Below, one piece after another: positions 1 through 64,000 of a stretch of 64,000 nt of DNA. The notes under the pieces are model-generated. The model was given only the letters and a program-made list of their open reading frames with translations, did no database searches and was not told the DNA's origin. Made by a program: the position numbers and the translations under genes. The DNA is from Dehalococcoidia bacterium UBA5760 (GTDB lineage Bacteria; Chloroflexota; Dehalococcoidia; Dehalococcoidales; UBA5760): the NCBI GenBank assembly GCA_002418895.1, contig DIFA01000017.1, positions 668-64,667 on the forward strand, written 5' to 3'. How positions within the stretch are numbered: the stretch's first letter is position 1; every line of letters starts with the position of its first letter.

Positions 1-79
1 TCGTGAAATCCCGATGGTCAAGAAAAAGATTGCCCGAATAAAGTCCGTAATCAGGGAGAGAGAGTTAGGAGTAAGGTAG
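1..79 (+). CDS. rpmC: 50S ribosomal protein L29, C-terminal fragment (gene starts upstream of window)
   Basis: Frame 2 reads [25 protein letters not shown] then TAG at 77-79. It sits directly upstream of rpsQ, as in the conserved S10/spc order. Confidence 0.6.
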
Positions 80-89
80 GTTTAGGGCT

Positions 90-371
90 ATGGAAGTTAA
101 ACGAAAAACAAGGGTCGGTTGTGTTGTGAGCAACCGGATGGACAAAACGGTGTTGGTGGCGGTAGAAACTCCCAGACGCCATCCGTTATATAAGAAGACG
201 ATGAAGAGGGCGGTCAAATATAAGGCCCATGACGAGGGTAATAAATGTGGTTTGGGTGATATAGTCAGGATTGAAGAGACTCGTCCGCTCTCGCGGTTAA
301 AGAGGTGGCGGGTAGCTGATGTCATCACTAAAGGAAATATAGTTGAACTTCAGCCTAAGGAAATAGCCTGA
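90..371 (+). CDS. rpsQ: 30S ribosomal protein S17
   Basis: 93 aa. The sequence [19 protein letters not shown]...HPLYKKT is typical S17. Gene order is L29-S17-L14. Confidence 0.95.
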
Positions 372-391
372 AGTTTTCAGGGTGGAGTAAT

Positions 392-757
392 ATGATTCAA
401 CCACAAACCAGATTAAAGGTAGCCGATAATACCGGGGCCCGGCAGCTTATGTGTATTAATATACCGGGCAGCGTGAGAAAGTACGCTCGGGTTGGTGATG
501 TTATTGTCGCTTCGGTGAAAAGAGCGATACCGGGAGGGGTGGTGAAGAAGGGTGAAGTAGTCAAGGCGGTTATTGTTCGTAGTACCGGACAGTATCGCCG
601 TCCTGATGGCTCTTATATCAAGTTTGATGAAAATGCGGCGGTGATTCTGACCGATAAAAATAATCCCAAGGGGAGCCGGATATTTGGGCCGGTCGCCAGG
701 GAGTTGCGCGATAAGAATTTTACCAAGATCATTTCGCTGGCTCCTGAAGTATTGTGA
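392..757 (+). CDS. rplN: 50S ribosomal protein L14
   Basis: 121 aa with the canonical N-terminus [17 protein letters not shown]. Confidence 0.97.
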
Positions 758-768
758 GGTAAGGGAAA

Positions 769-1080
769 GTGAAGATTAGAAAGGATGATACCGTACTGGT
801 CATTGCCGGTAAGGACAGGGGCAAAAAGGGTAAAGTGCGTTTTGCTTATCCTAAGAATAACACGCTGGTAGTCGAGGGGATCAACTTTATTAGAAAACAC
901 GCCAGGGCTACCGGCCGGGTCAAGCAGGCTGGTATCATAGAGCAGGAGGCACAAATCGCTGTGTCGAAAGTTATGCTCCTTTGTAGTCGGTGTAATCATC
1001 CTACCCGCATCGGTTTCCGCTTTCTGGAAGACGGGCGAAAAGTGCGTATATGTCGTGTTTGTCATGAGGTGATTGAATAA
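769..1080 (+). CDS. rplX: 50S ribosomal protein L24 (with C-terminal CxxC...CxxC zinc knuckle)
   Basis: 103 aa, GTG start. KOW region DTVLVIAGKDRGKKGKV. C-terminal part reads CSRCNHPTRIGFRFLEDGRKVRICRVCH. Confidence 0.93.
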   Translation: MKIRKDDTVLVIAGKDRGKKGKVRFAYPKNNTLVVEGINFIRKHARATGRVKQAGIIEQEAQIAVSKVMLLCSRCNHPTRIGFRFLEDGRKVRICRVCHEVIE

Positions 1081-1623
1081 GTGTCGCGACTTAGAGAAAG
1101 GTATAAAAAAGAAGTCATTCCTGGTCTGATGAAGCTTTACGGGTATCGTAACGTAATGCAGATACCCCGTCTGGAGAAGTTGGTGCTCAATATCGGGTTG
1201 GGGGAGGCAATTCAGAACGCCAAAGCTATTGAGGCCGCGGAGAACGATCTGGTGGCTATTTCGGGGCAGCATCCGGTAATTACCCGGGCTAAGAAGTCTA
1301 TCGCTGCCTTTAAATTAAGAACGGGTATGCCGATCGGGCTTAAGGTAACCTTGCGTGGAGAACGCATGTACGAGTTTTTTGATAAGCTGGTTAATGCTGT
1401 TCTGTCCCGTCGTCGTGAGTTTCAGGGGGTTCCCCGGAACGCCTTTGACGGTCGGGGCAACTATACCCTGGGTCTTAACGAGCAGATCGTTTTTCCTGAA
1501 GTGGATTACGACAAGGTAGACAAAATACGCGGACTGGAAATCTCGGTTGTTACTACAGCAAAGACAGATGAGGAAGGCCGGCATTTGCTGGAGTTGTTAG
1601 GTATGCCCTTTAGTAAGGATTAG
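1081..1623 (+). CDS. rplE: 50S ribosomal protein L5
   Basis: 180 aa. The GTG start abuts the rplX stop. [13 protein letters not shown] and the position in the spc cluster support the call. Confidence 0.95.
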
Positions 1624-1635
1624 GTGTTGAGATAG

Positions 1636-1821
1636 ATGGCTAAGAAATCAATAGTTGTAAGGTCCAAGCGCCAGCCAAAATACATGGTACAGCAGTATCA
1701 CCGTTGCTACCTGTGTGGCCGGCCCCGTGCCTATATGCGTCGTTTTGGTCTGTGCCGCATTTGTTTCCGTAAGCTGGCACTTGCTGGTCAGGTGCCCGGG
1801 GTAAGGAAATCGAGCTGGTAG
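1636..1821 (+). CDS. rpsN: 30S ribosomal protein S14, type Z (zinc-ribbon form)
   Basis: 61 aa with [22 protein letters not shown], giving two CxxC pairs. Confidence 0.95.
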
Positions 1822-1861
1822 TGGACGTTTGAGAGAATAAGCATAGACCGAGGGGGTGTGA

Positions 1862-2260
1862 GTGACTGTTTCTGACCCAATTGCTGATATGTTAACCCGA
1901 ATACGTAATGCCATTATGGCAAGACATGACTTCGTTCTGGTACCATCATCAAAGATGAAGCTGGCTATTACTACCATACTTAAAACGGAGGGTTTCATCA
2001 ATGACTATGAGGTAATCAAGGGGGGGGGACACCGGGTGATTAAGATTAGCCTCAAATATGATGATAGGAATTGCCCGGTCCTTTCTGGTTTGGAGCGGAT
2101 GAGTAAACCCGGATTGAGAGTGTATGCCGGGCATAAGGAAATCCCCCGTGTTTACGGCGGACTGGGTGTTGCTATCCTTTCCACGCCTGATGGTGTCATG
2201 ACGGGACAGCAGGCTTGGCGTAAGGGTGTCGGTGGTGAGCTATTGTGCTATGTTTACTAA
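1862..2260 (+). CDS. rpsH: 30S ribosomal protein S8
   Basis: 132 aa with N-terminus [17 protein letters not shown]. Confidence 0.97.
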
Positions 2261-2282
2261 TTCAGCGGCGAGGTTAATTTAG

Positions 2283-2828
2283 ATGTCTAGAGTGGGGCGG
2301 ATGCCAATAACTGTGCCACAGGGCGTGGCGGTAAATATTGAAGGCAACAGGGTTACTGTAGCCGGACCTAAGGGTGAGCTTTCGCGTAGTTTTAGCCCGG
2401 ATATGTCGATTACCTTAAGCGACGGTATCCTGACCGTATCACGCCCCAGCGATAATAGGGAACATCGTTCCTTGCACGGTTTGACAAGGAGCCTATTGGC
2501 TAATATGGTGGTGGGAGTATCCAGTGGCTTTGAGAAGAACCTGGAAATAGTCGGCGTAGGTTACCGGGTGGAAAAGGTGGGGGATAATCTGGTGTTCCGT
2601 ATTGGCTTTTCTCACACGGTGGAGGTATCTCCCCTGCCTGGCGTGGTTCTGAATGCTGAAGCGGCAAATCGCGTTAAGATAAGCGGGATTGATAAAGAGG
2701 TGGTTGGTCAGATGGCGGCTGAGATTAAGGCTATTCGTCCGCCTGATGCTTATAAGGGTAAGGGTATCCGTTACGCTGGTGAGTACGTTCGCTTGAAACC
2801 GGGTAAAAGCAAGCAGGCTGCTAAGTAA
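2283..2828 (+). CDS. rplF: 50S ribosomal protein L6
   Basis: 181 aa. MSRVGRMPITVPQGV... with the two-domain L6 pattern; position after S8. Confidence 0.95.
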   Translation: MSRVGRMPITVPQGVAVNIEGNRVTVAGPKGELSRSFSPDMSITLSDGILTVSRPSDNREHRSLHGLTRSLLANMVVGVSSGFEKNLEIVGVGYRVEKVGDNLVFRIGFSHTVEVSPLPGVVLNAEAANRVKISGIDKEVVGQMAAEIKAIRPPDAYKGKGIRYAGEYVRLKPGKSKQAAK

Positions 2829-2847
2829 GGGGTGATGGAGCGATAAG

Positions 2848-3213
2848 ATGGGTAAAATTGAACCAAGGGCAGCACGTAAGAACAGACATGCTCGGGTTAG
2901 AGCTAGGTTAAGCGGCACTATCGATAGACCGCGCTTGTGTGTTTTTCGAAGTTTGAGTCATATCTATGCTCAGATTATTGATGATTCGAGCGGACATACC
3001 CTGGCCTGTGCTTCAACACTTGACCAGGAAGTAAAAGGTGAAGCAAACGGTAGGAATAAGTCGGGTAAGGCTGAGCTTGTTGGTTCTCTGATGGCCAAGC
3101 GTGCTCTGGAGCAGGGGATAACGCAGGTGGTTTTTGACCGTGGTGGGTATAAATATCACGGTCGAGTTAAGGCTCTGGCTGAGGCAGCGCGACAGGGTGG
3201 GTTGAAGTTTTAG
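2848..3213 (+). CDS. rplR: 50S ribosomal protein L18
   Basis: 121 aa. [30 protein letters not shown] and a C-terminal [20 protein letters not shown]. Confidence 0.95.
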
Positions 3214-3232
3214 AAAGGTGGTTCCTGATTAG

Positions 3233-3760
3233 GTGAAAGAGTTGGTAAGCAAGATAAACCCGGAAGAATTGGTGTTAACTGATAAGCTTGTCTATGTCAA
3301 CCGTGTCTCTAAGGTGATGAAGGGGGGTAAGCGCCTCAGTTTTAGCGCTCTGGTAGTAACTGGCGATGGTAACGGATATGTTGGCGTTGGTACGGGCAAG
3401 GCTAAGGAAGTACCGCTGGCAATTAATAAGGCTAATGCGAACGCCAGAAGGAACTTGATTAAGGTAAAGATGGCAGGGTCTACTATTCCCCATGAGATAG
3501 TGGTCAAGTTTGGTGCTACCAGGGTCTTGCTGAAGCCGGCGGCGCCAGGTACGGGTATCATCGCCGGTAGTAGCGTCCGGGTTATTATGGAGTCGGCCGG
3601 GGTTAAGGACATTTTGACAAAATCACTGGGTAGCTCTAATCGGGTTAACATGGCGAAGGCGACTATACTGGCGCTAACGAAACTCAGAGACCTGAAGGGA
3701 GAGTTGGCCAAGCGCCGTCCTGTTGCTCGGGTTGAAGATGAGGTGGTAAACGGTGGCTAA
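3233..3760 (+). CDS. rpsE: 30S ribosomal protein S5
   Basis: 175 aa, GTG start. [36 protein letters not shown]. Confidence 0.95.
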
Positions 3761-3938
3761 ATTCCGTGTCGTTTGGGTTAAGAGTGGCATCGGTTACAGC
3801 AAGGTTCAGAAACAAACGCTAAAGGCTCTTGGTCTGCGCCGACTAAATCAGAGCGTTGTTCACGCTGACAGCGGCGTAGTCCGGGGTATGATTAATAAAG
3901 TAAGACATCTGGTTAAGGTGGAGGAAACAAGCTCGTGA
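3753..3938 (+). CDS. rpmD: 50S ribosomal protein L30
   Basis: 61 aa, overlaps the rpsE end. [28 protein letters not shown]. Confidence 0.9.
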
Positions 3939-4399
3939 GGCAGAATGAACTATCTCCAGCTCCCGGTTCCAGAAAAGAACGGAAACGGGTTGGGCGTGGC
4001 AATGGTAGCGGTCATGGCACCTATTCCGGGCGCGGCTCGAAGGGGCAGAAGTCCCGTTCCGGTTACAGGATGAAGCCTGGCTTCGAAGGGGGTCAGCTAC
4101 CCTTAATACGGCGCTTGCCTCGGAAGCGCGGCTTTACCAACATTTTCCGGGTAGAATATAGCGTTGTTAATCTGGACAAGCTGAGCTTCTTTGAAGCAGG
4201 GAGTGAGGTAACGCCGGAGAGGCTGCTTGCCGCCGGGATAATAAAGTCGCTGCAGCACCCGGTCAAGATTCTGGCTGGTGGTGATATCAGTTATCCTCTT
4301 TTGGTAAAGGCGGACAAGTTCTCTGATGCGGCTAGAGCTAAGATTGAGGCGGCAGGAGGTACTGTGGAGGAGGTAGGGTATGCGGCAGAGACAGACTAG
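3935..4399 (+). CDS. rplO: 50S ribosomal protein L15
   Basis: 154 aa. Gly/Arg-rich N-terminus [26 protein letters not shown]. Confidence 0.93.
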
Positions 4400-5705
4400 C
4401 AGACCAAGACTGCTCCAGGCAATGTTTGATGCCTTCCGTTTGCCTGATTTGAGACGGCGGATTCTCTTTACCATCGGCATACTGGTAATCTTCCGTTTCG
4501 TGGCTCATATTCCTCTACCTGGGGTAGATTCTGTTGCTCTGCAGAACCTATTTGAGCAAAATGCCATGTTGGGCATGCTCGATATGTTCAGCGGTGGTGC
4601 GATGAGGAATTTCAGTATCGCCGCAATGGGAGTATACCCCTACATTACCGCTTCGATTATTATGATGCTGCTCACGCCTATTATCCCCCGTTTACATGCC
4701 CTGTCAATGGAGGGGGAAACGGGTAGGAATAGAATTAATCAGATAACGCACTGGTTGACCATACCGATGGCCGGCGTTTCCGGTTACGGACAAATGATAC
4801 TGCTTCAGCGGGAAGGGGTGATCAGCAGCGCGGCTGCTCTGCCCACGGCGGCCATGGTCCTGTCGCTGATAGCGGGTACCATGTTCCTGGTCTGGTTGGG
4901 CGAGCTTATCACAGAGTATGGCATCGGCAACGGCATCTCGATAATAATATTCGGTGGTATCGTGGCCGGTCTGGGTAGCTTGGTACAGCAGGGTTATTTT
5001 GCAGCCCAGAGCGTCGGTATACCCAATGTTGTTGGTTACGTCGTGATCGTTTTAGTTGTCATCGCGGTAATCGTCATATTTACCGAGGCGCACCGCCGTA
5101 TCCCGGTCCAGTACGCCAAGAGTGTTTTTAAGGGCGGTCGTATGTACCGGCAGTCGGGGTCGACCCATATCCCCCTGCGGGTAAACACAGCCGGGATGAT
5201 ACCGCTCATCTTCGCTATGTCGATAGTAATCTTTCCCAGTATGATAGCCAGTTATTTCGTCGCTCCGGCCGGCGCTGACCCGAACTTCGCCAACTATATT
5301 CAGAATCTGTTCAGTGCAGATGCGGCGCTACCGATGGGCCTGTTTTATTGGGGGCTATATTTTGTGCTGACGATGGCTTTTGCCTTCTTCTATACCATGG
5401 TGATTTTCCAGCAGCAGGACTTACCCGGCACGCTGCAGCGGCAAGGGGGATTTATCCCCGGTATTCGGCCGGGTAAAAACACCAAAGAGTATCTTGATAC
5501 CGTTATTAAACGCATTACCTGGGCCGGTGCCCTGTTCCTGGCGGTAGTGGCGATAGTACCGTTCCTGGCCCGGGAGGCTACTAGTATTCAGGTGATACAG
5601 TTGTCCAGTATGGGGCTGCTGATCGTGGTTGGTGTTGCTCTTGATACCATGAAGCAGATTGAAGCGCAGCTGGTTATGCGCCGATACGAAGGCTTTATAA
5701 AATAA
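4380..5705 (+). CDS. secY: preprotein translocase subunit SecY
   Basis: 441 aa, multi-[30 protein letters not shown] lies 6 nt upstream of the ATG at 4380. Confidence 0.95.
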
Positions 5706-5754
5706 GCAGATTGGCTGTGTTGAAGGATTCTTTATTATATTAAGAGAGGGGACG

Positions 5755-6405
5755 GTGTATATTATTCTTCTGGGGGCTCCCGGTGCCGGCAAGGGGACGC
5801 AGGCCGCCTATCTGGCGCAAAACCTGAATCTGGTTCATATTGCTTCCGGTGACCTTTTCCGTAAGGCACTGGAGCAGAATACCGTGTTGGGTAAGCAGGC
5901 CAGGTCCTATATGGAGAAGGGGGTGCTGGTTCCTGACGAGATAACCACAAAAATGGTGCTTGAGCGTTTGGCCGCTTTGAGCAATGAGTCCGGAGTAGTC
6001 CTCGATGGTTTTCCCAGGAACCTGCTGCAGGCTGAAGCGCTGGACAAGGCTTTGGCAGGCAGTTCCAGAGCTATCGATAGTGTAGTATATATCAAGGTTT
6101 CTCCGGAGGTGCTCCTGCAGCGCTTGAGCGGGCGTTGGATTTGCCGTAATTGCCAGGTGCCATATCATGAGGTAAGTTCTCCTCCCCGGGTTAAGGACAG
6201 ATGTGATAGGTGCAGTGGTGAGCTATATCAGCGTCCTGATGATACTCCGGAAACAGTAAAGAAGCGGCTTAAGGTATACTTTACCGAGACGGCTCCCCTT
6301 ATTGATTATTATGTTAGAACTGGCAAGCTGGTCGAGATAGACGGGGAGGGAAGTGTAGAAGATACCGGGAAGAGGATTGTCGCGGCTCTGGAGAAGGGTC
6401 GCTGA
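5755..6405 (+). CDS. adk: adenylate kinase (zinc-lid form)
   Basis: 216 aa, GTG start. P-loop GAPGAGKGT. Lid residues CRNC...CDRC. Confidence 0.95.
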   Translation: MYIILLGAPGAGKGTQAAYLAQNLNLVHIASGDLFRKALEQNTVLGKQARSYMEKGVLVPDEITTKMVLERLAALSNESGVVLDGFPRNLLQAEALDKALAGSSRAIDSVVYIKVSPEVLLQRLSGRWICRNCQVPYHEVSSPPRVKDRCDRCSGELYQRPDDTPETVKKRLKVYFTETAPLIDYYVRTGKLVEIDGEGSVEDTGKRIVAALEKGR

Positions 6406-6408
6406 GCA

Positions 6409-7158
6409 ATGGGTATCGTGATTAAGTCAGAGCGTGAGATCGCAGCAATGCGTCGAGCGGGTAGGGTAGTAGCCATTGTGCTGGAGGTATTAAGCGGATC
6501 AATAAGGCCAGGAATGAAGACTAAAGAGTTGGATGTTATCGCTGTGAGAGAGTTAAAGAAATTGGAAGCTAAACCGTCGTTTAAGGGATACCATGGTTTC
6601 CCGGCTAATCTCTGCGTATCGGTAAATGATGAGATAGTGCACGGGATCCCTGGGGAGCGAGTTTTAACGGAAGGTGATATAGTATCCCTTGACTTCGGTG
6701 CGATTTATGATGGCTTTCAGGGGGATGCGGCAGTAACGGTGAGTGTTGGTGAGGTTAAACCGGAGGTTAAGCGTCTTATCGAGACCACTAAGGATGCTCT
6801 GGAAGCTGGTATTGCCAGGGCTTATGCCGGGGCGAGGCTGGGAGATATTTCCGCTGCTATCCAGAGCTGTGCGGAGTCAGGAGGCTATTCCGTAATCCGG
6901 GAGTATACCGGTCATGGTATCGGCCGTCAGATGCACGAAGAACCTCAGATACCTAACTTCGGACAACCGGGAACGGGGCCGGTGCTGAAAAAAGGTATGG
7001 TGCTTGCTCTTGAGCCTATGGTGAGCATGGGCGATTGGCAGACCCGGCTTGGCAGTGACCACTGGACGGTATCTATGGCTGATGGTAGCCTTTCTGCTCA
7101 TTTTGAGCATACTATTGCTATTACCGATGCTGAAGCGGAGGTGCTGACTGTTGTCTAG
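6409..7158 (+). CDS. map: type I methionine aminopeptidase
   Basis: 249 aa. Metal-ligand context is VHGIPG, DFGAIYDGFQGD, HGIG, LEPM, EHT. Confidence 0.95.
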   Translation: MGIVIKSEREIAAMRRAGRVVAIVLEVLSGSIRPGMKTKELDVIAVRELKKLEAKPSFKGYHGFPANLCVSVNDEIVHGIPGERVLTEGDIVSLDFGAIYDGFQGDAAVTVSVGEVKPEVKRLIETTKDALEAGIARAYAGARLGDISAAIQSCAESGGYSVIREYTGHGIGRQMHEEPQIPNFGQPGTGPVLKKGMVLALEPMVSMGDWQTRLGSDHWTVSMADGSLSAHFEHTIAITDAEAEVLTVV

Positions 7159-7169
7159 AGAGGTAGCAT

Positions 7170-7391
7170 ATGCCTAAGAAGGAGGCTATTGAGGTTGAGG
7201 GGACGGTGTTGGAGCCTCTGCCTAACGCTATGTTTCGTGTTGAGCTATCTAACGGGCATCAGGTGCTGGCGCATATTTCGGGGAAAATAAGGTTGCATTA
7301 TATCAGGGTATTACCGGGTGATAGGGTGATAGTAGAGCTTTCTCCCTATGATCTGGGTCGGGGTAGAATTACCTATCGCTTAAAGCAATAA
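7170..7391 (+). CDS. infA: translation initiation factor IF-1
   Basis: 73 aa. [33 protein letters not shown]. Confidence 0.97.
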
Positions 7392-7405
7392 GTAAGGAAT
7401 TCGTG

Positions 7406-7519
7406 ATGAAAGTTAGATCTTCGGTTAAAGTTAGATGTGAGAAGTGCAAGGTGATTAAGCGGCGGGGGGTGGTCAGGGTCATTTGTACCAACCCCCGGCA
7501 TAAGCAGAGGCAGGGCTGA
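7406..7519 (+). CDS. rpmJ: 50S ribosomal protein L36
   Basis: Hand-translated, too short for the ORF track: [37 protein letters not shown], stop TGA at 7517-7519. Confidence 0.9.
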
Positions 7520-7548
7520 TTTACCTGTCGGATTAAGGAGGGGTCTTA

Positions 7549-7938
7549 ATGCCACGTATAGCTGGTGTAGATATACCAAAAAACAAGCAGATTTGGGTAT
7601 CGTTGCAGTATATCTATGGTATTGGTCCTGAGTTGAGCCGGAGGATTCTGGTTCGGACAGGTATTAGCGCCGATACCAAGGCGGATAGTCTTACTGAAGA
7701 TGAGGTTAACCGTCTCCGGGAGGTTATTGACCGCGAGTATAAGGTTGAAGGGGATCTCAGGAAAGAGGTCAACTTCAATATTAAGCGCCTTATTGAAATT
7801 GGTAGCTATCGCGGCATCAGGCATCGGCATAGTCTGCCGGTTAGAGGGCAGCGAACACGGACTAATGCCCGTGCCCGTCGTGGTACTAAGAAGACGGTCG
7901 CCGGTAGAGGTAAGAAACGCGGCATGACCAAGAAATAA
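7549..7938 (+). CDS. rpsM: 30S ribosomal protein S13
   Basis: 129 aa with N-terminus [13 protein letters not shown]. Confidence 0.97.
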
Positions 7939-7969
7939 CCGGTTATTAGATATCAAGTAGGAGGTAAGA

Positions 7970-8362
7970 ATGGCAGAGAAGAAGCGTACCAGAGTCCGGA
8001 GACGGGAGAAAAAGTCCATTCCGTCGGGAAAGGCCTATATCCAGTCTACGTTCAATAATACTATCATTACCCTTACCGACCCGGAGGGGCATGTGATCTC
8101 TTGGGCAAGTTCGGGAACGGCTGGGTTTAAGGGCTCGCGTAAAGGTACTCCTTATGCAGCTCAGGTGGCGGCTCGTGACGCGGCAAGAAAAGCCATGGTA
8201 CATGGCTTACGTCAGGTAGAGGTTTATGTTAAAGGGCCAGGTAGCGGCCGTGAAGCGGCGATTCGTTCTCTGCAAAGTTCCGGCCTTTACGTTACCAGTA
8301 TCAAGGATGTGACTCCTCTTCCTCATAATGGCTGTCGTCCTCCAAAAAGAAGACGGGTATAG
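7970..8362 (+). CDS. rpsK: 30S ribosomal protein S11
   Basis: 130 aa. [18 protein letters not shown]. Confidence 0.97.
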
Positions 8363-8372
8363 AGGGTAAAAA

Positions 8373-9002
8373 ATGGCAAGATATACTGAAGCAGTCTGTC
8401 GTTTGTGTCGGCGTAGCGGTGAAAAGTTAATGCTTAAGGGTGGACGGTGTCTTACCCCTAAGTGTTCCGTTGATAGGCGGGCGAAGACACCTGGACAGCA
8501 GAGTACCGGACGGAGACGGCGGATTTCTGACCGTGGTTTTCAATTAAGAGAAAAGCAAAAGGCCCGTTATACCTATGGCATTATGGAGGGGCAGTTCCGG
8601 AGGTTGTTTGCTCAGGCCGAGAGGCAGCAGGGAATCACTGGAGAGAATCTTATCGTGCTGCTGGAGCGGCGGCTTGATAATGTAGTTTATCGGTTGGGCT
8701 TCGCTGATTCTCGTGCTCAAGCCCGGCAGGTAGTCCGTCATGGACATATCAAGCTCAATGGTCGTAAGAATAATATACCTTCCTATCTGGTTAAGGATGG
8801 TGACAGCATTTCCTGGCGAGAGAGCAGCACCAGAACAGGGTATTATAAGGAAGTGGCTGAGAATATCGACGCTAAATTAATACCGAGTTGGTTGAGTCTG
8901 GACAAGCAGAATCTGGTTGGCCAGGTGGTGTCGCTGCCTATCCCTGATGAAATTGAGGCCAAATTTGAGGGGAAGACGATAGTCGAGTTCTATTCACGAT
9001 AA
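8373..9002 (+). CDS. rpsD: 30S ribosomal protein S4
   Basis: 209 aa. [19 protein letters not shown] plus the S4 RNA-binding domain [11 protein letters not shown]. Confidence 0.97.
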
Positions 9003-9026
9003 GTCAGTTGATAAGGAGGGAGCGTT

Positions 9027-10007
9027 TTGTCTCGCCTAGTGATACCGAAGATTACCTGTGTTGAGAGTAAGGAGAATTTTGGTCAGTTTCTGGCTGAGCC
9101 GCTGGAAAAGGGCTTCGGCGTTACTCTGGGGAATTCCCTGCGCAGAGTACTGCTCAGCTACCTCCCCGGGGCAGCGGTAACCGGGGTTATGATTGAGGGA
9201 ATACAGCACGAATTCTCCACTATTCCTTACGTAAAAGAAGATGTTACCGATCTGATTCTTAATTTTAAAGAGTTGAGAATCAGCTCCCTTTCCGGACAGC
9301 CGGGTAAATTGATACTGGAGGCAGAGGGGGAGAGACGTGTTTACGCTTCGGACATCAGGCCGTCGACTGATCTTAGCATTGCTAATCCGGAACTATACTT
9401 AGCCACTCTGGATTCGTCTGAAGCGAGACTCTATGTGGAACTGGATGTTGAAATAAATGAAGGTTATCGGCTGGCTTCATCCACTGATAACCTGCCTATC
9501 GGGGTGATTCCCATTGATGCTATCTTTACGCCGGTGCGAAAGGTCAATTTTACCGTTGAGCCGACGCATGTTGGTGAGGTGACCAGCCGTGAACGGCTGT
9601 CTCTGGAGATATGGACGGATGGTACGATATCACCGGTAGAAGCCCTCACCCGTAGCGCGGCTATTTTGGCGGAGCAGTTGACTGCTTTTGTTGACTACGC
9701 CCAGGTCTCCCGGGCCGATGAAGAGGAACAGGTTGTACGATTATCTATACCTGCAGAGTTATACGATATGCCGGTGACCGACCTGAATCTATCGGTGCGC
9801 ACTATGAATTGCCTGAGACGCGGTAATATTGAGACAGTAGGACAGATTATCAGTAAGAAAGAGAGTGAGTTACTGGCGTTGAGGAACTTCGGGCAGAAGT
9901 CTAAACAGGAGATAGAGGAACGCCTTGGGGAATTGGGGCTTTCTCTTAAACTTCAGACGGAAGAGCCGACTACTTCAGCGGAAGAGGAGGAGGAAGATGA
10001 GGCATAG
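9027..10007 (+). CDS. rpoA: DNA-directed RNA polymerase subunit alpha
   Basis: 326 aa, TTG start. An alpha-NTD, and an alpha-CTD with [22 protein letters not shown]. Acidic C-terminal tail. Confidence 0.95.
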
Positions 10008-10350
10008 ATTATCCGGGAGAAAACTAGGCAGGCATTCAGGGCACAGAAGGGCAATGTATCGTAATCTGGTGACCGACCTCTTGGGCTATGAGAAGATTAC
10101 TACTACGGAGGCTAAAGCCAGAGAGATACACGGTATGGCTGAGAGGGTTATTACCATGGGCAAGAAGGGAGGGCTTCATGCCCGCCGTCAGGCATTATCT
10201 TTTGTTATTGACGCCAAAACGGTTGATAAGGTATTTGATAAACTTGCTTCTAGATATGCCGAGCGTAGCGGGGGCTATACTCGTATCATTAAGTTGGGTC
10301 CTAGATTAGGTGACGGTGCAGCTATGGTTAGGTTGGAACTGGTAGAGTAA
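9997..10350 (+). CDS. rplQ: 50S ribosomal protein L17
   Basis: The ORF track starts at 9925, but the L17 N-terminus [20 protein letters not shown] begins at the ATG at 9997, overlapping the rpoA stop by 11 nt. Confidence 0.93.
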
Positions 10351-10363
10351 AAAGGTTGCGAGG

Positions 10364-11134
10364 TTGGTGGCAGTCACCAGGGTTGTTTTAATAATAGAAT
10401 ATGACGGCAGACGCTATCACGGTTCTCAGCTCCAGGTTGGACTGGCTACTATACAGGAAGAGATAGAGCAGGCAATACGGGGGCTTACCGGAGAGAGTTG
10501 TCGGATAGCGGCAGCCAGCCGCACTGATGCCGGGGTTCATGCTTGCGGGCAGGTGGTTAGTTTTCGTACTAATTCGATCCTTCCTGAGCAGACCTTTGTG
10601 AATGGGTTAAACTACTATCTGCCCAGGGATATCGCGGTTAAGGCTGCCTATAGAGTAGCTGGCTCTTTTGATGTCCGGCGTGATGCCGTTAGCCGGGAAT
10701 ACAGCTACTATATTTTAAATAGTTTGACCCGTTCTCCGATCTGGATGGGTTTTGCTCATCTTGTTGGTGGGTATCTGGATATTGAGGTTATCAATGAAGC
10801 CTGTCAGGCTCTTCTTGGTGAGCGTGACTTTGCTTCGTTTGCCAGTATTACTGGTGTAAATAAGAAATGCACCGTGCGGTATGTGTATCGGGCAGTAATG
10901 GAGAAGCGGGGAGAATTGGCTGTTTTCAACATGGTGGCCAATTCCTTCTTACCCCATCAGGTGCGTAATACAATCGGACTGTTAATAAAGGTTGGACTGG
11001 GTAGAGTAAGTCCCGGTGAATTTCGTAGTATAATTGAGGCGAGGGTGCCGGGTCTGGCCGGTCCGATGGCGCCGGCCTGTGGACTACGCCTGATACGGGT
11101 AAATTACCCGGTCTCTTTCGGAGGAGAGACATAA
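10364..11134 (+). CDS. truA: tRNA pseudouridine(38-40) synthase TruA
   Basis: 256 aa. [12 protein letters not shown] and the catalytic-Asp context [16 protein letters not shown] start is uncertain by one codon. Confidence 0.85.
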
Positions 11135-11583
11135 TGAAAACCTATAGTGTTAAGGTTTCTGAGATTAAGCGGGAGTGGCATGTTATTGATGCCTCGGATA
11201 AAATCCTGGGCAGGTTGGCTACCGAGGCAGCTAAATTGCTGATGGGTAAGCATAAATCAATGTTTTGCCGCCACCTGGATGTCGGTGATTTTGTGGTTAT
11301 TCTCAATGCTGAAAAGATCCGGGTTAGTGGTAATAAGGTCAAACAGAAGGTATATTATCGACACTCGGGATACCCTGGTGGTTTTAAGAGCGTTACTCTT
11401 GAAGAGCTGATGCAGAATCATCCCACCCGTGCCGTTGAATATGCGGTTAAGGGGATGTTACCTCATAATCGATTGGGTGCCAGCATGATCAAGAAGCTGA
11501 AGGTATACGTCGGTGATAAGCATCCTCATCTAGCTCAGACAGAGGGTAAGCTGGTTAATGCTGAAGGTAAAGGAGAGAAGTGA
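11134..11583 (+). CDS. rplM: 50S ribosomal protein L13
   Basis: 149 aa. [18 protein letters not shown]. Confidence 0.95.
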
Positions 11584-11664
11584 GGTCTTACTGCAGCAAC
11601 CGCTTCTCATTAGTACCAAGGAAGGGGGGTAAAGAGTAGGGATTCTATCATCCTGAAAAGAGAT

Positions 11665-12069
11665 ATGGTTCAGATGGAAACACAAGCTTACTTTTACGGA
11701 ACTGGCAGACGTAAAACGGCCACTGCCAGAGTAAGACTGATGCCGGGAGAAGGTGCTATTATCGTGAATAATATGCCCTATGAAGAGCGGTTTACCCGCT
11801 TTGAGCACCGGCGCACCATACAGCAGCCGCTTCTCGTTACAGAAAGCCTCGGTAGATATAACGTTGTGGTTAAGGTAGAAGGGGGTGGCATATCAGGTCA
11901 GGTCGGGGCTATTTCCCACGGTATTGCGAGGGCTTTATCTAAATCCGATGAGAGGCTCAGGTCGGTACTCCGTCAGGGAGGACTGCTGACGCGGGACTCT
12001 CGAGTCAAGGAACGAAAAAAGGTTGGTTTGAAGAGGGCTCGTAAAGCACCTCAGTACACCAAGCGTTAG
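11665..12069 (+). CDS. rpsI: 30S ribosomal protein S9
   Basis: 134 aa. YFYGTGRRKTATARV with C-terminal KARKAPQYTKR. The start could instead be the second ATG at 11674. Confidence 0.95.
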   Translation: MVQMETQAYFYGTGRRKTATARVRLMPGEGAIIVNNMPYEERFTRFEHRRTIQQPLLVTESLGRYNVVVKVEGGGISGQVGAISHGIARALSKSDERLRSVLRQGGLLTRDSRVKERKKVGLKRARKAPQYTKR

Positions 12070-12113
12070 CCTTTGTCAGGGGAAAATAGGTTAGTTTGTT
12101 CTAGCTGATTAGG

Positions 12114-12162
12114 ATGCCGGGATCATAAGTCCGTGTTTATGGCTGTTGATTCCGGCATTTTC
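12114..12162. terminator. candidate bidirectional terminator between convergent rpsI and the GGCT-like gene
   Basis: ATGCCGG (12114-12120) pairs with CCGGCAT (12152-12158). There is an inner CATAA/TTATG stem, followed by a T-run. The internal loop is large. Confidence 0.3.
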
Positions 12163-12171
12163 ACTACCGGA

Positions 12172-12567
12172 CTAGATCAGCCTCCAGTCCTTGTAGCCCT
12201 GCCGGATAATAGCTAGATACTCGGCGGAGGGCTTGCTTTCCTGGGCCTGGCGGTTGTTGATGTAGGTTACTGCTTCGATCGGCTCATTATCCTCGTTATT
12301 CACGATGACGTTTAGCCGTTGATAATCGCTACCCTCGAATTTGTCCAGCCGATTCAAGCACTCCGCGCTGACCTCATAGATGCCGCCTCTGACCTTTTCT
12401 CCCCTGAAAGATCGTATTGTAGCCACTCCCCCCCGCCAAGTCCGGGCCCATCCGGTGAAGACCAGTTGGTAGTGATGAAGGGTGGCGGTGAACCTTGGCC
12501 TGCTCTCCGGGCAGCGTTCTTGCATCTGTTTCCGGTTCAGGTTTGAGGCGTAGGCAAAATAGTACAT
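12172..12567 (-). CDS. gamma-glutamylcyclotransferase / AIG2-like family protein
   Basis: 131 aa. The N-terminus MYYFAYASNLNRKQMQERCP matches the YFAYGSN-type GGCT fold signature. Confidence 0.7.
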   Translation of the reverse strand: MYYFAYASNLNRKQMQERCPESRPRFTATLHHYQLVFTGWARTWRGGVATIRSFRGEKVRGGIYEVSAECLNRLDKFEGSDYQRLNVIVNNEDNEPIEAVTYINNRQAQESKPSAEYLAIIRQGYKDWRLI

Positions 12568-12606
12568 TTATTCACCTGGTAAAGCCTGATTGGTAACCCG
12601 ACTTTT

Positions 12607-13677
12607 CTATTTCCCCCGGGCCAGCTGCTCTTTAAGAAAGTCTATCGCTTTTACCGGTGAAGGGTCAACCTGATAAAGTATTGCCAGGTAGTAGCTGACA
12701 TAATCACCAAAGAGTATCATGCTCATAACCTGGCCCAAGGGGTCGTCCCCATCGCCATCAACAATCTGGTAATCAATCCTTGCTTGTTCTAAGAGCTGGC
12801 AGGTTACCTGGTAGCGGAGCTGTAACCGTTCCGGCAACAGGGGAGAGCGGAGCAGCACTACAAATAGCTTACTGGCCAGTTCCGCGGGAAATTGGTAGCC
12901 GACAATGGCATTGTGGTTCAGTTCCGGAAAGACTTCGTAGAAGGACCAGGCTTTACTGTTCTCATTAAGCTGCGTCTTCCAGCGGCGGGCTACCTCAGAG
13001 GCTATGCCGGCGCCATATACTACCGGCAGGTGTTGATATAGTCTGACTGATAGTTGTTTGGCCGGATTTCTGTCTATTGGTACACTTTCGCTCATTCTTC
13101 GGGATAAGTTCTCCAGAGTAGGTACCGTTTTGACTATCTCCTGTGATTTATCGCTTATTATGTTTAGCTTCTGTAGGAAACAGAGGATTGGTATCAGACT
13201 AAAGGGTAGTGCTGCCCTGGGTTGGGCTTTATAGTCAAAGCTGAAGACGGGGATGTTTCTTCTTTCCGCCATCGTGCTGAGTTTACCTCCGGTGGTGATG
13301 GCTAGTTTTTTAGCTCCTGTCTTAATAGCCTGCTCAAATGCAGACAGGGTCTCCTCGGTGTTCCCTGAGTAGCTGGAGGCAATAAGAAGGGTCCTGTCAT
13401 CAACAAAGCCGGGCAGTTGATAACCCCGGCAGGTCATGATGGGTATCTTAGTCTCGGTTGCTACCAGACTGCTGACTAAATCGCCGCCGATAGCCGAACC
13501 GCCCATACCTAAAATCACTACCTTATCGACGCTGGTATAGTCCGGGGGCAGGTCGAAATCTGTCGCCATTTGCCAGGCTATTTGACATAATGATGGCATC
13601 TTCTTGAGGTGGGCGAGCATATTTTCACGGTCACATTTCTTTAGTGCCAGAGAGTCATCTAAGGTTGCAGCATCCAT
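12607..13677 (-). CDS. bifunctional phosphoglucose/phosphomannose isomerase (SIS domain)
   Basis: 356 aa. SIS-type GMGGSAIGGD and SYSGNTEET motifs. Adjacent to the PMM/PGM gene. Confidence 0.7.
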   Translation of the reverse strand: MDAATLDDSLALKKCDRENMLAHLKKMPSLCQIAWQMATDFDLPPDYTSVDKVVILGMGGSAIGGDLVSSLVATETKIPIMTCRGYQLPGFVDDRTLLIASSYSGNTEETLSAFEQAIKTGAKKLAITTGGKLSTMAERRNIPVFSFDYKAQPRAALPFSLIPILCFLQKLNIISDKSQEIVKTVPTLENLSRRMSESVPIDRNPAKQLSVRLYQHLPVVYGAGIASEVARRWKTQLNENSKAWSFYEVFPELNHNAIVGYQFPAELASKLFVVLLRSPLLPERLQLRYQVTCQLLEQARIDYQIVDGDGDDPLGQVMSMILFGDYVSYYLAILYQVDPSPVKAIDFLKEQLARGK

Positions 13678-13739
13678 TGACCCTACCCCCTATTTCACGG
13701 AATGGAGCAGTCCCTTTGTTTCTGATTTCCCCGGGGTGG

Positions 13740-15167
13740 TTAATCTTTAACCAGTTCCTGGGCTAGCCCGAGTAGTCTTTCTAATCTTTCCTGTGAGTTG
13801 CTTTCCGCGTAGAGCCGGAGCAGCGGTTCGGTGTTGGAAAACCGGATTAAGAGCCAGGAGGTATCAGCCAGCATGAACCGGAAGCCGTCCCTGGTATCCA
13901 GGCTGTCTACCCTGATGTTATCTATCGACTCAGGATTGTAGTTGCTGACCCGTTTGTTGATGGCCTGGCGCTTACTCTCACTGAATTTAACATCAATACG
14001 TCTGTAGTAGTGAGGACCGACCTTGCTGTGCAGATAGTCAATTAGCTCTGAAGGGCTTTTTCCTGTCTTGATCATCAGGTCGAGGAAATAGAGGCCGGCC
14101 AGTATTCCATCCCGCTCTGTAACGTGACCTCTGAAGCCGTAGCCGCCGCTTTCTTCACCACCGATAAGCGCCTGCTCATTTTTCATTATCGGTGCCACAT
14201 ACTTGAATCCTACCGGTGTTTCATAGACCGGTACGTTAAATATTTCTCCCAGGCGATAGGCCATACTGCTCATCGTTAGCGTCTTGACTATCGGCCCTCT
14301 TTCTCCGCGTATCTCAAGCAGATAGAGGCAAAGCAGGGCAAAAACATGTAGAGTACTGATGAAAGCGCCGTTCTCATCGATAATCCCGATGCGGTCGGCA
14401 TCGCCGTCAGTGGCCAGTCCTATGCTGGCCCTTTCCTTTCTGACTGTAGCGGTCAGCCTGCTCAGGTTGGGACCTATTGGCTCCGGTTGCTCTATGCCGG
14501 GAAAAAGGGGGTTCCGTATGCTGTTTATCTCAACAAGTTCGATATTACCGCCGGAGAGGAGTTTTTCAAAATACCCTGCACCGGCTCCGTACATAGGGTC
14601 GATGGCTATCTTTAATCGGGAGCTTCGTATTTCCTCCAGATTGATCAGTCTGGAGAGCTGCCGGCAGTAGATCGGTTCCAGGTCAAGAAGTTCTACTAGC
14701 CCCAGTTCCCGGGCTTGCGACAGTGGCATCTTGTTTATCTTTCCGGTAGCTAGAATACGGGTAATATTGTCCTCTATTCTGGCCGTAACCTGGGATGCAG
14801 CGCTGGAACCGGAATCGTCCTTGAACTTAAAGCCGTTCCATCGTGCCGGGTTGTGACTGGCGGTTATGATAATACCGCCTCCTGCTTCTTGGGAGGTAAT
14901 GCTGAAGCTCACTACCGGGGTTGGAGTGGCTTTGGGGCAGAGGCATACCTTGACTTTATTGCCGGCGACTACCTCGGCAGCGGCGGCGGCGAAGTCTTCG
15001 GAGGCAAAGCGGGTGTCAAAGCCAATAATGATTCCCTGCCGGGCCAGCCCGGTCTCTTTCAGGTAGTCGGCTACCGCCTGGGCACATACCCGTACGTTAT
15101 CGAAGGTGAAGTCCTGGGCAATAATTCCCCGCCAGCCGTCGGTACCGAATTTAATGAGATTGTCTAT
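13740..15167 (-). CDS. phosphomannomutase/phosphoglucomutase (alpha-D-phosphohexomutase family); start codon non-canonical or frameshifted
   Basis: Phosphoserine loop TASHNPARWNG, Mg loop ATDGDADR, sugar loop GGEESGG. The frame stays open upstream of the track's GTG and encodes IKFGTDGWRGIIAQDF... back to a TGA at 15174-15176, with no ATG/GTG/TTG in that stretch. The 5' end given here is the ATA at 15165-15167. Confidence 0.85.
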   Translation of the reverse strand: MDNLIKFGTDGWRGIIAQDFTFDNVRVCAQAVADYLKETGLARQGIIIGFDTRFASEDFAAAAAEVVAGNKVKVCLCPKATPTPVVSFSITSQEAGGGIIITASHNPARWNGFKFKDDSGSSAASQVTARIEDNITRILATGKINKMPLSQARELGLVELLDLEPIYCRQLSRLINLEEIRSSRLKIAIDPMYGAGAGYFEKLLSGGNIELVEINSIRNPLFPGIEQPEPIGPNLSRLTATVRKERASIGLATDGDADRIGIIDENGAFISTLHVFALLCLYLLEIRGERGPIVKTLTMSSMAYRLGEIFNVPVYETPVGFKYVAPIMKNEQALIGGEESGGYGFRGHVTERDGILAGLYFLDLMIKTGKSPSELIDYLHSKVGPHYYRRIDVKFSESKRQAINKRVSNYNPESIDNIRVDSLDTRDGFRFMLADTSWLLIRFSNTEPLLRLYAESNSQERLERLLGLAQELVKD

Positions 15168-15198
15168 TCTGCTTCATCTCCTTTGTTCTTACTCTACA

Positions 15199-16413
15199 CT
15201 ACTTACCCAGTGCTTCTTTTCTCAATATATCCGCTTTGTCTGTCTTTTCCCAGGGAAGGTCCAGGTCGTTCCGCCCGAAGTGTCCGTAGGCGGCAGTCTG
15301 CCGGTATATCGGGCGGCGTAGGTTAAGGTCTCGAATAATTGCTCCCGGTCGGAGGTCGAAATGCTTATTAATCAGGTTGGTGATAACATCATGGTCGACT
15401 TTGGCGGTGCCGAAGGCCTCAATGGATACGGAGAGCGGGTGAGCAACGCCGATAACATAAGCGATCTGTACTTCCAGCCGTTCGGCCAGTCCGGCGGCTA
15501 CGATATTCTTGGCGATATAACGGGCGGCGTAGGCTGCCGAGCGGTCGACCTTGGTCGGGTCTTTACCCGAGAAAGCGCCACCGCCGTGTCGGGCAATACC
15601 GCCGTAGGTGTCGACCAGAATCTTACGGCCGGTAAATCCGGTATCGGAAACCGGTCCGCCTATCACGAACCGTCCGGTAGCATTGATGTAGACTTCCGTT
15701 TCATCATCGATTAATGAGCAAGGAACGATTGCTTTTACTACCTGCTCTTTGATATCCTTCTCTATCTGTTCGCTGCTGACGTTATCGTTGTGCTGAGCGG
15801 CGATAACTACGTTGGTGATACGCTTAGGGGTGCCCTTACTGTATTCGACGGTTACCTGTGACTTGCCATCGGGGCGCAGGTACGGCAAGGTCTTGTCCTT
15901 TCGCACCTGGGCCAGCCTCTGGCACAGCTTGTGTGATAGAGAGATAGGCAGTGGCATAAGCTCCGGGGTTTCGCTACAGGCAAAGCCGACCATCATACCC
16001 TGGTCACCGGCGCCAATCCGCTCGATTTCATCGCTTAGGGCGGCGTCTTTCTTAACTTCTCTCGATTTGCTCACTCCCAGGTCGATATCAGCTGACTGCT
16101 CCTTAATGGATACCAGTACCCCGCAGGAACGGTAGTCAAAACCATAACTGGGGTTAGTGTAGCCGATGTCGTGGACTACCCCTCTGACTACCTGTGGTAC
16201 TTCAACATAGCAGTCGGTGGTAATCTCACCGAGGACGATTACCATTCCGGTGGTCGTTGCTACTTCACAGGCAACCCGGGCGTAGGGGTCTTTTTCCAGA
16301 ATATGGTCCAGAATAGCGTCTGATATCTGGTCACACATCTTGTCCGGGTGTCCTTCGGTTACTGATTCCGAAGTGAGTAGATATTTTGATGCGTTCTTAA
16401 AACTGTTCGTCAT
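15199..16413 (-). CDS. metK: S-adenosylmethionine synthetase
   Basis: 404 aa. [39 protein letters not shown]. Confidence 0.97.
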
Positions 16414-16425
16414 TTTTTCTCCTTT

Positions 16426-17691
16426 TTATGTCCCTTCTTTCCAGCTGGCTAAATATTGATCTTGCTCAGGGGTAAGCCTGTCTATTTGAATACCCAGAGA
16501 TTGAAGCTTCAGCCGGGCTATCTCTTTATCTATTGCTTCAGGTACCGGGTAGACCTTCTTCTTAAGACTACCGCTGTTCTCCGCCATATATTTCAGACAG
16601 AGGGCCTGGTTGGCAAAGCTCATGTCCATCACGCTGGCGGGGTGTCCTTCGGCGGCGGCCAGGTTAATCAGTCTCCCTTCTCCCAGTAGACACAAGTGGC
16701 GCCCGTCTTTCAGGGTATATTCATCGATGAAGCCCCGTATACGTTGTTTACTGATAGCGATACTCTCCAGTGCCGGGATGTTTATCTCGACGTTAAAATG
16801 TCCGCTGTTGGCCAGTATGGCGTTGTTCTTCATCACCTCTAGATGGGCTTTATCGATAACATTTTTGTTGCCGGAAATCGTAATGAAGACATTACCGATT
16901 TTTGCTGCCTCTAGCAGGGGCATAACCTGGTAGCCGTCCATGACTGCTTCGAGAGCACGGGTCGGTTCTACTTCACATATAATTACCTGGGCGCCCATCC
17001 CCCTGGCTCTTAGAGCGATGCCACGCCCGCACCAGCCATAACCGCAGACCACCACGTTCTTGCCTGCCCACAGGATGTTGGTGGCACGGGTGATGCCATC
17101 GATAGTGCTCTGCCCGGTGCCGTAGCGGTTATCAAAAAGGTACTTGGTCTTAGCATCATTTACCGCAATGATGGGGTACCGCAGCTCACCCGATTTTTCC
17201 AGACTGCGTAGTCGTATCACGCCGGTGGTAGTCTCTTCAGTGCCACCGATGACATCCCGAATTAGATCGCTCCGTTTGGTATGGAGGGTGGTGACCAGGT
17301 CGGCGCCGTCATCTACGGTGAGATGAGGCTTATTGTCCAGGGCAGTGTTGATATGCTGGTAGTATCTTGTCTCATCTTCACCCTTGATGGCGTTGGTGGG
17401 TATGCCGTAATCGACCAGGGCGGCAGTAACATCGTCCTGGGTACTGAGGGGATTGGAGGCGCAGAGAATAACGTTAGCCCCCCCATCCTTTAGAGTCAGA
17501 GCCAGATTGGCTGTCTCGGAGGTAATATGCAGGCAGGCCGAGATACGGATCCCTTTTAGCGGTTTTTCGGCGGCGAACCGTTCCCTGATCAGCCTTATTA
17601 CCGGCATCTCGCGGGAAGCCCATTCTATCCGCTGTTTACCTGTTTCGGCCAGAGCAGGATCCTTAATATCGTATAGTTTGCCTGGGGTCAT
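16426..17691 (-). CDS. ahcY: adenosylhomocysteinase
   Basis: 421 aa. Contains GTEETTTGV, the NAD-binding motif [10 protein letters not shown], and SGHFNVEI. Confidence 0.95.
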
Positions 17692-17850
17692 CAGTTGCTC
17701 CTTTCAAATCCTCTATCTATCTCTATGAATTGCCTGTCCCGGGCATACCATAATCTGGTGTGATGAGATTCATGGCCGGGCATGTCCGGTATGGCCAGGG
17801 GGTAGAACTTTAATCATTTCGTGTCTGCCGGTACACGACGGTATTAGTGT

Positions 17851-17859
17851 ATTCTAGCA
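17851..17859 (-). promoter_or_regulatory. candidate extended -10 promoter element (TGcTAGAAT) for ahcY-metK
   Basis: The minus strand reads TGCTAGAAT about 160 nt upstream of the ahcY ATG. No good -35. Confidence 0.3.
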
Positions 17860-17938
17860 TATATTACTGGTTCGGCTCCAGTAAGTATCCCGGGTGTTTC
17901 CGGATGGTACCGGCCCGGGCTACTGTGATTGAAGAGAC

Positions 17939-18709
17939 TTAATCCCCTGGGTTAAAATCGTCGAATATTATATCTCGCTTCTTCTTGCCTACAATTGCGC
18001 TGTAGTATAGTTCCTTACCATCTATTGAGAACCTGTGCCGGTATTTTTGCTCGAAACGTACATCGAGGATATCATCGTTAAGCATCCTCTTGACCAGTCG
18101 GGCGAAACCGGTATCGTCCCGGTTGGTTAAGAATTTATCCTTGATGTTAAACGCTATCCAGCCTCGATCCTGAATCAGGTTGAAGGCTTCCACAAAAGCG
18201 CCGGTGGGTATATCGCTAAAACCAAGTGCGGCTACGGTGACGAGGCAGTTGAACCTGAATTCTGTCAGCTTCTTCCGGGTAGCAGGTTCTATCTGGCTCA
18301 TGTCGATAACATGGTATTCATCATAAACACACGGACGGTCTCTACCTGCAGCCTTTCTGGCTTCGGGTAGAATATCAACGCCAATCATCCGCTCGCATTC
18401 CATCTGGCTCAATAAAGCTTCTCCTACCATTCCATTCCCGGCGCCAAAGTCAAGCACCCTGAGACTATCCTCATTTTTGCTTGACTTATTTATCTCATAA
18501 GACAGCATGCTGGGTATTACCTCCCACGACCGAGACTTCAGCATATCACAGAACACCCTTTCGTACAGTCCGGGTATGTCATAAATTTCGGCATAGTCGT
18601 GGAGTCGAAGTCGTCTTTTATTGAAACCGTTATCACTAACCCATAGCCACTCCTCACTTTGTTCCAGGGTGGCTTCTATTTTGGGAAGTGTCAATTCGCA
18701 TCTTTTCAT
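17939..18709 (-). CDS. class I SAM-dependent methyltransferase
   Basis: 256 aa. Motif I is VLDFGAGNGMVGE, followed by an acidic post-I residue (GVDILPEA). Substrate unknown. Confidence 0.7.
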   Translation of the reverse strand: MKRCELTLPKIEATLEQSEEWLWVSDNGFNKRRLRLHDYAEIYDIPGLYERVFCDMLKSRSWEVIPSMLSYEINKSSKNEDSLRVLDFGAGNGMVGEALLSQMECERMIGVDILPEARKAAGRDRPCVYDEYHVIDMSQIEPATRKKLTEFRFNCLVTVAALGFSDIPTGAFVEAFNLIQDRGWIAFNIKDKFLTNRDDTGFARLVKRMLNDDILDVRFEQKYRHRFSIDGKELYYSAIVGKKKRDIIFDDFNPGD

Positions 18710-19168
18710 CTTAGGTATACCTCCTTGAACATGGATACACTACTAAAGGGAGAGGGGTTTATTGCCAGGACGTTTAGTGTCTGGTTAGGGAAATCTGCTG
18801 TTCTGATCTCAGAATACTGCGCTGGCACATTTCCCTGCCTTTTGTCTATAAGCACGGGGAACAGGTTGCAAAACTGATGTCCATAAATACAGGATTAGGG
18901 AATCCCACCGGTCAGTACGAGAATGGGGATATCTTGATAGGTAGACACACAGCGAAATGCTGAATTCGGTGGTCCGTTGGTGATCCGAAGAGAGCGAATG
19001 CTTGAAGCTACCTGGAAGTCGGCTAAGGTCTGCGGGCTATGGTATTGAGTGGTCTGTTGTCACCAAACTTTGGTGGGGATGGACAGATACTCTCCCCCTG
19101 TATATTGTTTTCCGCAACCTCAGAACACTTCTTTGCCTCCTCGTTAGTTCTACTTTATCCCTTGCACC

Positions 19169-19197
19169 CGCTGGAGTCATTATAGTGTGCGGCTACT
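19169..19197 (-). promoter_or_regulatory. near-consensus sigma70-type promoter (TGGACA-N17-TATAAT) with no ORF for about 450 nt downstream
   Basis: On the minus strand, -35 TGGACA is at 19197-19192, the spacer is 17 nt, and -10 TATAAT is at 19174-19169. The next start codon with an RBS is the methyltransferase ATG at 18709. Confidence 0.45.
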
Positions 19198-19297
19198 TTG
19201 TTGTCCAGTGTTATCTTGGTAAGAGTAGTATATTTGGTATTGTCTCAAATAGGACGGAGAATTGAGTTGATGAGCTGAGGTTCCGTCACAGCCTTGT

Positions 19298-20017
19298 TTA
19301 GTGGTTCTGATCTTGAACTCGCTTTGATTTACTGGCCAGTGTCCTAATTATGTCAGTATGTTTGATCAATATCAGCACGGTTGCTGCCAGTACCGGAAAG
19401 AACAGCCCTTGGTCGAGGAAATAGAGTGGTAACAGGGCAATGGCCAGTCCTGAAATTCGACCGATTACCTGACTGCCGATTATAGAAAACACTCCGGAGA
19501 AGCTCTCCCGGCCCATTTTCCCGACCAGTATACGTTGCGCTAAAAAAATGGAGAGGAGCAGGGTGCCGCCCCAGACCAGGATTGACGATGCATTCAAGGC
19601 GATCAGTATCCCCATCAGGGGAGCTATTCCTCTTCCGCCTTGCTTGAACCGAAAGCAGAAGAGGTAATTGTGCCCCAGGATCACAAAGGTGCTGGCTATT
19701 ATCAGTGCCGCCGCCAGGTTATATCCTGGCAGTGCCATCCACCTGACGACATAGATGGCCAGTACACCCTTCCCCAAATCGGTGAGCATGGTTATCCCCA
19801 GTGCCAGTACTGCCTGTTTTCCCGACCGCTCGCTCTTTATCAGGCTGTAGGTGTTCATACTGCCCACGTTGCCGGAACCCTCGAACCTGATGTCTTTACC
19901 GAGCATTCTCCTGGTGACAAAATAGGCGGTGGGAAATGAACCTATCAGGTAGGCGAGAGCTGCAATCAGAGCTAGCCAGGTGTTATTATCGATATCTGCA
20001 GGATTCATGGTTATCAT
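19298..20017 (-). CDS. plsY: glycerol-3-phosphate acyltransferase PlsY family (acyl-phosphate dependent)
   Basis: 239 aa, multi-TM. The N-terminal region has YLIGSFPTAYFVTR and the GSGNVGSMN motif typical of PlsY. Confidence 0.8.
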   Translation of the reverse strand: MITMNPADIDNNTWLALIAALAYLIGSFPTAYFVTRRMLGKDIRFEGSGNVGSMNTYSLIKSERSGKQAVLALGITMLTDLGKGVLAIYVVRWMALPGYNLAAALIIASTFVILGHNYLFCFRFKQGGRGIAPLMGILIALNASSILVWGGTLLLSIFLAQRILVGKMGRESFSGVFSIIGSQVIGRISGLAIALLPLYFLDQGLFFPVLAATVLILIKHTDIIRTLASKSKRVQDQNH

Positions 20018-20228
20018 AACGGCCTCTGGTTTAAACTTTGCCTATCCCCCCGGGTATCGACTGAGGATATTTATGCCTGCCAACATACCCTGGCCTTCCA
20101 GAGCAACTACCCGGGTCGGTCCTCTTTATCAACCGATACCTTTCTGTCAGGACAAGCATAGCAATAAGATGTCCCTGCTGTAAATCCCTTTGCGGGAAAG
20201 ATGACTTTTATGCAGGTTGATTAAGAGT

Positions 20229-20257
20229 ATTGACAGAATGGTATACTCTGAGTACTA
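20229..20257 (+). promoter_or_regulatory. candidate promoter for the KS/DegV transcription unit
   Basis: TTGACA (20229-20234), 17-nt spacer, TACTAT (20252-20257). An alternative extended -10, TGGTATACT, lies at 20238-20246. Confidence 0.4.
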
Positions 20258-20468
20258 TTAATGGTAGACTTTTTCGGTATGGAGAGTCCCTTCCCTATGT
20301 TCTATTGCTGTGGTCGGAGCGGTAAACGTGCAGGTTATTGCGGTAGGGCAGCTTTTCCTTGTCGTGGCGGGGTCTCTACGAATAAGGAATAGATAATTAC
20401 TGTCTAATATATAAATCCATCCTGCCAGTGCCGCTTAATTTATCAGTGTTAAGGAGAGGTAGCTTGAT

Positions 20469-21695
20469 ATGCAACGAGTAGTTATTACCGGGATGGGAGT
20501 GGTTTGCCCGATAGGATTGAGTATTGATAGTTACTGGACAAGTCTGGTGGAGGGGAAATCGGGGGTGGACTTTATCAGTCACTTCGATGCCAGCAACTAT
20601 CCGGTAAAATTGGCTGCCGAGGTAAAAGGATTCAACCCGGCAGACCATCTCGATTCCAAGATGGTGCAGCGCACGCCGAGGTGTGTTCACCTGGTTGTGC
20701 CGGCGCTTAGAGAGGCTGTGGCTCAAGCCGGATTGGATATGGCTGATGAGCAGCCGGAGCGTGTCGGTGTTATCGGTGCCAATATGCTGGAATATCAGTA
20801 CGTTGGCGAGGACTGGGAGAGGCTTAAGCAACGGGGGCCTAGGAGGGTTGATCCCCTGCTGTTTACCAAGGCAGGACCCAGTACGGTATCCCTCCAGGTG
20901 GGAATGCTGCTGGGGGCGAAAGGGCCCAACAGCACTGTGAATAGCCTTTGCGCCAGCGGCACCGATGTCATAGCCACTGCTCGTAACTTCATCCAGTTCG
21001 GCTATGCCGATGTGATGATCGCGGCGGCATCCGATGCTTCACTTAGTGAATTGGGTATCGCTTCTATCAGCTTGCTGGGGGCGCTGACTAAAGAACCGGA
21101 TCCGGATAAGGCCAGCCGGCCCTTTGACCTTAACCGCAACGGTTTTGTTTATGGGGAGGGGGCCGGAGTATTAGTCTTAGAAAGCCTGGAGCATGCCCGG
21201 AAGCGGGGGGTGCCGGTTCTGGCTGAGGTAGCCGGCGCCGGCTGGTCGTTTGATGCTTATGACGCCACTGCTCCCCAGCCGGAAACAGAGGCTGTCGCTA
21301 TGCGAAGTGCCCTTAAAAATGGTGGGGTAAGGCCGGAAGAGGTGGACTATATTAATGCCCATGGTACCAGCACCAAGCTGAATGACCGCAGTGAGACCGA
21401 AGCTATCAAGATGGTATTTGGTGAGCGGGCTTACCGGATACCGGTAAGCTCTTTCAAGTCTATGTTTGGCCATATGGTAACCGCCGCCGGTGCTGTTGAG
21501 GCTATTGGTGCGGTACTGGCCATCAATAATGCTACCATCCCGCCGACTATCCATTATGAGACCCCTGATCCGGAGTGTGACCTGGACTACGTGCCCAATG
21601 TGGCTCGTAAAGCCCGGATAGATGTCTGCTTGAAGAGCAGCTTCGGGCTCGGCGGTCAGAATTGCTGCCTGGTTCTCAAGAGATTTACGGAATAG
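20469..21695 (+). CDS. beta-ketoacyl-ACP synthase, KAS I/II (FabF-like) with intact Cys-His-His triad
   Basis: 408 aa. Active-site Cys in NSLCASGTD, His in NAHGTSTKLND and KSMFGHMVTAAG. Confidence 0.85.
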   Translation: MQRVVITGMGVVCPIGLSIDSYWTSLVEGKSGVDFISHFDASNYPVKLAAEVKGFNPADHLDSKMVQRTPRCVHLVVPALREAVAQAGLDMADEQPERVGVIGANMLEYQYVGEDWERLKQRGPRRVDPLLFTKAGPSTVSLQVGMLLGAKGPNSTVNSLCASGTDVIATARNFIQFGYADVMIAAASDASLSELGIASISLLGALTKEPDPDKASRPFDLNRNGFVYGEGAGVLVLESLEHARKRGVPVLAEVAGAGWSFDAYDATAPQPETEAVAMRSALKNGGVRPEEVDYINAHGTSTKLNDRSETEAIKMVFGERAYRIPVSSFKSMFGHMVTAAGAVEAIGAVLAINNATIPPTIHYETPDPECDLDYVPNVARKARIDVCLKSSFGLGGQNCCLVLKRFTE

Positions 21696-21744
21696 AGATA
21701 AGATAACCTTAACGCAGGGAATACAAAATAAGCGAGGTGCCAAT

Positions 21745-22614
21745 ATGGAGAAGGTAGTTATCAGTAGTGATTCGGGTACTATACTTCCGGAAGCGGCCAA
21801 AAATTACGGGTTTACCATGATCCCCGTCCCTATCATCATTGATGGTGAGACCTATCTGGACACAGAAATAAACATGGATGACCTCTATGCTCGCCTGGAT
21901 GGGAAGGAAAACCTGCCCAAGACTTCAACTGCTAATGTTGCCGAGTTTGCCCAGTTTTTTATCGACTTGGCCCGCAATACCGAGGCTATCCTGCATATCA
22001 GCATGTCATCGGTGTTTAGCGGCCATCACAACGCTGCTTTGCAGGGTAGGGAATTAGCCATTGAAAAGTTGTCCAATACCAGGATTGAGATAGTCGATTC
22101 GCTTACCATGGGGACTGGTGTTGCTCTGATTGCTATTCAGGCAGCCAGGGCGGCGGCGCAGGGTAAAAGTATGGATGACGTTATGAAACTGGTTGCCAGT
22201 ATCATCCCGCAGATGAAACTCTTTCTGGCTCGCGATACCCTGTTCTATCAGGCGGAGGGTGGCAGGATATTTGAAGCCAAGACCTGGGCCGAGGCCGAGC
22301 AGGCCACCAGCTTCAGGTCGATAACCGAGGTAGACTCGTCTACCGGTGGAGCGTTAAGGCCGGTTGCCAGGGCCAAGACGGTAGCCCAGATAATGGAGAA
22401 GCTCGTTGAGATAACTAGGGAGAAAGGTCAGGGTAGCAAACTGGTTGGTGTTATCGGTCATACTCGAGCACTGGAGCGTGCCGAGAAGCTAAGGGAAATG
22501 CTCCGCGCCGATCTCGATTTCGACTGGCTGGAGATTGCTGAGGAGTCGGCAAGCGCTGCCATACATACCGGTAAAGGGCTCATTGGTTACGGTTTTTGTA
22601 GCAAGCTTGATTAG
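21745..22614 (+). CDS. DegV family fatty-acid-binding protein (FakB-like)
   Basis: 289 aa. The N-terminus VVISSDSGTILPEAAKNYGFTMIPVPIIIDGETYLD is typical of DegV. Confidence 0.8.
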   Translation: MEKVVISSDSGTILPEAAKNYGFTMIPVPIIIDGETYLDTEINMDDLYARLDGKENLPKTSTANVAEFAQFFIDLARNTEAILHISMSSVFSGHHNAALQGRELAIEKLSNTRIEIVDSLTMGTGVALIAIQAARAAAQGKSMDDVMKLVASIIPQMKLFLARDTLFYQAEGGRIFEAKTWAEAEQATSFRSITEVDSSTGGALRPVARAKTVAQIMEKLVEITREKGQGSKLVGVIGHTRALERAEKLREMLRADLDFDWLEIAEESASAAIHTGKGLIGYGFCSKLD

Positions 22615-22684
22615 CTGGCTACTTAGAGGCCGGACTTTACCGCGGCTCAATTAGATGTAAAGTAATCTAGGATCAGGGGAAATA

Positions 22685-24550
22685 ATGCTCCCGCAGAGAA
22701 TTGCCTATCTGGATTTAGATATGAGGAAGGTCGAGGTTAAAGAGGTCCCCGAAGAAATCACCAGGAGGTTTCTCGGCGGCCGCGGAATTAATATCTATCT
22801 GCTCTATCACAGCGTTGGCCCCGAAACTCACCCGCTGTCTCCCCAGAACCCCCTTATTATCGGACCGGGGATGGTAACCGGACTGAAAGGGATAAGCGCT
22901 TCGAGGTGTAATATTTCGGGAAAGTCCCCCGAATCAGGATTGCTGGGCGATTCCAATATCGGTGGGTATTTCGGAGCTTTTATGAAGAGGACGGGTATCG
23001 ACTTCCTTTTTATCACTGGATCCTCCTCGAAACCGGTCTATATCTACCTGGATAAGGAAAGGATTAGCATTGAAGACGCTCGGGATCTGTGGGGAAAATC
23101 AACCACGGAAACCGATATGATTTTGTCAGAACGCTATGGCCCGGCTTGCCAATCCATCTCGATCGGGGTAGCTGGAGAAAACCTGGTGCGTTTTGCCTGC
23201 ATCATCAACCGGAAGAAGAATACTGCCGGCAGGACGGGCATGGGTTGTCTGATGGGGTCTAAGAAGATAAAGGCAATCGTGGTAAACGGTAAAGAGCCGG
23301 TAGAGCCGGAGGATGAGGCTGGATTTGATAGGTTAATGAGAGGGTTTCAGCAGGGGTTAAAAAAAGAGCCTCTGGTCAAATTGCTGGGGGAGTATGGTTC
23401 GTCTCTGCTCTATATCCTGGTCAACCGGCGAATCGGCATGGGCCGGTCGTATAACGGGCTCTCGACAAAATTCCCCGGAGGCGAGAATATTTCGCCCAAC
23501 ATACTGAAAGATAAATACTACACCGGGAAGGCCGGTTGCTATTCCTGTCCGGTCTCCTGTCACCACAAGTACCGGGTCGGTGAAATAGAGAGCGAAGGCC
23601 CGGAGTATTCTATTCTGGCCAGCTTCGGCCCGGTGGTGGGCATAAAGCGGTTGGAGGCGGTTCTTTATATCAATGACCTGATAAATCGCTATGGCCTGGA
23701 TTCCAGTTCTACGGCTAATCTCATCGCCTGGACAATCGAACTACTTAAGAGGGGCCTTATCGATCAAAGTGTGACCGATGGCCTCAGTCTTGACTGGGGA
23801 AACGAGGAAGCTATCATCGAGCTGATTCACCGGATTGCCCACCGAAAAGGTCTGGGTAACATTCTCGCTGACGGGGCCAGGGAGGCGGTAAGGTATTTCG
23901 GTGAAGAAACGGGCCGGTATCTTCTCTGGTCGAAGAATCTACCGCAGACCGACCCTGCTGATTTGAGGTATTTCCCTGCCTACGCCCTGGGCGATGCTAC
24001 CGCTTCGAGGGGGCCGGATCATTTAAGGAGCCGGCCTACCTGGGAGTCCTATCGACTTTCTGAAGAAACCCTGAGGGGTATCTACGGCGGTGATATTTCC
24101 GCCAATCCCCGCAGCTACCTGGGAAAGGGTAGGGTAATCTGGTGGTGGGAGACATACCTTTCCCTGTTCGATGCCCTGGGAATCTGTAAACTGATCGCTT
24201 TTCATTGCCAGCCCGGTCTTATTGATTTTGCCTTCTTCTCGGAACTGGTTCGCTGTGCCACGGGTATTGATTTGACGGCGGAGGAAATCTTTGCCGTCGG
24301 AGAGAGGATTGTCAACCTGGAGAGGATGTTCCTGGTCAGGGAGGGAATAAAGAGGAAGGATGACTTTCCTCCCCAGAGGTATTTTGAGCCTTTGGCCTGG
24401 CAGGACGGACTGAAGCCCGAAGAGAAGGACTTGAAGCTGGACAGGGCGGCTTTTGAGGGGATGCTCGATGAATATTACCGGCTCCGCGGTTGGGATAGCG
24501 AAGGCGTGCCGCTGTCTGGAACCAAAGAGCGTTTGGGTTTAGCACGATGA
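22685..24550 (+). CDS. aldehyde:ferredoxin oxidoreductase family protein (tungsto-/molybdopterin, 4Fe-4S), paralog 1
   Basis: 621 aa. The N-terminal AOR domain has RFLGGRGIN. The cluster ligands are CYSCPVSC (CxxCxxxC) plus a distal Cys in DALGICKL. Confidence 0.85.
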   Translation: MLPQRIAYLDLDMRKVEVKEVPEEITRRFLGGRGINIYLLYHSVGPETHPLSPQNPLIIGPGMVTGLKGISASRCNISGKSPESGLLGDSNIGGYFGAFMKRTGIDFLFITGSSSKPVYIYLDKERISIEDARDLWGKSTTETDMILSERYGPACQSISIGVAGENLVRFACIINRKKNTAGRTGMGCLMGSKKIKAIVVNGKEPVEPEDEAGFDRLMRGFQQGLKKEPLVKLLGEYGSSLLYILVNRRIGMGRSYNGLSTKFPGGENISPNILKDKYYTGKAGCYSCPVSCHHKYRVGEIESEGPEYSILASFGPVVGIKRLEAVLYINDLINRYGLDSSSTANLIAWTIELLKRGLIDQSVTDGLSLDWGNEEAIIELIHRIAHRKGLGNILADGAREAVRYFGEETGRYLLWSKNLPQTDPADLRYFPAYALGDATASRGPDHLRSRPTWESYRLSEETLRGIYGGDISANPRSYLGKGRVIWWWETYLSLFDALGICKLIAFHCQPGLIDFAFFSELVRCATGIDLTAEEIFAVGERIVNLERMFLVREGIKRKDDFPPQRYFEPLAWQDGLKPEEKDLKLDRAAFEGMLDEYYRLRGWDSEGVPLSGTKERLGLAR

Positions 24551-25542
24551 AGATAGCTGTTATTGGTGCCGGGGCGATCGGTGCGTTAGTAGCTGGTTAT
24601 CTCAGCAGGGAGGGGGTTGATGTTACTTTGGTCGGCAGGGCGAGTGATGTCCCTGTTATTAAGGACGACGGTCTTGCCATCGACGGAGTAAGAGGAAACA
24701 CAGTCGTTCCGGTGAAGGTGACCGATAAGCTCGAAAAGGGCTTTGGTCTGGTTATTCTGACGGTTAAAACGCAGGATATTAATTCGACTCTGAGCGGGAA
24801 TGTCAAGGCCCTGGGGAATGCTCCTCTCCTTACCGTGCAGAACGGCGTGAGGGCGGAGGAAATTATTCGGGGACTTATTCCCAAGGAGAATATCGTCAGC
24901 AGTATCGTTATGTTCGGGTCAACCTACCTTGAGGCGGGCAGGATTCTGCATAACTTTGAGGGGGACTGGGTAATCGGCAGGGCGTTTGCACCGAATAACG
25001 GGATTATTGACAGTATAGGTGACCTGCTGGCTGGTGCCTTCTCCGTCCGCATCACGGACAGGATAACAGGAATGAAGTGGCTGAAACTCTTCTTGAATTT
25101 GAATAATTGCCTGCCTGCCCTAACCGGGAGGAGTATGCAGGAAACGTTTTCCCATCCCGATATCTCCTGTTTGAGCATCCGTCTTCTGAGCGAGGCACTG
25201 TCGGCGGTAGACCGGGCGGGAATAGAGCTGGAGTCACTGCCGGACTTCCCTGTGGCAAGACTGCGGGCACTCACTACTATGCCGCTGGCGGAGGCGGGAG
25301 AGGTATTTTCTAAAACGATGACCAATCTGAGCCGGGAGCCGCTCTTCGGCTCTATCTTACAGAGCATCAAGAGGGGAAAACCGTCCGAGATTGATTATTT
25401 CAACGGAGAGATAGTGTATCTGGGGGAGAAGATAGGAGAGGATGTGACGCTGAATAAGAAGATGGTCGAGATGGTACACACGGTAGAGGAGAGCGGCAGG
25501 TTTCTCAGTCCGGGAGATATTCTAAATGAAATCGGGGGATAA
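24547..25542 (+). CDS. 2-dehydropantoate 2-reductase family (ApbA/PanE-like) NAD(P)H oxidoreductase
   Basis: 331 aa. Rossmann N-terminus MKIAVIGAGAIGALVAGYL. The start overlaps the AOR stop (ATGA). Confidence 0.7.
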   Translation: MKIAVIGAGAIGALVAGYLSREGVDVTLVGRASDVPVIKDDGLAIDGVRGNTVVPVKVTDKLEKGFGLVILTVKTQDINSTLSGNVKALGNAPLLTVQNGVRAEEIIRGLIPKENIVSSIVMFGSTYLEAGRILHNFEGDWVIGRAFAPNNGIIDSIGDLLAGAFSVRITDRITGMKWLKLFLNLNNCLPALTGRSMQETFSHPDISCLSIRLLSEALSAVDRAGIELESLPDFPVARLRALTTMPLAEAGEVFSKTMTNLSREPLFGSILQSIKRGKPSEIDYFNGEIVYLGEKIGEDVTLNKKMVEMVHTVEESGRFLSPGDILNEIGG

Positions 25543-25544
25543 GA

Positions 25545-26177
25545 ATGGCAGAAGATAGACCCAAATCAGCCGGGACATCTAAAGTCTCGGGAAAGACCAG
25601 GAAGAACTTTCACGATGTTCCTCTCTTGGTTACGGTGAGTAAGGTCAAGGAGGAGTGCTATCGGGGCTACAAGGAGGGTGATGCCTTTGTCTTCGAAGAC
25701 TTCACCAAGACGCCCCGTGGTTTTTGCCAGGGTGCCGCCGCCGTACTTTTTCCTTGCCTTTATGCCCTGACCTTCGGCGCGGAGTTTCAATTTGAAGGTA
25801 ATCCCCGCTCTATTCACACCACCTGTCCCGATGGTGGTAAGGTCGAGTTCTTCACCCAGGTGCTTACTCAATCTGGGGAAGTGGAAAAGGGTGAGAAGAA
25901 AGAGCATCACGGGCCGAGTCCCAAAAAGATGATTATCAGCGTGGAAGAGGTCAACGGGCACTGTGCCTACGATTACAAACCGGGGGACACTATTGAGGTA
26001 ACCGGACTCAGGACCCCCCAGGGTTTTTGTGGGGCTGCCTATAACGCCCTCTTCCCCGTCCTTTTCGCCCTTAATATGGGGGCTAAATTTTCCTTCTCAG
26101 AGGATCAGAATGCTAACCTGCGCGTGACCTGCCCCGATGGGGGAATAATCAGGTTTAAGGTAAGGAGGATCCAGTGA
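25545..26177 (+). CDS. Cys-rich protein made of two tandem copies of a ~85-aa domain ending in CPDGG (resembles TIGR04076-type small proteins)
   Basis: 210 aa. Repeat 1 is C..GY.EGD....GFCQGA...TCPDGGKVEF; repeat 2 is C..DY.PGD....GFCGAA...TCPDGGIIRF. The family assignment is from memory and was not searched. Confidence 0.55.
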   Translation: MAEDRPKSAGTSKVSGKTRKNFHDVPLLVTVSKVKEECYRGYKEGDAFVFEDFTKTPRGFCQGAAAVLFPCLYALTFGAEFQFEGNPRSIHTTCPDGGKVEFFTQVLTQSGEVEKGEKKEHHGPSPKKMIISVEEVNGHCAYDYKPGDTIEVTGLRTPQGFCGAAYNALFPVLFALNMGAKFSFSEDQNANLRVTCPDGGIIRFKVRRIQ

Positions 26178-27439
26178 TTAAGAGACGTGTGGTGGTTACC
26201 GGTCTGGGGGTTATTTCTCCTAACGGCATTGGTAAAGAGGCTTTCTGGAAAAATACGGTCACCGGCAAGTCGGGGGTAAGGCGGGTTACCGATTATGATG
26301 TCTCGCAATTCCGCTCTCAGATAGCCGCTCAGGTGGTTGACTTCGATCCCTTTGCCTTTGGCCTCAGTGGGGAGGAGGTGGAGAGGATGGACCGCTATGT
26401 ACAGTTTGCCGTGGCCGGGGCGGAGGCCGCTGTAGCTGATGCCAGGTTTGTTTTCGGTGATGAGATAAGAGAACGGACGGGGATCTGTCTCGCTAATGCT
26501 ATCTGCGGCACAAGATATATGGACGAAGAGTTCTTGAGGGTGACCAACGGCGGCAAAGACCCTATCGATCCCAAAAAGGTAAGGCCGCATCTTTATGATG
26601 CCTCCATGTTCAATACCCCTTCCAGTGAAATAGCGGCACGCTATCAATTAAAGAGTATTTGCGCCACCGTATCTACCGGTTGTACCGCCGGTACCGATGC
26701 CGTGGGTTTTGCCTATGAAGTTATCCAGGATGGGTTGGCCGATGTCATGATTACCGGTGCCGCTGAGGCGCCTCTCTGTCCGATAACCTTTGCTTCTTTT
26801 GATGTCTTGAATGTAATCTCAGCGAGAAACGGTGAGCCGGAAAAGGCTTCCCGGCCCTTCGATAAGGAGAGGGATGGGTTTGTCCTCTCTGAAGGGTGCG
26901 GCATTCTGGTTCTGGAGGAGCTGGGCCACGCCCTGAGCCGCGGCGCTCGTATCTACTGTGAAATCAAGGGTTTCGGCACCTGCTGCAATGCTTACCATAT
27001 GACCGACTTGCCTGCCGATGGTGATAGTATGGTCCCTTCTATCAAGCTTGCCTTAAATGATGCCGGGCTGCTCCCGGAGAAGATCGGGTATATCAATGCC
27101 CACGGGAGCTCCACCAGGCAGAATGACGTGTTCGAGACGAATGCCTATAAGAAGGTCTTTGGCAGCAGGGCTTACCAGATTCCGATAAGCTCTCTCAAGT
27201 CTATGATCGGTCATCCCCTGGCGGCCGCCAACAGCGTCGAGCTTGTTGCCGGTGCCCTTACCTTTGAGACCGATATCCTGCCGCCAACGATAAATCAGGA
27301 AGTTTCCGACCCGGATTGCGACCTGGACTATGTTGCCAACAAGGCTCGTGAAAAAAAGGTTGATTACATCTTGAAGACCAGCAGCGGTTTTTCCGGTGTC
27401 CATTCCTCAATGATACTGGGAAGGTGGAACTCTAATTGA
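26174..27439 (+). CDS. type II PKS ketosynthase alpha (KS-alpha)
   Basis: 421 aa, GTG start overlapping the upstream stop (GTGA). TVSTGCTAGTDAVG (Cys170), NAHGSSTRQND, SLKSMIGHPLAAAN. Confidence 0.85.
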   Translation: MIKRRVVVTGLGVISPNGIGKEAFWKNTVTGKSGVRRVTDYDVSQFRSQIAAQVVDFDPFAFGLSGEEVERMDRYVQFAVAGAEAAVADARFVFGDEIRERTGICLANAICGTRYMDEEFLRVTNGGKDPIDPKKVRPHLYDASMFNTPSSEIAARYQLKSICATVSTGCTAGTDAVGFAYEVIQDGLADVMITGAAEAPLCPITFASFDVLNVISARNGEPEKASRPFDKERDGFVLSEGCGILVLEELGHALSRGARIYCEIKGFGTCCNAYHMTDLPADGDSMVPSIKLALNDAGLLPEKIGYINAHGSSTRQNDVFETNAYKKVFGSRAYQIPISSLKSMIGHPLAAANSVELVAGALTFETDILPPTINQEVSDPDCDLDYVANKAREKKVDYILKTSSGFSGVHSSMILGRWNSN

Positions 27440-28647
27440 AAAAAGTGGCTGTTACCGGGTTAGGTATAGTAGCCCCTCCCGGAGTGGGCAAGGAAGAATT
27501 CTGGCAGAACATAAGGGAGGGGAAGTCATTCATTTCCCCTATTACCAGATTCGATGCTTCAGCCTATCCTTCACGGGTGGCCGGGCAGGTTAAAGAACTG
27601 GACACAGGTCACCTTTCTCCCCGTCTCTTGAAGAAGATGGACCGGTTCTCGGTGATGGCTCTGGTAGCTACCGGGCAGGCCCTGAAAGACGCCGGTATAG
27701 ATTTGGCTAAAGAAGACCCTTACAGCGTAGGCGTCTTCCTGGGCAATACACTGGGCGGGTGGCTTTATGCGGAGACAGAGCTGCGTGACCTCTACCAGGA
27801 AGGCAGGAATGGGGTAAGCCCTTATAACGCCAGCGCCTGGTTTGCCGCGGCTCCCCAGGGCCAAATCTCTATTTGTTACGGCGTCAAGGGGTATAGTAAG
27901 ACGGTAGTCGCCGACAGGGCCGGAGCTTTGATGGCTATTGGCTGTGCGGTAAGGGAAATCAGAAACAATAAAGCGGCCATTGCTCTGGCTGGAGGCACCG
28001 AAGCACCGGTTACTCCCTACGCATTGCTCTGCTGCACCACGGAGGGCTCTCTTTCCGGGGGTACTTATCGACCATTCGATAAGGAAAGGGATGGTTTTGT
28101 TATCGGTGAAGGGGCGGCGATCATAACCCTGGAGGATATGGATTCCGCTCGAAGCAGGGGGGCGACTGTCTACGGGTCGATTACTGGCTTCGGAACTTCC
28201 TGTGATGGCACTCACCGTATCACGCCGGATCAGGATGGTAGAGGGTTGACCAGGGCGATAAAGACTGCCCTGGACGGTGCCGGTTATCAGCCCGGTGATA
28301 TTGATTATATTTGTGCCGATGGAGCGGCAACCGAACTGGGGGATGTCAGCGAAACAAGAGCAATCAAGGCGGTATTCGGCAGTTATGCGGCGGAAATACC
28401 GGTCAGCGCCCCGAAGTCCATGTTCGGACACCTGCTGGGGGCATCCGGTGCCATTGACCTGGTCGGCACTCTGCTGACTATGCAGGAGGGGGTTATTCTG
28501 CCCACGATAAATTACCGGACGGAGGACCCGGAGTGCAATCTGGACTATGTGCCGAATAAATGTAGGTCTAAAGAGGTTAATCGTGCCATTGTCATCTCGC
28601 GCGGTCGCGGAGGCATAAATGCCGTTTTGGCTGTAGAAAGGAGTTAG
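27436..28647 (+). CDS. type II PKS ketosynthase beta / chain-length factor (non-canonical: Arg at the Cys/Gln position)
   Basis: 403 aa. The TTG start overlaps the KS-alpha stop. TVVADRAGALMAIG aligns residue-for-residue with KS-alpha TVSTGCTAGTDAVG. The first His is lost (CADGAATELGD) and the second is retained (KSMFGHLLGASG). Confidence 0.8.
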   Translation: MKKVAVTGLGIVAPPGVGKEEFWQNIREGKSFISPITRFDASAYPSRVAGQVKELDTGHLSPRLLKKMDRFSVMALVATGQALKDAGIDLAKEDPYSVGVFLGNTLGGWLYAETELRDLYQEGRNGVSPYNASAWFAAAPQGQISICYGVKGYSKTVVADRAGALMAIGCAVREIRNNKAAIALAGGTEAPVTPYALLCCTTEGSLSGGTYRPFDKERDGFVIGEGAAIITLEDMDSARSRGATVYGSITGFGTSCDGTHRITPDQDGRGLTRAIKTALDGAGYQPGDIDYICADGAATELGDVSETRAIKAVFGSYAAEIPVSAPKSMFGHLLGASGAIDLVGTLLTMQEGVILPTINYRTEDPECNLDYVPNKCRSKEVNRAIVISRGRGGINAVLAVERS

Positions 28648-28652
28648 CGGTT

Positions 28653-28889
28653 ATGGCGAATATCGAAGAAAGGGTGCAGGATTTTTTCGCCAAGTTCCTT
28701 GACCTGAGTCCTGCCGAGATTACTCCGCAGGTTAACCTGAGGGATGATCTTCAGATGGACTCAACGGAAATGGTGGAGCTGGTGGTGGCTTTAGAAAAAG
28801 AGTTCAATATCCATCTCAAGGATGGTGAGATTACCAACAGGAATTGCTTCGGCGACGTGTTAAAGACCGTTGGAGAGAAGCTGGGATAA
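28653..28889 (+). CDS. acyl carrier protein
   Basis: 78 aa. The phosphopantetheine Ser lies in DDLQMDSTEMVELVVALEKEF. Confidence 0.85.
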   Translation: MANIEERVQDFFAKFLDLSPAEITPQVNLRDDLQMDSTEMVELVVALEKEFNIHLKDGEITNRNCFGDVLKTVGEKLG

Positions 28890-29692
28890 TGAGAATTATT
28901 GACCTGAGTCTCCCCATCGATGACGGTGTTTTTGAGCCCCACCCGGTAAAGATAAAGAGGTGGGGACATCGGGATGGCGGAGACCGTTTCGGCCGGATTT
29001 GGGCGAAGTCTCACGGGATAAGAGGAATTCTGGGCTATATTACGGGACGGGAGCGGATTACGCGTAATTCCTTCAGGGACGGTGCCTTCCTGTCCCTGGA
29101 GTGGGTCAGGGCGGCGGTCCATAGCGGCACTCACCTTGATGCGCCCTATCATTTCGGGCCTATTTCGGAAGGAAAAGAGGCCAAGAAGATAGAGGATATA
29201 CCCGTTGAGTGGTGCTATGGGAACGGTGTCGTCCTGGACTGTTCTCAAAAAGAGCCCGGAGGGCTTATTGTCAGGGAGGATGTAGAGCGAGCGCTCGACA
29301 GCATTCGGCATGAGATAAAGCCCATGGATATCGTCCTTATCCGTACCGGCGGCGATAAGTTATGGGGAACTCGGAAATACTACTCCCATTTTGTCGGGGT
29401 GAGCCGGGAGGCGCTTGCCTATATTCTGGACTTCAAGGTAAAGGTGGTCGGGATTGATACCTTTAGCTTTGACCGTCCGCTCAGCAGGATGGTGACTGAT
29501 TTTCTAAAGACGAAGGATAATGCTCACCTCTGGCCGGCCCACTTCTACGGTAGGGAAAAGGAGTACTGTCACATCGAGAGGCTGGCCAACCTGGATAAGA
29601 TTCCCTCGTATGGTTTCCGGCTGGCCTGTTTCCCGATAAAGATAAAAGGGGTAGGTGCCGCTGCGGTAAGAGCGGTTGCCATTATTGAATAA
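28889..29692 (+). CDS. metal-dependent 'putative cyclase' family protein (kynurenine-formamidase-like fold)
   Basis: The track ORF starts at 28844, but MRIIDLSLPI at the ATG at 28889 overlaps the ACP stop (TAATG). Signature HSGTHLDAPYHF. Confidence 0.75.
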   Translation: MRIIDLSLPIDDGVFEPHPVKIKRWGHRDGGDRFGRIWAKSHGIRGILGYITGRERITRNSFRDGAFLSLEWVRAAVHSGTHLDAPYHFGPISEGKEAKKIEDIPVEWCYGNGVVLDCSQKEPGGLIVREDVERALDSIRHEIKPMDIVLIRTGGDKLWGTRKYYSHFVGVSREALAYILDFKVKVVGIDTFSFDRPLSRMVTDFLKTKDNAHLWPAHFYGREKEYCHIERLANLDKIPSYGFRLACFPIKIKGVGAAAVRAVAIIE

Positions 29693-29706
29693 ATAAGGAG
29701 GCAAGA

Positions 29707-30153
29707 ATGGGACATACGGTAAACTCTATTCTGATCGAGGCGCCTTACGATCGGGTCTTCGATATCTCCAACGATATCGGGCGGTGGACGGAGTTGTTCG
29801 GCGGTGAGTACAAAGAGGCCAGGGTGCTGAAACGGGAGGGGAACAAAATCACCTTCCAGTTGACCGATAATGAAGGTAATTCCTGGCAGTCCTTCCGTCT
29901 CCTCTTTAAGGATTATTACTTTACCTATGCCCAGAAGATGGAGCCGGCATTTCCCTTCAAGTATATGAAGATTATCTGGCTCTATACCCCTACCCCGGCA
30001 GGAGTAAAGCTGACCTGGGTGCAGGATTTTACCATGGCGGACGGAGCCAAGTTTAACGACGAACAGGTTGAAGGCTTCATCAACAAGCATTCCCGGGATA
30101 ATCTGCAGATATTCAAGAGTGTGATAGAGAAAGAAGCAGGGAGTAAGAGATGA
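29707..30153 (+). CDS. SRPBCC-fold polyketide aromatase/cyclase (monodomain ARO/CYC, TcmN/ZhuI-like)
   Basis: 148 aa. HTVNSILIEAPYDRVFDISNDIGRWTELF... has the typical Polyketide_cyc2 N-terminus and size. Confidence 0.7.
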   Translation: MGHTVNSILIEAPYDRVFDISNDIGRWTELFGGEYKEARVLKREGNKITFQLTDNEGNSWQSFRLLFKDYYFTYAQKMEPAFPFKYMKIIWLYTPTPAGVKLTWVQDFTMADGAKFNDEQVEGFINKHSRDNLQIFKSVIEKEAGSKR

Positions 30154-30923
30154 GCGAACTGAAGGGTAAGACGGCTATCGTTACTGGGGCAAGTCGGGGT
30201 ATCGGCGGAGCGCTGGGGATGGCGCTGGCAAAAGAGGGGATGGACCTGGTGCTTGCCGCACGCGGCCGGGCGGTGCTCGAAGAGACCGCCGCGGGGCTGT
30301 CCCGTAAATATAATGTGCGGGTAGTTCCGGTAGCCTGTGATGTTACCCGGCAGGGCGACCTGGAGAATCTGGCCGCTACTGCTATCAAGGAGTTCAATAA
30401 GATAGATGCCCTGATCAACAGCGCCGGGGTAAGCAGCCAGTACCCCTTTCAGGAGCAGCCGCTCGAAGACATCGCCAGGCTGATGTATACCAATTACTTC
30501 GGGGCGGTGATGCTGACCCGCCTCATGATCAACCACTTTATCGAAAACAAGAGCGGCGCCGTTATCAATATTACCTCCGGCTCAACCCTGGTAGACCCGC
30601 CGCCGAGAAACTTTATCGTTTATTCCTCTCTGAAGCGGGCGCTGAATGCTTTTAGCAAGGGGCTTTTCTGGGAGTTGAGGGACCAGGGTATCAAGGTAAC
30701 CTCGATTATGCCCGGGGTTACCGATACCGCCCTGACCGGAGGGCTTGCCGAGATTTCAGTGGACCGTTCGCGTCTGATGCAGACCGGGGTGATAGAGGAT
30801 GCCGTCAAGTTCGCTCTCTCCGTACCGGCCAATGTCTGTCCTCTGGAGATTTCGGTTATCAACCAGCGCACCCCCTGGACGAGTCCGGTAATTCCATACC
30901 GACAGGACCATCCCAAAGAATGA
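30150..30923 (+). CDS. SDR-family ketoreductase
   Basis: 257 aa. TGASRGIGGALG, NSAG, and the catalytic YSSLK. The start overlaps the upstream stop (ATGA). Confidence 0.85.
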   Translation: MSELKGKTAIVTGASRGIGGALGMALAKEGMDLVLAARGRAVLEETAAGLSRKYNVRVVPVACDVTRQGDLENLAATAIKEFNKIDALINSAGVSSQYPFQEQPLEDIARLMYTNYFGAVMLTRLMINHFIENKSGAVINITSGSTLVDPPPRNFIVYSSLKRALNAFSKGLFWELRDQGIKVTSIMPGVTDTALTGGLAEISVDRSRLMQTGVIEDAVKFALSVPANVCPLEISVINQRTPWTSPVIPYRQDHPKE

Positions 30924-31840
30924 TGTTTGATGCGCATATTCACTGGCTGCCCGGGGAGATTATCGAAAATGCCCACTTTTACTCTGCCGCCTGGGGTAGT
31001 ATCGAGGGTCAGCTTGAGGTCATGGACAAATTTCACATCGATAAGACCCTCATCGTTTATCCGACCAATGATGCCTACCGGAAGATGGGGGGACTCGGAG
31101 AGGTTGCCCGGCTCTACAATGACCGCATAGCCGGGGTGGTGGGAAGATACCCGGAGCGGTTCGTCGGAGCGGCTATCCTGCCGGTCGATGAGCCGGAAGA
31201 GATGGCCAGAGAGTTCGAGCGGGTAACCAAGGGCCTGGGGTTCAGGGCCCTTTCCCTGGCGACCAGCTTTGACGGCATATACCTGGATGATGAGCGGTTT
31301 TGCCATCTCTATGAGGAGGCGGAGTCGCTTAATATCCCCATCTTTGTTCATCCCCAGACGATAAATCCGATAGGCTACGAGCGGATAAAGGACCCCCTGC
31401 TTACTCCTGTCATCGAGTTCGTCTTCGATACCACCATCTGCATCGGCAAGCTGATTATGGCGGGTACGCTCAGGCGGTTCCCCAACCTCAAATTTATCTT
31501 TGCTCATTTCGGGGGCGTCACCCCCTTTATCAAGGAAAGGTTCGACAGCATATACCGGATGCTCAGAGGCAGAGATATCGTTAAGGACCTCTTTGCCCTG
31601 CCCGGCGAGTATCTGAGGCGGATATATGTGGATACCAGCGGCGTTACCTCCAGTCATGCTCTCATGTGTACCCTGGAGATGGTGGGTGCGGAGCATATTC
31701 TGTGGGGCAGCGACTACCCGGGTAACCCCGACATACCGGCCTCGATCAACGCCATCGAGAAACTCGATATTCCTGCCCGTGAAAAGGCGAAGATACTGGG
31801 GGCAAACATGGAGCGGGTGCTGTCCGGGGCAATCACCTGA
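30920..31840 (+). CDS. amidohydrolase_2 (ACMSD/LigW-type) family metal-dependent hydrolase/decarboxylase
   Basis: 306 aa. N-terminal DAHIH metal motif, later VHPQ, FAHFGG and WGSDYP. Overlaps the KR stop. Confidence 0.7.
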   Translation: MMFDAHIHWLPGEIIENAHFYSAAWGSIEGQLEVMDKFHIDKTLIVYPTNDAYRKMGGLGEVARLYNDRIAGVVGRYPERFVGAAILPVDEPEEMAREFERVTKGLGFRALSLATSFDGIYLDDERFCHLYEEAESLNIPIFVHPQTINPIGYERIKDPLLTPVIEFVFDTTICIGKLIMAGTLRRFPNLKFIFAHFGGVTPFIKERFDSIYRMLRGRDIVKDLFALPGEYLRRIYVDTSGVTSSHALMCTLEMVGAEHILWGSDYPGNPDIPASINAIEKLDIPAREKAKILGANMERVLSGAIT

Positions 31841-31858
31841 GGGCGATATCAGGCCGGA

Positions 31859-32731
31859 CTAGCTGTCCTTACGCAGGTATTTATCTACCAGCAGCTTGAG
31901 TTTTTCCTTCTGTTCGGGCGGTATCGAGGCGGGATCGGTGACAATCGCTGTCTTCAGGGCGGTGGTGCAGTCGCAGTGGCGTTCGTGCGGTATCCTGGCG
32001 GCGGTTACTCTGATGATTTCCCTGATCTTGTCGTTGTTCTGCTTCAGTGTCTCTATGATGATATCAATCGGGGTCGGCTTATCGTGTTTCTGCCAGCAGT
32101 CGTAGTCGGTGATGCTGACGATAGCGGCGTAGCATATTTCGGCTTCCCGGGCCAGCTTGGCTTCGGGTGAGGCGGTCATACCGATGACATCGCTCCCCCA
32201 GGAGCGGTAGAGGTTTGATTCGGCTCTGGTGGAGAAAGCTGGGCCCTCCATCGCCAGATAGGTCCCGCCCCGGTGGATGGCAGCTCCGGCCTCCTTTGCT
32301 GTCCGGTAAAGAAGCTGGCTCAGTACCGGGCAGAATGGCTCGGCAAAGATGATGTGGGCAACGATGCCGCCGCTGAAGAAGGAGCTTGCCCGGTTGCGGG
32401 TGCGGTCGATAAGCTGGTCGGGGATGACCAGCTCGCCGGGTTTGAACTCCTGATTGAGGCTGCCGGCGGCGTTCACCGAGATTATCCACTCCACTCCCAG
32501 AGACTTCAGGGCGTAGATATTGGCCCGGTAGGGTACCTCGCCGGGGGAGAGGTGGTGCCCCTTGCCGTGACGGGGCAGGAAGGCAACCGCAGTCCCTTCC
32601 AGATGCCCGGTGGTGATGGTGTCACTCGGCCTGCCGAAAGGCGTCTCAATATCAACCTCTGCGATATCAGTCAGCCCTTTGATATGATAGAGCCCGCTGC
32701 CTCCGATTACTCCGATTTTCGCCTCCGGCAT
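31859..32731 (-). CDS. mtnP: S-methyl-5'-thioadenosine phosphorylase
   Basis: 290 aa. The N-terminus KIGVIGGSGLY and an overall PNP/MTAP pattern. The ATG shares one base with the stop of the upstream RM gene. Confidence 0.9.
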   Translation of the reverse strand: MPEAKIGVIGGSGLYHIKGLTDIAEVDIETPFGRPSDTITTGHLEGTAVAFLPRHGKGHHLSPGEVPYRANIYALKSLGVEWIISVNAAGSLNQEFKPGELVIPDQLIDRTRNRASSFFSGGIVAHIIFAEPFCPVLSQLLYRTAKEAGAAIHRGGTYLAMEGPAFSTRAESNLYRSWGSDVIGMTASPEAKLAREAEICYAAIVSITDYDCWQKHDKPTPIDIIIETLKQNNDKIREIIRVTAARIPHERHCDCTTALKTAIVTDPASIPPEQKEKLKLLVDKYLRKDS

Positions 32732-35691
32732 CAGGTTTCTCCTTCCACTATTTTTCTCTCCTCTTCGCTAAGTCCGTAGAGGTCATAGACCAGGTTATCT
32801 ATTTCCTCATCCGTCCGCTTGATTTCTCTCACCAGCTCATCCTTCTCATTGCCGTCCGTATTACGTACTGGCGCCAACCGTCTGTTCAGCTCCAGCATCC
32901 TGTCTGCCAGCGTCACTAAACCATCGTGCATCTTTTTCTCGGCGGGGTTGTCAAAGTCGATGAGGCGGATGGGGAGCTTTTCGATATAACGACGGGCGTA
33001 GGAAAAGAAGCCTCCTCGAAAGGGGCTGCTGATCTTTCGAAGATTAAAGTCGAGCAGAGTAGAATTTAAGAGGCTAAGAACGTACAGGTAATCTTCTCTG
33101 CTAGCTGATTTTAGGGTAAGGCCATATCCGCCTGCATTACCTCCACCCATAAAGTAGTAAACGCCGTCGTTATCGAAGGTGATGCTGCTTTTGCTGGCCA
33201 GCACTTGTATCATAATCTTACATCTATCATGAAGAGCCAGGTTTTGAGTGCGGCCGAAGGCATACCATCTCTCGTGACGCATCTTGCCTTGCTCCCTGCT
33301 TTCCAGGGCCTTTCGGTTCTGCAGCAGGTATTGCCAGCAGTGGGGATGGAGCGAGGCGAACTCCCCGGCTGGTATTAGTTCGGCTTTCTCCGCGCTTATT
33401 TTATAGGGAAAGAGCAGCAGCTGTTTGGGAACGGGGAATCCGTAGCGCTCGATATCCTTGCCCATTAGTAGCGGTTTGAGCAGGGCTGACTCCAGCTCGA
33501 CTGCCTGTCCCAGGCTGCGGGAATAGACCCTGATCTTGCCGCTAACCGGTTCATCTTGCTTCTCCAGAATGTAGATTTTGTCAGCACTTGTAACAAGCCC
33601 CTGGAAAATCCTATCGGCTAACTCTCCCAGTGGTTTTGTATTGCCGGCAATCCTGGTGAGCAGGGTGTCACCCGTCGCTGGCGGAGGCCAGATACCCCGG
33701 ACTACGGCCTCTTGATTCGTTGCGCTGCATGGAAGTCCGGCAGCGTCTATCGGCCGGTCTGCTCTGGAGAGGTCGATATCCTCAGGAATGAAGGTGTAGC
33801 GAAACGGCTGCTCCCCGGTGCCTTTCTTTAATGTGATAATAACGGGATAGGTCGTTGCTTCGGCGAATACCTGCTGGGTCGAGAGGTCTACGATACTCTC
33901 CACGGCACATTCGCTGCGCAGTATCTGCTTGATTTTCTTGCCGTAATCCGACTTGAGGAACTTGCCTGAGGTGATGAAGCCGAGCCGACCCCCCGGTTTT
34001 AGCAGTTTGATTGCCTGCTCCAGGAACAGGACGTATATATCAAAGGAGCCGCAAGCGGAGCGGTAGATTTCACGGTAGTAATCGGCTTCATCTCTGGGCA
34101 GGGTCTGTATCCTGACATAAGGCGGGTTGCCGATCACGATGTCGAAGCCGCCGTTATCCATAATCTCCTTGAACTCCCGCTGCCAGTTAAACGGCTTTTT
34201 ATCGCGCCAGCCGTCGCCGAAGTATTTTTTGAGTTCTTCCTCGGTGCCTGAGATGAGGGAGTTGCCCGGGCGGATGTTGTCGGTAAGGCCGGGGAGCAGC
34301 TCCCTTTTCGCCAGACTGCGCAGCAGCAGATTGAGGCGGGCGATTTCGACTGCCTGCATATCCAGGTCGACGCCGAAGATATTGCTGGTAAGGACGGGCA
34401 GGCGTTCCCACTGGTCGAGCTCGGATACCGGTTTGCCCCGCTGGCAGGCGTGGTATTGCAGTAGCTCGTCATAGGCACGGATGAGAAATGAACCCGAGCC
34501 GCAGGCCGGGTCCAGTATTTTAATGTTGTGTATTTCACTGTAGCTACGCTCCTCGATAAAACGCCCCACGGTCTCCCTGACGATGTAGTCGGTGACGAAT
34601 TTCGGCGTGTAGTAGATGCCGTGCTCTTTGCGGCGCTGTTTTTTGGCGGTAAGCTCGAAGGCTGCTTCGGTTGGAATTCCTAGGCCCGTTCGGGCTTGAG
34701 CTTCCTTTGCTCTCTGTTTGGCTGCCGTGGCGACGTGCCCCAGGTATTGCTCGTAGACTGCGCCCAGCACATCGGCATCGATGAGGGAGAAGTCGTAGCT
34801 GGCTATACCGCCCGGGATTTCGTATAGACCGTTGAGAATGCTCTCGATGGTGGTGCTCTCGATAAAGACCCCGTCGGTGAGATGGTGCCGGAAGAGGTCG
34901 CTATCGTAGAAGCCGTCAAAGTAGCGGAAGATAGCGCGCAGCGACTCAACGAGCTCTCCCCGGTGCTCGCTGCGGCTCCATTGGTGTACGGCGGCGAGCA
35001 GGGTCTTGTTCTCTATTCCCCTGTCCTCGCAGGTGCGGATAAAGATAAGGCGGTTGAAGAGCCGTTGAATCACCTCATCTATCTCTTCGTGGCTCAGATT
35101 CCGGTTATAGTGGTGGAGCTGGCTGTATAGTTCCTCGCGCCATTGGCGGAGCTGCTTGAACAGGCGCTGCTCTATACCCAGTCGCGGCGGGAGCGCCCCG
35201 TATTTTTCCGCCTTTTCATTGAGGGCATTTCCCTGGAATGATTCCCTGGATAGCAGCCACAGGTCGTCGAAGTTCTTGAGATAGTTGTCGTAAGAGAGGC
35301 TTATGAAAGGACGTCCGGTCTGGGCGTTGTAGACCTGCAGTCCCTCGAAGTCGGAAAGCGCTGCCCAGGTTATGCCCTTGTTGTAGGCGTAGGTAACGGC
35401 CTGCTTGATATATTCGGGCTTGGTCAAGTCAGCCCTTAGTGCCTTGGCTTCCAGATAGAACCGGGAGACACCCTGCAGCCGGAAAACGTAGTCCACCCGC
35501 CCGCTGCCTGCCTTGACTTCTTCGGCTACCTCATCCCGGCTGTAAATATCCCAGCCCAGAGCAAGAAAGAGGGGCATAATAAAGATGCGGCGCGTATCAG
35601 CTTCGGAGAACTTCCTGATATCCCTCGCCTCAAGGCTTTGATATTTGGCAACCAGCCTGGCTACTTCCTGGCAGGCCTCTTCCTTTGTCAT
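32731..35691 (-). CDS. single-polypeptide type IIG restriction endonuclease / N6-adenine DNA methyltransferase (Eco57I/MmeI-like architecture)
   Basis: 986 aa. The N-terminal HsdR_N-like PD-(D/E)xK module has ADTRR...GRVDYVF...YLEAKA. MTase motif I is ILDPACGSGSFL and motif IV is VIGNPPYV. A long C-terminal TaqI_C-like specificity region follows. Confidence 0.8.
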   Translation of the reverse strand: MTKEEACQEVARLVAKYQSLEARDIRKFSEADTRRIFIMPLFLALGWDIYSRDEVAEEVKAGSGRVDYVFRLQGVSRFYLEAKALRADLTKPEYIKQAVTYAYNKGITWAALSDFEGLQVYNAQTGRPFISLSYDNYLKNFDDLWLLSRESFQGNALNEKAEKYGALPPRLGIEQRLFKQLRQWREELYSQLHHYNRNLSHEEIDEVIQRLFNRLIFIRTCEDRGIENKTLLAAVHQWSRSEHRGELVESLRAIFRYFDGFYDSDLFRHHLTDGVFIESTTIESILNGLYEIPGGIASYDFSLIDADVLGAVYEQYLGHVATAAKQRAKEAQARTGLGIPTEAAFELTAKKQRRKEHGIYYTPKFVTDYIVRETVGRFIEERSYSEIHNIKILDPACGSGSFLIRAYDELLQYHACQRGKPVSELDQWERLPVLTSNIFGVDLDMQAVEIARLNLLLRSLAKRELLPGLTDNIRPGNSLISGTEEELKKYFGDGWRDKKPFNWQREFKEIMDNGGFDIVIGNPPYVRIQTLPRDEADYYREIYRSACGSFDIYVLFLEQAIKLLKPGGRLGFITSGKFLKSDYGKKIKQILRSECAVESIVDLSTQQVFAEATTYPVIITLKKGTGEQPFRYTFIPEDIDLSRADRPIDAAGLPCSATNQEAVVRGIWPPPATGDTLLTRIAGNTKPLGELADRIFQGLVTSADKIYILEKQDEPVSGKIRVYSRSLGQAVELESALLKPLLMGKDIERYGFPVPKQLLLFPYKISAEKAELIPAGEFASLHPHCWQYLLQNRKALESREQGKMRHERWYAFGRTQNLALHDRCKIMIQVLASKSSITFDNDGVYYFMGGGNAGGYGLTLKSASREDYLYVLSLLNSTLLDFNLRKISSPFRGGFFSYARRYIEKLPIRLIDFDNPAEKKMHDGLVTLADRMLELNRRLAPVRNTDGNEKDELVREIKRTDEEIDNLVYDLYGLSEEERKIVEGET

Positions 35692-35739
35692 ACCCTGTAA
35701 CTGCCTTTATTATGAGATGGCAAGGTCGGTGTCATTCGC

Positions 35740-35768
35740 AGTATAAATAGTTCTTGTTCCGTTGTCCA
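35740..35768 (-). promoter_or_regulatory. candidate promoter for the RM-mtnP unit (TGGACA-N17-TATACT)
   Basis: On the minus strand, -35 TGGACA is at 35768-35763, the spacer is 17 nt, and -10 TATACT is at 35745-35740. This is about 50 nt upstream of the RM ATG. Confidence 0.4.
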
Positions 35769-35863
35769 GTATCGCGGCTGATATCCGGAATCCGGGTGCC
35801 TAAAATGTCATCTTAATGCGGCCTGGCTGCAGACAGTGACGTATCGGTGGCGGGGGTAATGGT

Positions 35864-36904
35864 TCAAGCGGTTATTCCCCTCAGCCTCTCGATATAGGGC
35901 TCTTTGATGACGCCCTTCTCCGTTATGATGGCGGTTATGTAGTAGTGGGGGGTGACGTCGAAGGCGGGGTTGGCCGCCGTGGTGCCCTCCGGCGCGGTGC
36001 CTACTCCCTGTAGGTGGGTTACCTCGTCGGGGTCTCTCTCCTCGATGGGGATTTCGTCCCCGCAGGTCAGGGAAAGGTCGATGGTGCTTACCGGAGCGGC
36101 GACGTAGAAGGGGACGCCGTTTTCCATCGCCAGCACGGCCAGGCTGTAGCTGCCGATCTTGTTGGCGGTATCCCCGTTGGCGGCAATGCGGTCGGCGCCG
36201 ATGATGACGCAGTCGATCTTCCCCCGGTTGAGAAAGTAGCCTGCCATGGAGTCGGTGATCAGGGTTAAGGGGATGCCGGTCTGCTTCAGTTCCCAGGTGG
36301 TGAGGCGTGCCCCCTGTAGCAGGGGACGGGTCTCGTCGGCGAGTACCTTGATCTTCTTGCCCTGTTCTTTCGCCTGTCTGATTATGCCGAGGGCGGTGCC
36401 ATAGCCGGTGGTTGCCAGGGGGCCGGTATTACAGTGGGTCAGTATGTTAGCGCCGTCCTTGATTAATCCGGCGCCGAAGCGGGCCAGTTTTTCGGTGGCC
36501 TCAATCTCTCCCCAGTGTATTCTGATTGCTTCGTTAACCAGCGCTTTTTTCATCTGAGCCGTATCCCCGCCGGCTTCGGCTGCCTGTTGCATTCGTTCGA
36601 TAGCCATAAAGAGGTTCCTTGCCGTGGGTCTGGTGGCGGCCAGGGTTTGGGTAATGTCCTTGAGTTCGAACAGGAATGCGTCTCTGGACGTATCCTCTAT
36701 CTGCAGAGCGCCCAGGGCTATTCCGTAGGCTCCGGCCACTCCGATTGCCGGCGCTCCCCTGATTCTCATCTCCTTAATCGCTGCGGCGACCTCTCGATAA
36801 TCACCAAGCTCAAGGTAGACCTCTTCCCGGGGGAGCCTGGTCTGGTCAAGTAGTTTTATTTTGTTCCCCAGCCATTCTATCGGCTGGTAGCCTGTTTCTT
36901 TCAT
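35864..36904 (-). CDS. mtnA: S-methyl-5-thioribose-1-phosphate isomerase
   Basis: The track ORF extends to 37039, but MKETGYQPIEWLGNKIKLLDQTRLP (ATG at 36904) is the typical MtnA/eIF-2B-like N-terminus. GADRIAANGDTANKIG is also present. Confidence 0.88.
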   Translation of the reverse strand: MKETGYQPIEWLGNKIKLLDQTRLPREEVYLELGDYREVAAAIKEMRIRGAPAIGVAGAYGIALGALQIEDTSRDAFLFELKDITQTLAATRPTARNLFMAIERMQQAAEAGGDTAQMKKALVNEAIRIHWGEIEATEKLARFGAGLIKDGANILTHCNTGPLATTGYGTALGIIRQAKEQGKKIKVLADETRPLLQGARLTTWELKQTGIPLTLITDSMAGYFLNRGKIDCVIIGADRIAANGDTANKIGSYSLAVLAMENGVPFYVAAPVSTIDLSLTCGDEIPIEERDPDEVTHLQGVGTAPEGTTAANPAFDVTPHYYITAIITEKGVIKEPYIERLRGITA

Positions 36905-36945
36905 TCTGGCCTTCTCGTGAACTTCCTTTGCCGGAGTAAGTTTTC

Positions 36946-37473
36946 TTACTGGCGTTCCTGCCAACGCTGGCGGGATATCTCCATGAGGATAAAGCGGCAG
37001 CCGTCCCTGGAGAGGTGTCCGCAGGTGGTGAACCCGCATTTCTCAAAGCAGCGCTGCGCCCGGTGGTTTGAGTGGAGGGTCTTCAGGTAGATGCGGTTGA
37101 GTTTGGTGGCCCGGTAGATGTGGTTGAGCAGCGTATTAACGGTATCGGCACCGTAGCCCTTGTCCCGGCAATCGCGGTTACCAATCATAATCCCCAGTTC
37201 TCCTTCGCCCCTGGTTTCGTCGATGTTATAACAGGAGCAGGTGCCGATGTGACTGCCGGCCAGCGTTTCGATGGCAAATACGTGTTTATCCGGGGATGGA
37301 TGGCGTATCTCATTCCAGTAGCCTGCCAGGTATCGGTCGAAGGTCGTTTCTTGCACCTCTTGCACCGGGATAGCGTTGAGCCGTGCCAGATCGGGGTCGG
37401 TCTGCCAGATATAGTTATCCAGGGCGTCAGCCAGTTTTCTCTTACGAATCCTGACCTTTTTACTGTTGGGCAT
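36946..37473 (-). CDS. GNAT family N-acetyltransferase (RimJ/RimL-like)
   Basis: The start is taken at MPNSKKVRIRK (ATG at 37473), 23 nt after the upstream stop. The acetyl-CoA region is RDKGYGADTVNTLLNHIY. Confidence 0.7.
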   Translation of the reverse strand: MPNSKKVRIRKRKLADALDNYIWQTDPDLARLNAIPVQEVQETTFDRYLAGYWNEIRHPSPDKHVFAIETLAGSHIGTCSCYNIDETRGEGELGIMIGNRDCRDKGYGADTVNTLLNHIYRATKLNRIYLKTLHSNHRAQRCFEKCGFTTCGHLSRDGCRFILMEISRQRWQERQ

Positions 37474-37496
37474 ACTACTCCCGAAGGACCCCGTTC

Positions 37497-38417
37497 TCAG
37501 AACGGGGGTGAGTCCTCTCCTTCTGCCTGCAGCTCGTTCAGAGCCTGCTCCGCCGCTTGCTGGACTACCTCGTTGGAGGCATCCAGGCATTGTTCCAGGA
37601 AGTTCTTTGCCTCGGTACCGCCTGTCTGCCCTAGGGCCTCGATGGCGGCCAGCTGGATTTCAATGTCGGGATCGGCGGCAAGGTTGATCAAACAGGGGAC
37701 TGCCTCTTCCTCACCCAGCTCGCCGCAGGCCCGGGCCACCTCGTAGCGTATCTCGGTGTCGGGACTACCCGCCTCGTCCAGTATTATGGACAGCCAGGAA
37801 GGGTTGCCGTTCCTCCCCATCGCATATATCGCGCTGACCCTGAGGGTGCGGTTGCTGCTCCGGTAGGCTTCCCCGATGGCTTTCTCTACTTCAGGTGAGT
37901 CCAGCGGGGCGATCGCTTCCAGAGCCCGGCGTCTTACTTCTGCCGGTTTGTTTCTATCGTCTATCACGGCGAGTAAAGCACGGTATATCTTCAATGTGTA
38001 AGCAGGGCGCAGCTTTTTCTGTGCGGCCAGTGTGGTAAATTTACCCAGTCCTGTTGCTGCCGCTGCCTGGACCAGCTTTGAATTGTCCTGCTCCATGATA
38101 GCAATCAGGGTGTGTATCAGCGAGGGCTCCTCGTTTTCCCAGAGGCCTTCGATTGCCTTGCTCCGTACCTCGGCGTCCTGATCGCTCAGACAGTTCTTGA
38201 AGATACTGTCAAAATCAAGCTCAAAGTTGTCCTCGGCAAGCTCAACCAGCCGGGATACAATCTGCCGCCGCCGTTGCGACTCAATTGTTGGCCATACCTC
38301 TTTCAGGGAATTTAGCTTTTCCGTGGTTATGTTGGATAGGTCGGCCAGGCTTGAGTTAAGCAGCGGTTTGCTGCTGTCAGCCAGTTGGGTAATTATTTCC
38401 TCAATAGGTGATAGCAT
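37497..38417 (-). CDS. HEAT-repeat (PBS-lyase-like) protein
   Basis: 306 aa. Repeated ..VR..A..ALG.. helical units (EVRSKAIEGL, EVRRRALEAIAPL, LRVSAIYAMGRNG, EIRYEVARACGELG, EIQLAAIEALGQTG). Confidence 0.65.
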   Translation of the reverse strand: MLSPIEEIITQLADSSKPLLNSSLADLSNITTEKLNSLKEVWPTIESQRRRQIVSRLVELAEDNFELDFDSIFKNCLSDQDAEVRSKAIEGLWENEEPSLIHTLIAIMEQDNSKLVQAAAATGLGKFTTLAAQKKLRPAYTLKIYRALLAVIDDRNKPAEVRRRALEAIAPLDSPEVEKAIGEAYRSSNRTLRVSAIYAMGRNGNPSWLSIILDEAGSPDTEIRYEVARACGELGEEEAVPCLINLAADPDIEIQLAAIEALGQTGGTEAKNFLEQCLDASNEVVQQAAEQALNELQAEGEDSPPF

Positions 38418-38435
38418 GGCAGGTACCTGTTCTCT

Positions 38436-39257
38436 TCATTCTTCTTCCTCTTCCTCTTCCTCCTCCCCGCTTTCCCAGATCGGCTCGGTGAAGTGGTCTA
38501 TGTATTCACCCATAGCCTCGGCCGCAGCTTGCTTCATGCCCTCTCTTGTTTCTATCGCCAGCTGCGTTAGCTCGGTCAGGTCGATTTCAATGTTCAGTAT
38601 TCTAACAAGGACTTTGAGTATCACCAGGGCGGCCATCGGGTTTTGTATTCTGGTAGCATACATCGGGACCTCACCCAGCAGGCATATTCCGTCAATGTCT
38701 CTCTCCTTCGCTACTCCCAGCATCAGACCGTTGAGTCCGGCAATTTGCAGGTTGCCCTTTTGTACCAGGTCATATTTCTTCAGGTCTTCGGTCAACTTCT
38801 GGTTGGTACCTACTCCCCAGACCTTGGGCTGTTCGGTATGATGAATACGCGTCAATGCTGCGGCGAGGGTATAGACTCGCTGGGCCAGAAATCGGATCCC
38901 GACATCAAGGACACAGTTAGCCAGCTCATATCCTTTAGAGGCGGGCTGGTCTTCGCCGATGAATAGTATCAGGTCGCTCATTCCCTCCTTGTTCTTCCAG
39001 TAGTAGAACCTGTTCTGAGGGAACTGCGGTGCTTCAACGACATGGTCCCGGACCACTATTCCGATGGGGTCGAAGAAGTAGGAAGATTCAATCTCCCCAA
39101 GTCTCTTGAAGGGGAGCTTTTTAGCCAAATAGGTCGCTGCGATAGTGGCTACGTTGCCGATACCGGGCCAGGCAGCCAGCATCACCGGCGAGCTCAGTTT
39201 GGGCCGGGCATAAATCTTGACCAGCTTTTTCATTCCATCATGCCTCTCGCTTTTCAT
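38436..39257 (-). CDS. PAC2 (proteasome-assembly-chaperone-2-like / COG1938) family protein with a C-terminal run of nine Glu
   Basis: PVMLAAWPGIGNVATIAATYL is typical of the PAC2 family. The ATG at 39257 overlaps the tldE stop (ATGA); an alternative ATG is at 39233. The C-terminus is WESGEEEEEEEEE. Confidence 0.6.
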   Translation of the reverse strand: MKSERHDGMKKLVKIYARPKLSSPVMLAAWPGIGNVATIAATYLAKKLPFKRLGEIESSYFFDPIGIVVRDHVVEAPQFPQNRFYYWKNKEGMSDLILFIGEDQPASKGYELANCVLDVGIRFLAQRVYTLAAALTRIHHTEQPKVWGVGTNQKLTEDLKKYDLVQKGNLQIAGLNGLMLGVAKERDIDGICLLGEVPMYATRIQNPMAALVILKVLVRILNIEIDLTELTQLAIETREGMKQAAAEAMGEYIDHFTEPIWESGEEEEEEEEE

Positions 39258-40558
39258 TTTTTGACTGCTACCGACACAACGGGGCAATACAAAGAAGGGG
39301 TGTAAATCGAGCCGCCTTCCCACTTGGCATCGCTGCCAACGGCGGTGATCTCCTTGAGCAGATGGTAGACGTTTCCCGACACCATAGTATCCTTGACCCT
39401 ACCTACTATTTTACCATTTTCTATCTTGTAGCCAAGCAGGACGTTACCACTGAAATCACCGCTCAAAATGTTGCCCTGTGCCGCTCCCATAAGGTACTCG
39501 ATGACCAGTCCTTCCTTGATGTCGTTTACCATCTCTTCGAAGGTAGTCTTGCCCGGGGTGATGATAAAGGAGGTGGGAGCCGGAGCGAGCATCCCGCTGC
39601 TGTTTCTGGTGCCGTTGCCTGTGCTCCGTGTGCCGGCGAGGGCGGCTGTTTGCAGGTCGTAGATGAAATTGGCTATTTCCCCTTCTTCGATGAGAGGGGT
39701 GTACCGGCTGGGTATGCCTTCATCATCGGCGGGACGGCTTTCCGGACGATAGTCTACGGTGGGGTCGTCGCGTAACGAAAGCTTGCTGTCGAAGACAGGC
39801 TCTCCGATCCTGTTGCCTATCGGCGAAGCACCCTCCAGGACTATTTTGCCGTTGAAGGCTGCCATCAGCGGCGGGATGATAGCGCTGGCCACTCCGCTGG
39901 GGGTAAAAATTACCGGCATTCTTTTGCCTTCCAATAGGGCTTGATTTCTGGCTAACTCAAGCTGTCGGAGCACGACATCGGTTATGCTCCTGGTCTCGCT
40001 TATGGGGTGACACGAACTGGCACTTTCGCCGACAAAGAGCATATCCGTGTCGCGGATCAGGTGGCCTTCGATGCCGAGAGCAAAAGTGCTCTGTTTGTAG
40101 TTTACCTCGCCGCCGCGGGAGTTTATGATACGGACTGACGTTATCTCCTTGTTTACCTCAGCCTGGCATAGAATTTCCCGGTTGTACCCCCTGACTGCGG
40201 CTATCATTTCTTCGCCGAGTCCGACCATTTTATCCAGTGATACTGATGATACGGCAGGGTCGAGGACCTTAATCTCCGGATATGGCGTCGGCGGGGGGAG
40301 TTCAAACCCGGTCTTTATGCCGAATTCGGCTGTTTCTACCGCGGTGCTGACCAGTTCCGGGACATCGATTGCCCCGGTGCTGATGGCATAGCCTATTCTA
40401 CCGTTTTTGATAATGCGTAAAGCCGTGTAGCTACTCTGCTTGCTCTGGATGTGCTTCAGACGGTTAGCTTCAAACTGTACCGGGGTTTCCTCCGCAGTTA
40501 CCCTGAAGACTTCGGCTGCCTCGGCAGCTTTCTTCGCCTGGGCCAGGACGTTTTCCAT
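39254..40558 (-). CDS. pmbA: TldE/PmbA family metalloprotease subunit
   Basis: 434 aa of PmbA_TldD-fold sequence lacking an HExxxH motif. It directly abuts tldD. Confidence 0.8.
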   Translation of the reverse strand: MENVLAQAKKAAEAAEVFRVTAEETPVQFEANRLKHIQSKQSSYTALRIIKNGRIGYAISTGAIDVPELVSTAVETAEFGIKTGFELPPPTPYPEIKVLDPAVSSVSLDKMVGLGEEMIAAVRGYNREILCQAEVNKEITSVRIINSRGGEVNYKQSTFALGIEGHLIRDTDMLFVGESASSCHPISETRSITDVVLRQLELARNQALLEGKRMPVIFTPSGVASAIIPPLMAAFNGKIVLEGASPIGNRIGEPVFDSKLSLRDDPTVDYRPESRPADDEGIPSRYTPLIEEGEIANFIYDLQTAALAGTRSTGNGTRNSSGMLAPAPTSFIITPGKTTFEEMVNDIKEGLVIEYLMGAAQGNILSGDFSGNVLLGYKIENGKIVGRVKDTMVSGNVYHLLKEITAVGSDAKWEGGSIYTPSLYCPVVSVAVKK

Positions 40559-41935
40559 TTAGCCGCCTCCTACCAGGCAGTGGCGAATTCTGATATGGGG
40601 GCTGCCGTTGGAAACAGGAAGGGGCATCTGCCCGTCTTTGCCGCAGCCGCCGCCCTGGTTCATATCAAGGTCATTGCCGATGCCGTCGATGTTCTTCAGT
40701 GTCTTGAACACGTTTCCGGTAAGTGTCACCGGTCTTAACTGCTCGGCGATTTTTCCATTACGTATTCTGTAGGCTTCGCCGGAGGAAAAGGTGAACATCT
40801 CCATGCTGGTTGTGCCTCCATACCAGTTTTTGACGTATAACCCTTCCTTGATGTCGCCGATTAAGTCGCCGAATGTTGCTGTACCCGGTTCGATGAAGGT
40901 ATTGGTCATACGGACTATCGGCGGGTAGCGGTAGCTGACCGCTCTGGCGTTGCCGGTAGGCTTCTCCTTCATCTTGGCGGCGGTCTCCCGGGAATGAAGA
41001 CGGCCGACCAGTTTGCCCTCACTGATGAGGTAGGTCTTCGTTGCCGGCACTCCTTCATCGTCATACCTGTAGCTGCCGCGCAGCCCGGGTATCGTGGCCG
41101 TGTCAACGATGTTAAGCTCGGGACTGCCAAACTCTCTGCCCAGGGTCATAATCTCGCCGAGGCGTTTGTTTTCGTAGACAAAGTCGGCCTCTGACAAATG
41201 GCCGAATGCCTCATGGACAAAGACTCCGGCCAGGACCGGGTCTAAGACTACAGAATATTCTTTCCCCTTTACCTGTGGGGCGGATAACAGTCCCACCGCG
41301 TTTCGGGACATCTCTTCTACCTGTTGGTGCAGCCCGGTAACCTTTCCAAAATCTCCCCGGCTGCCCAGGCTAAGCCCCACCTGCTGGATATCACTACCTT
41401 CCGTAGCTACTGCTACCAGGCGTAGAGTAACATCCGCCCTTTCCTGCTCGATATAGCTGCCTGATGAGCTTAAGAAGACGCTCTTTTTGCAGCTATCTCC
41501 GTAGGAGATATTCGAGGTCTGGATTTTGGGGACCGCCCAGATAATGTCATTATATTCATCCAGCAGCAGTTTCTTTTTCTCCAGAGAGATGGCCGCCGGG
41601 TTACTATCCGCTTCGGTAAGTACTTTATCTACCACAGGTTCGACCGGGGCCAGCTCGCTTTTTTCGCCACCGGCAAGTTCAGCCTGCTTGACAGCCAGCG
41701 CCACCCTTTCTGACAGGTCGTCAAGACTGTTGAAGCTGACAAAGCCCCAGCCGCCTTTTATCAGGGCCCGTACGTTTCCCCCTGCCGAGCTTGTCTTACC
41801 GATGGATTCCAGTTCTTTACCCCGGTATTTAATATAGGTGCTCCGGCTTTTCTCAAGTCGGGCCTCGATATAGTCGGCGTGGTGGGTTTTGATTATCTCA
41901 GCTAGCCGGTGAGCGGCCTGTTCAATGTCTGGCAT
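40559..41935 (-). CDS. tldD: TldD family zinc metalloprotease
   Basis: 458 aa. HEAFGH in GVFVHEAFGHLSEAD, and C-terminal GGGCGKDGQ. Confidence 0.85.
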   Translation of the reverse strand: MPDIEQAAHRLAEIIKTHHADYIEARLEKSRSTYIKYRGKELESIGKTSSAGGNVRALIKGGWGFVSFNSLDDLSERVALAVKQAELAGGEKSELAPVEPVVDKVLTEADSNPAAISLEKKKLLLDEYNDIIWAVPKIQTSNISYGDSCKKSVFLSSSGSYIEQERADVTLRLVAVATEGSDIQQVGLSLGSRGDFGKVTGLHQQVEEMSRNAVGLLSAPQVKGKEYSVVLDPVLAGVFVHEAFGHLSEADFVYENKRLGEIMTLGREFGSPELNIVDTATIPGLRGSYRYDDEGVPATKTYLISEGKLVGRLHSRETAAKMKEKPTGNARAVSYRYPPIVRMTNTFIEPGTATFGDLIGDIKEGLYVKNWYGGTTSMEMFTFSSGEAYRIRNGKIAEQLRPVTLTGNVFKTLKNIDGIGNDLDMNQGGGCGKDGQMPLPVSNGSPHIRIRHCLVGGG

Positions 41936-42082
41936 GAGTATTTTCTCCGCAGTGTTAAAATCGTGGACTAAGGTTAGTTTACTGATACGCCGAACTGGTT
42001 GTCAATTCAGGATAGGCGGGAAATTCGTGCGGTGTGGTAATATTAAGGTTGTTTGTGGTCAGTTCACCGGGGGTAAGAATAG

Positions 42083-42886
42083 ATGGCAGATGATTTATCG
42101 CCGGCTTCCGTTACCGGTAGTCTGGATACCCGTTTCATCGGGCAACAGGTAGTCTATTATCCCAGCCTGGCTTCAACAAACGAAGCGGCGAAGCGGGAGG
42201 CGCAAAAGTATGCTCCTGAAGGAACGATTGTCATCGCCCGGCAGCAAATAGCGGGCAAGGGGCGGCTGAAGCGCGTCTGGTTATCGCCCGAGGGTAGTAT
42301 CGCTCTGTCTATTATTCTCTATCCGGACCTGGCCCACTTGTCTTCTCTTGTTATGATCGCCTCTCTGGCGGTGGTGCGCAGTATCAGGGTGGTTACCGGG
42401 CTCGAGGCGCAGATTAAGTGGCCTAATGATGTGCTGGTGGCTGGCAAAAAAGTCTCCGGTATTCTGATCGAAAGCAGGGTGAGAGGTAGTACGGTGGACT
42501 ATGCCGTTATTGGCATCGGAGTGAACGCTAACCTGAGGCTCTCCGACTTCCCTGAGATAGCAGCTATCGCTACCAGTCTCTCCGAAGAGATGGCACAGGA
42601 CGTTTCACTGCTGGCTCTAACCAGAAGGGTTTTGATTGAGTTGGAGAGTTTATATCTGGTTCTGCTGGCGGGGGGATCCGTCTACGAAGACTGGCGGGAC
42701 AGCCTGGTGACACTGGGGAAAGAGGTATATCTGGAGCCGGGAGGGGCTGTGTGCGATGGTATCGCCGAATCGGTGGACAGGGATGGCAGCCTGTTGCTCC
42801 GTCACCCCGATGGTAGCCTGATTAAGATTGTCGCCGGTGATGTTACCTTACGTCACCGGGGATGCAATCCTCCCTCTCCCTGCTGA
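42083..42886 (+). CDS. birA: biotin--[acetyl-CoA-carboxylase] ligase (no N-terminal HTH, class I)
   Basis: 267 aa. GKGRLKRVWLSPEG (GRGRxGRxW-type), KWPNDV. Confidence 0.88.
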   Translation: MADDLSPASVTGSLDTRFIGQQVVYYPSLASTNEAAKREAQKYAPEGTIVIARQQIAGKGRLKRVWLSPEGSIALSIILYPDLAHLSSLVMIASLAVVRSIRVVTGLEAQIKWPNDVLVAGKKVSGILIESRVRGSTVDYAVIGIGVNANLRLSDFPEIAAIATSLSEEMAQDVSLLALTRRVLIELESLYLVLLAGGSVYEDWRDSLVTLGKEVYLEPGGAVCDGIAESVDRDGSLLLRHPDGSLIKIVAGDVTLRHRGCNPPSPC

Positions 42887-42905
42887 GAGAGGGAGGACTT
42901 TTACT
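42869..42905. terminator. rho-independent terminator hairpin between convergent birA and the SPFH gene
   Basis: A perfect 10-bp stem, CCTCCCTCTC (42869-42878) with GAGAGGGAGG (42887-42896), and an 8-nt loop containing the birA TGA. A T-rich tract follows. Confidence 0.6.
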
Positions 42906-42936
42906 CTTCTCGATTTGGTGACTTCACCATGTCCGG

Positions 42937-43725
42937 CTACTTGGTTTCTTCGTCTCCCGAGCCCAGGGTTTTCGCCAGGCCCTGAAATGCCTTGAAGAAT
43001 TCCAGCGGGATGGGGAAGATGATAGTGCTGTTCTTCTCGGCGGCTATCCCGGTCAGTGTTTCCAGATAGCGGAGTTGCAGGGTAGTGGGTTCTCTGCCGA
43101 TGATAGCACCGGCCTGTGCCAGCTTTTCCGAGGCCTGGAGCTCACCCTCGGCGTGGATGATTTTCGCTCTTCTGTCTCTCTCTGCCTCAGCTTGAGCTGC
43201 CATCGAGCGTTTCATAGTTTCCGCAAGTTCGACCTCTTTAATCTCTACCGTGGTAACCTTAATCCCCCACGGGTCGGTCTGTTCATCGATCGTTTTCTGT
43301 AGTATCTGGTTCAGTTTTTCCCGTTGCGATAGCAGGTCGTCAAGTTCCGATTGCCCGAGTACGCTCCGCAGTGTTGTCTGGGATATCTGTGAGGTAGCCC
43401 TGATGAAGTCAAGCACCTTGATTACCGAGGATTCGGGATCAATCACCCTGAAGTAGACTACGGCGTTCACCCTGACCGTAACATTGTCCCTGGTGATTAC
43501 CTCCTGGTAGGGGACGTCCATCGTTATCACCCGCAGGTCTACCTTAACCATCCGGTCCACGAAGGGAATGATGACAAAAATACCCGGACCTTTAGTGCCG
43601 GTCAGCCTTCCCAGGCGGAAGATAACGCCTCTCTCATATTCCCGAAGAATCTTTATTGCCGCCGGGAGGAATATGGCGCAGAGTATAGCGGCCACAACGA
43701 TTATAGCGATTACAGTACCACTCAT
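42937..43725 (-). CDS. SPFH/band-7 (stomatin-like) membrane protein
   Basis: 262 aa. N-terminal TM, then [13 protein letters not shown], and a C-terminal coiled-coil Ala/Glu-rich segment [13 protein letters not shown]. Confidence 0.88.
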
Positions 43726-43751
43726 TAATTAAACCTCCTTAATTTTCAATT

Positions 43752-45101
43752 TTATTGTTTTCTGCTTACGTGGAGAATCAGGCCGTCAGACTTGGTTATA
43801 ATCACCTCCTCTCCAGGCTTCGCCTGGCCTTGGTCTAGTATTGCTGTCCAGAGTTCGCCCTTGTAGAGAATGGTGCCTTTCGGTTTGAGTATTACCTTGA
43901 CCGTGGCGGTCTTGCCTATCAGTTCTTCCCTTCCTGTTTCTGCCTGCCGCCGGTGGCTCCGGACCACCCGGTAGACGATGAAGGCAGTGATGCTGCCGAT
44001 TACCGCTGCTATGGTTGGTACTAACCATGGGTCTGGTTGAAACAATGTGGGCCTCCCGCTGAATAAAATTAGGAGGCCAATAACCAGTGAGGCTATGCCT
44101 CCCGCTGTAAATATTCCGAAGCTGGCGGTGAATATCTCGGCGACAAACAAACCGCCGGCCAGGGCGAGCAGTGCAATACCGGCGTAGTTTATCGGTAAGA
44201 AGCCCAGGGAGTAGGCGGCTAGAAAGGCGCAGATGCCGCCAAAAACACCGGGGAAGATGAGCCCGGGGCTGTATATTTCTACCGTTATGCCGAGTATGGC
44301 CAGGCTGAGCAGAATGACGGCGATATTGGGGTCGCTGATGGCGAGCATAAAGCTTTCGATATTACTCATCGGGTTGTGATTGGTCCTGGTCCCTTCCGTA
44401 TGGAGGATAATCGTACTGCCATCGAGCATGGTTACCTCTCTACCGTCAAGCTGGGAAAACAGGTCTCCCAGGTTAGCAGCAACGATGTCGATAACATTAA
44501 GCTCGAGGGCTTCCTTCTCGGTAGCGGAAACGCTCTCCCTGACCGCTTTTTCCGCCCACTCCATGTTGCGTCCGTGCCCTCCGGCAATGCTTCTGATATA
44601 AGCGGCGGCGTCATTGATGACCTTTTCCGCCATCTCCTCTGACATGGCGGCTTCCCCATCAGTGCCGATGGCTACCGGATGTGCGGCTCCGATGGCCGTG
44701 TTCGGTGCCATGGCGGCGATATGGCCGGACATAGTAATAAATACTCCCGCTGAGGCTGCCCTTGCTCCCGAAGGTGAGACAAATACCACTATCGGAATCT
44801 CGGCGCTGACGATATCCTGGACAATATCACGCATAGCAGTGTCCAGTCCACCAGGCGTGTCCAGCTCGATAATGCAGGCAACGGCGCCTTCTTGCTCGGC
44901 CTGGTTGATGCCGCGGTCAATGTAGTTGGCGGTGACCGGTGTGATGGTTCCATCGACGTGGAGCACATCAATTCTGTTATCGGCTGCTTGAACTCCGCCG
45001 GTAGTGGCGATGGCGATAGCGGCGATAGTCGATACTCCTATTAGTAGTGCAAGACGGATAGTTTTTGGCACAATCACACCCATTAGGGTAACATACCCCA
45101 T
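43752..45101 (-). CDS. NfeD-family membrane-bound ClpP-class serine protease
   Basis: 449 aa. A signal/TM segment, a ClpP-like domain (DTPGG, SGARAASAG), a multi-TM block, and a C-terminal OB-like NfeD domain. It is directly upstream of the SPFH gene, which is the classical pairing. Confidence 0.8.
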   Translation of the reverse strand: MGYVTLMGVIVPKTIRLALLIGVSTIAAIAIATTGGVQAADNRIDVLHVDGTITPVTANYIDRGINQAEQEGAVACIIELDTPGGLDTAMRDIVQDIVSAEIPIVVFVSPSGARAASAGVFITMSGHIAAMAPNTAIGAAHPVAIGTDGEAAMSEEMAEKVINDAAAYIRSIAGGHGRNMEWAEKAVRESVSATEKEALELNVIDIVAANLGDLFSQLDGREVTMLDGSTIILHTEGTRTNHNPMSNIESFMLAISDPNIAVILLSLAILGITVEIYSPGLIFPGVFGGICAFLAAYSLGFLPINYAGIALLALAGGLFVAEIFTASFGIFTAGGIASLVIGLLILFSGRPTLFQPDPWLVPTIAAVIGSITAFIVYRVVRSHRRQAETGREELIGKTATVKVILKPKGTILYKGELWTAILDQGQAKPGEEVIITKSDGLILHVSRKQ

Positions 45102-45109
45102 ATTAGTGA

Positions 45110-45139
45110 ATTATATCTTGATTGTGTATCCAATGTAAA
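45110..45139 (-). promoter_or_regulatory. candidate promoter for nfeD (TTTACA-N18-TATAAT) placed for a leaderless transcript
   Basis: On the minus strand, -35 is at 45139-45134 and -10 at 45115-45110. Only 8 nt separate the -10 from the ATG at 45101. Confidence 0.35.
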
Positions 45140-45202
45140 CAGACCGCCGCTTCTTTATTTATGATTAATCTGATAAACATTATTTAACTATTGTTCTCCT
45201 AT

Positions 45203-45232
45203 TTGAACGGCCGGGTAAGTTTGGTATAGAAT
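45203..45232 (+). promoter_or_regulatory. candidate promoter for the his operon
   Basis: TTGAAC (45203-45208), 16-nt spacer, TGgTATAGA / TAGAAT (45222-45232). This is about 30 nt upstream of the hisZ GTG. Confidence 0.4.
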
Positions 45233-45262
45233 CTACATACTAAACTTGATGGAAGGTATACC

Positions 45263-46525
45263 GTGAGAGTCCAGAGGTGTAAAGGCAGCCGGGACCTGAC
45301 CCCGGAGCAGATGTTACGCTTTCGCTTCGTCGAGAAAGCTTTCCGGCGGTGCTGTCTTAAGTGGGGCTACGAAGAGGTAAAGACTCCGGTCCTCGAATAC
45401 CTGAACCTGTTTACCTCGACGGGGACGCTGACGCCCGGCATGTTGAGTAAGGTATATTCTTTCCTCGACTGGGATGGCTGGAGTGGGCAGAGGCTGGTAC
45501 TGCGGCCTGATGGCACTATCCCGTTGGCCCGGCTCTATATTGACAATATTGCCGATAATAAGAAGCTGGCCAGACTCTTCTATACCAGTAATATCTTCAG
45601 GTTTGAGGAGACCGGCCAGGAGACGAGGGAAAGGTGGCAGGGGGGAGTTGAGCTGATAGGAGTAAGCTCTTCTCTTGCTGATGTCGAGTTGATCCTACTG
45701 GCCTTAGAGGTACTGGCTAAGATGGGGATTAAGGGTGTGGAGTTGAAGCTGTCCCACGCCGGTCTGGTGAGGAGCTTGCTTTCGGAACTGGGGCTGAGCG
45801 ATAGGGAGCAGGCCAGGATATTTGACCAGGTTCTGGATGGAGATAGTGAGGCCTTTGCCCGCATAAGGGCAGAGAGACCTGATCTGGGTAGAGCGATGGT
45901 TTCACTGCTTGATCTTGAAGGAAGGTCTCCCGGTTTCCTGAAGAACTTAAGGTCTCTATTTGGTCGGAGTGTACCCGAGCTTGTCCCTATTGTTGATGAT
46001 TTTATCAGTATTGTGGAACTGCTTGATGCCGTCGGCTGCGACTACCAGATTGACATAACCTCTGGCAAGGGCTTTGAGTACTATACCGGTGTGATTTTCC
46101 AGCTCTTTTATGACGGAGATAAGATAGGCGGGGGAGGAAGGTATGATGCCCTGATTCCTCTGATGGGCGGTGGGGATATTCCGGCTTCCGGCTTTGCCCT
46201 CTACTTTGACTGCCTGATGAATCTGGTTGAGCCATCCGTTCTGGCGGGACCATTAGAGCAGAGGATCCTGGTCAAGGTTGAGCGGGAGGCGGTCAAAAAG
46301 GGTTTGGATATTACCGCTTCCCTCCGTGATGCGGGCTATATCGTCGAGCTTTGGCTTGAGAGTCAGCAGCCATCCAATCTCAGGTGGATGCTGGATGTCC
46401 GGAATGAAGTCCCTGCATTTGTTCTGCATGACAGTCTTAAAATCAAAGATATTGAGCTTGAGACTGCCGGTGAGGTTCTGACTCTACTGGGTGAGAGTAA
46501 TGGCGATAAAGATAGCCCTGCCTAA
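45263..46525 (+). CDS. hisZ: ATP phosphoribosyltransferase regulatory subunit (HisRS paralog)
   Basis: 420 aa, GTG start. Class II aaRS-like core (KGSRDLTPE, FRFEETGQETRERWQGGVELIG, GGGGRYD). It overlaps hisG. It keeps a C-terminal anticodon-binding-like domain, so a true HisS cannot be excluded. Confidence 0.6.
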   Translation: MRVQRCKGSRDLTPEQMLRFRFVEKAFRRCCLKWGYEEVKTPVLEYLNLFTSTGTLTPGMLSKVYSFLDWDGWSGQRLVLRPDGTIPLARLYIDNIADNKKLARLFYTSNIFRFEETGQETRERWQGGVELIGVSSSLADVELILLALEVLAKMGIKGVELKLSHAGLVRSLLSELGLSDREQARIFDQVLDGDSEAFARIRAERPDLGRAMVSLLDLEGRSPGFLKNLRSLFGRSVPELVPIVDDFISIVELLDAVGCDYQIDITSGKGFEYYTGVIFQLFYDGDKIGGGGRYDALIPLMGGGDIPASGFALYFDCLMNLVEPSVLAGPLEQRILVKVEREAVKKGLDITASLRDAGYIVELWLESQQPSNLRWMLDVRNEVPAFVLHDSLKIKDIELETAGEVLTLLGESNGDKDSPA

Positions 46526-47924
46526 GGGGCGGCTTCTGGAAGAGACAGCGGGCCTGCTCCAGCGTGCTGGATGGGGCTTAAGCGGATACCACAAAAATAC
46601 TCGTCTCTATCGTCTTGGTTCGAATAGATTCCCTGACCTCTCTGCCAAGGTGTTTCATGAGAAGGATGTTCCTATCCAGGTGGCGATAGGGAACTATGAT
46701 TTAGGGATCTGCGGGCTGGATTGGATTGAAGAGCTGCTGGTCAAATATCCCAGCAGCGCTCTGGTCAAGGTAAAAGACTTAGGCTACGGAGGCGGCGTTT
46801 TATATCTGGTTGGCAGCATCTCCGGCGGGGGGTCTTTCCTAGACGAAATAGGCGCAGGGGCGGGTACGGTACGTATTGCCAGCGAGTATCCTAACCTTGC
46901 CGAGTCTCTGGCTCTTAATCTCCGTTTCAAGCGGTTCTGCATTTTTCCTTTGTGGGGTGGGGCTGAGGTCTATCCTCCGGAGAGCGCCGATCTGGCCCTT
47001 ATTCCGGGAAGAGAGGGGGAGAGCCATTTTGATTACGGTCTGCTGCCGTTAAGTGAGACCCTGCGTTACAGTGCTTTTCTGATTGCCAATAAGGATAGCT
47101 GGGAGACTAAGGATATGGGCGAGGTGCTGGCCTCCCTTGAAGATAATCTGGCTCTTGCTTCCAGCAAGAAAGACTCCTCTCCGGTGCCGGAAAATAGGGT
47201 GCCGGCTGCGGTCGGTCAATCTTTATCTGCGGCGGCTCGAGATACAGTCCGTTTAGCCTTGCCTGACGGGCACCAGCAACAGCCTACTCTTGAACTTCTG
47301 GTTAAGGCCGGCATTCAAATTGATGATTATCCCTCCTTGACCGGTAATCGAAGACCGGTCATCGGTCTGGATGGGGTGATGGCTAAGTTAATCAGGCCGC
47401 AGGATATGCCGCTTCAGGTAGCCAACGGGAACTTTGATCTTGCCATTACCGGTAGGGACTGGGTCAGGGAGCATCTTTACCAGTTTCCCTCCAGCCCGAT
47501 AGCGGAGCTTCTTGACCTTAAGTTCGGCTGGGTTAGAATAGTGGCGGTGGTAGTCAAAGACCTTCCGGTATCCGATATGGACGGTTTGCGGCAGCTCGGT
47601 ATCGAGCGATCGGTGTCTTTCAGGGTGGCTTCAGAGTATGTCAATATCGCCGACAAATATGCCCGTGATAATCATCTGGGGTCATACCGGATAGTTCCTA
47701 CCTGGGGGGCTACCGAGGCTTTCTTGCCGGAGGATGCTGATTTGTTGATTGAGAATACACAGACCGGACAGACGCTGGCTAAGAATAACCTCAAGATTAT
47801 TGATACCCTCTTCCAGTCGACGGCCTGTTTGATCGGTCATACCGGCGGTGTCTTAAGCGCTGCCAAGAGAAAAAGGATGGAATCGATTATTGAGTCTCTG
47901 AGAGCTGCTTTGGGGGGTATCTGA
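46500..47924 (+). CDS. hisG: ATP phosphoribosyltransferase, tandem-duplicated (two HisG-short-like halves in one chain)
   Basis: About 474 aa from the ATG at 46500. Half 1 is MAIKIALPKGRL...IQVAIGNYDLGICGLDW...VRIASEYPNLA. Half 2 is VRLALPDGH...LQVANGNFDLAITGRDW...FRVASEYVNIA. Only half 2 keeps the PRPP loop, LIENTQTGQTLAKNNL. Confidence 0.8.
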   Translation: MAIKIALPKGRLLEETAGLLQRAGWGLSGYHKNTRLYRLGSNRFPDLSAKVFHEKDVPIQVAIGNYDLGICGLDWIEELLVKYPSSALVKVKDLGYGGGVLYLVGSISGGGSFLDEIGAGAGTVRIASEYPNLAESLALNLRFKRFCIFPLWGGAEVYPPESADLALIPGREGESHFDYGLLPLSETLRYSAFLIANKDSWETKDMGEVLASLEDNLALASSKKDSSPVPENRVPAAVGQSLSAAARDTVRLALPDGHQQQPTLELLVKAGIQIDDYPSLTGNRRPVIGLDGVMAKLIRPQDMPLQVANGNFDLAITGRDWVREHLYQFPSSPIAELLDLKFGWVRIVAVVVKDLPVSDMDGLRQLGIERSVSFRVASEYVNIADKYARDNHLGSYRIVPTWGATEAFLPEDADLLIENTQTGQTLAKNNLKIIDTLFQSTACLIGHTGGVLSAAKRKRMESIIESLRAALGGI

Positions 47925-47925
47925 A

Positions 47926-49245
47926 TTGGAGAGAATTAGTGGGTTTTCACTGGCAAAAGTAGCGTTGTCACGGCAGGTCCCTGATGATTTTCATCAGGTC
48001 TCGCCGTTCCTTAAGCAGAAGCTGAAAGAGATGTTCGGCTGTGACGACCCGGAGCAGGTGGTCAGGCATATTATCGCTGAGGTACGCAGCAGGGGGGATG
48101 ATGCCCTCCTTGATTTTACCTCGAAGATTGACGGTGTGGAGCTTACCTGCCTGGAGGTGGACAGGCAACGGATAACCAGTGCTTATCAAGAGGTTGATTC
48201 CGGACTGGTGGCGGCGCTTGAGCTGGCTGCCGGGCGGATAAGATCTTTTCATACCAGTCAAAGAGACAGCATCGGTAAGGGGTTTACCGTGGATGGCTTG
48301 CGTCAGCTGATACGTCCCCTGGAGCGCGTCGGTCTTTATGCTCCCGGCGGTACCGCTGCCTATCCGTCAACGGTCTTGATGACTGCTATACCGGCTAAGG
48401 TAGCCGGAGTTAAGGAGACTATCCTGGCATCTTCACCAAAGTCGGGCGGTGTGATCCCCCCGGCTACCCTGGTGGCTGCTGATATCGCCGGCGTTGACCG
48501 TGTCTTTTCCATTGGTGGCGCTCAGGCAGTCGCTGCCCTGGCTTTCGGTACGGCGTCTATACCGAAGGTGGATAAAATCTGTGGTCCCGGTAATATCTTC
48601 GTTGTTTTAGCCAAAAAATTGGTCTACGGGGCGGTCGATATTGATGGGTTGCAGGGGCCGAGCGAGGTGATCATTATTGCTGATGAGACTGCCGACGCCG
48701 GCTACTGTGCCGCTGATATTTTGGCCCAGGCGGAGCATGACCCGCTGGCATCGGCTATTCTGATAACCACCTCATCCCGGCTGGCTGATGAGGTTGACGC
48801 TGAGGTTGAGCGGCAGTTGGCCAGACTGTCTCGTAGAGCTATCATTGCTGAGTCTTTAAGGACTGGTGGCAGGATAGTAGTGGTAGCCGGTATCGATGAG
48901 GCGATAGAATTGGCTAATCTGTATGCCCCGGAGCACCTTTGCCTGGTTGGTAACGGTGCCGCCGGCTGGGTGGATAGGATCTCTAATGCCGGGTGTGTCT
49001 TTGTCGGCGAGCGTTCGACGGTGGTGCTGGGTGATTATGTGGCCGGGCCGAGCCACGTTCTACCTACCGGGGGGACGGCTCGGTTTAGCTCGCCGCTCAA
49101 TGTGAGCGATTTTGTCAAGTTTATCAATGTTGTTTGGCTTGATGAGTCTGATGTCAAAAGAATTGGTCCGGCTGCGGTTGCCATCGCTCGGGCTGAAGGG
49201 CTTGAGGCCCATGCCCGGGCTATGGAAAAGCGGCTTGGGAAGTGA
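47926..49245 (+). CDS. hisD: histidinol dehydrogenase
   Basis: 439 aa, TTG start. GGAQAVAALAFGT, QAEHD, GDYVAGPSHVLPT. Confidence 0.93.
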   Translation: MERISGFSLAKVALSRQVPDDFHQVSPFLKQKLKEMFGCDDPEQVVRHIIAEVRSRGDDALLDFTSKIDGVELTCLEVDRQRITSAYQEVDSGLVAALELAAGRIRSFHTSQRDSIGKGFTVDGLRQLIRPLERVGLYAPGGTAAYPSTVLMTAIPAKVAGVKETILASSPKSGGVIPPATLVAADIAGVDRVFSIGGAQAVAALAFGTASIPKVDKICGPGNIFVVLAKKLVYGAVDIDGLQGPSEVIIIADETADAGYCAADILAQAEHDPLASAILITTSSRLADEVDAEVERQLARLSRRAIIAESLRTGGRIVVVAGIDEAIELANLYAPEHLCLVGNGAAGWVDRISNAGCVFVGERSTVVLGDYVAGPSHVLPTGGTARFSSPLNVSDFVKFINVVWLDESDVKRIGPAAVAIARAEGLEAHARAMEKRLGK

Positions 49246-49266
49246 TTTGCAGAGGTTATCTGTTGC

Positions 49267-50013
49267 ATGGTGCTTGGCGTATTGACCGGGAATGAAATAG
49301 CGAGATACCGGAGGCAGATAAGCATCTTTGGCAAAAACGGCCAGAAGAAGCTTAAGAGAGCGAAGGTCTTCGTCGCCGGCGCGGGTGGTCTTGGTTCCGC
49401 GGTGTTGGCGTATCTTACTGCAGCCGGTATCGGCAGTATCAGGGTGGTTGACAATGATGTTGTCGAGCTTTCTAATCTGAACCGGCAGATACTGCACTGG
49501 GACGGCGACGTCGGCAGAGAGAAAGTAGTCTCGGCGAAGGAAAAGCTGGAGAAGATGAATGCCAACGTTAAGCTGGAGGTTATCTCAGCGACGATAGATA
49601 AAGACAATGTCGAAGAGCTTGTTGCTGATTACGATATGATTGTCGACGCAATGGACAACTTTAGCACCCGTTACGTGTTGAACAGGGCGGCGTTGTCCCG
49701 AAAAATCCCTTTCTTTCATGGTGCCGTCCAGGGGTTCTACGGGCAGTTGACTACCATTATCCCCGACCGTACTGCTTGCTTGAGGTGTATTTTCCCCGAG
49801 GCTCCTCCGTCGGATACACCTGCCGTGGTCGGGGTAACCCCCGGTGTTATCGGTTGCCTTCAGTCAGGTGAGGTGATAAAATATATCCTTGGGATGGGTG
49901 AGCTTCTGGAGAATCGGCTCTTGATATGGGATGGGTTGAAGGTGGCAATGGACGAAGTCCTGCTGGAAAAGAATCCCGATTGCAGAGACTGCGGTAGTAG
50001 AGTCAGCTTATGA
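49267..50013 (+). CDS. ThiF/MoeB/HesA-family E1-like adenylyltransferase
   Basis: 248 aa. RYRRQI, VAGAGGLGS, LSNLNRQ, and a Zn site of CLRC...CRDC. Confidence 0.8.
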   Translation: MVLGVLTGNEIARYRRQISIFGKNGQKKLKRAKVFVAGAGGLGSAVLAYLTAAGIGSIRVVDNDVVELSNLNRQILHWDGDVGREKVVSAKEKLEKMNANVKLEVISATIDKDNVEELVADYDMIVDAMDNFSTRYVLNRAALSRKIPFFHGAVQGFYGQLTTIIPDRTACLRCIFPEAPPSDTPAVVGVTPGVIGCLQSGEVIKYILGMGELLENRLLIWDGLKVAMDEVLLEKNPDCRDCGSRVSL

Positions 50014-50288
50014 AGGTTAAGGTGAAGTTTTTTGCTTCCTTGACGGAAGTATTCGGTGATAGGGAGCGTGAGGTTGAATTGGGGGAGGGAGCTCGCATAA
50101 AGGACCTTTTGGATGCTTTGTGTGATTCATCCAGGTGTCGACAGAATGTGTTCGATGATTCCGGCAAGATTAAGATGCGTATTCAGATAATGAAGAACCG
50201 CATGCCCATTCAATCTTTTGATGGGATTAGTACCAGGCTTGAGGAAGGGGATGTCATCTCGATTATCCCGCCTATGTTTGCCGGTTGA
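50010..50288 (+). CDS. MoaD/ThiS-family ubiquitin-like sulfur-carrier protein (C-terminus Ala-Gly)
   Basis: 92 aa. MKVKVKFFASLTEVFG... beta-grasp pattern, ending ...DVISIIPPMFAG. The start overlaps the ThiF-like stop. Confidence 0.7.
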   Translation: MKVKVKFFASLTEVFGDREREVELGEGARIKDLLDALCDSSRCRQNVFDDSGKIKMRIQIMKNRMPIQSFDGISTRLEEGDVISIIPPMFAG

Positions 50289-50330
50289 CTGGCCGTCAGT
50301 CATAAATAAATAACTCAAGGAGGACTGTTG

Positions 50331-52217
50331 ATGCTGAAAGGTGGGTACTGGGGTAAGATTCTGTGGGTAGACCTGTCCAGTAAAAAGATTAGTGAGGCTA
50401 CATTCGATGAAGCCTTCGCCAGGAAGTATCTGGGTGGGGTTGGTCTGGCGACGAGGATAGTCTCCGAGCATGTGACCAGGAATACCAACCCGCTCGGGCC
50501 GGGTAACGTGCTCGTCTTCGCTACCGGGCCATACCAGGCGGCGAATATCGCCAGCGCCGGCAGGTGTTCTTGCGCGGCAAGGGCTCCGCTCAGTGGATAC
50601 TGGGGAGAGGCTAATGCCGGGGGGCACATCGGGCCTGAGCTGAAACGGGCCGGCTTCGATGCCGTGGTGATTACGGGAAGAGCTGCCAATCCGGTCTATC
50701 TCTGGATTAATGATGGTAAGGCTGAAATCAGAGATGCCAGCTCTTTATGGGGACTAGATGCCGTCGAGACAACGGCGGCATTGAAGGAGTCAGTTGATGC
50801 CAAGGCGGCGGTGAGCTGTATCGGACCCGGCGGGGAGAACCTGGTGCGCTTTGCCTGCATCGCCAACGATAACCACGGCTATTTCGGCCGTGGCGGCATG
50901 GGTGCCGTGATGGGGTCGAAGAACTTGAAGGCTTTGGTCATCAGAGGAACTCTTAAGCCGCCCATCGCCGATGAAGGTAAGCTGAGAGAGGTCTATAAAG
51001 ACGTTCTGTCCAGGGCCAAGGATGCCCCCTTTACCAAGGATAACGCCGAACACGGTCAGGCTTCGGCGGTTGTGCCCAGGGAGGAAAACGGGCTCCTGCC
51101 GATGAAGAACTTTACTATGGACAACTGGACTGAAGGGGCAGCCAAGATAGGTGCTCCGCACTTTACCGAGGAGCTCCAGATCAAGCGGTGGCCCTGCCCC
51201 TCCTGCATCATGGGGTGTCACCGGAGGATTACCAACCCGAAGTACTTTCCTGCGGATACAGGTGGCCCGGAGTTTGAGACACTGGGCATGATCGGCTCCA
51301 ATCTCCTCATCGATGATCTGGGGGCAATAGTCAGGGCTAATGAGATGGCTAATCGCTATACGATAGATACCATCGATCTTGGCGGCGTGCTGGGCTGGGC
51401 TTTTGAGTGCTACGAGCACGGTTTGATAACCAAAGAAGATACCGACGGTATAGCTCTGGAGTGGGGGAGCGGTGATGCTCTGGTCAAGATGACGGAGAAG
51501 ATAGCCAGGAGAGAAGGTATCGGCAACCTGCTTGCGGAGGGACTAAGGGCCTGTGTCGAACACATACCGGGAACTCAACTCTACGCTCAGGAGTCCTTGG
51601 GGCAGACTGTGGGAGCGCACGACCCGAGGGCTTTCTGGGGGCAGACGATAACTACCATCGCCTCGACGAGAGGTGGCTGTCACCTGCATGGGTTTGCCGA
51701 GGCCTTTGATCTGGGTGCTCTTCTGCCTGAGATAGGTATTACCGAAGGGACCGACAGGTTCGATGTGGCCAAGAAGGGCTATGCCGGTGCTATCTATCAG
51801 GATATCCAGCAATTCTGGAACAGCCTGACCTGGTGTTTCTTCTATTTCTTCTCCGGAGTGACATTAGCCGATCAAGTTAACATGCTTAACGCCATAACCG
51901 GCTGGGATGTAACCCCTGCCGAGGCTCAGAAGATGGGTGAGCGTATCGTGTGTATGCAGCAGGTGTTTAACCTGAATATGGGCATGGTGCCGGAGAAGGA
52001 AAACGTGATGCAGGAGCGCTTTACCAAACCCCATAAAGAGGGTGGTGCTGCCGGCAAGGTACCGCCCTGGCAGGCGATTCTGCAAGAGTACTGGGAGACA
52101 AAAGACTGGACCAAAGGCGTTCCCAGCAAGGCAAAATTGGCAGAGCTGGGCCTGGATAAACTTGAGGCTAAAAAGGCGCTCAGTGATGCGGTGGCCCGGG
52201 ACTATAAGAAGGACTAG
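50331..52217 (+). CDS. aldehyde:ferredoxin oxidoreductase family protein, paralog 2
   Basis: About 628 aa. The ATG at 50331 is 7 nt after an AAGGAGG RBS (the track starts one codon earlier at a TTG). KYLGGVGLA, CPSCIMGC (CxxCxxxC), and a distal Cys in SLTWCFFY. Confidence 0.85.
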   Translation: MLKGGYWGKILWVDLSSKKISEATFDEAFARKYLGGVGLATRIVSEHVTRNTNPLGPGNVLVFATGPYQAANIASAGRCSCAARAPLSGYWGEANAGGHIGPELKRAGFDAVVITGRAANPVYLWINDGKAEIRDASSLWGLDAVETTAALKESVDAKAAVSCIGPGGENLVRFACIANDNHGYFGRGGMGAVMGSKNLKALVIRGTLKPPIADEGKLREVYKDVLSRAKDAPFTKDNAEHGQASAVVPREENGLLPMKNFTMDNWTEGAAKIGAPHFTEELQIKRWPCPSCIMGCHRRITNPKYFPADTGGPEFETLGMIGSNLLIDDLGAIVRANEMANRYTIDTIDLGGVLGWAFECYEHGLITKEDTDGIALEWGSGDALVKMTEKIARREGIGNLLAEGLRACVEHIPGTQLYAQESLGQTVGAHDPRAFWGQTITTIASTRGGCHLHGFAEAFDLGALLPEIGITEGTDRFDVAKKGYAGAIYQDIQQFWNSLTWCFFYFFSGVTLADQVNMLNAITGWDVTPAEAQKMGERIVCMQQVFNLNMGMVPEKENVMQERFTKPHKEGGAAGKVPPWQAILQEYWETKDWTKGVPSKAKLAELGLDKLEAKKALSDAVARDYKKD

Positions 52218-52285
52218 GGATTCCACTATAGCCGTTCGGAATTAATAGAGGGCAGGCTGTCAAAGACCGCCTGGTAAGAGAGAAT

Positions 52286-52360
52286 AAGAGGGAGTCGCCA
52301 TAGGCAGGCCGTTGTTTCTGTAGCGGTGCTGACCTTTGGGGACTTCCTCTTCTTTATTCA
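52286..52360 (+). terminator. candidate terminator / structured element after AOR paralog 2
   Basis: AAGAGGGAGTC (52286-52296) pairs with GACTTCCTCTT (52341-52351), 11 bp with 1 mismatch, enclosing 44 nt and followed by a T-rich tract. Confidence 0.3.
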
Positions 52361-52425
52361 TTTCAGTACGAATTACAGTTATAACGTATGTATCCGGCAG
52401 TTCTGTAGGATAATCCGGCAATTCG

Positions 52426-52434
52426 TGCTACAAT
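52426..52434 (+). promoter_or_regulatory. candidate extended -10 promoter (TGcTACAAT) for hisC-hisB
   Basis: TGCTACAAT at 52426-52434. There is no convincing -35. The ATG at 52435 abuts it, which argues for the downstream start at 52477. Confidence 0.35.
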
Positions 52435-52476
52435 ATGGGGCGGTTTAGTTTTATGATACGAGGAGATAGAGAAGGC

Positions 52477-53586
52477 ATGTCAGGTGATGGCGAAATAGAG
52501 AGACTTATACGCCCCGGTTTAGTTGCTTTTGGCGGCTATAGCGCCCGAAAGTCACCGGAGAATCTGGTGGGGGAGCTTGAGGTTCCGTTAGAGAGCGTCA
52601 TCAAGCTGGATGCTAATGAGAACCCCTATGGCTGTTCGCCGCGAGTCAACCGGGCACTTGCCTCCTTTCGTGAGATAAATACCTATGCCGATGCCGGACA
52701 GCAGGAACTGAGCGGATTGATCGAGGGTTATACCGGAATCAGCGCCGGGCACATCGTATCCGGTAATGGCAGCTGTGAGTTGATCGACCTTCTTTTCCGC
52801 CTCTTTGTTGAACCGGGGGATGAGGTGATAGTTACCGCCCCTGCTTTCATTATGTATCGTTTCAGCGCCGGAATCTGTGGCGGCAGACTGGTCGAAGTAC
52901 CCAGGGACAAGGGCTTTGGTATCAATGTTGCGGCGATAAAGGCAGCAATAGGCAAAAGGACCAGAATGATAATTATCGATAATCCTAATAACCCTACCGG
53001 GAACCTGGCTGCCGAGAAGGATATTCTTGAGATAGCTGCTACCGGGCTGCCGGTAGTAGTGGATGAAGCCTATTTCGAGTTTGCCGGAGAAACCTTGGTG
53101 CCGCTGATGGACAGGTATCACAACCTGATGGTGCTGCGAACATTCAGTAAGTGGGCCGGGCTTGCTGGCCTCAGGATTGGTTACGGCCTTTTCCCTCCTA
53201 TAGTTGCCAATTACCTGATGAAGATTAAGCTCCCCTATAATGTGAATGTGGCGGCCATCGTCGCTGTTCGTGAGTCGCTGAAGGACCTGGATTACTTGAT
53301 GGATAACGTGAGGGCGATAATCGCCGAAAGGGAAAGGCTTTTTAATGAACTTAAAAAGTTTAAGTTTTTAGAGCCCTTTCCCTCGCGGGCTAACTTCATC
53401 CTTTGTTCGGTCCTGGGCGCCATGGCTGGCGAGCTCTGTGATAAACTTCAGAGGAGAGGCATCCAGGTTCGCTACTTTAATACGCCGGTACTAAAGAATT
53501 ATATCCGTATCAGCGTGGGTAAACCGGAGCATACCGATATTCTGATCAGGGCACTCCAGAAAATAGGGGAGGAGATAAATGGCTAA
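52477..53586 (+). CDS. hisC: histidinol-phosphate aminotransferase
   Basis: 369 aa from the ATG at 52477. [17 protein letters not shown], and the PLP Lys in [16 protein letters not shown]. Confidence 0.9.
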
Positions 53587-54169
53587 TCGAGATTCCGTTG
53601 TAAAAAGGGAGACTAAGGAGACCGACATCAGCCTTTCGCTTAATATTGACGGCAGCGGCAAATGGGATATGAACAGCGGTATCAGGATGCTGGATCATCT
53701 GCTGGCCCAATTATCCCAGCACGGTCTATTTGACATAAAGCTTTCAGCGACCGGTGTTGATCAGCATCACGTAGTAGAGGACGTCGCTATTACCCTGGGT
53801 AAGGCTTTTGCTCAGGCACTGGGTGAGAGGCGGGGTATTGTCAGGATGGCCGATGCGGCCGTACCGATGGATGATGCCCTGGCAGAGGTGGTTGTAGACC
53901 TGAGCGGTCGGGGATATACGGTATTGGATTTGCCTTTTAGTGATAATGATATGTTCGGTTTTCCCACCGACCTGGTCCGTCACTTCCTGGAGACCTTTGC
54001 TGTTGAAGCCAGGATCAATCTCCACGCCAGATTTCTCTACGGTGTTAACGATCATCATAAAGCGGAAGCCTTGTTCAAGGCCCTGGGTAGAGTCCTGGAT
54101 AAGGCTACCAGAATCGATGAGCGAATCAGAGGTGAACTGCCCAGTACCAAGGAATTCCTTGAAGGTTAA
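53579..54169 (+). CDS. hisB: imidazoleglycerol-phosphate dehydratase
   Basis: 196 aa. [44 protein letters not shown]. Confidence 0.95.
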
Positions 54170-54185
54170 TACGTCGGGTTGAGTT

Positions 54186-55094
54186 CTATCCCAGCTTCTT
54201 ACCGGTCAACCTTTCGTAGGCATGCCGGTATCTTGTGGTAGTAGCTTCGATAACCTCCGGCGGTAGCATAGGAGCTGGGGGTTCTTTATTCCATCCTGAC
54301 CCGGCGAGCCAGTCCCGTACCGGCTGTTTATCATAGCTTGGTTGGGATTGCCCCACCTTGTAGAGCCCGGCATCCCAGAACCGGCTCGAGTCCGGGGTTA
54401 AAAGTTCGTCAACTAGAAGGAGCCGGTCGCCATCCAGCCCGAATTCCATCTTGGTATCGGCGATAATAATGTCTCTGGCGTAATCCCTTGCGTAGTTATA
54501 GATGGCCATACTTTTTTCCTTGAGCTCACGGGCCATCTTTTCCCCTACCATTTCTTTCAGCTCATAGGTACTGAGCGGCAGGTCGTGCCCTGTCTCTGCC
54601 TTGGTTGTCGGTGTGAATAATGGTTCGGGTAGCTCCTGGCTTTCCTTCAGCCCTGCCGGTAGCGGTTCGTCGTTAACTGTACCCTGTTTTTGATACTCTA
54701 CCCAGGCCGATCCGGAGAGGTAGCCGCGAATAACGCATTCAACCGGAATAACCTTAACTTTCTTAGCGATCATAGACCTTGCCTCAAGGTAAGAGGGATA
54801 AGCAAAGCGGTCTATCGCCGGCAGGTATTTGTCCAGGCATCTTACGTCATCAACTACTTCTATCAGGTGGTTGGCTATTATACTTTCTGTATTCCGGAAC
54901 CAGAAGGCGGAGAGTTTGTTGAGCACCATACCTTTATCTGGGATGCCACAGGGTAGTACTACATCGAAGGCGGAGATGCGGTCGGTGGTTACGATTAGCA
55001 GCTGATTGCCCAGGTCATAGGTATCACGTACCTTGCCTCGGGAAAATGTTGGCAGGGGCAGATCGCTTTTCAGTAAAACAGGGCAAGCGCTCAT
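54186..55094 (-). CDS. purC: phosphoribosylaminoimidazole-succinocarboxamide (SAICAR) synthase
   Basis: The start is taken at MSACPVLL (ATG at 55094), overlapping the purB stop (ATGA). SRGKVRDTYDL, TDRISAFD, ADTKMEFG. Confidence 0.9.
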   Translation of the reverse strand: MSACPVLLKSDLPLPTFSRGKVRDTYDLGNQLLIVTTDRISAFDVVLPCGIPDKGMVLNKLSAFWFRNTESIIANHLIEVVDDVRCLDKYLPAIDRFAYPSYLEARSMIAKKVKVIPVECVIRGYLSGSAWVEYQKQGTVNDEPLPAGLKESQELPEPLFTPTTKAETGHDLPLSTYELKEMVGEKMARELKEKSMAIYNYARDYARDIIIADTKMEFGLDGDRLLLVDELLTPDSSRFWDAGLYKVGQSQPSYDKQPVRDWLAGSGWNKEPPAPMLPPEVIEATTTRYRHAYERLTGKKLG

Positions 55095-56446
55095 ATTGAC
55101 CTCGGCACCATGTTCTTGTCTTCCGTTGCAGTCGCTTTTTCTTTCCACTGTGCTGATGTCAGGCCGATTCTCTTGAAGATGTCGTCGATGTAGCGCAAAT
55201 AGTACTGCTCGTTAAAAAGCGGTTCAAGCTCTTCCGGAGCCAGGATAGCGGTAATATCGGCATCGGCCTTAAGCAGCTTCAGAAAATCCCTGTTCTTCTC
55301 CCAGGTCTTCATAGCATTTCGCTGTACCAGTTCGTATGCTTTTTGACGGGATAGCCCCTTATCGATAAGGGTCAGCATTACCCGTTGCGAGAAGACCAGT
55401 CCCTTGGTAAGTTCGATATTTCTCTTCATCTTCTGGGGATAGACCAGTAAGCCTCTCATTACCGATGCAAAAAGACTGAGACAGTAGTCCAGGACGAGGC
55501 AGGCGTCGGGAAGAATGATACGCTCTGTTGAAGAGTGGCTGATATCCCGTTCGTGCCATAATGCGATGTTCTCCATTGAGGTCAGGGCGTAGCCCCTTAG
55601 CAGTCGAGCTAGGCCGCAGATTCGCTCGCAGAGCTCGGGGTTACGCTTGTGCGGCATGGCTGAAGACCCGGTCTGGCCGGCTGCAAAGGGTTCCTCTACT
55701 TCCCTGACCTCAGTCTTTTGTAACGCCCTGATTTCGGTGGCGAATTTCTCTAATGAACTGGCGATTATTGCCAGGGTAGTGGTGAACTGAGCGTGACGGT
55801 CGCGCTGTATAATCTGATTCGATACCGGTGCCGGTGAAAGCCCCAGTCTGGCGCAGGTCTTCTCTTCAAGTTCAGGGAGCAGGGTGGCGTAGGTGCCGAC
55901 TGCCCCCGAGATTTTGCCGACGGTGATAGCCCTCTTGGCGGCGGTAAGCCTCTGGCGGTGGCGCTTCATTTCCTCGACCCACAGCGCTAGCTTCAGACCG
56001 AAGGAGAGCGGTTCGGCATGGATACCGTGTGTGCGGCCGATCATAGCCGTGTATTTATGCTTTATCGCTTGTTGCGCCAGTACCGAAATCAGTTCTTTTA
56101 TATCCTGATTCAGTATCTCTGTCGCCTCGATAAGCTGTAGGCTGAGGGCAGTATCAATTACATCCGAGGAGGTAAGACCGAGATGAATAAAGCGTGATTC
56201 TTTACCCAGGCTTGTAGCTACGGAGCTGAGAAAGGCGGTAACGTCGTGGTGAGTTTCTTTGAGAATTTCCTCCATACGTTTAAGATTAACACGGGCCAGC
56301 TTTATCTTGGGTACCGCCTCTCTGGGGATAACACCCAGTTCCGCCCATGATTCGCAGACGGCAATCTCTACCTCAAGCCATTTGTTGAATTTGTTCTCGT
56401 CTGACCAGACGCTCTTCATTTGTGGTCGGGAATATCGTTCAATCAT
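55091..56446 (-). CDS. purB: adenylosuccinate lyase
   Basis: 451 aa. MIERYSRPQM, and the signature loop GQTGSSAMPHKRNP. Confidence 0.95.
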   Translation of the reverse strand: MIERYSRPQMKSVWSDENKFNKWLEVEIAVCESWAELGVIPREAVPKIKLARVNLKRMEEILKETHHDVTAFLSSVATSLGKESRFIHLGLTSSDVIDTALSLQLIEATEILNQDIKELISVLAQQAIKHKYTAMIGRTHGIHAEPLSFGLKLALWVEEMKRHRQRLTAAKRAITVGKISGAVGTYATLLPELEEKTCARLGLSPAPVSNQIIQRDRHAQFTTTLAIIASSLEKFATEIRALQKTEVREVEEPFAAGQTGSSAMPHKRNPELCERICGLARLLRGYALTSMENIALWHERDISHSSTERIILPDACLVLDYCLSLFASVMRGLLVYPQKMKRNIELTKGLVFSQRVMLTLIDKGLSRQKAYELVQRNAMKTWEKNRDFLKLLKADADITAILAPEELEPLFNEQYYLRYIDDIFKRIGLTSAQWKEKATATEDKNMVPRSI

Positions 56447-56907
56447 TTGTTATCTCCCTGTAAATCACTCCTGTATTTCTCGTAGGAGTTTCTTATCTCA
56501 TCATGCTTCAGGCCCAGAATTTCGGCTGCCAGATAAGCCGCGTTCTTAGCTCCGGCACTACCGATTGCCACGCAGGCTACCGGTACTCCAGCCGGCATCT
56601 GGACTATGGAATAGAGGGCATCAAGCCCATTTAGTTCACTACCAGCCAGCGGTACGCCGATGACCGGTATAGTCGTCCAGCTGGCTATGACTCCGGGGAG
56701 GTGGGCGGCGCCGCCGGCGGCGGCGATGATGACCTCAATCCCCCTGCCCCTGGCATCCAATCCGAAACTGCGTACCTTTTCCGGGTTGCGGTGGGCTGAC
56801 ATTACGATTAGCTCATAGTCGATACCCAGCTTACCGAGTGCCTCCAGCGTCGATCGCATCGATTCGGTATCTGATTTACTGCCCATAACTACAGCTACTA
56901 ACGGCAT
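56443..56907 (-). CDS. purE: 5-(carboxyamino)imidazole ribonucleotide mutase
   Basis: 154 aa. VAVVMGSKSD, SAHRNP, AGGAAHLPGV. Confidence 0.93.
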   Translation of the reverse strand: MPLVAVVMGSKSDTESMRSTLEALGKLGIDYELIVMSAHRNPEKVRSFGLDARGRGIEVIIAAAGGAAHLPGVIASWTTIPVIGVPLAGSELNGLDALYSIVQMPAGVPVACVAIGSAGAKNAAYLAAEILGLKHDEIRNSYEKYRSDLQGDNK

Positions 56908-57000
56908 ATATTAATCTCACCTCCTCCAGCCCTCTCCTCTTTTCGAGAAGAAGGAAAGAAGTTATTTGTAAGTGGACAGAGTCTTCATCGGGCCATTTTA

Positions 57001-58260
57001 TCATATCAGGGCGATGTCTTTGCGGTAATGACAGCCCTCGAAGTTAATTCGTGATATGTTGTGATAGACCTTTTCTCTGGCCTCAGTGATATTCCTGCCG
57101 GTAGCGGCTACGGTAAGCACCCGTCCCCCGTAGCTTAATATCTGTCCTTTTGTTGTGCCTACCCTGGTGCCGGCGTGAAATACCATAATGTCTTTGTCCA
57201 GGCTATCCAGTCCGCTGATCGGGAATCCCGTCCGGTAGCTTCCGGGATAACCTCCTGATGTCATCACCACGCCGACACAGGCATTCCCGCTCCATTCTAT
57301 ATCTATCCGGTCAAGATTGCCACTGATTATTGCCAGTATGATATCTACCAAGTCCGTTTTTAAGAGGGGGAGAACTACCTGCGTCTCCGGATCGCCAAAG
57401 CGCGCATTGAACTCTATCACCTTTGGCCCGTCCCTGGTGATCATCAATCCTCCGTAGAGAACTCCCTTATAAGGCCTTTTCTCGGCGGCCAGCGCTTTTA
57501 CCGAAGGCCTGAGGATGGTCTCGGCTACTTCTTTGTCCAGCTTGGGGCTGGTGAAGTATGGTGGGCTGTAGCTACCCATACCGCCGGTATTCGGGCCCTG
57601 GTTCCCATCGAATACCGGTTTGTAATCGCATGCCGAGACAAGCGGGATTACGGTGCTGCCATCGGTAAAGGCAAAAGAGCTCATTTCTTTTCCAGTCAGG
57701 CATTCTTCAATAACCACCCTATCCCCGGCGGCACCGAAGATTTTGGCTTCCATAATCTGGTATAGGGCGTCGATGGCTTCCTGGATTGAGTGGGCGACGG
57801 TTACCCCCTTACCGGCAGCCAGGCCGTCCGCCTTGATGACAACAGGGGGTATCTGCTGCTCGACGTACCTTTTTGCTCTACCGTATTCGGAGAAGCTGAC
57901 CCCACTGGCACAGGGAATACCATACTTCTCCATTAACTGCTTGGCAAACACCTTGCTCGACTCTATTTCGGCGGCTGCTTTGCCGGGACCGAAGATAGGT
58001 ATGCCGATGCTCTGAAAGTGATCGACGATGCCGCTGGCAAGTGAAGCCTCCGGACCGACCACGGCAAGCTCGATCCCCTTTTCCTGTGCCGCTTTAGCTA
58101 ATCCCTCTATATCGGTGGGCTTAATGTCCAGGTTATGGGCAATTTGGGCCGTACCGGCATTACCCGGGGCGGTATAAATCTCCTTGACCTTGCGACTACC
58201 AGCCAGCTTCCAGACCAGGGTATGTTCCCTGGCCCCACTACCAACAACCAGTACCTTCAG
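57001..58260 (-). CDS. purD: phosphoribosylamine--glycine ligase (apparent CTG start)
   Basis: The track ORF (GTG at 58062) lacks the N-domain. The frame continues upstream as (L/M)KVLVVGSGAREHTLVWKLAGS..., beginning at the CTG at 58260, 6 nt after GGGGGAGAGG. There is no ATG/GTG/TTG upstream in frame. Confidence 0.85.
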   Translation of the reverse strand: MKVLVVGSGAREHTLVWKLAGSRKVKEIYTAPGNAGTAQIAHNLDIKPTDIEGLAKAAQEKGIELAVVGPEASLASGIVDHFQSIGIPIFGPGKAAAEIESSKVFAKQLMEKYGIPCASGVSFSEYGRAKRYVEQQIPPVVIKADGLAAGKGVTVAHSIQEAIDALYQIMEAKIFGAAGDRVVIEECLTGKEMSSFAFTDGSTVIPLVSACDYKPVFDGNQGPNTGGMGSYSPPYFTSPKLDKEVAETILRPSVKALAAEKRPYKGVLYGGLMITRDGPKVIEFNARFGDPETQVVLPLLKTDLVDIILAIISGNLDRIDIEWSGNACVGVVMTSGGYPGSYRTGFPISGLDSLDKDIMVFHAGTRVGTTKGQILSYGGRVLTVAATGRNITEAREKVYHNISRINFEGCHYRKDIALI

Positions 58261-58277
58261 CGTTTTCCTCTCCCCCT

Positions 58278-58766
58278 CTATGTAATCTGGTACTCTACCT
58301 GTACTGCTATCTCGCCCTGGGGTGTGCTCGATTTAATACTAATTACATGGAAGCCATTCTCCGGCGCGATGAAGATGAAGTGTCCTTCTGCAGCAGCAAT
58401 TACCTTACCCTTCTCCAGACGTCCCAGTCCAGTGTCCTTTATGTTCCCGGCTTGACCGGTGCTGGTCTGGTATCCCAGCACTTCCTCGGCCGGTGTGGTA
58501 ACTCGGAGCATTACTGCGGCCCCCTCGGCATAGAAGGATAGGTACAGTTCTTGTCCACGCTTAAGGTACAGGGAGAAGCTGTGAGAGTCGTACTCGTCGG
58601 TGTTGCCAGGAGTGGTAGCGGTTGACAGTTGAAAGTTTATTGTTTCGTGGGGGGACTGCTCCGGTACCGGGGTCTGAGCACGCATTAGTACCGGCGCATA
58701 GACTCCAAGTACAACTGAGATTGCTCCCAGTATAATTCCCAGGATAACGATCGGTTTTTTGTACAT
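58278..58766 (-). CDS. hypothetical membrane-anchored/exported protein
   Basis: 162 aa. The N-terminal hydrophobic helix is KKPIVILGIILGAISVVLGVYAPVL. The rest is beta-rich with no motif I recognise. Confidence 0.5.
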   Translation of the reverse strand: MYKKPIVILGIILGAISVVLGVYAPVLMRAQTPVPEQSPHETINFQLSTATTPGNTDEYDSHSFSLYLKRGQELYLSFYAEGAAVMLRVTTPAEEVLGYQTSTGQAGNIKDTGLGRLEKGKVIAAAEGHFIFIAPENGFHVISIKSSTPQGEIAVQVEYQIT

Positions 58767-58805
58767 CCTTGACTCCCCTCCTCTTTAGTTAGCCTTACCC
58801 CTCCA

Positions 58806-60488
58806 TTACTCCCACTCTATAGTCGATGGTGGTTTGGAGGTTATGTCATAGACGACCCGGTTTACGCCGGGTACCTCGTTGACGATACGGTTAGAAATCT
58901 TGGCCAGCAGTTCGTAGGGCAGCCGTGCCCAATCGGCGGTCATCGCATCGTCACTGGTTACGGCACGGACGGCAACCAGGTAGCCATAGGTTCTGAAGTC
59001 CCCCATTACCCCTACGCTTTTGACGTCGGTAAGTACGGCAAAACTCTGCCATAGCTGGCGGTATAGTTTTGCCTGCTTTATCTCTTCCATTACAATCCAG
59101 TCGGCACTACGAAGTATTTCCAGCTTCTCTCTGGTTACCTCACCAATGATACGGATGGCCAGACCGGGACCGGGGAACGGCTGTCGCCATATCATCTCCT
59201 CGGGGAGACCCAGCCCCAGGCCTACCTGCCGTACTTCATCCTTGAATAGGTAGCGCAGGGGTTCAACCAGGTTGAGCGTCATCTTGGCGGGTAGTCCGCC
59301 GACATTGTGATGGGTTTTTATTTTGGCTGAGGCTTTACTTCCAGAAGAGGCGCTCTCGATGACATCCGGGTAGAGGGTACCCTGGGCCAGGAAATCGACC
59401 TTGCTTATTTTAGCGGCTTCTTCCTCAAAGACCTTGATGAATTCCTCTCCGATAACCTTGCGTTTCTGCTCGGGGTCGATTACGCCCTGCAGACGGTTGA
59501 GGAATCTTTCACTGGCATCAACATGAATGGTATTCATCCCCAGGTGACGGCGGAAGACTTTTAGGGTCCTTTCCGCCTCTTGGCGGCGCAGCAGTCCGTT
59601 ATTAACAAAGATGCAGGTAAGCTGGTTGCCAATAGCCTGGTGAATGAGGGTAGCTACTACCGCTGAATCAACTCCTCCGGAAAGGGCATTGATGACCTTA
59701 CCGCCGCCGACTTGCTCTTTAATCCTGTCCAGGCTGTCCCTGATGAAGCTGCCCATAGTCCAGTTCCCCTGGCAGCCGCATATCCGGTAAGCAAAATTCT
59801 TCAGGATGGTCTTACCATTTGGTGTATGAGCTACCTCAGGGTGAAACTGGAGGCCAAATATTCTTTTATCATTACCCATTACGGCAAATGGCGAGCCTTC
59901 GGTATAGGCCAGGGTACTGAATCCAGGCGGCATTTCTTCAATCTGGTCGCCGTGGCTCATCCATACCGGAGCGGGGGTGGGTAAATCAGCAAGCAGGGGT
60001 GAGTCTACATCGGCAACATGAAGGACGGAATGGCCGTATTCGTGTCTTTCCCCCTGGGTGACCTTGCCACCCAGCTGGTGGGTTATCACCTGCATTCCGT
60101 AGCATATCCCCAGCACCGGCAGGTTGCTTTCATAGATATAGGCTGGTGCCAGAGGCGCCTCCGGTGTGTAAACGCTGGCCGGTCCGCCGGAGAGGATGAA
60201 TCCCTTTGGGTTTAACGGGGTTATCTTTTCCCAGGGGGTGTCATAGGATACCAGTTCACAATATACCTGACATTCTCGTATCCGCCGTGCGATGAGCAGG
60301 CTATATTGAGAGCCGAAGTCGATGACAACGATAGTCTCGCGCTCGTTGCCGGGAATAGCTTCTTTTGCTGCCGCCGGCTGTTCACCACCCAGCTCTTTGG
60401 CAATCTCCAGGTAGGTGGATACTTCAATATCACCACTGGTGGCCACGCGGTGGCTGCTTGGTGTCTCTTGTGATTTGTCTTCGGTCAT
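58806..60488 (-). CDS. guaA: glutamine-hydrolysing GMP synthase (with ~50-aa N-terminal extension)
   Basis: 560 aa. GATase [25 protein letters not shown]; ATP-PPase SGGVDS; C-terminal PPSTIEWE. Confidence 0.93.
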
Positions 60489-60498
60489 TATATCTCAA

Positions 60499-60527
60499 AG
60501 ATTATCATTATGGTATACTGGCGTCAA
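60499..60527 (-). promoter_or_regulatory. candidate guaA promoter (TTGACG-N17-TAATCT) placed for a near-leaderless transcript
   Basis: On the minus strand, -35 is at 60527-60522 and -10 at 60504-60499. 10 nt separate the -10 from the ATG at 60488. Confidence 0.35.
60511..60519 (+). promoter_or_regulatory. candidate extended -10 promoter (TGgTATACT) for tsaC-rpiB
   Basis: TGGTATACT at 60511-60519, about 37 nt upstream of the ATG at 60556. The identical 9-mer occurs at 20238-20246. Confidence 0.3.
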
Positions 60528-60555
60528 GAGTGAAGCGAAATTTCCGCTAGGTGGT

Positions 60556-61209
60556 ATGGCGGTGTTAACCGGACTCCCTGCGAGTGTTGCAAACCAGGTC
60601 CGTGAGGGTGTTGCCGTCCTCAGGGGTGGGGGCATCGTTGCTTTCCCTACTGATACCGTCTATGGCCTGGGGGTCTGTCCTTATCTTCACCGGGCGGTGG
60701 AACGGGTCTATACGGTAAAGGAACGGCCGTTGGAGATGGCACTGCCCCTGCTTTTGTCCAGTACGCTACAGATAAGCGAAGTTGCCGAATCAGTGCCGCC
60801 GATTGCCCGGCTGCTGGTGGAGAAGTTCATGCCCGGTCCTTTAACTCTGGTCTTATATAAGTCCGGGGTTGTTCCGGGAATTGTTACCGCCGGGGGTACC
60901 ACCGTAGCTGTTCGTGTTCCGGCCCACCCTGTGCCCGTTGCCCTTGCTCTGGGGTTGGGGGCGCCTATTTCGGGCACCAGCGCTAATCTGAGCGGTAAGC
61001 CGAGTGCTCTGACGGCTGATGAGGTACATGCTCAATTCGGTAACAAAATAGATCTGGTTATTGACGGCGGCCGGTGTCCGGGTGGCCGGGAGTCTACCAT
61101 AGTTGATGTCACCGGAGAGATACCGTTGGTTTTACGAAAGGGAGCGATAGATTTTGGCGAACTGAAGAAGGTGTGTGCTAGTATTATTTTAGGAGGGAGG
61201 GCCGATTAG
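60556..61209 (+). CDS. tsaC: L-threonylcarbamoyladenylate synthase (YrdC/TsaC/Sua5 family, YrdC domain only)
   Basis: The start is taken at MAVLTGLP (ATG at 60556). GGIVAFPTDTVYGLG, VRVPAHPV, SGTSANLSG. Confidence 0.8.
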   Translation: MAVLTGLPASVANQVREGVAVLRGGGIVAFPTDTVYGLGVCPYLHRAVERVYTVKERPLEMALPLLLSSTLQISEVAESVPPIARLLVEKFMPGPLTLVLYKSGVVPGIVTAGGTTVAVRVPAHPVPVALALGLGAPISGTSANLSGKPSALTADEVHAQFGNKIDLVIDGGRCPGGRESTIVDVTGEIPLVLRKGAIDFGELKKVCASIILGGRAD

Positions 61210-61643
61210 TGCGTATTGCTATTGGGTGTGACCACAGGGGATTGGATATCAAGCAATCTGTTATCAGCCTGGTTAGTGACTCGGGGTACAGTATCGAGGA
61301 TTTTGGCTGTTATACTGCTGATCCGGTGGACTATCCCGATATCGCCAGGAAGGTAGCCCTGGCGGTAGCCGGAGGTGATTGCAATCATGGTATCCTGATA
61401 TGTAATACCGGCATCGGTATGAGCATCGCCGCTAATAAGTTTAAGGGGATAAGGGCGGCTCTATGCTGTAGCGTCTTTGATGCCTGCCGTGCTCGCCAGC
61501 ATAACGATGCTAATATCCTTTGTCTGAGCGCCGAACGGGATAGGGAGTCAATATCCGAAATAGTTAAGGCCTATCTTAGCAGTGAATTTCAAGGTGGCCG
61601 GCACCTGCTAAGGGTGAATAAGATAATAGCTATGGAAGGTTAG
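61209..61643 (+). CDS. rpiB: ribose-5-phosphate isomerase B
   Basis: 144 aa, GTG start. RIAIGCDHRG, ILICNTGIGMSIAANK, ARQHNDANILCL. Confidence 0.9.
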   Translation: MRIAIGCDHRGLDIKQSVISLVSDSGYSIEDFGCYTADPVDYPDIARKVALAVAGGDCNHGILICNTGIGMSIAANKFKGIRAALCCSVFDACRARQHNDANILCLSAERDRESISEIVKAYLSSEFQGGRHLLRVNKIIAMEG

Positions 61644-61659
61644 CCAGATACGGATTAGC

Positions 61660-61688
61660 TTGACAACGGGTAGGTGCTATGCTATGTT
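61660..61688 (+). promoter_or_regulatory. candidate promoter for ilvD-ilvB
   Basis: TTGACA (61660-61665), 17-nt spacer, TATGTT (61683-61688). Confidence 0.4.
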
Positions 61689-61726
61689 TTTTGAACGGGG
61701 TAAATCTATAATTGCAGATTATTGGT

Positions 61727-61749
61727 CCGTCCGTATAGGGGCGGTTTTT
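61727..61749 (+). promoter_or_regulatory. short hairpin plus T5 run in the ilvD leader (possible attenuator/terminator)
   Basis: CCGTCC (61727-61732) pairs with GGGCGG (61739-61744), 6 bp including one G-U, followed by TTTTT (61745-61749). This is 34 nt upstream of the ilvD start. Confidence 0.25.
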
Positions 61750-61782
61750 GATTATTAATGGGGAAAGGAGTTAGTCTGGCTT

Positions 61783-63450
61783 GTGAAGAGTGATGTAGTT
61801 AAAAAGGGTGTAGAGAGGGCTCCACACCGGTCTCTGCTATATGCCTTGGGCTGTACGCCTGATGATATGGATCGGCCTTTCGTAGGAATTGTGAATAGCT
61901 TTAGTGAGATTGTGCCGGGGCATATACACCTGCGCCAGATTGCTGAAGCGGCTAAATCGGGGGTGTATAGTGGCGGGGGTGTTCCCTTTGAGGTGAATAC
62001 CATTGCTGTATGTGACGGTATCGCTATGAACCACACCGGTATGAAATATAGCCTGCCCAGCCGGGAGCTCATTGCTGACTCGATAGAGATAGTGGCTGAA
62101 GCCCACGGCTTTGATGCGCTGGTCTTTATTACCAATTGCGATAAAATTGTTCCCGGGATGCTTATGGCAGCGGTTCGGTTGAACCTGCCCTCCATCTTTG
62201 TCAGTGGTGGTCCGATGCTGGCCGGACGCCTCTGTGGGGAGGATGGAGTTAAGCATGTTGATGTCAATTCTATCTTTGAGGCGGTCGGTAGGGTGGCTAA
62301 GGGTGGCATGGGGAAGGAGGAGCTGGAACAGCTTGAGTTGGTTGCCTGTCCCGGCTGTGGTAGTTGTTCCGGCATGTTTACCGCTAACACGATGAATTGT
62401 GCCACCGAGGCTATGGGAATGGGTCTGGTCGGTAATGGCACCATTCCGGCTGTTGACGCCAGACGGGTGCGGCTGGCGAAACAGGCCGGGCGACAGGTCA
62501 TGCGACTTCTGGCTGAAGATGTTAGGCCGCGCGATATTATCAACAGAGATTCTATTCATAATGCCTTTGCCGTTGATATGGCATTAGGCGGCAGTACTAA
62601 TTCGGTGCTGCACCTCATCGCCGTAGCCCGTGAGGCAGGGGTTGATTTCACCCTGCCGATGGTTAATCGAATAAGTGAGTGTACTCCTCATCTGGTAAAG
62701 ATGAGGCCGGCCGGTGATTTTCACCTGGAGGATTTGGATGCGGCAGGTGGCGTACTGGCGGTGATGAAAGAGATTAAAGAGGTGTTGAATCTGGAAGCAA
62801 GGACGGTATCGGGTAAATCGGTGGCTGAGATTGTTGCTGGCAGCCGTTTTGTAGATAGAAAGGTGATTCGTCCTGTGGATAGCCCCCACTCGGCCAGCGG
62901 CGGCATTTGTATTCTCTTTGGTAACCTGGCGCCGGAGGGTGCGGTGGTGAAGAGAGGTGCGGTAGCTCCTGAGATGATGGTCCATCGTGGTCCGGCCAGG
63001 GTGTTTGATTCCGAGGAGGAAGCTACCAAAGCTATTCTGGACGGTAAAATAGAGTCGGGTGACGTGGTGATCATTCGCTATGAGGGTCCTAAAGGCGGAC
63101 CGGGAATGAGAGAGATGCTCACTCCTACCTCTATACTGAGTGGCATGGGGATGGCTAGTGAGGTAGCTTTGATAACCGACGGGCGTTTTTCCGGAGCGAC
63201 CCGTGGCGCTGCTATTGGGCATGTCTCTCCTGAGGCGGCCAGTCGGGGGCCTATCGCTGCTCTGAAGGATGGTGACATGATAAGTATCAATATCCCTGAC
63301 TATAAACTTGAGGTTGAACTTGATGATAGCGAAATATCCCGGCGTTTAGCCGGTCTGGCTGAATTTGAACCCAGGGTGAAGGCCGGTTATCTCAAGCGGT
63401 ATGCGGAGAGGGTCTCTTCCGCCAGTAGCGGAGCGGTATTTAGCCAGTAG
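61783..63450 (+). CDS. ilvD: dihydroxy-acid dehydratase
   Basis: 555 aa, GTG start. CDKIVPGM; Fe-S cluster Cys in [17 protein letters not shown]; LITDGRFSG. Confidence 0.95.
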
Positions 63451-63455
63451 GAGCG

Positions 63456-64000
63456 ATGATGATGAAAATGACAGGCGCCCAGATTGTATGTGAGAGCATG
63501 TTGAAGGAGGGAGTGGAGGTTATCTTTGGTTTACCGGGGGGAGTGGTGATACCGCTTTATGATACCCTGCCTCAGTATCCCCAGCTCCACCATGTTCTGG
63601 TGCGCCACGAGCAAGGGGCGGCTCATGCCGCTGATGGTTACGCCAGGGCCAGCGGCAAAGTAGGCGTATGTTTTGCTACCTCCGGTCCGGGGGCCACCAA
63701 CCTGGTAACCGGCATTGCCAATGCCTATCTGGACTCGGTGCCGATGGTGGCGATAACCGGTCAGGTAGTCCGATCTTGTATCGGCAGGGATGCTTTCCAG
63801 GAAGTTGATACCACCGGTATTACCCTGCCTATTACCAAACATAACTACCTTGCGCTTGATGTCGGTTCACTGGCCAGAATACTCAAGGAATCCTTTCACC
63901 TTGCCCGGACAGGGCGGCCGGGGCCGGTGCTGATTGATATACCGAAGGATGTATTTACTGACCAGGCGGAATACTGCTATCCGGATGAGGTGAAATTACC
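63456..64000 (+). CDS. ilvB: acetolactate synthase large subunit, 5' part (continues past window end)
   Basis: Hand-translated: [36 protein letters not shown]...[56 protein letters not shown]. Which of the ATGs at 63456, 63459, 63462 or 63468 is the start is unresolved. Confidence 0.88.

Follow-up and report, generated by a model that had tools for sequence, protein, structure and literature searches.

A type II polyketide synthase operon of Dehalococcoidales with relatives among strict anaerobes, and its probable aromatic product

Results

Gene content and borders of the operon

The DNA analysed here (the window) is a stretch of 64,000 nucleotides from Dehalococcoidia bacterium UBA5760. Ten ORFs were found on the plus strand between 22685 and 31840 (Table 1), all of them at the positions given in the original prediction. 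Of the six overlapping junctions that it had described, five are 4-nt overlaps (at 24547, where the AOR gene runs into the PanE-like gene, and at 26174, 27436, 30150 and 30920) and one is a 1-nt overlap (28889), while the other three junctions are gaps of 2, 5 and 14 nt. Most of the starts have a Shine-Dalgarno-like purine run upstream. All ten genes are intact and show translational coupling. Pfam domains were assigned to the operon proteins with E-values from 1e-8 to 1e-97: AFOR_N/AFOR_C, ApbA/ApbA_C, PP-binding, Cyclase (PF04199), Polyketide_cyc, adh_short and Amidohydro_2, and in two proteins ketoacyl-synt with Ketoacyl-synt_C. Neither the operon nor any of 83 related loci was found to hold a dehydratase, enoyl reductase, oxygenase or P450; absence of the first two from the operon had been predicted. 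Genes for a malonyl-CoA:ACP transacylase or a phosphopantetheinyl transferase (PPTase) were seen neither in the operon nor among the annotated genes of the window.

The operon had been described as flanked by the core genes plsY and mtnP. Its GC and GC3 indeed match those of core genes, and no tRNA lies within the window; however, a FabF-like KS and a DegV-family gene intervene just upstream of the operon, so plsY is not its immediate neighbour. The FabF-like KS reaches 471.5 bits on the fabF model TIGR03150 (cut-off 493.75) and is 41% identical to the KS-alpha of the operon. It is separated by 49 nt from the DegV gene, which ends 70 nt upstream of the AOR gene. Both lie outside the conserved cluster: the FabF-like KS adjoins it in no relative but the closest of the Dehalococcoidales (L010), and the DegV gene only in close relatives (L003, L010, L012). 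The FabF-like KS is possibly co-transcribed with the operon. A promoter-like site was noted at 20230-20258, in a scan that gave no enrichment over shuffled sequence.

Table 1. Positions of the operon genes and of neighbouring features in the window
Feature	Position	Strand	Remarks
FabF-like KS	20469-21695	+	upstream of operon; Cys-His-His triad intact
DegV-family (fatty-acid-binding) protein	21745-22614	+	Pfam DegV, E 2e-50
Tungsten-type aldehyde:ferredoxin oxidoreductase (AOR)	22685-24550	+	operon gene 1; AFOR_N E 6e-70, AFOR_C E 5e-97
PanE/ApbA-family NAD(P)H-dependent reductase	24547-25542	+	Pfam ApbA and ApbA_C
Tandem TIGR04076 protein, Cys-rich, two repeats	25545-26177	+	TIGR04076 99 bits, 2 stretches
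Predicted KS-alpha of type II PKS	26174-27439	+	GTG start; Cys170/His310/His347 triad
Chain-length-factor-like KS-beta (CLF)	27436-28647	+	TTG start; 4-nt overlap with KS-alpha
Acyl carrier protein (ACP), discrete, 78 aa	28653-28889	+	Pfam PP-binding, E 2e-9
Metal-dependent 'putative cyclase' family enzyme (PF04199)	28889-29692	+	Pfam Cyclase, E 6.5e-33
Predicted monodomain TcmN/WhiE-type aromatase/cyclase (ARO/CYC; SRPBCC fold), 148 aa	29707-30153	+	full-length PDB matches
Classical short-chain dehydrogenase/reductase (SDR)	30150-30923	+	Pfam adh_short, E 1e-46
Amidohydrolase_2 enzyme, predicted ACMSD/LigW decarboxylase subgroup	30920-31840	+	Pfam Amidohydro_2, E 8e-34
Type IIG restriction-modification gene	32731-35691		between MTAP and MtnA

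The ketosynthase pair

The motifs that had been quoted for the KS-alpha (TVSTGCTAGTD, HGSSTRQND and KSMIGH), the ACP, the cyclase, the SDR and the amidohydrolase are all present. Among PDB sequences, the KS-alpha scores highest with the act KS-alpha (1tqy_A) and AntD (388 bits each), against 353 bits for the best FabF, 236 bits for the highly reducing Iga11, and 289 and 220 bits for a ladderane-type pair. In a neighbour-joining tree with few references, among them no act CLF, aryl-polyene KS or highly reducing KS, it forms one split with act KS-alpha and AntD, apart from FabF, in 100% of 200 bootstraps. These three proteins have in common an insertion of 5-6 residues and the STGC/HGSxTxQND motifs, both absent in FabF and CLF. 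The identities are closer together, at 46-47% to act KS-alpha and AntD versus 42% to FabF. Profile scores alone cannot split the pair from fatty-acid KSs, since the NCBIfam FabF models give near-equal values for the KS-alpha (457 bits), the CLF (400 bits) and the adjacent FabF-like gene (471 bits). Judged from PDB scores, tree and insertion, the KS-alpha is best placed with the aromatic-PKS KS-alphas, which agrees with the original prediction, against which nesting in FabF or reducing clades would have counted.

The CLF carries, as predicted, changes at the catalytic Cys (Arg) and at the first His (Asp), and from these replacements it is taken to be catalytically dead. In relatives, Arg or Lys stands in place of the Cys and Asp in place of the first His, and at the second His position either His or Asn is found. 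It has no Gln at the active-site position; this Gln primes actinobacterial systems. The best PDB matches of the CLF are FabFs (313 bits), with act CLF at 256 bits, and its placement relative to FabF in the tree has a bootstrap value of 52%.

ACP, cyclases and tailoring enzymes

The ACP contains DSTEMVEL, with the Ser within the DSTEM motif. The PF04199 enzyme, for which the gene caller picked the ATG at 28889, has the metal motif HSGTHLDAPYH; among solved structures it comes closest to isatin hydrolases and kynurenine formamidases (at most 47 bits), and its gene occurs in 55 of the 83 loci. The SRPBCC protein gave full-length PDB matches (E about 1e-24) to WhiE (3tvr, 3tl1 and 2kf2, about 90 bits) and TcmN (2rer, 88 bits), and the equivalents of TcmN W28, Y35, W65, S67 and R69 are kept. 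It can thus be assigned by homology as a TcmN/WhiE-type aromatase/cyclase with catalytic Tyr and Arg conserved, and the affinity to PKS cyclases that had been suspected is confirmed at this level.

The SDR has the motifs TGASRGIG, NSAG and YSSLK. Its best PDB match is clavaldehyde dehydrogenase (101 bits), and act KR is not among its top 60 PDB matches. A role as C9 ketoreductase was considered and could not be demonstrated for this generic classical SDR, in which nothing points specifically to polyketide ketoreductases. The Amidohydrolase_2 enzyme, with an N-terminal HxH motif (DAHIH), matches LigW 5-carboxyvanillate decarboxylase (110 bits) and ACMSD (96 bits) in the PDB, followed by gamma-resorcylate, 2,3-dihydroxybenzoate and salicylate decarboxylases at 54-80 bits; these matches put it among the LigW/ACMSD aromatic-acid decarboxylases.

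AOR, PanE-like reductase and TIGR04076 protein

In the original prediction these three were listed as genes preceding the PKS genes. They are present, and comparison with related loci shows that they are conserved parts of the cluster. The AOR has a CxxCxxxC cluster motif and matches P. furiosus AOR (1aor) best in the PDB (318 bits; BamB 195 bits), and its first-gene position is kept in the Methanoperedenaceae, Syntrophaceae and Thermodesulfobacteriota copies. The PanE-like reductase scores 154 bits on TIGR00745 (cut-off 141), and its gene is the most constant partner of the KS pair (76 of 83 loci). The TIGR04076 gene adjoins the pair in 49 of 83 loci, and a fusion protein, P0247, joins PanE and TIGR04076 in one chain. 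Invariant residues of the TIGR04076 protein are C38, C61, C94, C140, C162 and C196, that is, three Cys per repeat. It has no sequence match in the PDB, and its AlphaFold2 model (pLDDT 89.5, pTM 0.82) found no match among PDB folds with Foldseek (best E 0.22, TM at most 0.26); the fold is thus confidently predicted and has no PDB counterpart. We know of no precedent for AOR, PanE or TIGR04076 in characterised type II PKS clusters, and literature searches were likewise empty.

Distribution of the cluster

A genome scan found a close KS-alpha relative in about 490 species-level genomes, and the partner genes accompany it in the 80 best of these. Most hosts are Omnitrophota, joined by Dehalococcoidales and Desulfobacterota; a methane-oxidising Methanoperedenaceae archaeon with the same operon was found separately. 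Gene set and order are the same in Methanoperedenaceae, Syntrophaceae, Thermodesulfobacteriota, Dehalococcoidales and many Omnitrophota, and the hosts are strictly anaerobic species. The conserved accessory set of the family comprises AOR or ALDH, PanE, TIGR04076, the TcmN-type ARO/CYC, the LigW-type decarboxylase and a BchE-like B12 radical-SAM enzyme, the last being added in many relatives. Identities between the window and Omnitrophota (KS-alpha 66-70%, CLF 54-64%, SRPBCC 57-77%, SDR 51-71%) argue for one conserved product. Occurrence of the accessory genes in relatives without the KS pair had been raised as evidence that would tell against the original prediction; none was seen in look-ups from the TIGR04076 protein or in the 83 loci. 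The tree indicates that the operon passed between phyla, and it was probably transferred between domains as well.

The cluster is commonest in small-genome Omnitrophota, where a cluster-linked aldolase with an SCP2 lipid-binding domain was noted and an AMP-ligase is often present. Its hosts also include aromatic-compound degraders, namely Syntrophaceae and the benzene fermenter ORM2a; three homologous-cluster proteins had no spectral counts in the portion of the proteomics supplement available for benzene-degrading ORM2a.

Discussion

Comparison with known systems

The anthraquinone (ant) system of Photorhabdus laumondii (AntA-I) is likewise a non-actinobacterial type II PKS, and a ketoreductase, an aromatase and a cyclase belong to it too. 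AntD, joint best PDB match of the operon KS-alpha at 47% identity, was itself reported to be among the KSs nearest to FabF (PMC6638757). AntH has been described as a 'structurally unique tridomain' ARO/CYC (PMC6638757), whereas the operon encodes a 148-aa monodomain protein. AOR, PanE, TIGR04076 and the LigW-type decarboxylase are all in the operon and all absent from ant. In turn, ant encodes a dedicated PPTase together with a CoA-ligase-like helper and the AntI lyase, and none of the three is in the Dehalococcoidales operon.

With the WhiE (spore-pigment) and Tcm (tetracenomycin) systems of Streptomyces the operon has the minimal KS-alpha/CLF/ACP set in common. Over its full length, its ARO/CYC is homologous to WhiE-ORFVI and to the TcmN N-terminal domain, with the catalytic residues conserved, and this suggests that an unreduced chain is cyclised. 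Identity of the operon KS-alpha to an actinobacterial KS-alpha is only about 46%, and the CLF is FabF-like and without the Gln. In Streptomyces clusters, cyclases of the TcmI/TcmJ type occur along with tailoring enzymes that depend on oxygen; neither such a cyclase nor an oxygenase was seen in the operon, whose host belongs to a strict-anaerobe lineage. The actinorhodin (act) cluster shares the KS-alpha/CLF/ACP core and supplies the top KS-alpha match, and a PF04199-family cyclase presumably fills the role assigned to ActIV. However, the act ARO/CYC is a didomain protein, the operon SDR is not act-KR-like, and act CLF ranks below FabFs as a match to the operon CLF. In place of the act or ant type originally proposed, the ARO/CYC is of the monodomain TcmN/WhiE type, and the logic is TcmN/WhiE-like, on an unreduced chain, instead of act-like. 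Among strict anaerobes, Clostridium has an aromatic type II polyketide pathway, that of clostrubin; we know of no report of AOR, PanE or TIGR04076 in the clostrubin cluster.

The pathway had also been called uncharacterised, which needs qualification. A 2023 catalogue of type II PKSs already listed KS-CLF pairs from Chloroflexi and Candidatus Omnitrophica, with three Candidatus Methanoperedenaceae CLFs (PMC10132072). It describes a primarily non-actinobacterial, uncharacterised KS-CLF clade near the FabF root and reports that a 'type II KS' is frequently paired with a 'type II FAS' domain, a description that agrees with the operon in taxa and in the KS-like/FabF-like split (PMC10132072). The catalogue is a survey of KS-CLF pairs, and the conserved accessory set is not mentioned in the part available (PMC10132072).

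Function of the operon

The interpretation as an aromatic type II PKS is largely supported, and all three observations named beforehand as refuting it were looked for with a negative outcome. It draws on the KS-alpha PDB scores, 100% split, PKS insertion and motifs; on the TcmN/WhiE-type SRPBCC protein with its catalytic residues and the Amidohydrolase_2 enzyme near aromatic-acid decarboxylases; on the lack of dehydratase, enoyl reductase, oxygenase and P450 in the operon and 83 loci; and on conserved gene set and order, translational coupling and the PanE-TIGR04076 fusion. Counted against it are the FabF-model scores, the modest KS-alpha identities and the small neighbour-joining tree; the CLF, closer to FabFs than to act CLF, without Gln and with 52% bootstrap; the SDR without polyketide-ketoreductase affinity; the AOR, PanE and TIGR04076 genes, for which we know of no precedent in characterised type II PKSs; and the missing spectral counts in the available portion of the ORM2a data.

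Some of these points would suit a specialised fatty-acid-type elongation system whose product is an uncommon lipid or the head group of one, with the SRPBCC protein as a lipid-binding or dehydratase protein. KS-alpha and CLF reach 400-457 bits on FabF models, the CLF is nearer to FabFs than to act CLF, and the Omnitrophota aldolase with SCP2 domain and frequent AMP-ligase fit lipid chemistry, as do plsY, the FabF-like KS and the DegV protein ahead of the operon; NaPDoS2 and antiSMASH, according to the catalogue, label many non-actinobacterial KS-CLF pairs 'type II FAS' (PMC10132072). This reading seems quite improbable, however. Dehydratase and enoyl reductase were found neither in the operon nor in the 83 loci, and the plsY/FabF/DegV neighbours are confined to the closest Dehalococcoidales relatives. 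The grouping of the KS-alpha with act KS-alpha and AntD, its PKS insertion, the specifically WhiE/TcmN-like SRPBCC protein and the aromatic-acid type of the decarboxylase also speak against a lipid.

A short or non-aromatic product, of cispentacin type or a highly reducing polyene, with other roles for the 'cyclases', is likewise unlikely. The atypical CLF with Arg or Lys at its active-site position and a PF04199 enzyme nearest to hydrolases would be compatible with it, and reducing steps could come from the SDR and the PanE-like reductase; but the operon has no dehydratase, the TcmN-type catalytic residues are intact, and the KS-alpha scores far lower with Iga11 and the ladderane-type pair than with act and AntD. 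Partial matches to the AmcF model, at 177 bits, also speak for it, yet they stay well under the cut-off of 325. We hold it very improbable that the operon is catabolic and serves to degrade a phenolic compound anaerobically, with AOR, decarboxylase, a PF04199 ring hydrolase and the SDR as the main enzymes and the KS pair acting thiolytically. Anaerobic degradation of aromatics typically employs AOR, LigW/ACMSD-type decarboxylases and SDRs; PF04199 includes dihydrophloroglucinol cyclohydrolase, phloroglucinol reductase is one of the SDRs, and some hosts degrade aromatic compounds. Nevertheless, a discrete ACP together with a dead KS-beta and a TcmN-type ARO/CYC marks a biosynthetic system, to our knowledge no KS/CLF pair has a catabolic role, the cluster is commonest in small-genome Omnitrophota, and the available ORM2a counts do not favour catabolism.

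We therefore consider, with a probability of about 0.72, that the operon is a Dehalococcoidales chromosomal copy of a widely conserved anaerobe-type type II PKS operon, which most likely makes a cyclised aromatic polyketide with oxygen-free tailoring; the aromatic nature of the product is what we infer. By analogy with the respective families, the ACP would be served by the malonyl-CoA:ACP transacylase and PPTase of the host, and the KS-alpha/KS-beta dimer would lengthen a poly-beta-keto chain to a length set by the KS-beta cavity. The monodomain ARO/CYC would then fold the unreduced chain and close and aromatise the first ring, which characterised relatives close between C9 and C14. The PF04199 metalloenzyme may carry out further ring closure, release of the chain from the ACP, or both, and the LigW/ACMSD-type enzyme may take off a terminal carboxyl group. 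Carbonyls of the ring or side chain might be reduced by the SDR and the PanE-like reductase, the latter probably as partner of the Cys-rich TIGR04076 protein, and the tungsten AOR might interconvert carboxylate and aldehyde, in either direction, on the product or starter unit. The original view of a chromosomally fixed pathway in an unusual host holds for this host, in whose chromosome the cluster is fixed; its family, in contrast, is widespread, with close KS-alpha relatives in about 490 genomes, and has moved between phyla.

Architecture and surroundings of the operon

All ten open reading frames of the original prediction were found on the + strand, and every motif quoted in it was present in their translations. 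The families assigned with Pfam and NCBIfam are listed in the table below. The junctions are as had been claimed: five genes overlap their predecessor by 4 nt (24547, 26174, 27436, 30150 and 30920) and one does so by 1 nt (28889); the remaining gaps are 2, 5 and 14 nt, and purine-rich Shine-Dalgarno-like runs stand ahead of most of the starts. This Dehalococcoidales version of the operon comprises ten genes in about 9.2 kb with no foreign genes in between, and its GC and GC3 match those of core genes. A scan for promoters and terminators between 19.9 and 32.8 kb gave counts not above those of shuffled sequence, so the operon boundaries are not derivable from it. No tRNA was found in the whole window.

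Features in and around the operon, with two features of homologous loci
Feature	Sequence	Position	Strand	Remarks
SAM synthetase, S-adenosylhomocysteine hydrolase, 256-aa class I methyltransferase	window	15199-18709	-	just upstream of plsY
plsY facing the FabF-like KS and DegV genes	window	19298-22614	plsY -	
FabF-like third KS	window	20469-21695	+	intact Cys-His-His
DegV fatty-acid-binding gene	window	21745-22614	+	
Ten-gene operon	window	22685-31840	+	
Operon genes 1-3	window		+	AOR (AFOR_N/AFOR_C); PanE/ApbA reductase; tandem TIGR04076 (25545-26177)
Operon genes 4-6	window		+	two ketoacyl synthases (KS-alpha and CLF, i.e. KS-beta); PP-binding ACP
Operon genes 7-10	window		+	PF04199 'cyclase'; Polyketide_cyc SRPBCC; classical SDR; Amidohydro_2
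MTAP	window	31859-32731	-	bona fide, above equivalog cut-off
Type IIG restriction-modification enzyme, 986 aa	window	32731-35691	-	Eco57I, N6_Mtase, MmeI_Mtase and TaqI_C domains
MtnA	window	35864-37039	-	bona fide, above equivalog cut-off
Second AOR	window	50328-52217	+	28% identity to operon AOR
Integrase/transposase genes (rve_3, HTH_Tnp_1)	L006	15708-18506		directly after the archaeal cluster
Extra gene set	L007	1925-8521		

Core genes do flank the operon, as had been stated (SecY, RpoA, PGI, PGM, MetK, AhcY, MTAP, MtnA, his genes, purB and guaA), but plsY is not its immediate neighbour, because the third KS gene and the DegV gene, both overlooked previously, lie just upstream (gaps of 49 nt between the two and of 70 nt from DegV to the AOR gene). 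The third KS scored 471.5 bits on the fabF model, against a cut-off of 493.75. It could, together with DegV, supply a fatty-acyl starter, or both could be plain lipid housekeeping genes. At the 3' end of the operon MTAP and MtnA run convergent to it, and apart from the type IIG gene between them no gene of a defence or mobile kind lies near the cluster. Only in the closest Dehalococcoidales relatives do the third KS, DegV, MTAP and MtnA lie beside the cluster, and more distant Dehalococcoidales copies lack the adjacency of MTAP and MtnA. Therefore, the conserved unit begins at the AOR gene, where the original prediction had placed its start. MTAP and MtnA were considered as cluster members in the window and rejected, since they are of housekeeping types and their adjacency is confined to the closest relatives; it is probably coincidental. 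Their location recalls the diverged paralogues that lie inside the Omnitrophota and Desulfobacterota clusters, and with the genes just upstream of plsY they place SAM-cycle genes on both sides of the operon.

The ketosynthase pair and the carrier protein

The catalytic triad of KS-alpha is intact, with C170 in TVSTGCTAGTD, H310 in HGSSTRQND and H347 in KSMIGH. Its best PDB matches were the actinorhodin (act) KS-alpha and Photorhabdus AntD, at 388 bits each, compared with 353 for the best FabF, 236 for the highly reducing Iga11 and 289 and 220 for a ladderane-type pair of recent description. A neighbour-joining tree was then constructed from 12 related KS/CLF pairs, the FabF-like gene of the window, act KS-alpha, AntD and two FabFs, the last four sequences being rebuilt from the PDB-search alignments. 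In this tree, which is a distance tree with few reference sequences, a split that sets the KS-alphas together with act KS-alpha and AntD apart from the CLFs and FabFs was recovered at 100% (200 bootstraps). The former group also has in common the motifs STGC(T/A)xG and HGS(S/G)TxQND and an insertion of 5-6 residues (GGKD-PIDPKKVRP), all of which are absent from FabF and CLF. From the bit scores, the bootstrap value and the common insertion it can be seen that KS-alpha does not nest within FabF or reducing clades.

The CLF, whose gene overlaps that of KS-alpha by 4 nt, lacks the catalytic Cys and the first His as predicted, and carries Arg and Asp at those positions. In all 12 relatives examined the Cys position is occupied by Arg or Lys and never by Gln; across the relatives the first His is replaced by Asp, and the second is His or Asn. 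Judged from these residues, the CLF is catalytically dead. The Gln that actinobacterial CLFs carry at the Cys position (decarboxylative priming) was likewise not found in the CLF of the window. Its best PDB matches were FabFs, at 313 bits versus 256 for the act CLF, and its placement relative to FabF had a bootstrap of only 52% in the neighbour-joining tree, which did not include the act CLF. By sequence, then, it is not a typical CLF. A housekeeping FabF identity was considered for the pair and rejected, since on the NCBIfam FabF models both KS-alpha (456.6 bits) and CLF (400.5 bits) fall below the fabF cut-off of 493.75 and no FabZ-, FabA- or FabI-type genes occur in the cluster. The ACP was found as described, with 78 aa, the phosphopantetheine-attachment Ser in a DSTEM motif and a PP-binding match at E 2e-9.

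Cyclases and tailoring enzymes

The SRPBCC protein matched WhiE/TcmN aromatase/cyclases (ARO/CYC) over its full length (E about 1e-24; PDB 3tvr, 3tl1, 2kf2 and 2rer), and in the alignment it keeps equivalents of all five TcmN pocket residues W28, Y35, W65, S67 and R69. The affinity to PKS cyclases on which the original prediction depended is thus present, and by these features the protein is a genuine monodomain PKS aromatase/cyclase of the TcmN/WhiE type. In characterised systems the substrates of such monodomain enzymes are unreduced chains. This fits the logic of Tcm and WhiE better than that of act and ant, which had originally been put forward; in Photorhabdus, AntH consists of three domains (PMC6638757).

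The PF04199 protein (domain E 6.5e-33) contains the HxGTHxDxPxH metal motif, and among solved structures those of isatin hydrolases and kynurenine formamidases come nearest to it. The gene called an SDR ketoreductase does encode a classical SDR, but a specific affinity to polyketide C9 ketoreductases was not borne out. Its top PDB match was clavaldehyde dehydrogenase (101 bits); glucose dehydrogenases and FabGs came next, and neither act nor hed KR was among the 60 best matches. An identity as an act-type C9 ketoreductase (ActIII/AntA) is not supported, as these matches show no similarity above that to generic SDRs; the protein could nonetheless be a ketoreductase. The Amidohydro_2 enzyme has an HxH motif at its N-terminus and scored 110 bits with LigW, 96 with ACMSD and 54-80 with gamma-resorcylate, 2,3-dihydroxybenzoate and salicylate decarboxylases. 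These scores place it in the ACMSD/LigW subgroup of non-oxidative decarboxylases, which is consistent with removal of a terminal carboxyl from an aromatic acid; it may instead be a hydratase or hydrolase. WhiE-ORFI may also be an amidohydrolase_2 protein.

For the operon AOR, a role as a BamB-like dearomatising reductase was tried and rejected (P. furiosus AOR 318 bits versus BamB 195), and by these matches it is a canonical AOR. The second AOR gene of the window follows HisZ-like, HisG and HisD genes and precedes a class I/II aminotransferase gene. Domain annotation found no dehydratase (DH), enoyl reductase (ER), oxygenase or P450 in the operon, for which the absence of DH and ER had been claimed, and no DH or ER domain occurred among the conserved families of 83 homologous loci that were compared.

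The TIGR04076 protein and its probable PanE partner

Three Cys are invariant in each repeat of the tandem TIGR04076 protein, and these six suggest metal or Fe-S binding. Its confident AlphaFold2 model (pLDDT 89.5, pTM 0.82) has four strands and one helix per repeat. A PDB sequence search gave no match, and a Foldseek search of the model against the PDB gave nothing significant (best E 0.22, TM <= 0.26). The family is small: a search of the representative library found 210 cluster representatives, most of which contain between one and four repeats. In one of these only, the 449-aa metagenomic protein P0247, a PanE/ApbA reductase (residues 2-314) is fused to a TIGR04076 domain (residues 349-448). 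The fusion suggests that the products of the adjacent PanE and TIGR04076 genes act together. Alternatively, it could be a sequencing frameshift artefact, as the two genes are only 2 nt apart in the window.

Distribution and composition of the cluster

The cluster had been read as an uncharacterised pathway in an unusual host. In species-representative genomes, 490 loci with a KS-alpha relative were found, and at least 120 of the database matches listed are KS-alpha homologues at 67-92% identity. The contig of the window recurs in several metagenome assemblies. The closest genome match is a Dehalococcoidales MAG (L011, 98% KS identity), so that the anaerobe-like host is a member of the Dehalococcoidales in the phylum Chloroflexota. 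The best 80 of the 490 belong to Dehalococcoidales, very many Omnitrophota, among them Candidatus Velamenicoccus archaeovorus with a complete genome, and several Thermodesulfobacteriota, among them the benzene fermenter ORM2a (L064, CP113000.1). A Ca. Methanoperedenaceae archaeon (L006, LR991655.1) has nearly the same operon, with the gene order unchanged and at least nine of ten genes matching, and the Omnitrophota have the same core with other genes in between. KS-alpha identity across Dehalococcoidales, Omnitrophota and the archaeon is 66-79%. Look-ups starting from TIGR04076 proteins, made with regard to whether the genes occur apart from the KS pair, led back to this cluster, KS pair included. 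The cluster is therefore a conserved family.

Gene families beside the KS pair in 83 compared loci, many of them truncated, as counted by all-against-all ORF clustering
Family	Loci
PanE	76/83
Cyclase	55/83
Small DUF2621-like protein	54/83
B12 radical-SAM	51/83
TIGR04076	49/83
SRPBCC	48/83
SDR	46/83
Amidohydro_2	43/83
MtnA-like isomerase	39/83
ACP	at least 38/83
PNP_UDP_1 phosphorylase	35/83
ALDH	34/83
Class II aldolase	33/83
MFS transporter	33/83
AMP-ligase	27/83
AOR	9/83

AOR and ALDH genes never occurred in one locus among the 83. Two Thermodesulfobacteriota loci (L084 and L041) have two AOR genes in the cluster plus a FAD-dependent oxidoreductase that is 57-58% identical to the one beside the Methanoperedenaceae cluster; in neither did an SDR turn up within range.

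Most copies outside Dehalococcoidales contain a BchE/HpnJ-like radical-SAM enzyme, whose score with the BchE model, 240 bits, is under the cut-off. Members of the BchE family carry out oxidative cyclisation without oxygen. In the Omnitrophota and ORM2a-type clusters this enzyme is accompanied by a DeoD/uridine-phosphorylase-like enzyme, one or more diverged MtnA paralogues, an ALDH and a class II aldolase with an SCP2 lipid-binding domain at its C-terminus; the order of these extra genes varies between the groups (Omnitrophota, Desulfobacterota). In four loci of Omnitrophota and Desulfobacterota (L007, L047, L064 and L039) the set includes the DUF2621-like small protein and one or two MtnA paralogues. 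By analogy, the extra set resembles a DHAP shunt for disposal of 5'-deoxyadenosine, or it could instead serve to trim a C-adenosylated intermediate in the manner of HpnH/HpnG or MqnE/MqnB. It is absent from the window, where MTAP and MtnA are the ordinary types.

In a tree of concatenated KS-alpha and CLF sequences, built without the homologous locus L010, the archaeal copy grouped with Dehalococcoidales at 100%, whether it is read as nested or as sister, and the ORM2a-type Desulfobacterota copies fell, also at 100%, inside a subgroup of the Omnitrophota. These groupings indicate that the cluster moved between phyla, and probably also between Bacteria and Archaea. The archaeal cluster is preceded by genes for a FAD oxidoreductase, an FMN reductase and a B12 radical-SAM protein, and the integrase/transposase genes on its other flank fit horizontal acquisition.

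Proposed pathway and alternative readings

Taken together, the intact, translationally coupled genes for KS-alpha, a dead KS-beta and an ACP, the TcmN-type ARO/CYC and the lack of reducing-cycle enzymes support the original interpretation, which we judge essentially right. We put the probability of a functional type II PKS whose product is a cyclised aromatic polyketide, as predicted, at about 0.7, the individual tailoring assignments being much less certain than this overall reading. In the proposed pathway, the malonyl-CoA:ACP transacylase (MCAT) and PPTase of the host would serve the ACP, and the KS-alpha/KS-beta heterodimer would build an unreduced poly-beta-keto chain. The first ring would be closed and aromatised by the ARO/CYC, and the PF04199 enzyme may accomplish further ring closure, chain release, or both. 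The LigW-type enzyme would decarboxylate the product, carbonyl groups would be reduced by the SDR and the PanE/TIGR04076 pair, and the AOR may interconvert acid and aldehyde in either direction.

This reading has its main weaknesses in the CLF, which is FabF-like, in the SDR, which is generic, in the thin reference sampling of the tree and in the ORM2a proteomics. The FabF-model scores of the KS pair are near that of the neighbouring FabF-like gene, so profile scores alone cannot separate the pair from fatty-acid synthases. As for the proteomics, the available part of the PMC13101534 supplement lists the ORM2a homologues OS130_08850 (SDR), OS130_08880 (KS) and OS130_08895 (PanE-like) without spectral counts, and gives spectral counts for FabG and FabZ in the same benzene-degrading culture. 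The cluster is not mentioned in the main text of the ORM2a benzene-activation paper. The genes might alternatively be taken for a short or non-aromatic PKS-like system or for a FAS-like lipid pathway, both of which we consider unlikely to nearly the same degree; a catabolic operon for phenolics is highly improbable. All three are opposed by the placement of KS-alpha with act KS-alpha and AntD, by the intact ARO/CYC and by the lack of both DH and ER.

Within the type II PKS reading, a more specific proposal, speculative and rather unlikely, is that the family makes one conserved redox-active aromatic polyketide (anthrone-, naphthol- or quinone-like) that would serve a physiological purpose where communities are strictly anoxic. 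Such a product may be an exported electron shuttle, which is one possibility, rather than a lineage-specific antibiotic. Oxygen-free tailoring would be carried out by the tungsten AOR and by the PanE-like reductase paired with the new-fold, Cys-rich TIGR04076 protein, and in most relatives the BchE-like B12 radical-SAM enzyme would replace oxygenases. This would explain the high cross-phylum identity of KS-alpha, the MFS transporter in many copies and the repeated transfer.

Significance of the cluster family

Characterised type II PKSs come almost all from aerobic actinobacteria and use oxygenases for tailoring. The distinctive trait of the present cluster is the complete absence of oxygen-dependent tailoring. 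In a literature search no paper was found that describes the gene set, the function of TIGR04076 or any product, and only a 2023 catalogue was relevant (PMC10132072). It reports a large, mainly non-actinobacterial KS-CLF clade close to the FabF root, names Chloroflexi, Omnitrophica and three Methanoperedenaceae CLFs, and poses the question whether archaea make polyketides (PMC10132072). The KS-CLF pairs of these lineages were catalogued before, and the type II PKS described here is distinguished by an accessory set specific to anaerobes. The family, in which this set is fixed and oxygen-free, extends over about 490 species-level genomes from uncultivated anaerobes plus that of a Methanoperedenaceae archaeon, and its compact ten-gene Dehalococcoidales version is a handy construct for heterologous expression. 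The identity of the product would show how aromatic polyketides are completed without oxygen, would provide TIGR04076, and a tungsten AOR linked to a PKS, with their first functions, and would answer the catalogue's question about archaea (PMC10132072).

What the first reader, a model, noticed from the sequence alone, without database searches (positions are those of the whole stretch)
22685..25542. A tungsten/molybdenum-type aldehyde:ferredoxin oxidoreductase and a PanE-like reductase head the PKS operon
Seen in sequence: the AOR (CxxCxxxC cluster motif CYSCPVSC, 621 aa) stop overlaps the start of a Rossmann-fold ApbA/PanE-family reductase. That reductase is 2 nt from the next gene, which overlaps KS-alpha. 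All of these are therefore almost certainly co-translated with the PKS.

Established knowledge: AOR enzymes interconvert aldehydes and non-activated carboxylic acids using ferredoxin.

Inference: an acid-to-aldehyde-to-alcohol redox couple (AOR plus NAD(P)H reductase) may act on the polyketide's terminal carboxylate or on the starter unit. I am not aware of an AOR being part of a characterised type II PKS cluster.
Basis: partly seen in the sequence, partly recalled or inferred. Interest (0 to 1): 0.6.

Follow-up and report, generated by a model that had tools for sequence, protein, structure and literature searches.

The report
Tungsten-type oxidoreductase in anaerobe polyketide operon
A tungsten/molybdenum-type oxidoreductase and a PanE-like reductase are conserved members of a ten-gene aromatic polyketide gene set shared by uncultured anaerobes of several phyla, but the oxidoreductase lacks two catalytic residues of classical aldehyde oxidoreductases, so its chemistry is probably new.

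Summary
An AOR-family gene (22685-24550), a PanE/ApbA reductase, a double TIGR04076 protein, KS-alpha, CLF, ACP, two cyclases, a KR and an Amidohydro_2 decarboxylase-like gene run from 22685 to 31840. No gap exceeds 14 nt.

The same cassette, with different flanks, occurs in Dehalococcoidales, Ca. Desulfofervidus auxilii, Thermodesulfobacteriota, Nitrospirota and other MAGs. An AOR is present in 21 of 25 informative loci. AOR divergence tracks KS-alpha/CLF divergence (r 0.96/0.91). None of 79 generic AOR loci carries these partners.

PanE and TIGR04076 are present at every locus that covers their position. They persist without the AOR and are sometimes fused to each other. In one lineage the AOR sits next to the decarboxylase instead. 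So "AOR plus PanE as an acid-to-aldehyde-to-alcohol couple" is only partly supported.

The whole AOR subfamily replaces Glu313 and Tyr427 of P. furiosus AOR, while keeping His448 and the four cluster cysteines.

The D. auxilii cluster has been listed as a type II PKS cluster without a product. I found no paper linking an AOR to a type II PKS.

Verdict: a real, conserved, uncharacterised redox tailoring enzyme of an anaerobe-type aromatic PKS. It is a new variant of a known kind.

The parts
22685..24550 (+). AOR/WOR-family oxidoreductase, single large subunit (621 aa). Predicted W/Mo-bis-pyranopterin plus one [4Fe-4S]. Belongs to a subfamily without Glu313 and Tyr427.
   Evidence: PF02730 and PF01314. 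Best solved relative is P. furiosus AOR 1AOR, 318 bits. Cys285/288/292/501 and His446 are kept. Ser309 stands for Glu313 and Thr422 for Tyr427. Orthologues sit in the same cassette in other phyla.
24547..25542 (+). PanE/ApbA-family NAD(P)H-dependent reductase (331 aa). Its start overlaps the AOR stop (ATGA).
   Evidence: PF02558 and PF08546; TIGR00745 at 154 bits, above its cut-off. Best PDB hits are ketopantoate reductases 5HWS and 5AYV. N-terminal GAGAIG. Asn99, Lys180, Ser269 and Glu281 are invariant in 14 cassette copies. Present in all cassettes that cover this position.
25545..26177 (+). Tandem TIGR04076 protein (210 aa, two repeats, each with three conserved Cys and a CPD motif). Lies 2 nt after PanE and overlaps KS-alpha.
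   Evidence: TIGR04076, two stretches; no Pfam hit. 274 homologues found. AlphaFold model pLDDT 91.6 with no PDB fold match at E<=1e-3. Fused to PanE in proteins of about 535 aa.
26174..27439 (+). Ketosynthase alpha (421 aa) with active-site Cys (VSTGCTAGTD) and both His.
   Evidence: PF00109 and PF02801. Best PDB hits are actinorhodin KS 1TQY (388 bits) and AntD 6SMO (388 bits), above FabF (352 bits). Sequence.
27436..28647 (+). KS-beta / chain-length factor (403 aa). Arg stands at the Cys/Gln position (VVADRAGAL).
   Evidence: The position is Arg, Lys or Ile in relatives.
28653..28889 (+). Acyl carrier protein (78 aa, DS motif).
   Evidence: Translation. PF00550 is annotated on the orthologues.
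28889..29692 (+). PF04199 'cyclase'-family metal hydrolase or cyclase.
   Evidence: Best PDB hits are isatin hydrolase and kynurenine formamidase.
29707..30153 (+). SRPBCC polyketide cyclase/aromatase-like protein.
   Evidence: PF03364 and PF10604.
30150..30923 (+). SDR ketoreductase.
   Evidence: PF00106 and PF08659.
30920..31840 (+). Amidohydro_2 enzyme resembling non-oxidative aromatic-acid decarboxylases.
   Evidence: PF04909. Best PDB hits are LigW 5-carboxyvanillate decarboxylase, ACMSD and gamma-resorcylate decarboxylase.

Best explanation
The AOR-family gene is a genuine, long-standing member of a horizontally mobile type II (aromatic) polyketide cassette found in strict anaerobes. The cassette order is AOR, PanE-like reductase, double TIGR04076, KS-alpha, CLF, ACP, PF04199 cyclase, SRPBCC cyclase, (KR), Amidohydro_2.

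The AOR is a single-subunit enzyme with a tungsten- or molybdenum-pyranopterin and one [4Fe-4S] cluster. It belongs to an uncharacterised subfamily. Inferred role: a low-potential, ferredoxin-linked two-electron redox tailoring step on the polyketide or its acid/aldehyde precursor, a step that aerobic producers would do with O2-dependent or NAD(P)H enzymes. The most likely site is a carboxyl- or aldehyde-level carbon. The altered active site (Glu313 to Ser, Tyr427 to Thr) means the chemistry need not be classical aldehyde oxidation.

The PanE-like reductase and the TIGR04076 protein form a separate obligate module that works with KS-alpha/CLF whether or not the AOR is present. They are not simply the AOR's downstream partner.

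Shown: gene content, coupling, synteny, co-divergence and residue changes. Inferred: substrate, direction and electron donor.

My odds: AOR belongs to the pathway, about 0.85. It acts at acid/aldehyde level, about 0.4. AOR and PanE act consecutively as acid to aldehyde to alcohol, about 0.2.
For: 1. Anatomy. There are overlapping or near-abutting stops and starts from 22685 to 31840, with no excess of promoter or terminator signals.

2. Synteny with unrelated flanks. The cassette occurs in:
- Ca. Desulfofervidus auxilii CP013015 (L001; AOR 72%, KS-alpha 80% identical)
- Dehalococcoidales MAGs (L003, L005, L010, L012, L014, L015, L025)
- a 'Syntrophobacter' MAG (L013)
- Thermodesulfobacteriota (L017, L022, L139)
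- Nitrospirota (L026, L028-L030, L033, L034, L036)
- L138
. An AOR is present in 21 of 25 loci where the contig allows a judgement.

3. Co-divergence. Pairwise identities of AOR against KS-alpha give r=0.96 and against CLF r=0.91 over 16 loci. No permutation of 2000 reached the observed value.

4. Specificity. None of 79 generic AOR loci (32-44% identical) from metagenomes has PanE, TIGR04076 or KS nearby. In the AOR tree the PKS-linked copies fill one super-clade.

5. Cofactor sites are intact. Four cluster Cys and His448 are invariant in 138 subfamily members. MoeA is present in the MAG.

6. Acid-level chemistry is plausible. A sister AOR (L008) is followed by an AMP-binding/alcohol-dehydrogenase fusion. 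In the AOR-less Omnitrophota locus L024 an AMP-binding acid ligase lies two genes upstream of PanE, near the slot the AOR holds elsewhere.

7. PanE and TIGR04076 are a separate module. They are present at every locus that covers their position. They are fused in proteins of about 535 aa and in ORFs of 470 and 575 aa. The PanE catalytic-type residues are invariant.

8. The cassette is accessory. It is found in 11 of 301 genomes of the order and in 7 of 15 of the genus.
Against: - There is no transcript, protein, metal or product data. No RNA run was found.
- Four cassettes lack any AOR (L020, L024, L047/L021, probably L018), so the step is dispensable or replaceable.
- Glu313 and Tyr427 are never present in the subfamily, so acid/aldehyde chemistry is an extrapolation. 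Both are treated as conserved catalytic second-shell residues of aldehyde-oxidising AORs (PMC12096430, PMC13328260).
- No ferredoxin gene lies in the cassette.
- Non-PKS members are nested in the same AOR super-clade (L006 group) and beside it (L008, L140). Subfamily membership alone therefore does not predict a PKS role.
- The conserved decarboxylase-like gene may remove the very carboxylate the AOR was proposed to reduce.
- MoaA was not found in the MAG, which is only 64% complete.
Confidence: 0.55

Rival explanations
1. AOR and the PanE-like reductase act consecutively. AOR reduces the free carboxylate of the polyketide (or a starter acid) to an aldehyde with reduced ferredoxin. PanE then reduces the aldehyde to an alcohol with NAD(P)H.
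For: - AOR stop and PanE start overlap, or lie within about 120 nt, in clade A, Nitrospirota and Thermodesulfobacteriota cassettes.
- A sister AOR is paired with an AMP-binding/alcohol-dehydrogenase fusion (L008).
- AORs are known to reduce non-activated acids (PMC12096430).
Against: - PanE is present without AOR in L020, L024 and L047.
- In L138 the AOR lies next to Amidohydro_2, between it and a B12-radical-SAM gene; whether L138 has a PanE could not be seen, because the locus starts inside the TIGR04076 gene.
- PanE fuses with TIGR04076, not with AOR.
- The PanE family acts on 2-oxo acids and ketones rather than aldehydes, and its catalytic residues are unchanged.
- Glu313 and Tyr427 are lost in the AOR.
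- A conserved decarboxylase-like gene competes for the carboxylate.
Confidence: 0.2
2. The AOR belongs to a SAM by-product salvage module, not to polyketide tailoring. The cluster uses B12-radical-SAM enzymes, which release 5'-deoxyadenosine. Neighbouring MtnP-like, MtnA-like and class II aldolase genes would convert this to DHAP plus acetaldehyde, and the AOR would oxidise the aldehyde.
For: PNP_UDP_1 and IF-2B (MtnA-like) genes flank the cassette in several loci:
- the window (31859-32731 and 35864-37039, minus strand)
- L009, L010 and L025
- L017, L020, L022 and L138, where they lie on the same strand, in two of them with a class II aldolase (L020, L138) and in L138 also an aldehyde dehydrogenase, DeoC and an ADH.
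Against: - The AOR is retained where no such genes lie within 10 kb (L001, L003, L005, all Nitrospirota loci).
- L020 has the salvage genes but no AOR.
- The AOR is coupled to PanE/KS or to Amidohydro_2, not to the salvage genes.
- A canonical AOR with Glu313 exists elsewhere in the window (50328-52217).
- The non-canonical active site argues against plain acetaldehyde oxidation.
Confidence: 0.1
3. The AOR-family enzyme does non-aldehyde chemistry on the aromatic scaffold. Candidates are water-dependent oxidation or hydroxylation (for example at an anthrone-type CH2) or reductive dehydroxylation or dearomatisation. It would stand in for the O2-dependent tailoring oxygenases of aerobic producers.
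For: - Glu313 and Tyr427 are replaced throughout the subfamily, while cofactor ligands and His448 are kept.
- Subfamily members co-occur with other oxygen-independent tailoring enzymes. These are Peptidase_U32 (UbiU/V-like) genes in all Nitrospirota cassettes and three copies in L140, B12-radical-SAM genes in most cassettes, and FMN reductase and amine-oxidase-like flavoproteins.
- The family already includes a ring reductase, BamB.
Against: - The protein is closer to P. furiosus AOR (318 bits) than to BamB (195 bits).
- No precedent exists for hydroxylation by this family.
- The argument rests only on residue loss and gene neighbourhood.
Confidence: 0.15

Closest known systems
Predicted type II PKS cluster of Candidatus Desulfofervidus auxilii, listed among non-actinobacterial type II PKS clusters by Cummings et al. 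2019 (PLoS Biol, PMC6638757)
   Same: The same ten genes occur in the same order (L001). Identities to the window proteins are AOR 72%, PanE 63%, TIGR04076 73%, KS-alpha 80% and CLF 74%.
   Different: - D. auxilii adds an amine-oxidase-like flavoprotein, an FMN reductase and a B12-radical-SAM gene directly upstream of the AOR.
- The paper tested only KS/CLF solubility in E. coli; three other pairs proved soluble and this one is not among them.
- A search of the paper's supplementary files found no mention of 'aldehyde', and the passages I read name no product.
Pyrococcus furiosus aldehyde:ferredoxin oxidoreductase (PDB 1AOR), a Class I single-subunit WOR
   Same: Same two Pfam domains and same length. 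It is the best solved relative (318 bits). Cys288, 291, 295 and 494 and His448 are conserved, and Thr243 is conservatively Ser.
   Different: Glu313 becomes Ser and Tyr427 becomes Thr. Across the subfamily these positions are Gly/Ser/Thr/Ala and Ser/Thr/Leu. The gene sits in a biosynthetic cassette, not in peptide or amino-acid catabolism.
Minimal aromatic PKSs with solved KS/CLF structures: actinorhodin (1TQY) and Photorhabdus anthraquinone AntDE (6SMO)
   Same: KS-alpha scores higher against these than against FabF. The set KS-alpha/CLF/ACP, SRPBCC cyclase, second cyclase and KR is the standard aromatic PKS set.
   Different: - The CLF has Arg, Lys or Ile, not Gln, at the active-site position.
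- No priming KSIII, acyltransferase or phosphopantetheinyl transferase gene is in the cassette.
- The cassette adds AOR, PanE-like, TIGR04076 and a decarboxylase-like gene.
- The hosts are strict anaerobes.
Ketopantoate reductase PanE/ApbA (for example T. kodakarensis 5HWS, E. coli 1KS9)
   Same: Same fold family, above the TIGR00745 cut-off. It has the Rossmann GxGxxG motif. Asn, Lys, Ser and Glu are conserved at positions that I recall as catalytic in E. coli KPR.
   Different: - All equivalog models score below their cut-offs.
- It is always next to TIGR04076 and KS-alpha and is sometimes fused to TIGR04076.
- D. auxilii has another, better-scoring ApbA paralogue elsewhere.
- It is therefore probably not the CoA-pathway enzyme.
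AOR / acyl-adenylate ligase / Zn-dehydrogenase triad in envelope-glycan loci (sister AOR clade, L008)
   Same: It belongs to the same Glu313-less AOR subfamily (48% identical) and is coupled to acid- and alcohol-level enzymes and a B12-radical-SAM gene.
   Different: It has no KS/CLF, PanE or TIGR04076, and is embedded among glycosyltransferase and lipid A acyltransferase genes.

Membership tests
AOR/WOR family (tungsten/molybdenum bis-pyranopterin oxidoreductases) | AFOR_N (PF02730) plus AFOR_C (PF01314) domains over the full length | tested here: met
   6e-70 and 5e-97, both far above the gathering scores.
AOR/WOR family (tungsten/molybdenum bis-pyranopterin oxidoreductases) | Four Cys ligands of the [4Fe-4S] cluster (CxxCxxxC plus a distal Cys in the DxxGxC pterin motif) | tested here: met
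   Cys285, 288, 292 and 501 align with Pf AOR Cys288, 291, 295 and 494. They are invariant in all aligned relatives.
AOR sensu stricto (aldehyde-oxidising Class I WORs) | Second-shell residues Thr243, Glu313, Tyr427 and His448 (Pf numbering; PMC12096430, PMC13328260) | tested here: not met
   Ser239 (conservative) and His446 are kept. Glu313 becomes Ser309 and Tyr427 becomes Thr422. In 138 subfamily members Glu and Tyr never occur at these columns.
AOR sensu stricto (aldehyde-oxidising Class I WORs) | Ferredoxin-dependent aldehyde oxidation or acid reduction; W or Mo content | not testable with these tools
   Needs anoxic enzymology and metal analysis.
BamB-type dearomatising reductases | Closer sequence kinship to BamB than to AOR or FOR | tested here: not met
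   BamB 4Z3W scores 195 bits against 318 bits for Pf AOR. The second AOR of L022 is likewise closer to AOR.
Type II (aromatic) polyketide synthase cluster | KS-alpha with Cys-His-His, paired and translationally coupled with a KS-beta lacking the Cys, plus a discrete ACP | tested here: met
   KS-alpha has VSTGCTAGTD, INAHGSST and MIGHPL. The CLF has Arg at the Cys position. The ACP has the DS motif. KS-alpha is closest to act KS and AntD.
Type II (aromatic) polyketide synthase cluster | CLF active-site Gln (decarboxylative priming) | tested here: not met
   Arg in the window; Lys or Ile in relatives.
Type II (aromatic) polyketide synthase cluster | Aromatase/cyclase genes in the cluster | tested here: met
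   PF03364/PF10604 SRPBCC and PF04199 cyclase.
Type II (aromatic) polyketide synthase cluster | An aromatic polyketide product | not testable with these tools
   No product is known for any member of this cassette.
Ketopantoate reductase (PanE/ApbA) family | ApbA N- and C-terminal domains, a score above the TIGR00745 cut-off, and conserved Asn/Lys/Ser/Glu active-site positions | tested here: met
   The mapping to E. coli Asn98, Lys176, Ser244 and Glu256 is from memory.
Ketopantoate reductase (PanE/ApbA) family | Being the CoA-pathway 2-dehydropantoate reductase (equivalog level) | tested here: inconclusive
   All equivalog models score below their cut-offs. D. auxilii has a second, stronger ApbA paralogue. 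In this incomplete MAG and in Omnitrophota bin103 the cassette copy is the only strong hit.

The most novel reading that the evidence does not exclude
A whole, uncharacterised subfamily of tungsten/molybdenum AOR-family enzymes (Glu313- and Tyr427-less) may serve biosynthesis rather than catabolism. In this cassette it would be the oxygen-independent tailoring oxidoreductase of an aromatic polyketide. It would work with U32-type hydroxylases, B12-radical-SAM methylases and a decarboxylase to build a conserved hydroxylated or quinone-like, possibly membrane-exported aromatic molecule in strict anaerobes of five or more phyla. Those anaerobes include the syntrophic partner bacterium Ca. Desulfofervidus. 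The TIGR04076/PanE module would be a new obligate accessory of the ketosynthase.
Probability: 0.15. Interest if true: 0.85.

Novelty: new variant of a known kind. Interest (0 to 1): 0.62.

Why it matters
Aromatic (type II) polyketide chemistry is known almost entirely from aerobic actinomycetes, where tailoring depends on O2-dependent oxygenases. This cassette shows how strict anaerobes equip the same core synthase. They use a tungsten/molybdenum-pterin enzyme, a PanE-like reductase, a protein of unknown fold, a non-oxidative decarboxylase and, in many lineages, B12-radical-SAM and U32-type enzymes.

According to the abstract of a 2026 classification (PMC13328260), only five of 92 WOR/AOR clades have a defined physiological role. 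A biosynthetic role would be a new one. The loss of Glu313 and Tyr427 gives a concrete handle for mechanistic work.

The cassette moves between phyla as a unit. It occurs in environmentally important uncultured groups: Dehalococcoidales, the methane-oxidation partner Ca. Desulfofervidus, Nitrospirota and Omnitrophota. Its product may therefore have an ecological or physiological role worth finding.

Tried and rejected
- RNA evidence. No RNA run holds the window stretch. Co-transcription therefore remains untested.
- Two look-ups by exact protein failed, because my CLF coordinates for L020 and L022 were not the called genes.
- The metagenome scan with the AOR alignment picked family-wide patterns. 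It returned mostly distant AORs (32-44% identical). I used them as a negative control rather than as a census of the subfamily.
- Fold search of the TIGR04076 model against the PDB gave nothing at E<=1e-3. A sequence search of the PDB also gave nothing meaningful.
- BamB-like ring reductase identity was considered for both the window AOR and the second AOR of Thermodesulfobacteriota cassettes. I rejected it on score ranking.
- Chance adjacency of a housekeeping AOR is rejected by synteny, co-divergence and the control set.
- The upstream FabF-like KS plus DegV as part of the conserved cassette is rejected. They precede the AOR only in the closest relatives (L010, L025) and are absent elsewhere.
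- Cofactor supply. MoeA was found, but MoaA was not, in a MAG that is only 64% complete. This is uninformative.


Full report
**1. Observation**

The ORF at 22685-24550 (+, 621 aa) carries both AOR-family domains: PF02730 at 6e-70 and PF01314 at 5e-97. It contains CYSCPVSC at residues 285-292.

Its stop overlaps the start of a 331-aa ApbA/PanE-family protein by ATGA. That protein matches PF02558 and PF08546, and TIGR00745 at 154 bits against a cut-off of 141.

Two bases later a 210-aa protein starts. It has no Pfam hit but two TIGR04076 repeats. Its stop overlaps the GTG start of KS-alpha.

Downstream follow CLF, ACP, a PF04199 cyclase, an SRPBCC cyclase, an SDR ketoreductase and an Amidohydro_2 protein. 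All are separated by -4 to +14 nt.

A consensus scan finds no more promoter- or terminator-like sites than shuffled sequence gives.

Two things remain open:
- Transcription itself is untested, because no public RNA run holds this stretch.
- The true operon start is uncertain. A FabF-like KS and a DegV gene lie upstream on the same strand, and the best promoter-like site is at 20230-20258.

**2. Where it comes from**

The window is contig 8 of a 1.2-Mb MAG that is 64% complete. The nearest database proteins are named Dehalococcoidales bacterium. Near-identical DNA occurs in hydrocarbon, groundwater, landfill and sediment metagenomes. The rest of the window is housekeeping: SAM cycle, histidine and purine genes.

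**3. Is the AOR/PanE-PKS link real?**

- I looked up the contexts of AOR homologues.
- I scanned 185,579 species genomes with a CLF alignment, then ran tblastn with all window proteins against the 57 loci held by then.

The cassette falls into lineages.

- Clade A (CLF at least 69% identical). Members are Dehalococcoidales, Ca. Desulfofervidus auxilii and a 'Syntrophobacter' MAG. The ten genes are in identical order. An AOR is present in all ten distinct loci whose upstream DNA is on the contig.
- Nitrospirota (CLF 46-49%). The order is AOR (about 50% identical), PanE, TIGR04076 (mostly called as two genes of about 90 aa), KS-alpha, CLF, ACP, two cyclases, FMN reductase, Amidohydro_2 and amine-oxidase-like genes. 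This holds in seven genomes. All seven are preceded by PadR, a Peptidase_U32 gene and a small 80-aa gene.
- Thermodesulfobacteriota (L017, L022, L139). The AOR is at the head, and a second, divergent 661-aa AOR sits before Amidohydro_2.
- L138. The order is TIGR04076, KS-alpha, CLF, ACP, cyclases, MFS, KR, B12-radical-SAM, AOR, Amidohydro_2. Here the AOR occupies a different slot.
- Omnitrophota, Planctomycetia and 'Deltaproteobacteria' loci (L018, L020, L024, L047/L021). PanE, TIGR04076 and KS-alpha are present, but no AOR.

Overall, 21 of 25 informative loci carry an AOR. Flanking genes differ between lineages, so the unit is the cassette, not the neighbourhood.

Four further results bear on the link.
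- Co-divergence. Over 16 loci, AOR pairwise identity correlates with KS-alpha (r=0.96) and CLF (r=0.91). None of 2000 permutations reached the observed value.
- Horizontal transfer as a unit. The Chloroflexota window and D. auxilii share 72-80% identity in these proteins.
- Control. 79 generic AOR loci from metagenomes (32-44% identical) contain no PanE, TIGR04076 or KS/CLF.
- Distribution. Within the order, the cassette marker is in 11 of 301 species genomes, and in 7 of 15 of the genus. That is accessory, patchy behaviour.

**4. What the AOR is**

It is a single-subunit ('Class I') family member. Its best solved relative is P. furiosus AOR (318 bits), ahead of FOR, Aromatoleum AOR, WOR5 and BamB (195 bits).

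The four [4Fe-4S] cysteines and His448 are conserved, and Thr243 is Ser. But Glu313 is Ser309 and Tyr427 is Thr422.

In 138 relatives at least 44% identical, the Glu313 column is Gly, Thr, Ser or Ala, and the Tyr427 column is Ser, Thr or Leu. Neither is ever Glu or Tyr. The other AOR of the window (50328-52217, beside a ThiF gene) keeps PEFE.

Two recent reviews treat Thr243, Glu313, Tyr427 and His448 as the conserved second shell of aldehyde-oxidising AORs, and build the proposed proton relay on Glu313 and His448 (PMC12096430, PMC13328260).

I therefore file the protein in the AOR/WOR family, but not as an AOR sensu stricto. Acid/aldehyde chemistry is an inference for it, not a given.

The subfamily's tree shows the following:
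- The PKS-linked copies fill one super-clade.
- A non-PKS group (L006) is nested inside it.
- A non-PKS lineage (L140) branches at its base: AOR with three U32 genes and two B12-radical-SAM genes.
- A non-PKS sister clade is represented by L008: AOR with an AMP-binding/ADH fusion and a B12-radical-SAM gene among glycan genes.

So the subfamily as a whole keeps company with oxygen-independent biosynthetic enzymes.

**5. What PanE and TIGR04076 are**

The PanE-like protein keeps the nucleotide-binding motif. Asn99, Lys180, Ser269 and Glu281 are invariant in 14 cassette copies. From memory, these match E. coli KPR Asn98, Lys176, Ser244 and Glu256.

It occurs in every cassette that covers its position, with or without an AOR. 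Ca. D. auxilii also has a separate, better-scoring ApbA paralogue.

PanE and TIGR04076 are fused in proteins of about 535 aa from Omnitrophota, in a 470-aa ORF in L015 and in a 575-aa frame in another Dehalococcoidales genome.

The TIGR04076 didomain has 274 homologues. Each repeat has three invariant Cys and a CPD motif. Its confident AlphaFold model (pLDDT 91.6) has no PDB fold match.

Hence PanE and TIGR04076 form a module of their own, tied to KS-alpha. The AOR is an add-on placed in front of that module in most lineages.

**6. The rest of the pathway**

- KS-alpha is closest to actinorhodin KS and Photorhabdus AntD, above FabF.
- The CLF has Arg, Lys or Ile at the Gln position.
- The last gene resembles LigW, ACMSD and gamma-resorcylate decarboxylases. 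This points to decarboxylation of an ortho-hydroxy aromatic acid.
- No acyltransferase, KSIII, thioesterase or phosphopantetheinyl transferase gene is in the cassette.
- Lineage-specific additions include B12-radical-SAM, FMN reductase, amine-oxidase-like flavoproteins, U32 genes, an MFS transporter, and MMPL plus LolA-like exporters.
- In L024 an AMP-binding acid ligase lies two genes upstream of PanE (ligase, small 94-aa gene, PanE), near the slot the AOR holds elsewhere. This hints that a free carboxylic acid is a pathway substrate.

**7. Mechanism and rivals**

Best explanation (confidence 0.55 overall). The AOR is a cassette-dedicated, ferredoxin-linked W/Mo redox tailoring enzyme. PanE and TIGR04076 form an independent obligate module.

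My odds on the separate steps:
- The AOR belongs to the pathway: about 0.85.
- It works at acid/aldehyde level: about 0.4.
It is weakened by PanE's independence, the L138 arrangement, the fusions, the altered active site and the decarboxylase.

A salvage rival gets about 0.1. In it the AOR oxidises acetaldehyde from 5'-deoxyadenosine recycling. It is suggested by MtnP-like, MtnA-like and aldolase genes beside several cassettes, including the window. But AOR and salvage genes occur independently of each other.

A non-aldehyde role on the aromatic ring gets about 0.15. It is the most novel reading that the data leave open.

**8. Known or new**

The D. auxilii cluster appears in a 2019 list of non-actinobacterial type II PKS clusters. 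Its KS/CLF pair was among seven tested for solubility in E. coli, and it is not among the three reported soluble. No product or AOR role is given in the passages I read.

Catalogues of KS/CLF diversity report such clades without discussing accessory genes. Full-text searches found nothing relevant:
- No paper combines AOR with type II PKS or KS/CLF.
- The 2026 KS evolution paper does not contain the words 'oxidoreductase' or 'anaerob', or the phylum names I searched for.
- The 2026 WOR classification does not mention polyketides.

Earlier notes of this scan on other genomes independently saw an AOR heading a PKS operon, and an AOR/ligase/dehydrogenase triad in glycan loci. These are leads that agree with my results, not evidence.

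Verdict: a real and conserved feature, and a new variant of a known kind of system. It has an enzymologically interesting twist and an unknown product.

Noticed in passing
window 25545-26177: Tandem TIGR04076 protein. A confident AlphaFold model (pLDDT 91.6) has no PDB fold match. Each repeat has three invariant Cys plus a CPD motif. It is fused to the PanE-like reductase in some genomes (proteins of about 535 aa). Possibly a metal or Fe-S protein, of unknown function.
   Followed up: partly
window 27436-28647: The CLF has Arg (VVADRAGAL) where canonical CLFs have the decarboxylating Gln. Orthologues have Lys or Ile. How the chain is primed is unclear, and no KSIII or acyltransferase gene is in the cassette.
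   Followed up: partly
window 31859-37039 (minus strand): An MtnP-like phosphorylase (PNP_UDP_1) and an MtnA-like isomerase (IF-2B) lie just downstream of the cassette, split by a 986-aa Eco57I-type restriction-modification gene. MtnA-like genes recur beside related cassettes in other phyla (L017, L020, L022, L138). MtnP-like genes were confirmed in L020 and L022, and class II aldolase genes in L020 and L138. This may reflect recycling of radical-SAM by-products, or a metabolic link.
   Followed up: partly
window 49267-52217: A second, canonical AOR (629 aa, keeps the Glu313 equivalent in PEFE) lies directly after a ThiF/MoeB-like gene. A 2026 classification describes this arrangement for Class I WORs (PMC13328260).
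   Followed up: partly
window 20469-22614: A FabF-like KS with an intact Cys, plus DegV, lie just upstream of the AOR and divergent from plsY. DegV precedes the AOR only in the closest relatives (L010, L025), and the FabF-like KS is found only in L010. They are probably a lipid module, not part of the conserved cassette.
   Followed up: partly
L047 and L021 (Omnitrophota bin103, CP070837): The cassette is split between two places about 550 kb apart. PanE, TIGR04076 and KS-alpha are at one. CLF, ACP, cyclases, MFS, KR, B12-radical-SAM and Amidohydro_2 are at the other.
   Followed up: no
L017 7914-9899; L022 13266-15251; L139 14791-16770: Thermodesulfobacteriota cassettes carry a second, divergent AOR-family gene (about 660 aa, 32% identical to the window AOR) just before Amidohydro_2. 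It is closer to P. furiosus AOR than to BamB.
   Followed up: partly
L007 9750-9992; L006 9732-9992; L024 6432-6716; also L018, L047, L138, L140: A conserved small gene or domain of 80-94 aa (weak DUF2621/PCP_red similarity) directly precedes the AOR, or precedes PanE where the AOR is absent. In L138 the matching stretch lies within the coordinates of the B12-radical-SAM gene just upstream of the AOR, so it may be fused to it.
   Followed up: no
L007 7858-9264 and the other Nitrospirota loci; L140 909-7995: Peptidase_U32 genes sit next to AORs of this subfamily. This is the family of the oxygen-independent hydroxylases UbiU and UbiV. One copy precedes every Nitrospirota cassette. Three copies, one with an SCP2 domain, accompany a non-PKS AOR in L140.
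   Followed up: no
L139 501-3850; L022 36-2627: MMPL-type transporter and LolA-like genes head some cassettes. This suggests the product is exported to the envelope, as a lipid would be.
   Followed up: no

Follow-up and report, generated by a model that had tools for sequence, protein, structure and literature searches.

The KS-beta gene at positions 27436..28647 (+ strand) of the window, the whole 64,000-nucleotide stretch of Dehalococcoidia bacterium UBA5760 DNA analysed here, probably encodes a genuine non-catalytic chain-length factor (CLF) in which Arg161 is normal for the deep non-actinobacterial lineages, structural, and without a role in the choice of starter. We put the probability of this reading at roughly 0.7. 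Judged from the sequences compared, Arg161 is a family trait and not an oddity. KS-beta would pair with the intact KS-alpha encoded next to it, and the two would make up the ketosynthase that extends the chain in a type II (aromatic) polyketide synthase (PKS).

The KS-beta gene and its operon

KS-beta is an Arg-type CLF of 403 aa made up of PF00109 and PF02801. Its TTG start codon overlaps the stop of KS-alpha as TTGA, and a Shine-Dalgarno sequence, GGAAGGTGG, lies about 9 nt upstream of this start. The protein combines a thiolase fold with both ketoacyl-synthase domains, the loss of the catalytic Cys and the replacement of the first His by Asp, and its triad columns read R/D/H when aligned with the Cys-His-His of FabF. 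More specifically, Asp160-Arg161, the D-R/K motif where the catalytic Cys once stood, occupies 27913..27918 on the + strand (codons GAY-AGG), with AGG at 27916-27918 translating to Arg161. Asp295, the former first catalytic His ('CADGAAT'), is encoded at 28318..28320 (+), and the segment from Lys327 to His332, the former second catalytic His, at 28414..28431 (+). An AlphaFold2 monomer of KS-beta adopts the KAS II fold with a pLDDT of 90.2, falling to low values in the interface and gate loops (101-140), and Foldseek aligns it at TM 0.92 to both FabF and 1tqy_A. Arg161 is predicted by this model to lie at the strand-turn-helix elbow (E154-158, H160-176) that forms the nucleophile site of ketosynthases.

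KS-beta is coupled directly 3' of a Cys-His-His KS-alpha of 421 aa (26174..27439), in which Cys170, His310, His347 and Lys342 are intact. Further downstream, likewise on the + strand, lie an acyl carrier protein (ACP) of 78 aa with the motif LQMDSTE (28653..28889; PF00550, 37.9 bits) and a PF04199 'putative cyclase' of the OxyN/DpsY type (28889..29692), whose likely start, ATG 28889, overlaps the ACP stop (TAATG). Domain searches then identified a single-domain SRPBCC (TcmN-like) aromatase/cyclase (29707..30153), an SDR ketoreductase (30150..30923) and an Amidohydrolase_2 protein, ACMSD/LigW-like and a candidate decarboxylase (30920..31840). The same searches placed a duplicated TIGR04076-family Cys-rich protein (25545..26177, +) upstream of KS-alpha. 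It follows a PanE/ApbA-like reductase (24547..25542, +) and, at the operon head, an aldehyde:ferredoxin oxidoreductase (AFOR) family protein (22685..24550, +), the latter confined to the Dehalococcoidales and Syntrophaceae versions of the operon. The 78-aa ACP is absent from an open reading frame list with an 80-aa minimum. A second KS pair considered at 15199-17691 (ORFs of 404 and 421 aa) was rejected, the two ORFs being MetK and AhcY.

The gene order PanE-TIGR04076-KSa-KSb-ACP-cyclase-SRPBCC-SDR-amidohydrolase is kept in Dehalococcoidales, Syntrophaceae, Omnitrophota and Planctomycetales-labelled MAGs. Within the Dehalococcoidales the distribution of the operon is patchy, with 10/201 genomes carrying it. 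The genome also contains a FAS cluster with its own FabF on contig C6.

Residue 161 among chain-length factors

To place Arg161, KS-beta was aligned with its partner and with known CLFs. KS-alpha contains a counterpart, YQLKSICATVSTGCTAGTDAVG...GAAEAP, to the 44-residue stretch YGVKGYSKTVVADRAGALMAIG...GGTEAP of KS-beta; the two align gap-free at 13/44 identical residues, which sets Arg161 opposite Cys170. KS-alpha and KS-beta are plainly paralogous (tblastn, E ~1e-75), and the match of the 44-residue stretch therefore reflects homology and not chance. Full-length searches of the PDB put FabF ahead of the CLFs, and a 67-residue segment of KS-beta and a Streptomyces CLF query were used instead. 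Among all PDB chains, the top HMMER match of this segment is the actinorhodin (act) CLF 1tqy_B, whose AEQAGG lies over the ADRAGA of KS-beta without gaps, and in a MAFFT alignment act CLF Gln161 (literature numbering) shares the column of KS-beta Arg161. The preliminary description of this DNA had set Arg161 opposite Cys170 and had reported the canonical Gln as missing from KS-beta. Both points are confirmed, every sequence detail that it gave is correct, and the independent HMMER and MAFFT alignments keep Arg161 in the Cys/Gln column.

A search of representative sequences was dominated by multidomain type I PKSs and contributed few useful single-domain entries. Tabulated as the preliminary description had proposed, the column contains Gln in five and His in one of six genes annotated by PGAP as 'ketosynthase chain-length factor' on Streptomyces/Pseudonocardia plasmids. 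The first-His column of the annotated CLFs is Asp ('FADGAAT'), the same change as in KS-beta, and the former second-His column is Arg ('TGR') in 7/7 Gln/His-type CLFs and in the act CLF, against His332 in KS-beta.

Among the closest relatives of KS-beta the basic residue is fixed. All 120 closest homologues (60-94% identity) carry D-[R/K]; with the window protein included, D160 never changes, and position 161 holds R in 86 sequences and K in 35. The relatives encode Arg as AGG, CGC, CGT or CGG and Lys as AAG or AAA, so that Arg persists through both of its codon families (AGG, CGN) and is exchanged with Lys only. This conservation refutes the reading of Arg161 as a random substitution in a decaying FabF paralogue without a role, to which we assign practically no likelihood. 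All three catalytic residues do differ from those of FabF, as such decay would produce, but the frame is intact and translationally coupled to KS-alpha, the operon is conserved, with relatives at 58-94% identity in MAGs assigned to four phyla, the D-[R/K] motif is invariant, and the structural model is confident. The part of the literature that we searched yielded no statement of Arg in CLFs.

In a maximum-likelihood tree, KS-beta groups with CLFs and not with KS-alpha or FabF, falling within a single CLF clade (support 100/100) that also holds the six annotated actinobacterial CLFs. At the unresolved base of this clade, 4/5 branches carry Arg/Lys; the basal Arg/Lys lineages are the KS-beta family, those of Clostridium beijerinckii and Archangium, and the sequences P0184, P0248 and L091. 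Actinobacterial CLFs of the Gln type lie far inside the clade, beside an Ala-type group (100/99). KS-alpha joins the KS-alpha proteins of C. beijerinckii, Archangium and the L091 metagenome (99/95), in a group sister to the actinobacterial KS-alpha.

The former active site and the choice of starter

Positions 161, 295 and 332 are those of the lost Cys-His-His triad, and their side chains would come together in the ketosynthase pocket. Across the 248 sampled CLF-clade sequences, position 161 is R/K in 202, and the three sites co-vary. The combination R/K, D/E and N/H/Y at 161, 295 and 332 occurs in 201/248, and KS-beta (D160, R161, D295, H332) shows this Arg-type pattern of an acid at the first-His site and a non-basic residue at the second. 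A/S/Q/H, D and R are found in 31/248, S/C/T/I, N/A and N in 15/248, and R, A and N in 1/248. An acid at 295 is always accompanied by exactly one basic residue, at 161 or at 332, a pattern that spans perhaps four or five clades and therefore represents few independent changes. The sample contains no sequence with basic residues at both 161 and 332, and none in which an acid at 295 lacks a basic partner (0/248 each). The single sequence with R, A and N combines Arg161 with Ala at 295, which speaks against an ion pair.

From this covariation and from the way in which a Cys-His-His triad is known to be arranged we infer that Arg161 and Asp295 form a structural ion pair. Arg161, probably the ancestral residue of CLFs, would fill and stabilise the dead pocket, taking no part in catalysis or starter choice, and the textbook Gln would be a later change in CLFs where Arg sits at the former second-His position. 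A purely structural role for the CLF, which the preliminary description had kept as a fallback, agrees best with the evidence.

The same strict selection on a basic residue, with only R/K in the 202 sequences, could also signal a function, and with it a distinct class of CLF: Arg161 might act with Lys327 to bind a carboxylate, that of malonyl-ACP, of an acidic starter or of the chain-end acid. Lys327 is kept in 248/248 sequences and the neighbouring Asp160 is invariant in the KS-beta family. Lys327 and Asp/Glu160 are, however, conserved equally in Gln-type CLFs and so do not set the Arg type apart. Furthermore, the first His is lost. Position 332 drifts among H, N and Y inside the Arg-type group, a variability that speaks against catalysis: the Dehalococcoidales versions have H there, and every Omnitrophota version examined has N. 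Gln-type and Ala-type CLFs have R at this site. Where position 161 is Ala, Ser or Gln, the basic residue is found at 332 instead, and a residue that can move in this way fits charge compensation of Asp295 better than a substrate site. In solved CLFs, the pocket is not known to be accessible to the ACP arm. We consider carboxylate binding unlikely.

The preliminary description had read the loss of Gln as a sign that the system probably does not self-prime through its CLF and may take a non-acetate, fatty-acyl or aldehyde-derived starter. In its fuller form this explanation draws the unit from the AFOR, the PanE-like reductase, or KS3 or DegV neighbours. Gln is indeed absent from KS-beta, and the operon repeatedly begins with a gene for an aldehyde-handling enzyme, AFOR in the window and two related loci (L003, L004) and an aldehyde dehydrogenase in one Omnitrophota locus (L008). 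A PanE-like reductase precedes KS-alpha in all related loci that keep upstream sequence (L002-L009, L011). FabH was not found in the genome either, although this absence says little because the MAG is 64% complete. Against this stand the Omnitrophota loci without AFOR, in which Arg/Lys is just as fixed. Residue 161 is thus independent of the neighbouring genes, R/K being constant with and without AFOR, and the adjacency to KS3 and DegV is itself lost in L003 and L004. In neither the window operon nor the examined related loci did we find a KAS III, acyltransferase or CoA/ACP ligase for loading a starter.

Arg in acetate-primed CLFs, which the preliminary description had named as contrary evidence, is found in part. 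The clostridial CLF (ADRASG) and that of Archangium (CDRASG) have it, and characterised relatives of these are described as all-malonyl (PMC7693217, PMC5982219), while AntE of the AQ-256 system has Asp at the column. AntE nevertheless lacks the Gln, and PMC12538586 describes AQ-256 as assembled from eight malonyl-CoA units. Arg/Lys being normal in old non-actinobacterial CLF branches, Arg161 is therefore no pointer to an unusual starter. The claim of a non-acetate starter is left unsupported, with Arg/Lys fixed in the relatives and no starter-loading gene found in the loci examined, and we regard it as improbable.

With a structural Arg161, KS-alpha would carry out both initiation and elongation through Cys170, His310, His347 and Lys342. 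According to a 2025 review (PMC12664062), the decarboxylation that primes a KS/CLF pair takes place at the active-site Cys of the KS. We propose that malonyl-ACP is supplied by the housekeeping FabD, which is present in the genome, and that priming would therefore follow the ordinary malonyl-derived acetate route. By analogy with its relatives (PMC7693217, PMC5982219), the product of the window operon is probably aromatic and built from malonyl units.

The phylogeny and the three-site pattern also allow a more tentative account, which we regard as possible though short of an even chance. The ancestral CLF pocket would have held Arg/Lys and not Gln, as part of an Asp-basic ion pair. The basic residue would have stood first at the former Cys position and moved to the former second-His position (161 to 332) in the lineage leading toward the Ktedonobacteraceae-type and actinobacterial CLFs; only after this move would 161 have been free to become Ala/Ser and later Gln. 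If so, the 'chain-initiation' Gln would be a late, lineage-specific addition, and the Dehalococcoidales operon a living, oxygen-free pre-Gln synthase whose product might be a redox-active aromatic. The three-site pattern further suggests that Gln, whose role as a decarboxylase is debated, cannot serve this purpose in CLFs generally. For annotation, Arg/Lys at the CLF 'Gln' column does not signal an odd starter or a broken enzyme; it marks non-actinobacterial, anaerobe-rich type II PKS branches. The three-site pattern offers a simple, testable account of how the pocket differs among CLF lineages.

Comparison with known type II PKS systems

The actinorhodin KS/CLF (ActI-ORF1/ORF2, PDB 1TQY) and other actinobacterial CLFs fall in the same CLF clade as KS-beta (100/100), and share with it the D/E before the key residue, the change of His to Asp ('ADGAAT') and the retained Lys. 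At about 40% identity to KS-beta, the act CLF differs in combining Gln161 with Arg at the second-His position ('TGR'), whereas the window protein has Arg161 and its family His or Asn at the latter. The gate residues also diverge, being F109/T112/F116 in act, W/A/L in the window and W/G/L in the clostridial CLF.

AntD/AntE of the Photorhabdus AQ-256 PKS (PDB 6SMO/6SMP) represent a non-actinobacterial minimal PKS with KR, SRPBCC and PF04199-type cyclases, like the window. AntE resembles KS-beta in its lack of Gln, with Asp instead of Arg at the column (alignment; PMC6638757), but is shorter (371 aa) and more divergent. The CLF of Archangium violaceum (locus L090), a homologue of the pyxidicycline PcyE/PcyF system, is about 42% identical to KS-beta. 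The gene order of its locus, hydrolase-cyclase-diTcmN-KR-KS-CLF-ACP-PPTase, is the pcyA-H order of PMC5982219, which gives nine malonyl-CoA as the building units of the pyxidicyclines. This locus differs from the window in its didomain TcmN cyclase, its amidotransferase and oxidoreductase tailoring genes and its aerobic host.

Sequence comparison shows the window operon to be distantly related to the clostridial (clostrubin) cluster. The clostridial KS-beta (P0168, locus L088; C. beijerinckii, C. puniceum), presumably ClrB to judge from the species names and the locus content, matches the window protein in Arg at the Cys/Gln column, an Asp-type first-His position and His at the second. ClrB has been assigned to a C20 clade (PMC7693217). 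Identities between the two loci are 47% for KSa, 43% for KSb, 47% for the cyclase, 38% for SRPBCC and 33% for Amidohydro_2, and tblastn recovers a shared accessory set of PF04199 cyclase, single-domain SRPBCC, Amidohydro_2, TIGR04076 domain and ACP. The clostridial locus carries the TIGR04076 domain as a fusion with the ACP, the window as a separate gene. The clostridial locus further differs in gene order, contains two PPTases, CMD, DUF362, DUF169 and hydrolases, and, unlike the window, has no PanE-like reductase, AFOR or SDR adjacent to its PKS. The tree places the clostridial CLF nearer the actinobacterial branch than it does the KS-beta family. No oxygenase gene was found in the examined stretch of either locus, and the window host and the clostridial hosts are all strict anaerobes. 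The operon extends to the Dehalococcoidales the range of anaerobes that carry clostrubin-like, probably aromatic PKS clusters.

Arg161 at the former active site of KS-beta

The chain-length factor (CLF) KS-beta is encoded on the forward strand at 27436-28647. Its TTG start and the TGA stop of the preceding ketosynthase gene (KS-alpha, 26174-27439) overlap as TTGA, with a ribosome-binding site, GGAAGGTGG, about 9 nt upstream of the start. Residue 161 is an arginine (codon AGG, 27916-27918). The preliminary description had placed it opposite the active-site cysteine of KS-alpha, and this observation is confirmed: a 44-residue stretch of KS-beta aligns with KS-alpha without gaps (13/44 identical), with Arg161 facing Cys170. 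KS-alpha contains Cys170, His310, Lys342 and His347. In KS-beta, Asp295 ('CADGAAT') and His332 stand at the first-His and second-His positions, respectively, alongside Arg161 and Lys327. KS-beta has the KAS II fold (TM 0.92), and its AlphaFold2 monomer model (pLDDT 90.2, pTM 0.92; interface and gate loops (101-140) poorly defined) places Arg161 at the strand-turn-helix elbow that is the nucleophile site of ketosynthases.

Genes annotated as 'ketosynthase chain-length factor' on Streptomyces and Pseudonocardia plasmid records match KS-beta at 38-43% identity by tblastn, which is about equal to its identity to FabF. Six KS/CLF pairs were taken from these records for comparison, and their CLFs read [D/E]-Q-AGG (His in one), with 'FAD[GA]A' and 'TGR' around the first and second His, respectively. 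Among all PDB chains, the best match of a 67-residue segment around Arg161 is the actinorhodin (act) CLF (1tqy_B), followed by AntE (6smo_C), with Gln and Asp, respectively, opposite Arg161 and no gaps; Gln161 of the act CLF, in literature numbering, occupies the same column. Because the plasmid CLFs, the PDB segment alignment and the act CLF column agree, the register of the original alignment is right. In the annotated CLF of Pseudonocardia plasmid pBCI1-2 (1453-2670 of L085), His (CAC) replaces Gln at this column. Two differing '3-oxoacyl-(ACP) synthase' chains of one recent PDB entry, 9s5h chains B and C, match KS-beta with 257 and 211 bits.

Arg161 is a family trait of KS-beta. Asp160 is found in all 120 homologues closest to KS-beta, which share 60-94% identity with it and, where named, come from Dehalococcoidales and Omnitrophota MAGs. 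With KS-beta itself included (121 sequences), residue 161 is Arg 86 times and Lys 35 times. The relatives' codons vary (AGG, CGC, CGT or CGG for Arg; AAG or AAA for Lys), so residue 161 has been retained despite codon turnover. Among species-representative genomes, the close relatives share 58-94% identity with KS-beta and belong to MAGs labelled Dehalococcoidales, Syntrophaceae, Omnitrophota and Planctomycetales; beyond them, identity falls abruptly to 43-46%. Of 14 hits sampled below this drop, 13 proved to be ordinary FabF, the other being a KS-alpha-like protein from an Elusimicrobiota MAG. The gene occurs in 10/201 genomes and 4/106 genera of the window's own order, where the PKS operon is an accessory cluster.

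Related loci keep the order PanE-like, TIGR04076, KS-alpha, KS-beta, ACP, PF04199 cyclase, SRPBCC, SDR and Amidohydrolase_2. In the window, the 78-aa ACP (28653-28889) lies in a 196-nt gap of the ORF list between KS-beta and the cyclase, whose start is more likely ATG 28889 (TAATG overlap) than the listed TTG 28844. Convergent to the operon's 3' end, on the reverse strand, are genes for MTA phosphorylase (MtnP, 31859-32731) and methylthioribose-1-phosphate isomerase (MtnA, 35864-37039), with a 986-aa restriction-modification gene (32731-35691) between them; MetK and AdoHcy hydrolase (15199-17691, reverse strand) lie upstream of the operon.

Starter unit and priming

From Arg161, the preliminary description had proposed a non-acetate starter supplied by neighbouring genes. 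This interpretation is not supported: no KAS III, acyltransferase or acyl ligase was found in the window operon or the related loci examined. The aldehyde:ferredoxin oxidoreductase gene (AFOR, 22685-24550) at the operon head is present in Dehalococcoidales and Syntrophaceae versions but missing from Omnitrophota versions with the same Arg, and the upstream ketosynthase KS3 (20469-21695) was not found beside the operon in loci L003 or L004. Aldehyde-handling genes do not track the Arg residue. In one Omnitrophota locus (L008), an aldehyde dehydrogenase takes the place of AFOR and is accompanied by a B12-radical SAM enzyme, and therefore aldehyde chemistry may be part of the pathway; an MFS exporter gene is present in two further Omnitrophota-type loci (L006, L007). 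These aldehyde dehydrogenase, B12-binding radical SAM and MFS genes lie at 1534-3099 and 3499-4977 (L008), 7366-8916 and 9539-10645 (L006), and 10498-11646 (L007).

KS3 is an intact Cys-His-His ketosynthase and a 68% identical paralogue of the housekeeping FabF (C6:3284-4513 of the genome). It adjoins a DegV/FakB-like protein (21745-22614) and a divergent PlsY. The genome's FAS cluster on C6 reads PlsX-ACP-SDR-FabF-FabG, with a third FabF-like gene on C22. FabD is present and FabH was not found in this MAG, which is 64% complete. The most parsimonious account is that KS-alpha primes in the ordinary way; in a recent review, decarboxylative priming is assigned to the cysteine of the KS within the KS/CLF pair (PMC12664062).

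Covariation around Arg161

The former catalytic columns 161, 295 and 332 were tabulated in 248 distinct CLF-clade sequences. The combination of R/K at 161, D/E at 295 and N/H/Y at 332 accounts for 201, A/S/Q/H with D and R for 31, S/C/T/I with N/A and N for 15, and R with A and N for one; Lys327 is invariant (248/248). None of the 248 combines two basic residues, and an acidic 295 is always accompanied by a basic partner, the covariation spanning few independent lineages. Active ketosynthases have the Cys-His-His triad at these three columns, its side chains converging in the pocket. This geometry, together with the three-site covariation across those few lineages, suggests that Asp295 pairs with a basic residue in a buried ion pair, whose partner would come from 161 in Arg-type CLFs, hence Arg161 here, and from 332 in Ala-type and Gln-type CLFs. 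Among Arg-type CLFs, position 332 drifts freely between H, N and Y, which argues against catalysis in the KS-beta pocket. The fallback of the preliminary description, a purely structural role for the CLF, is supported.

One CLF-clade group (P0301-P0339, from Nitrospirota MAGs and others) combines Ser at the 161 column with Asn in both former His columns (DSNKN); its member P0307 has Cys in place of the Ser (DCNKN).

Phylogeny and relation to known systems

In a maximum-likelihood tree of 61 sequences (LG+C20), one clade (100/100) takes in all KS-beta/CLF proteins. Its base is a five-way polytomy, with Arg or Lys in four branches, including the window family (99/70), P0184 paired with Archangium, and a branch holding the Clostridium beijerinckii CLF and the pair of P0248 and L091; in the fifth (P0179) the residue is Ile. 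Nested within the clade, the six actinobacterial CLFs are sister to the Ala-type P0241 (100/99); among the relatives of P0241 are Ktedonobacteraceae proteins named 'minimal PKS chain-length factor' by JGI. The KS-alpha partners mirror this topology: those of the window family, C. beijerinckii, Archangium and L091 (99/95) are sister to actinobacterial KS-alpha (100/100). If the tree is rooted between the CLFs and the KS-alpha/FabF group, Arg/Lys would most simply be ancestral and Gln derived. The premise that canonical CLFs carry Gln holds for actinobacterial CLFs, while several non-actinobacterial CLFs have Arg or Lys instead.

Outside the close family, D-R or D-K occurs in several single-domain representatives at 40-47% identity to KS-beta. 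Both C. beijerinckii and C. puniceum, which make clostrubin by a type II PKS (PMC5686105), hold the protein P0168 (motif ADRASG). Its locus (L088) encodes KS, KS-beta, a TIGR04076-ACP fusion, PF04199 cyclase and SRPBCC, with Amidohydro_2 and ACP farther downstream; identities to the window's counterparts are 47% for KS-alpha, 43% for KS-beta, 47% for the cyclase, 38% for SRPBCC and 33% for the amidohydrolase. From species and locus content, we infer that P0168 is ClrB itself, which has been placed in a C20 clade (PMC7693217). The Cys-rich TIGR04076-family domain accompanies Arg-type KS/CLF pairs; it is duplicated within a single protein just upstream of KS-alpha (25545-26177), and in the C. 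beijerinckii locus it occurs as the ACP N-terminal fusion and a second free copy (9260-9787 and 13656-13946).

Archangium violaceum P0264 reads CDRASG, in an operon of the same order as pcyA-H of the pyxidicycline cluster; pyxidicyclines begin from nine malonyl-CoA (PMC5982219). AntE, of the AQ-256 synthase (PMC6638757), has Asp at the key column, in contrast to Arg161 of KS-beta, and AQ-256 is described as the product of eight malonyl-CoA (PMC12538586). Published accounts thus regard the clostrubin-type, pyxidicycline and AQ-256 systems as malonyl-built (PMC7693217, PMC5982219, PMC12538586). KS-beta is a new, Dehalococcoidales member of the known non-actinobacterial Arg-type CLFs, and its operon is distantly related to the clostridial type II PKS cluster.
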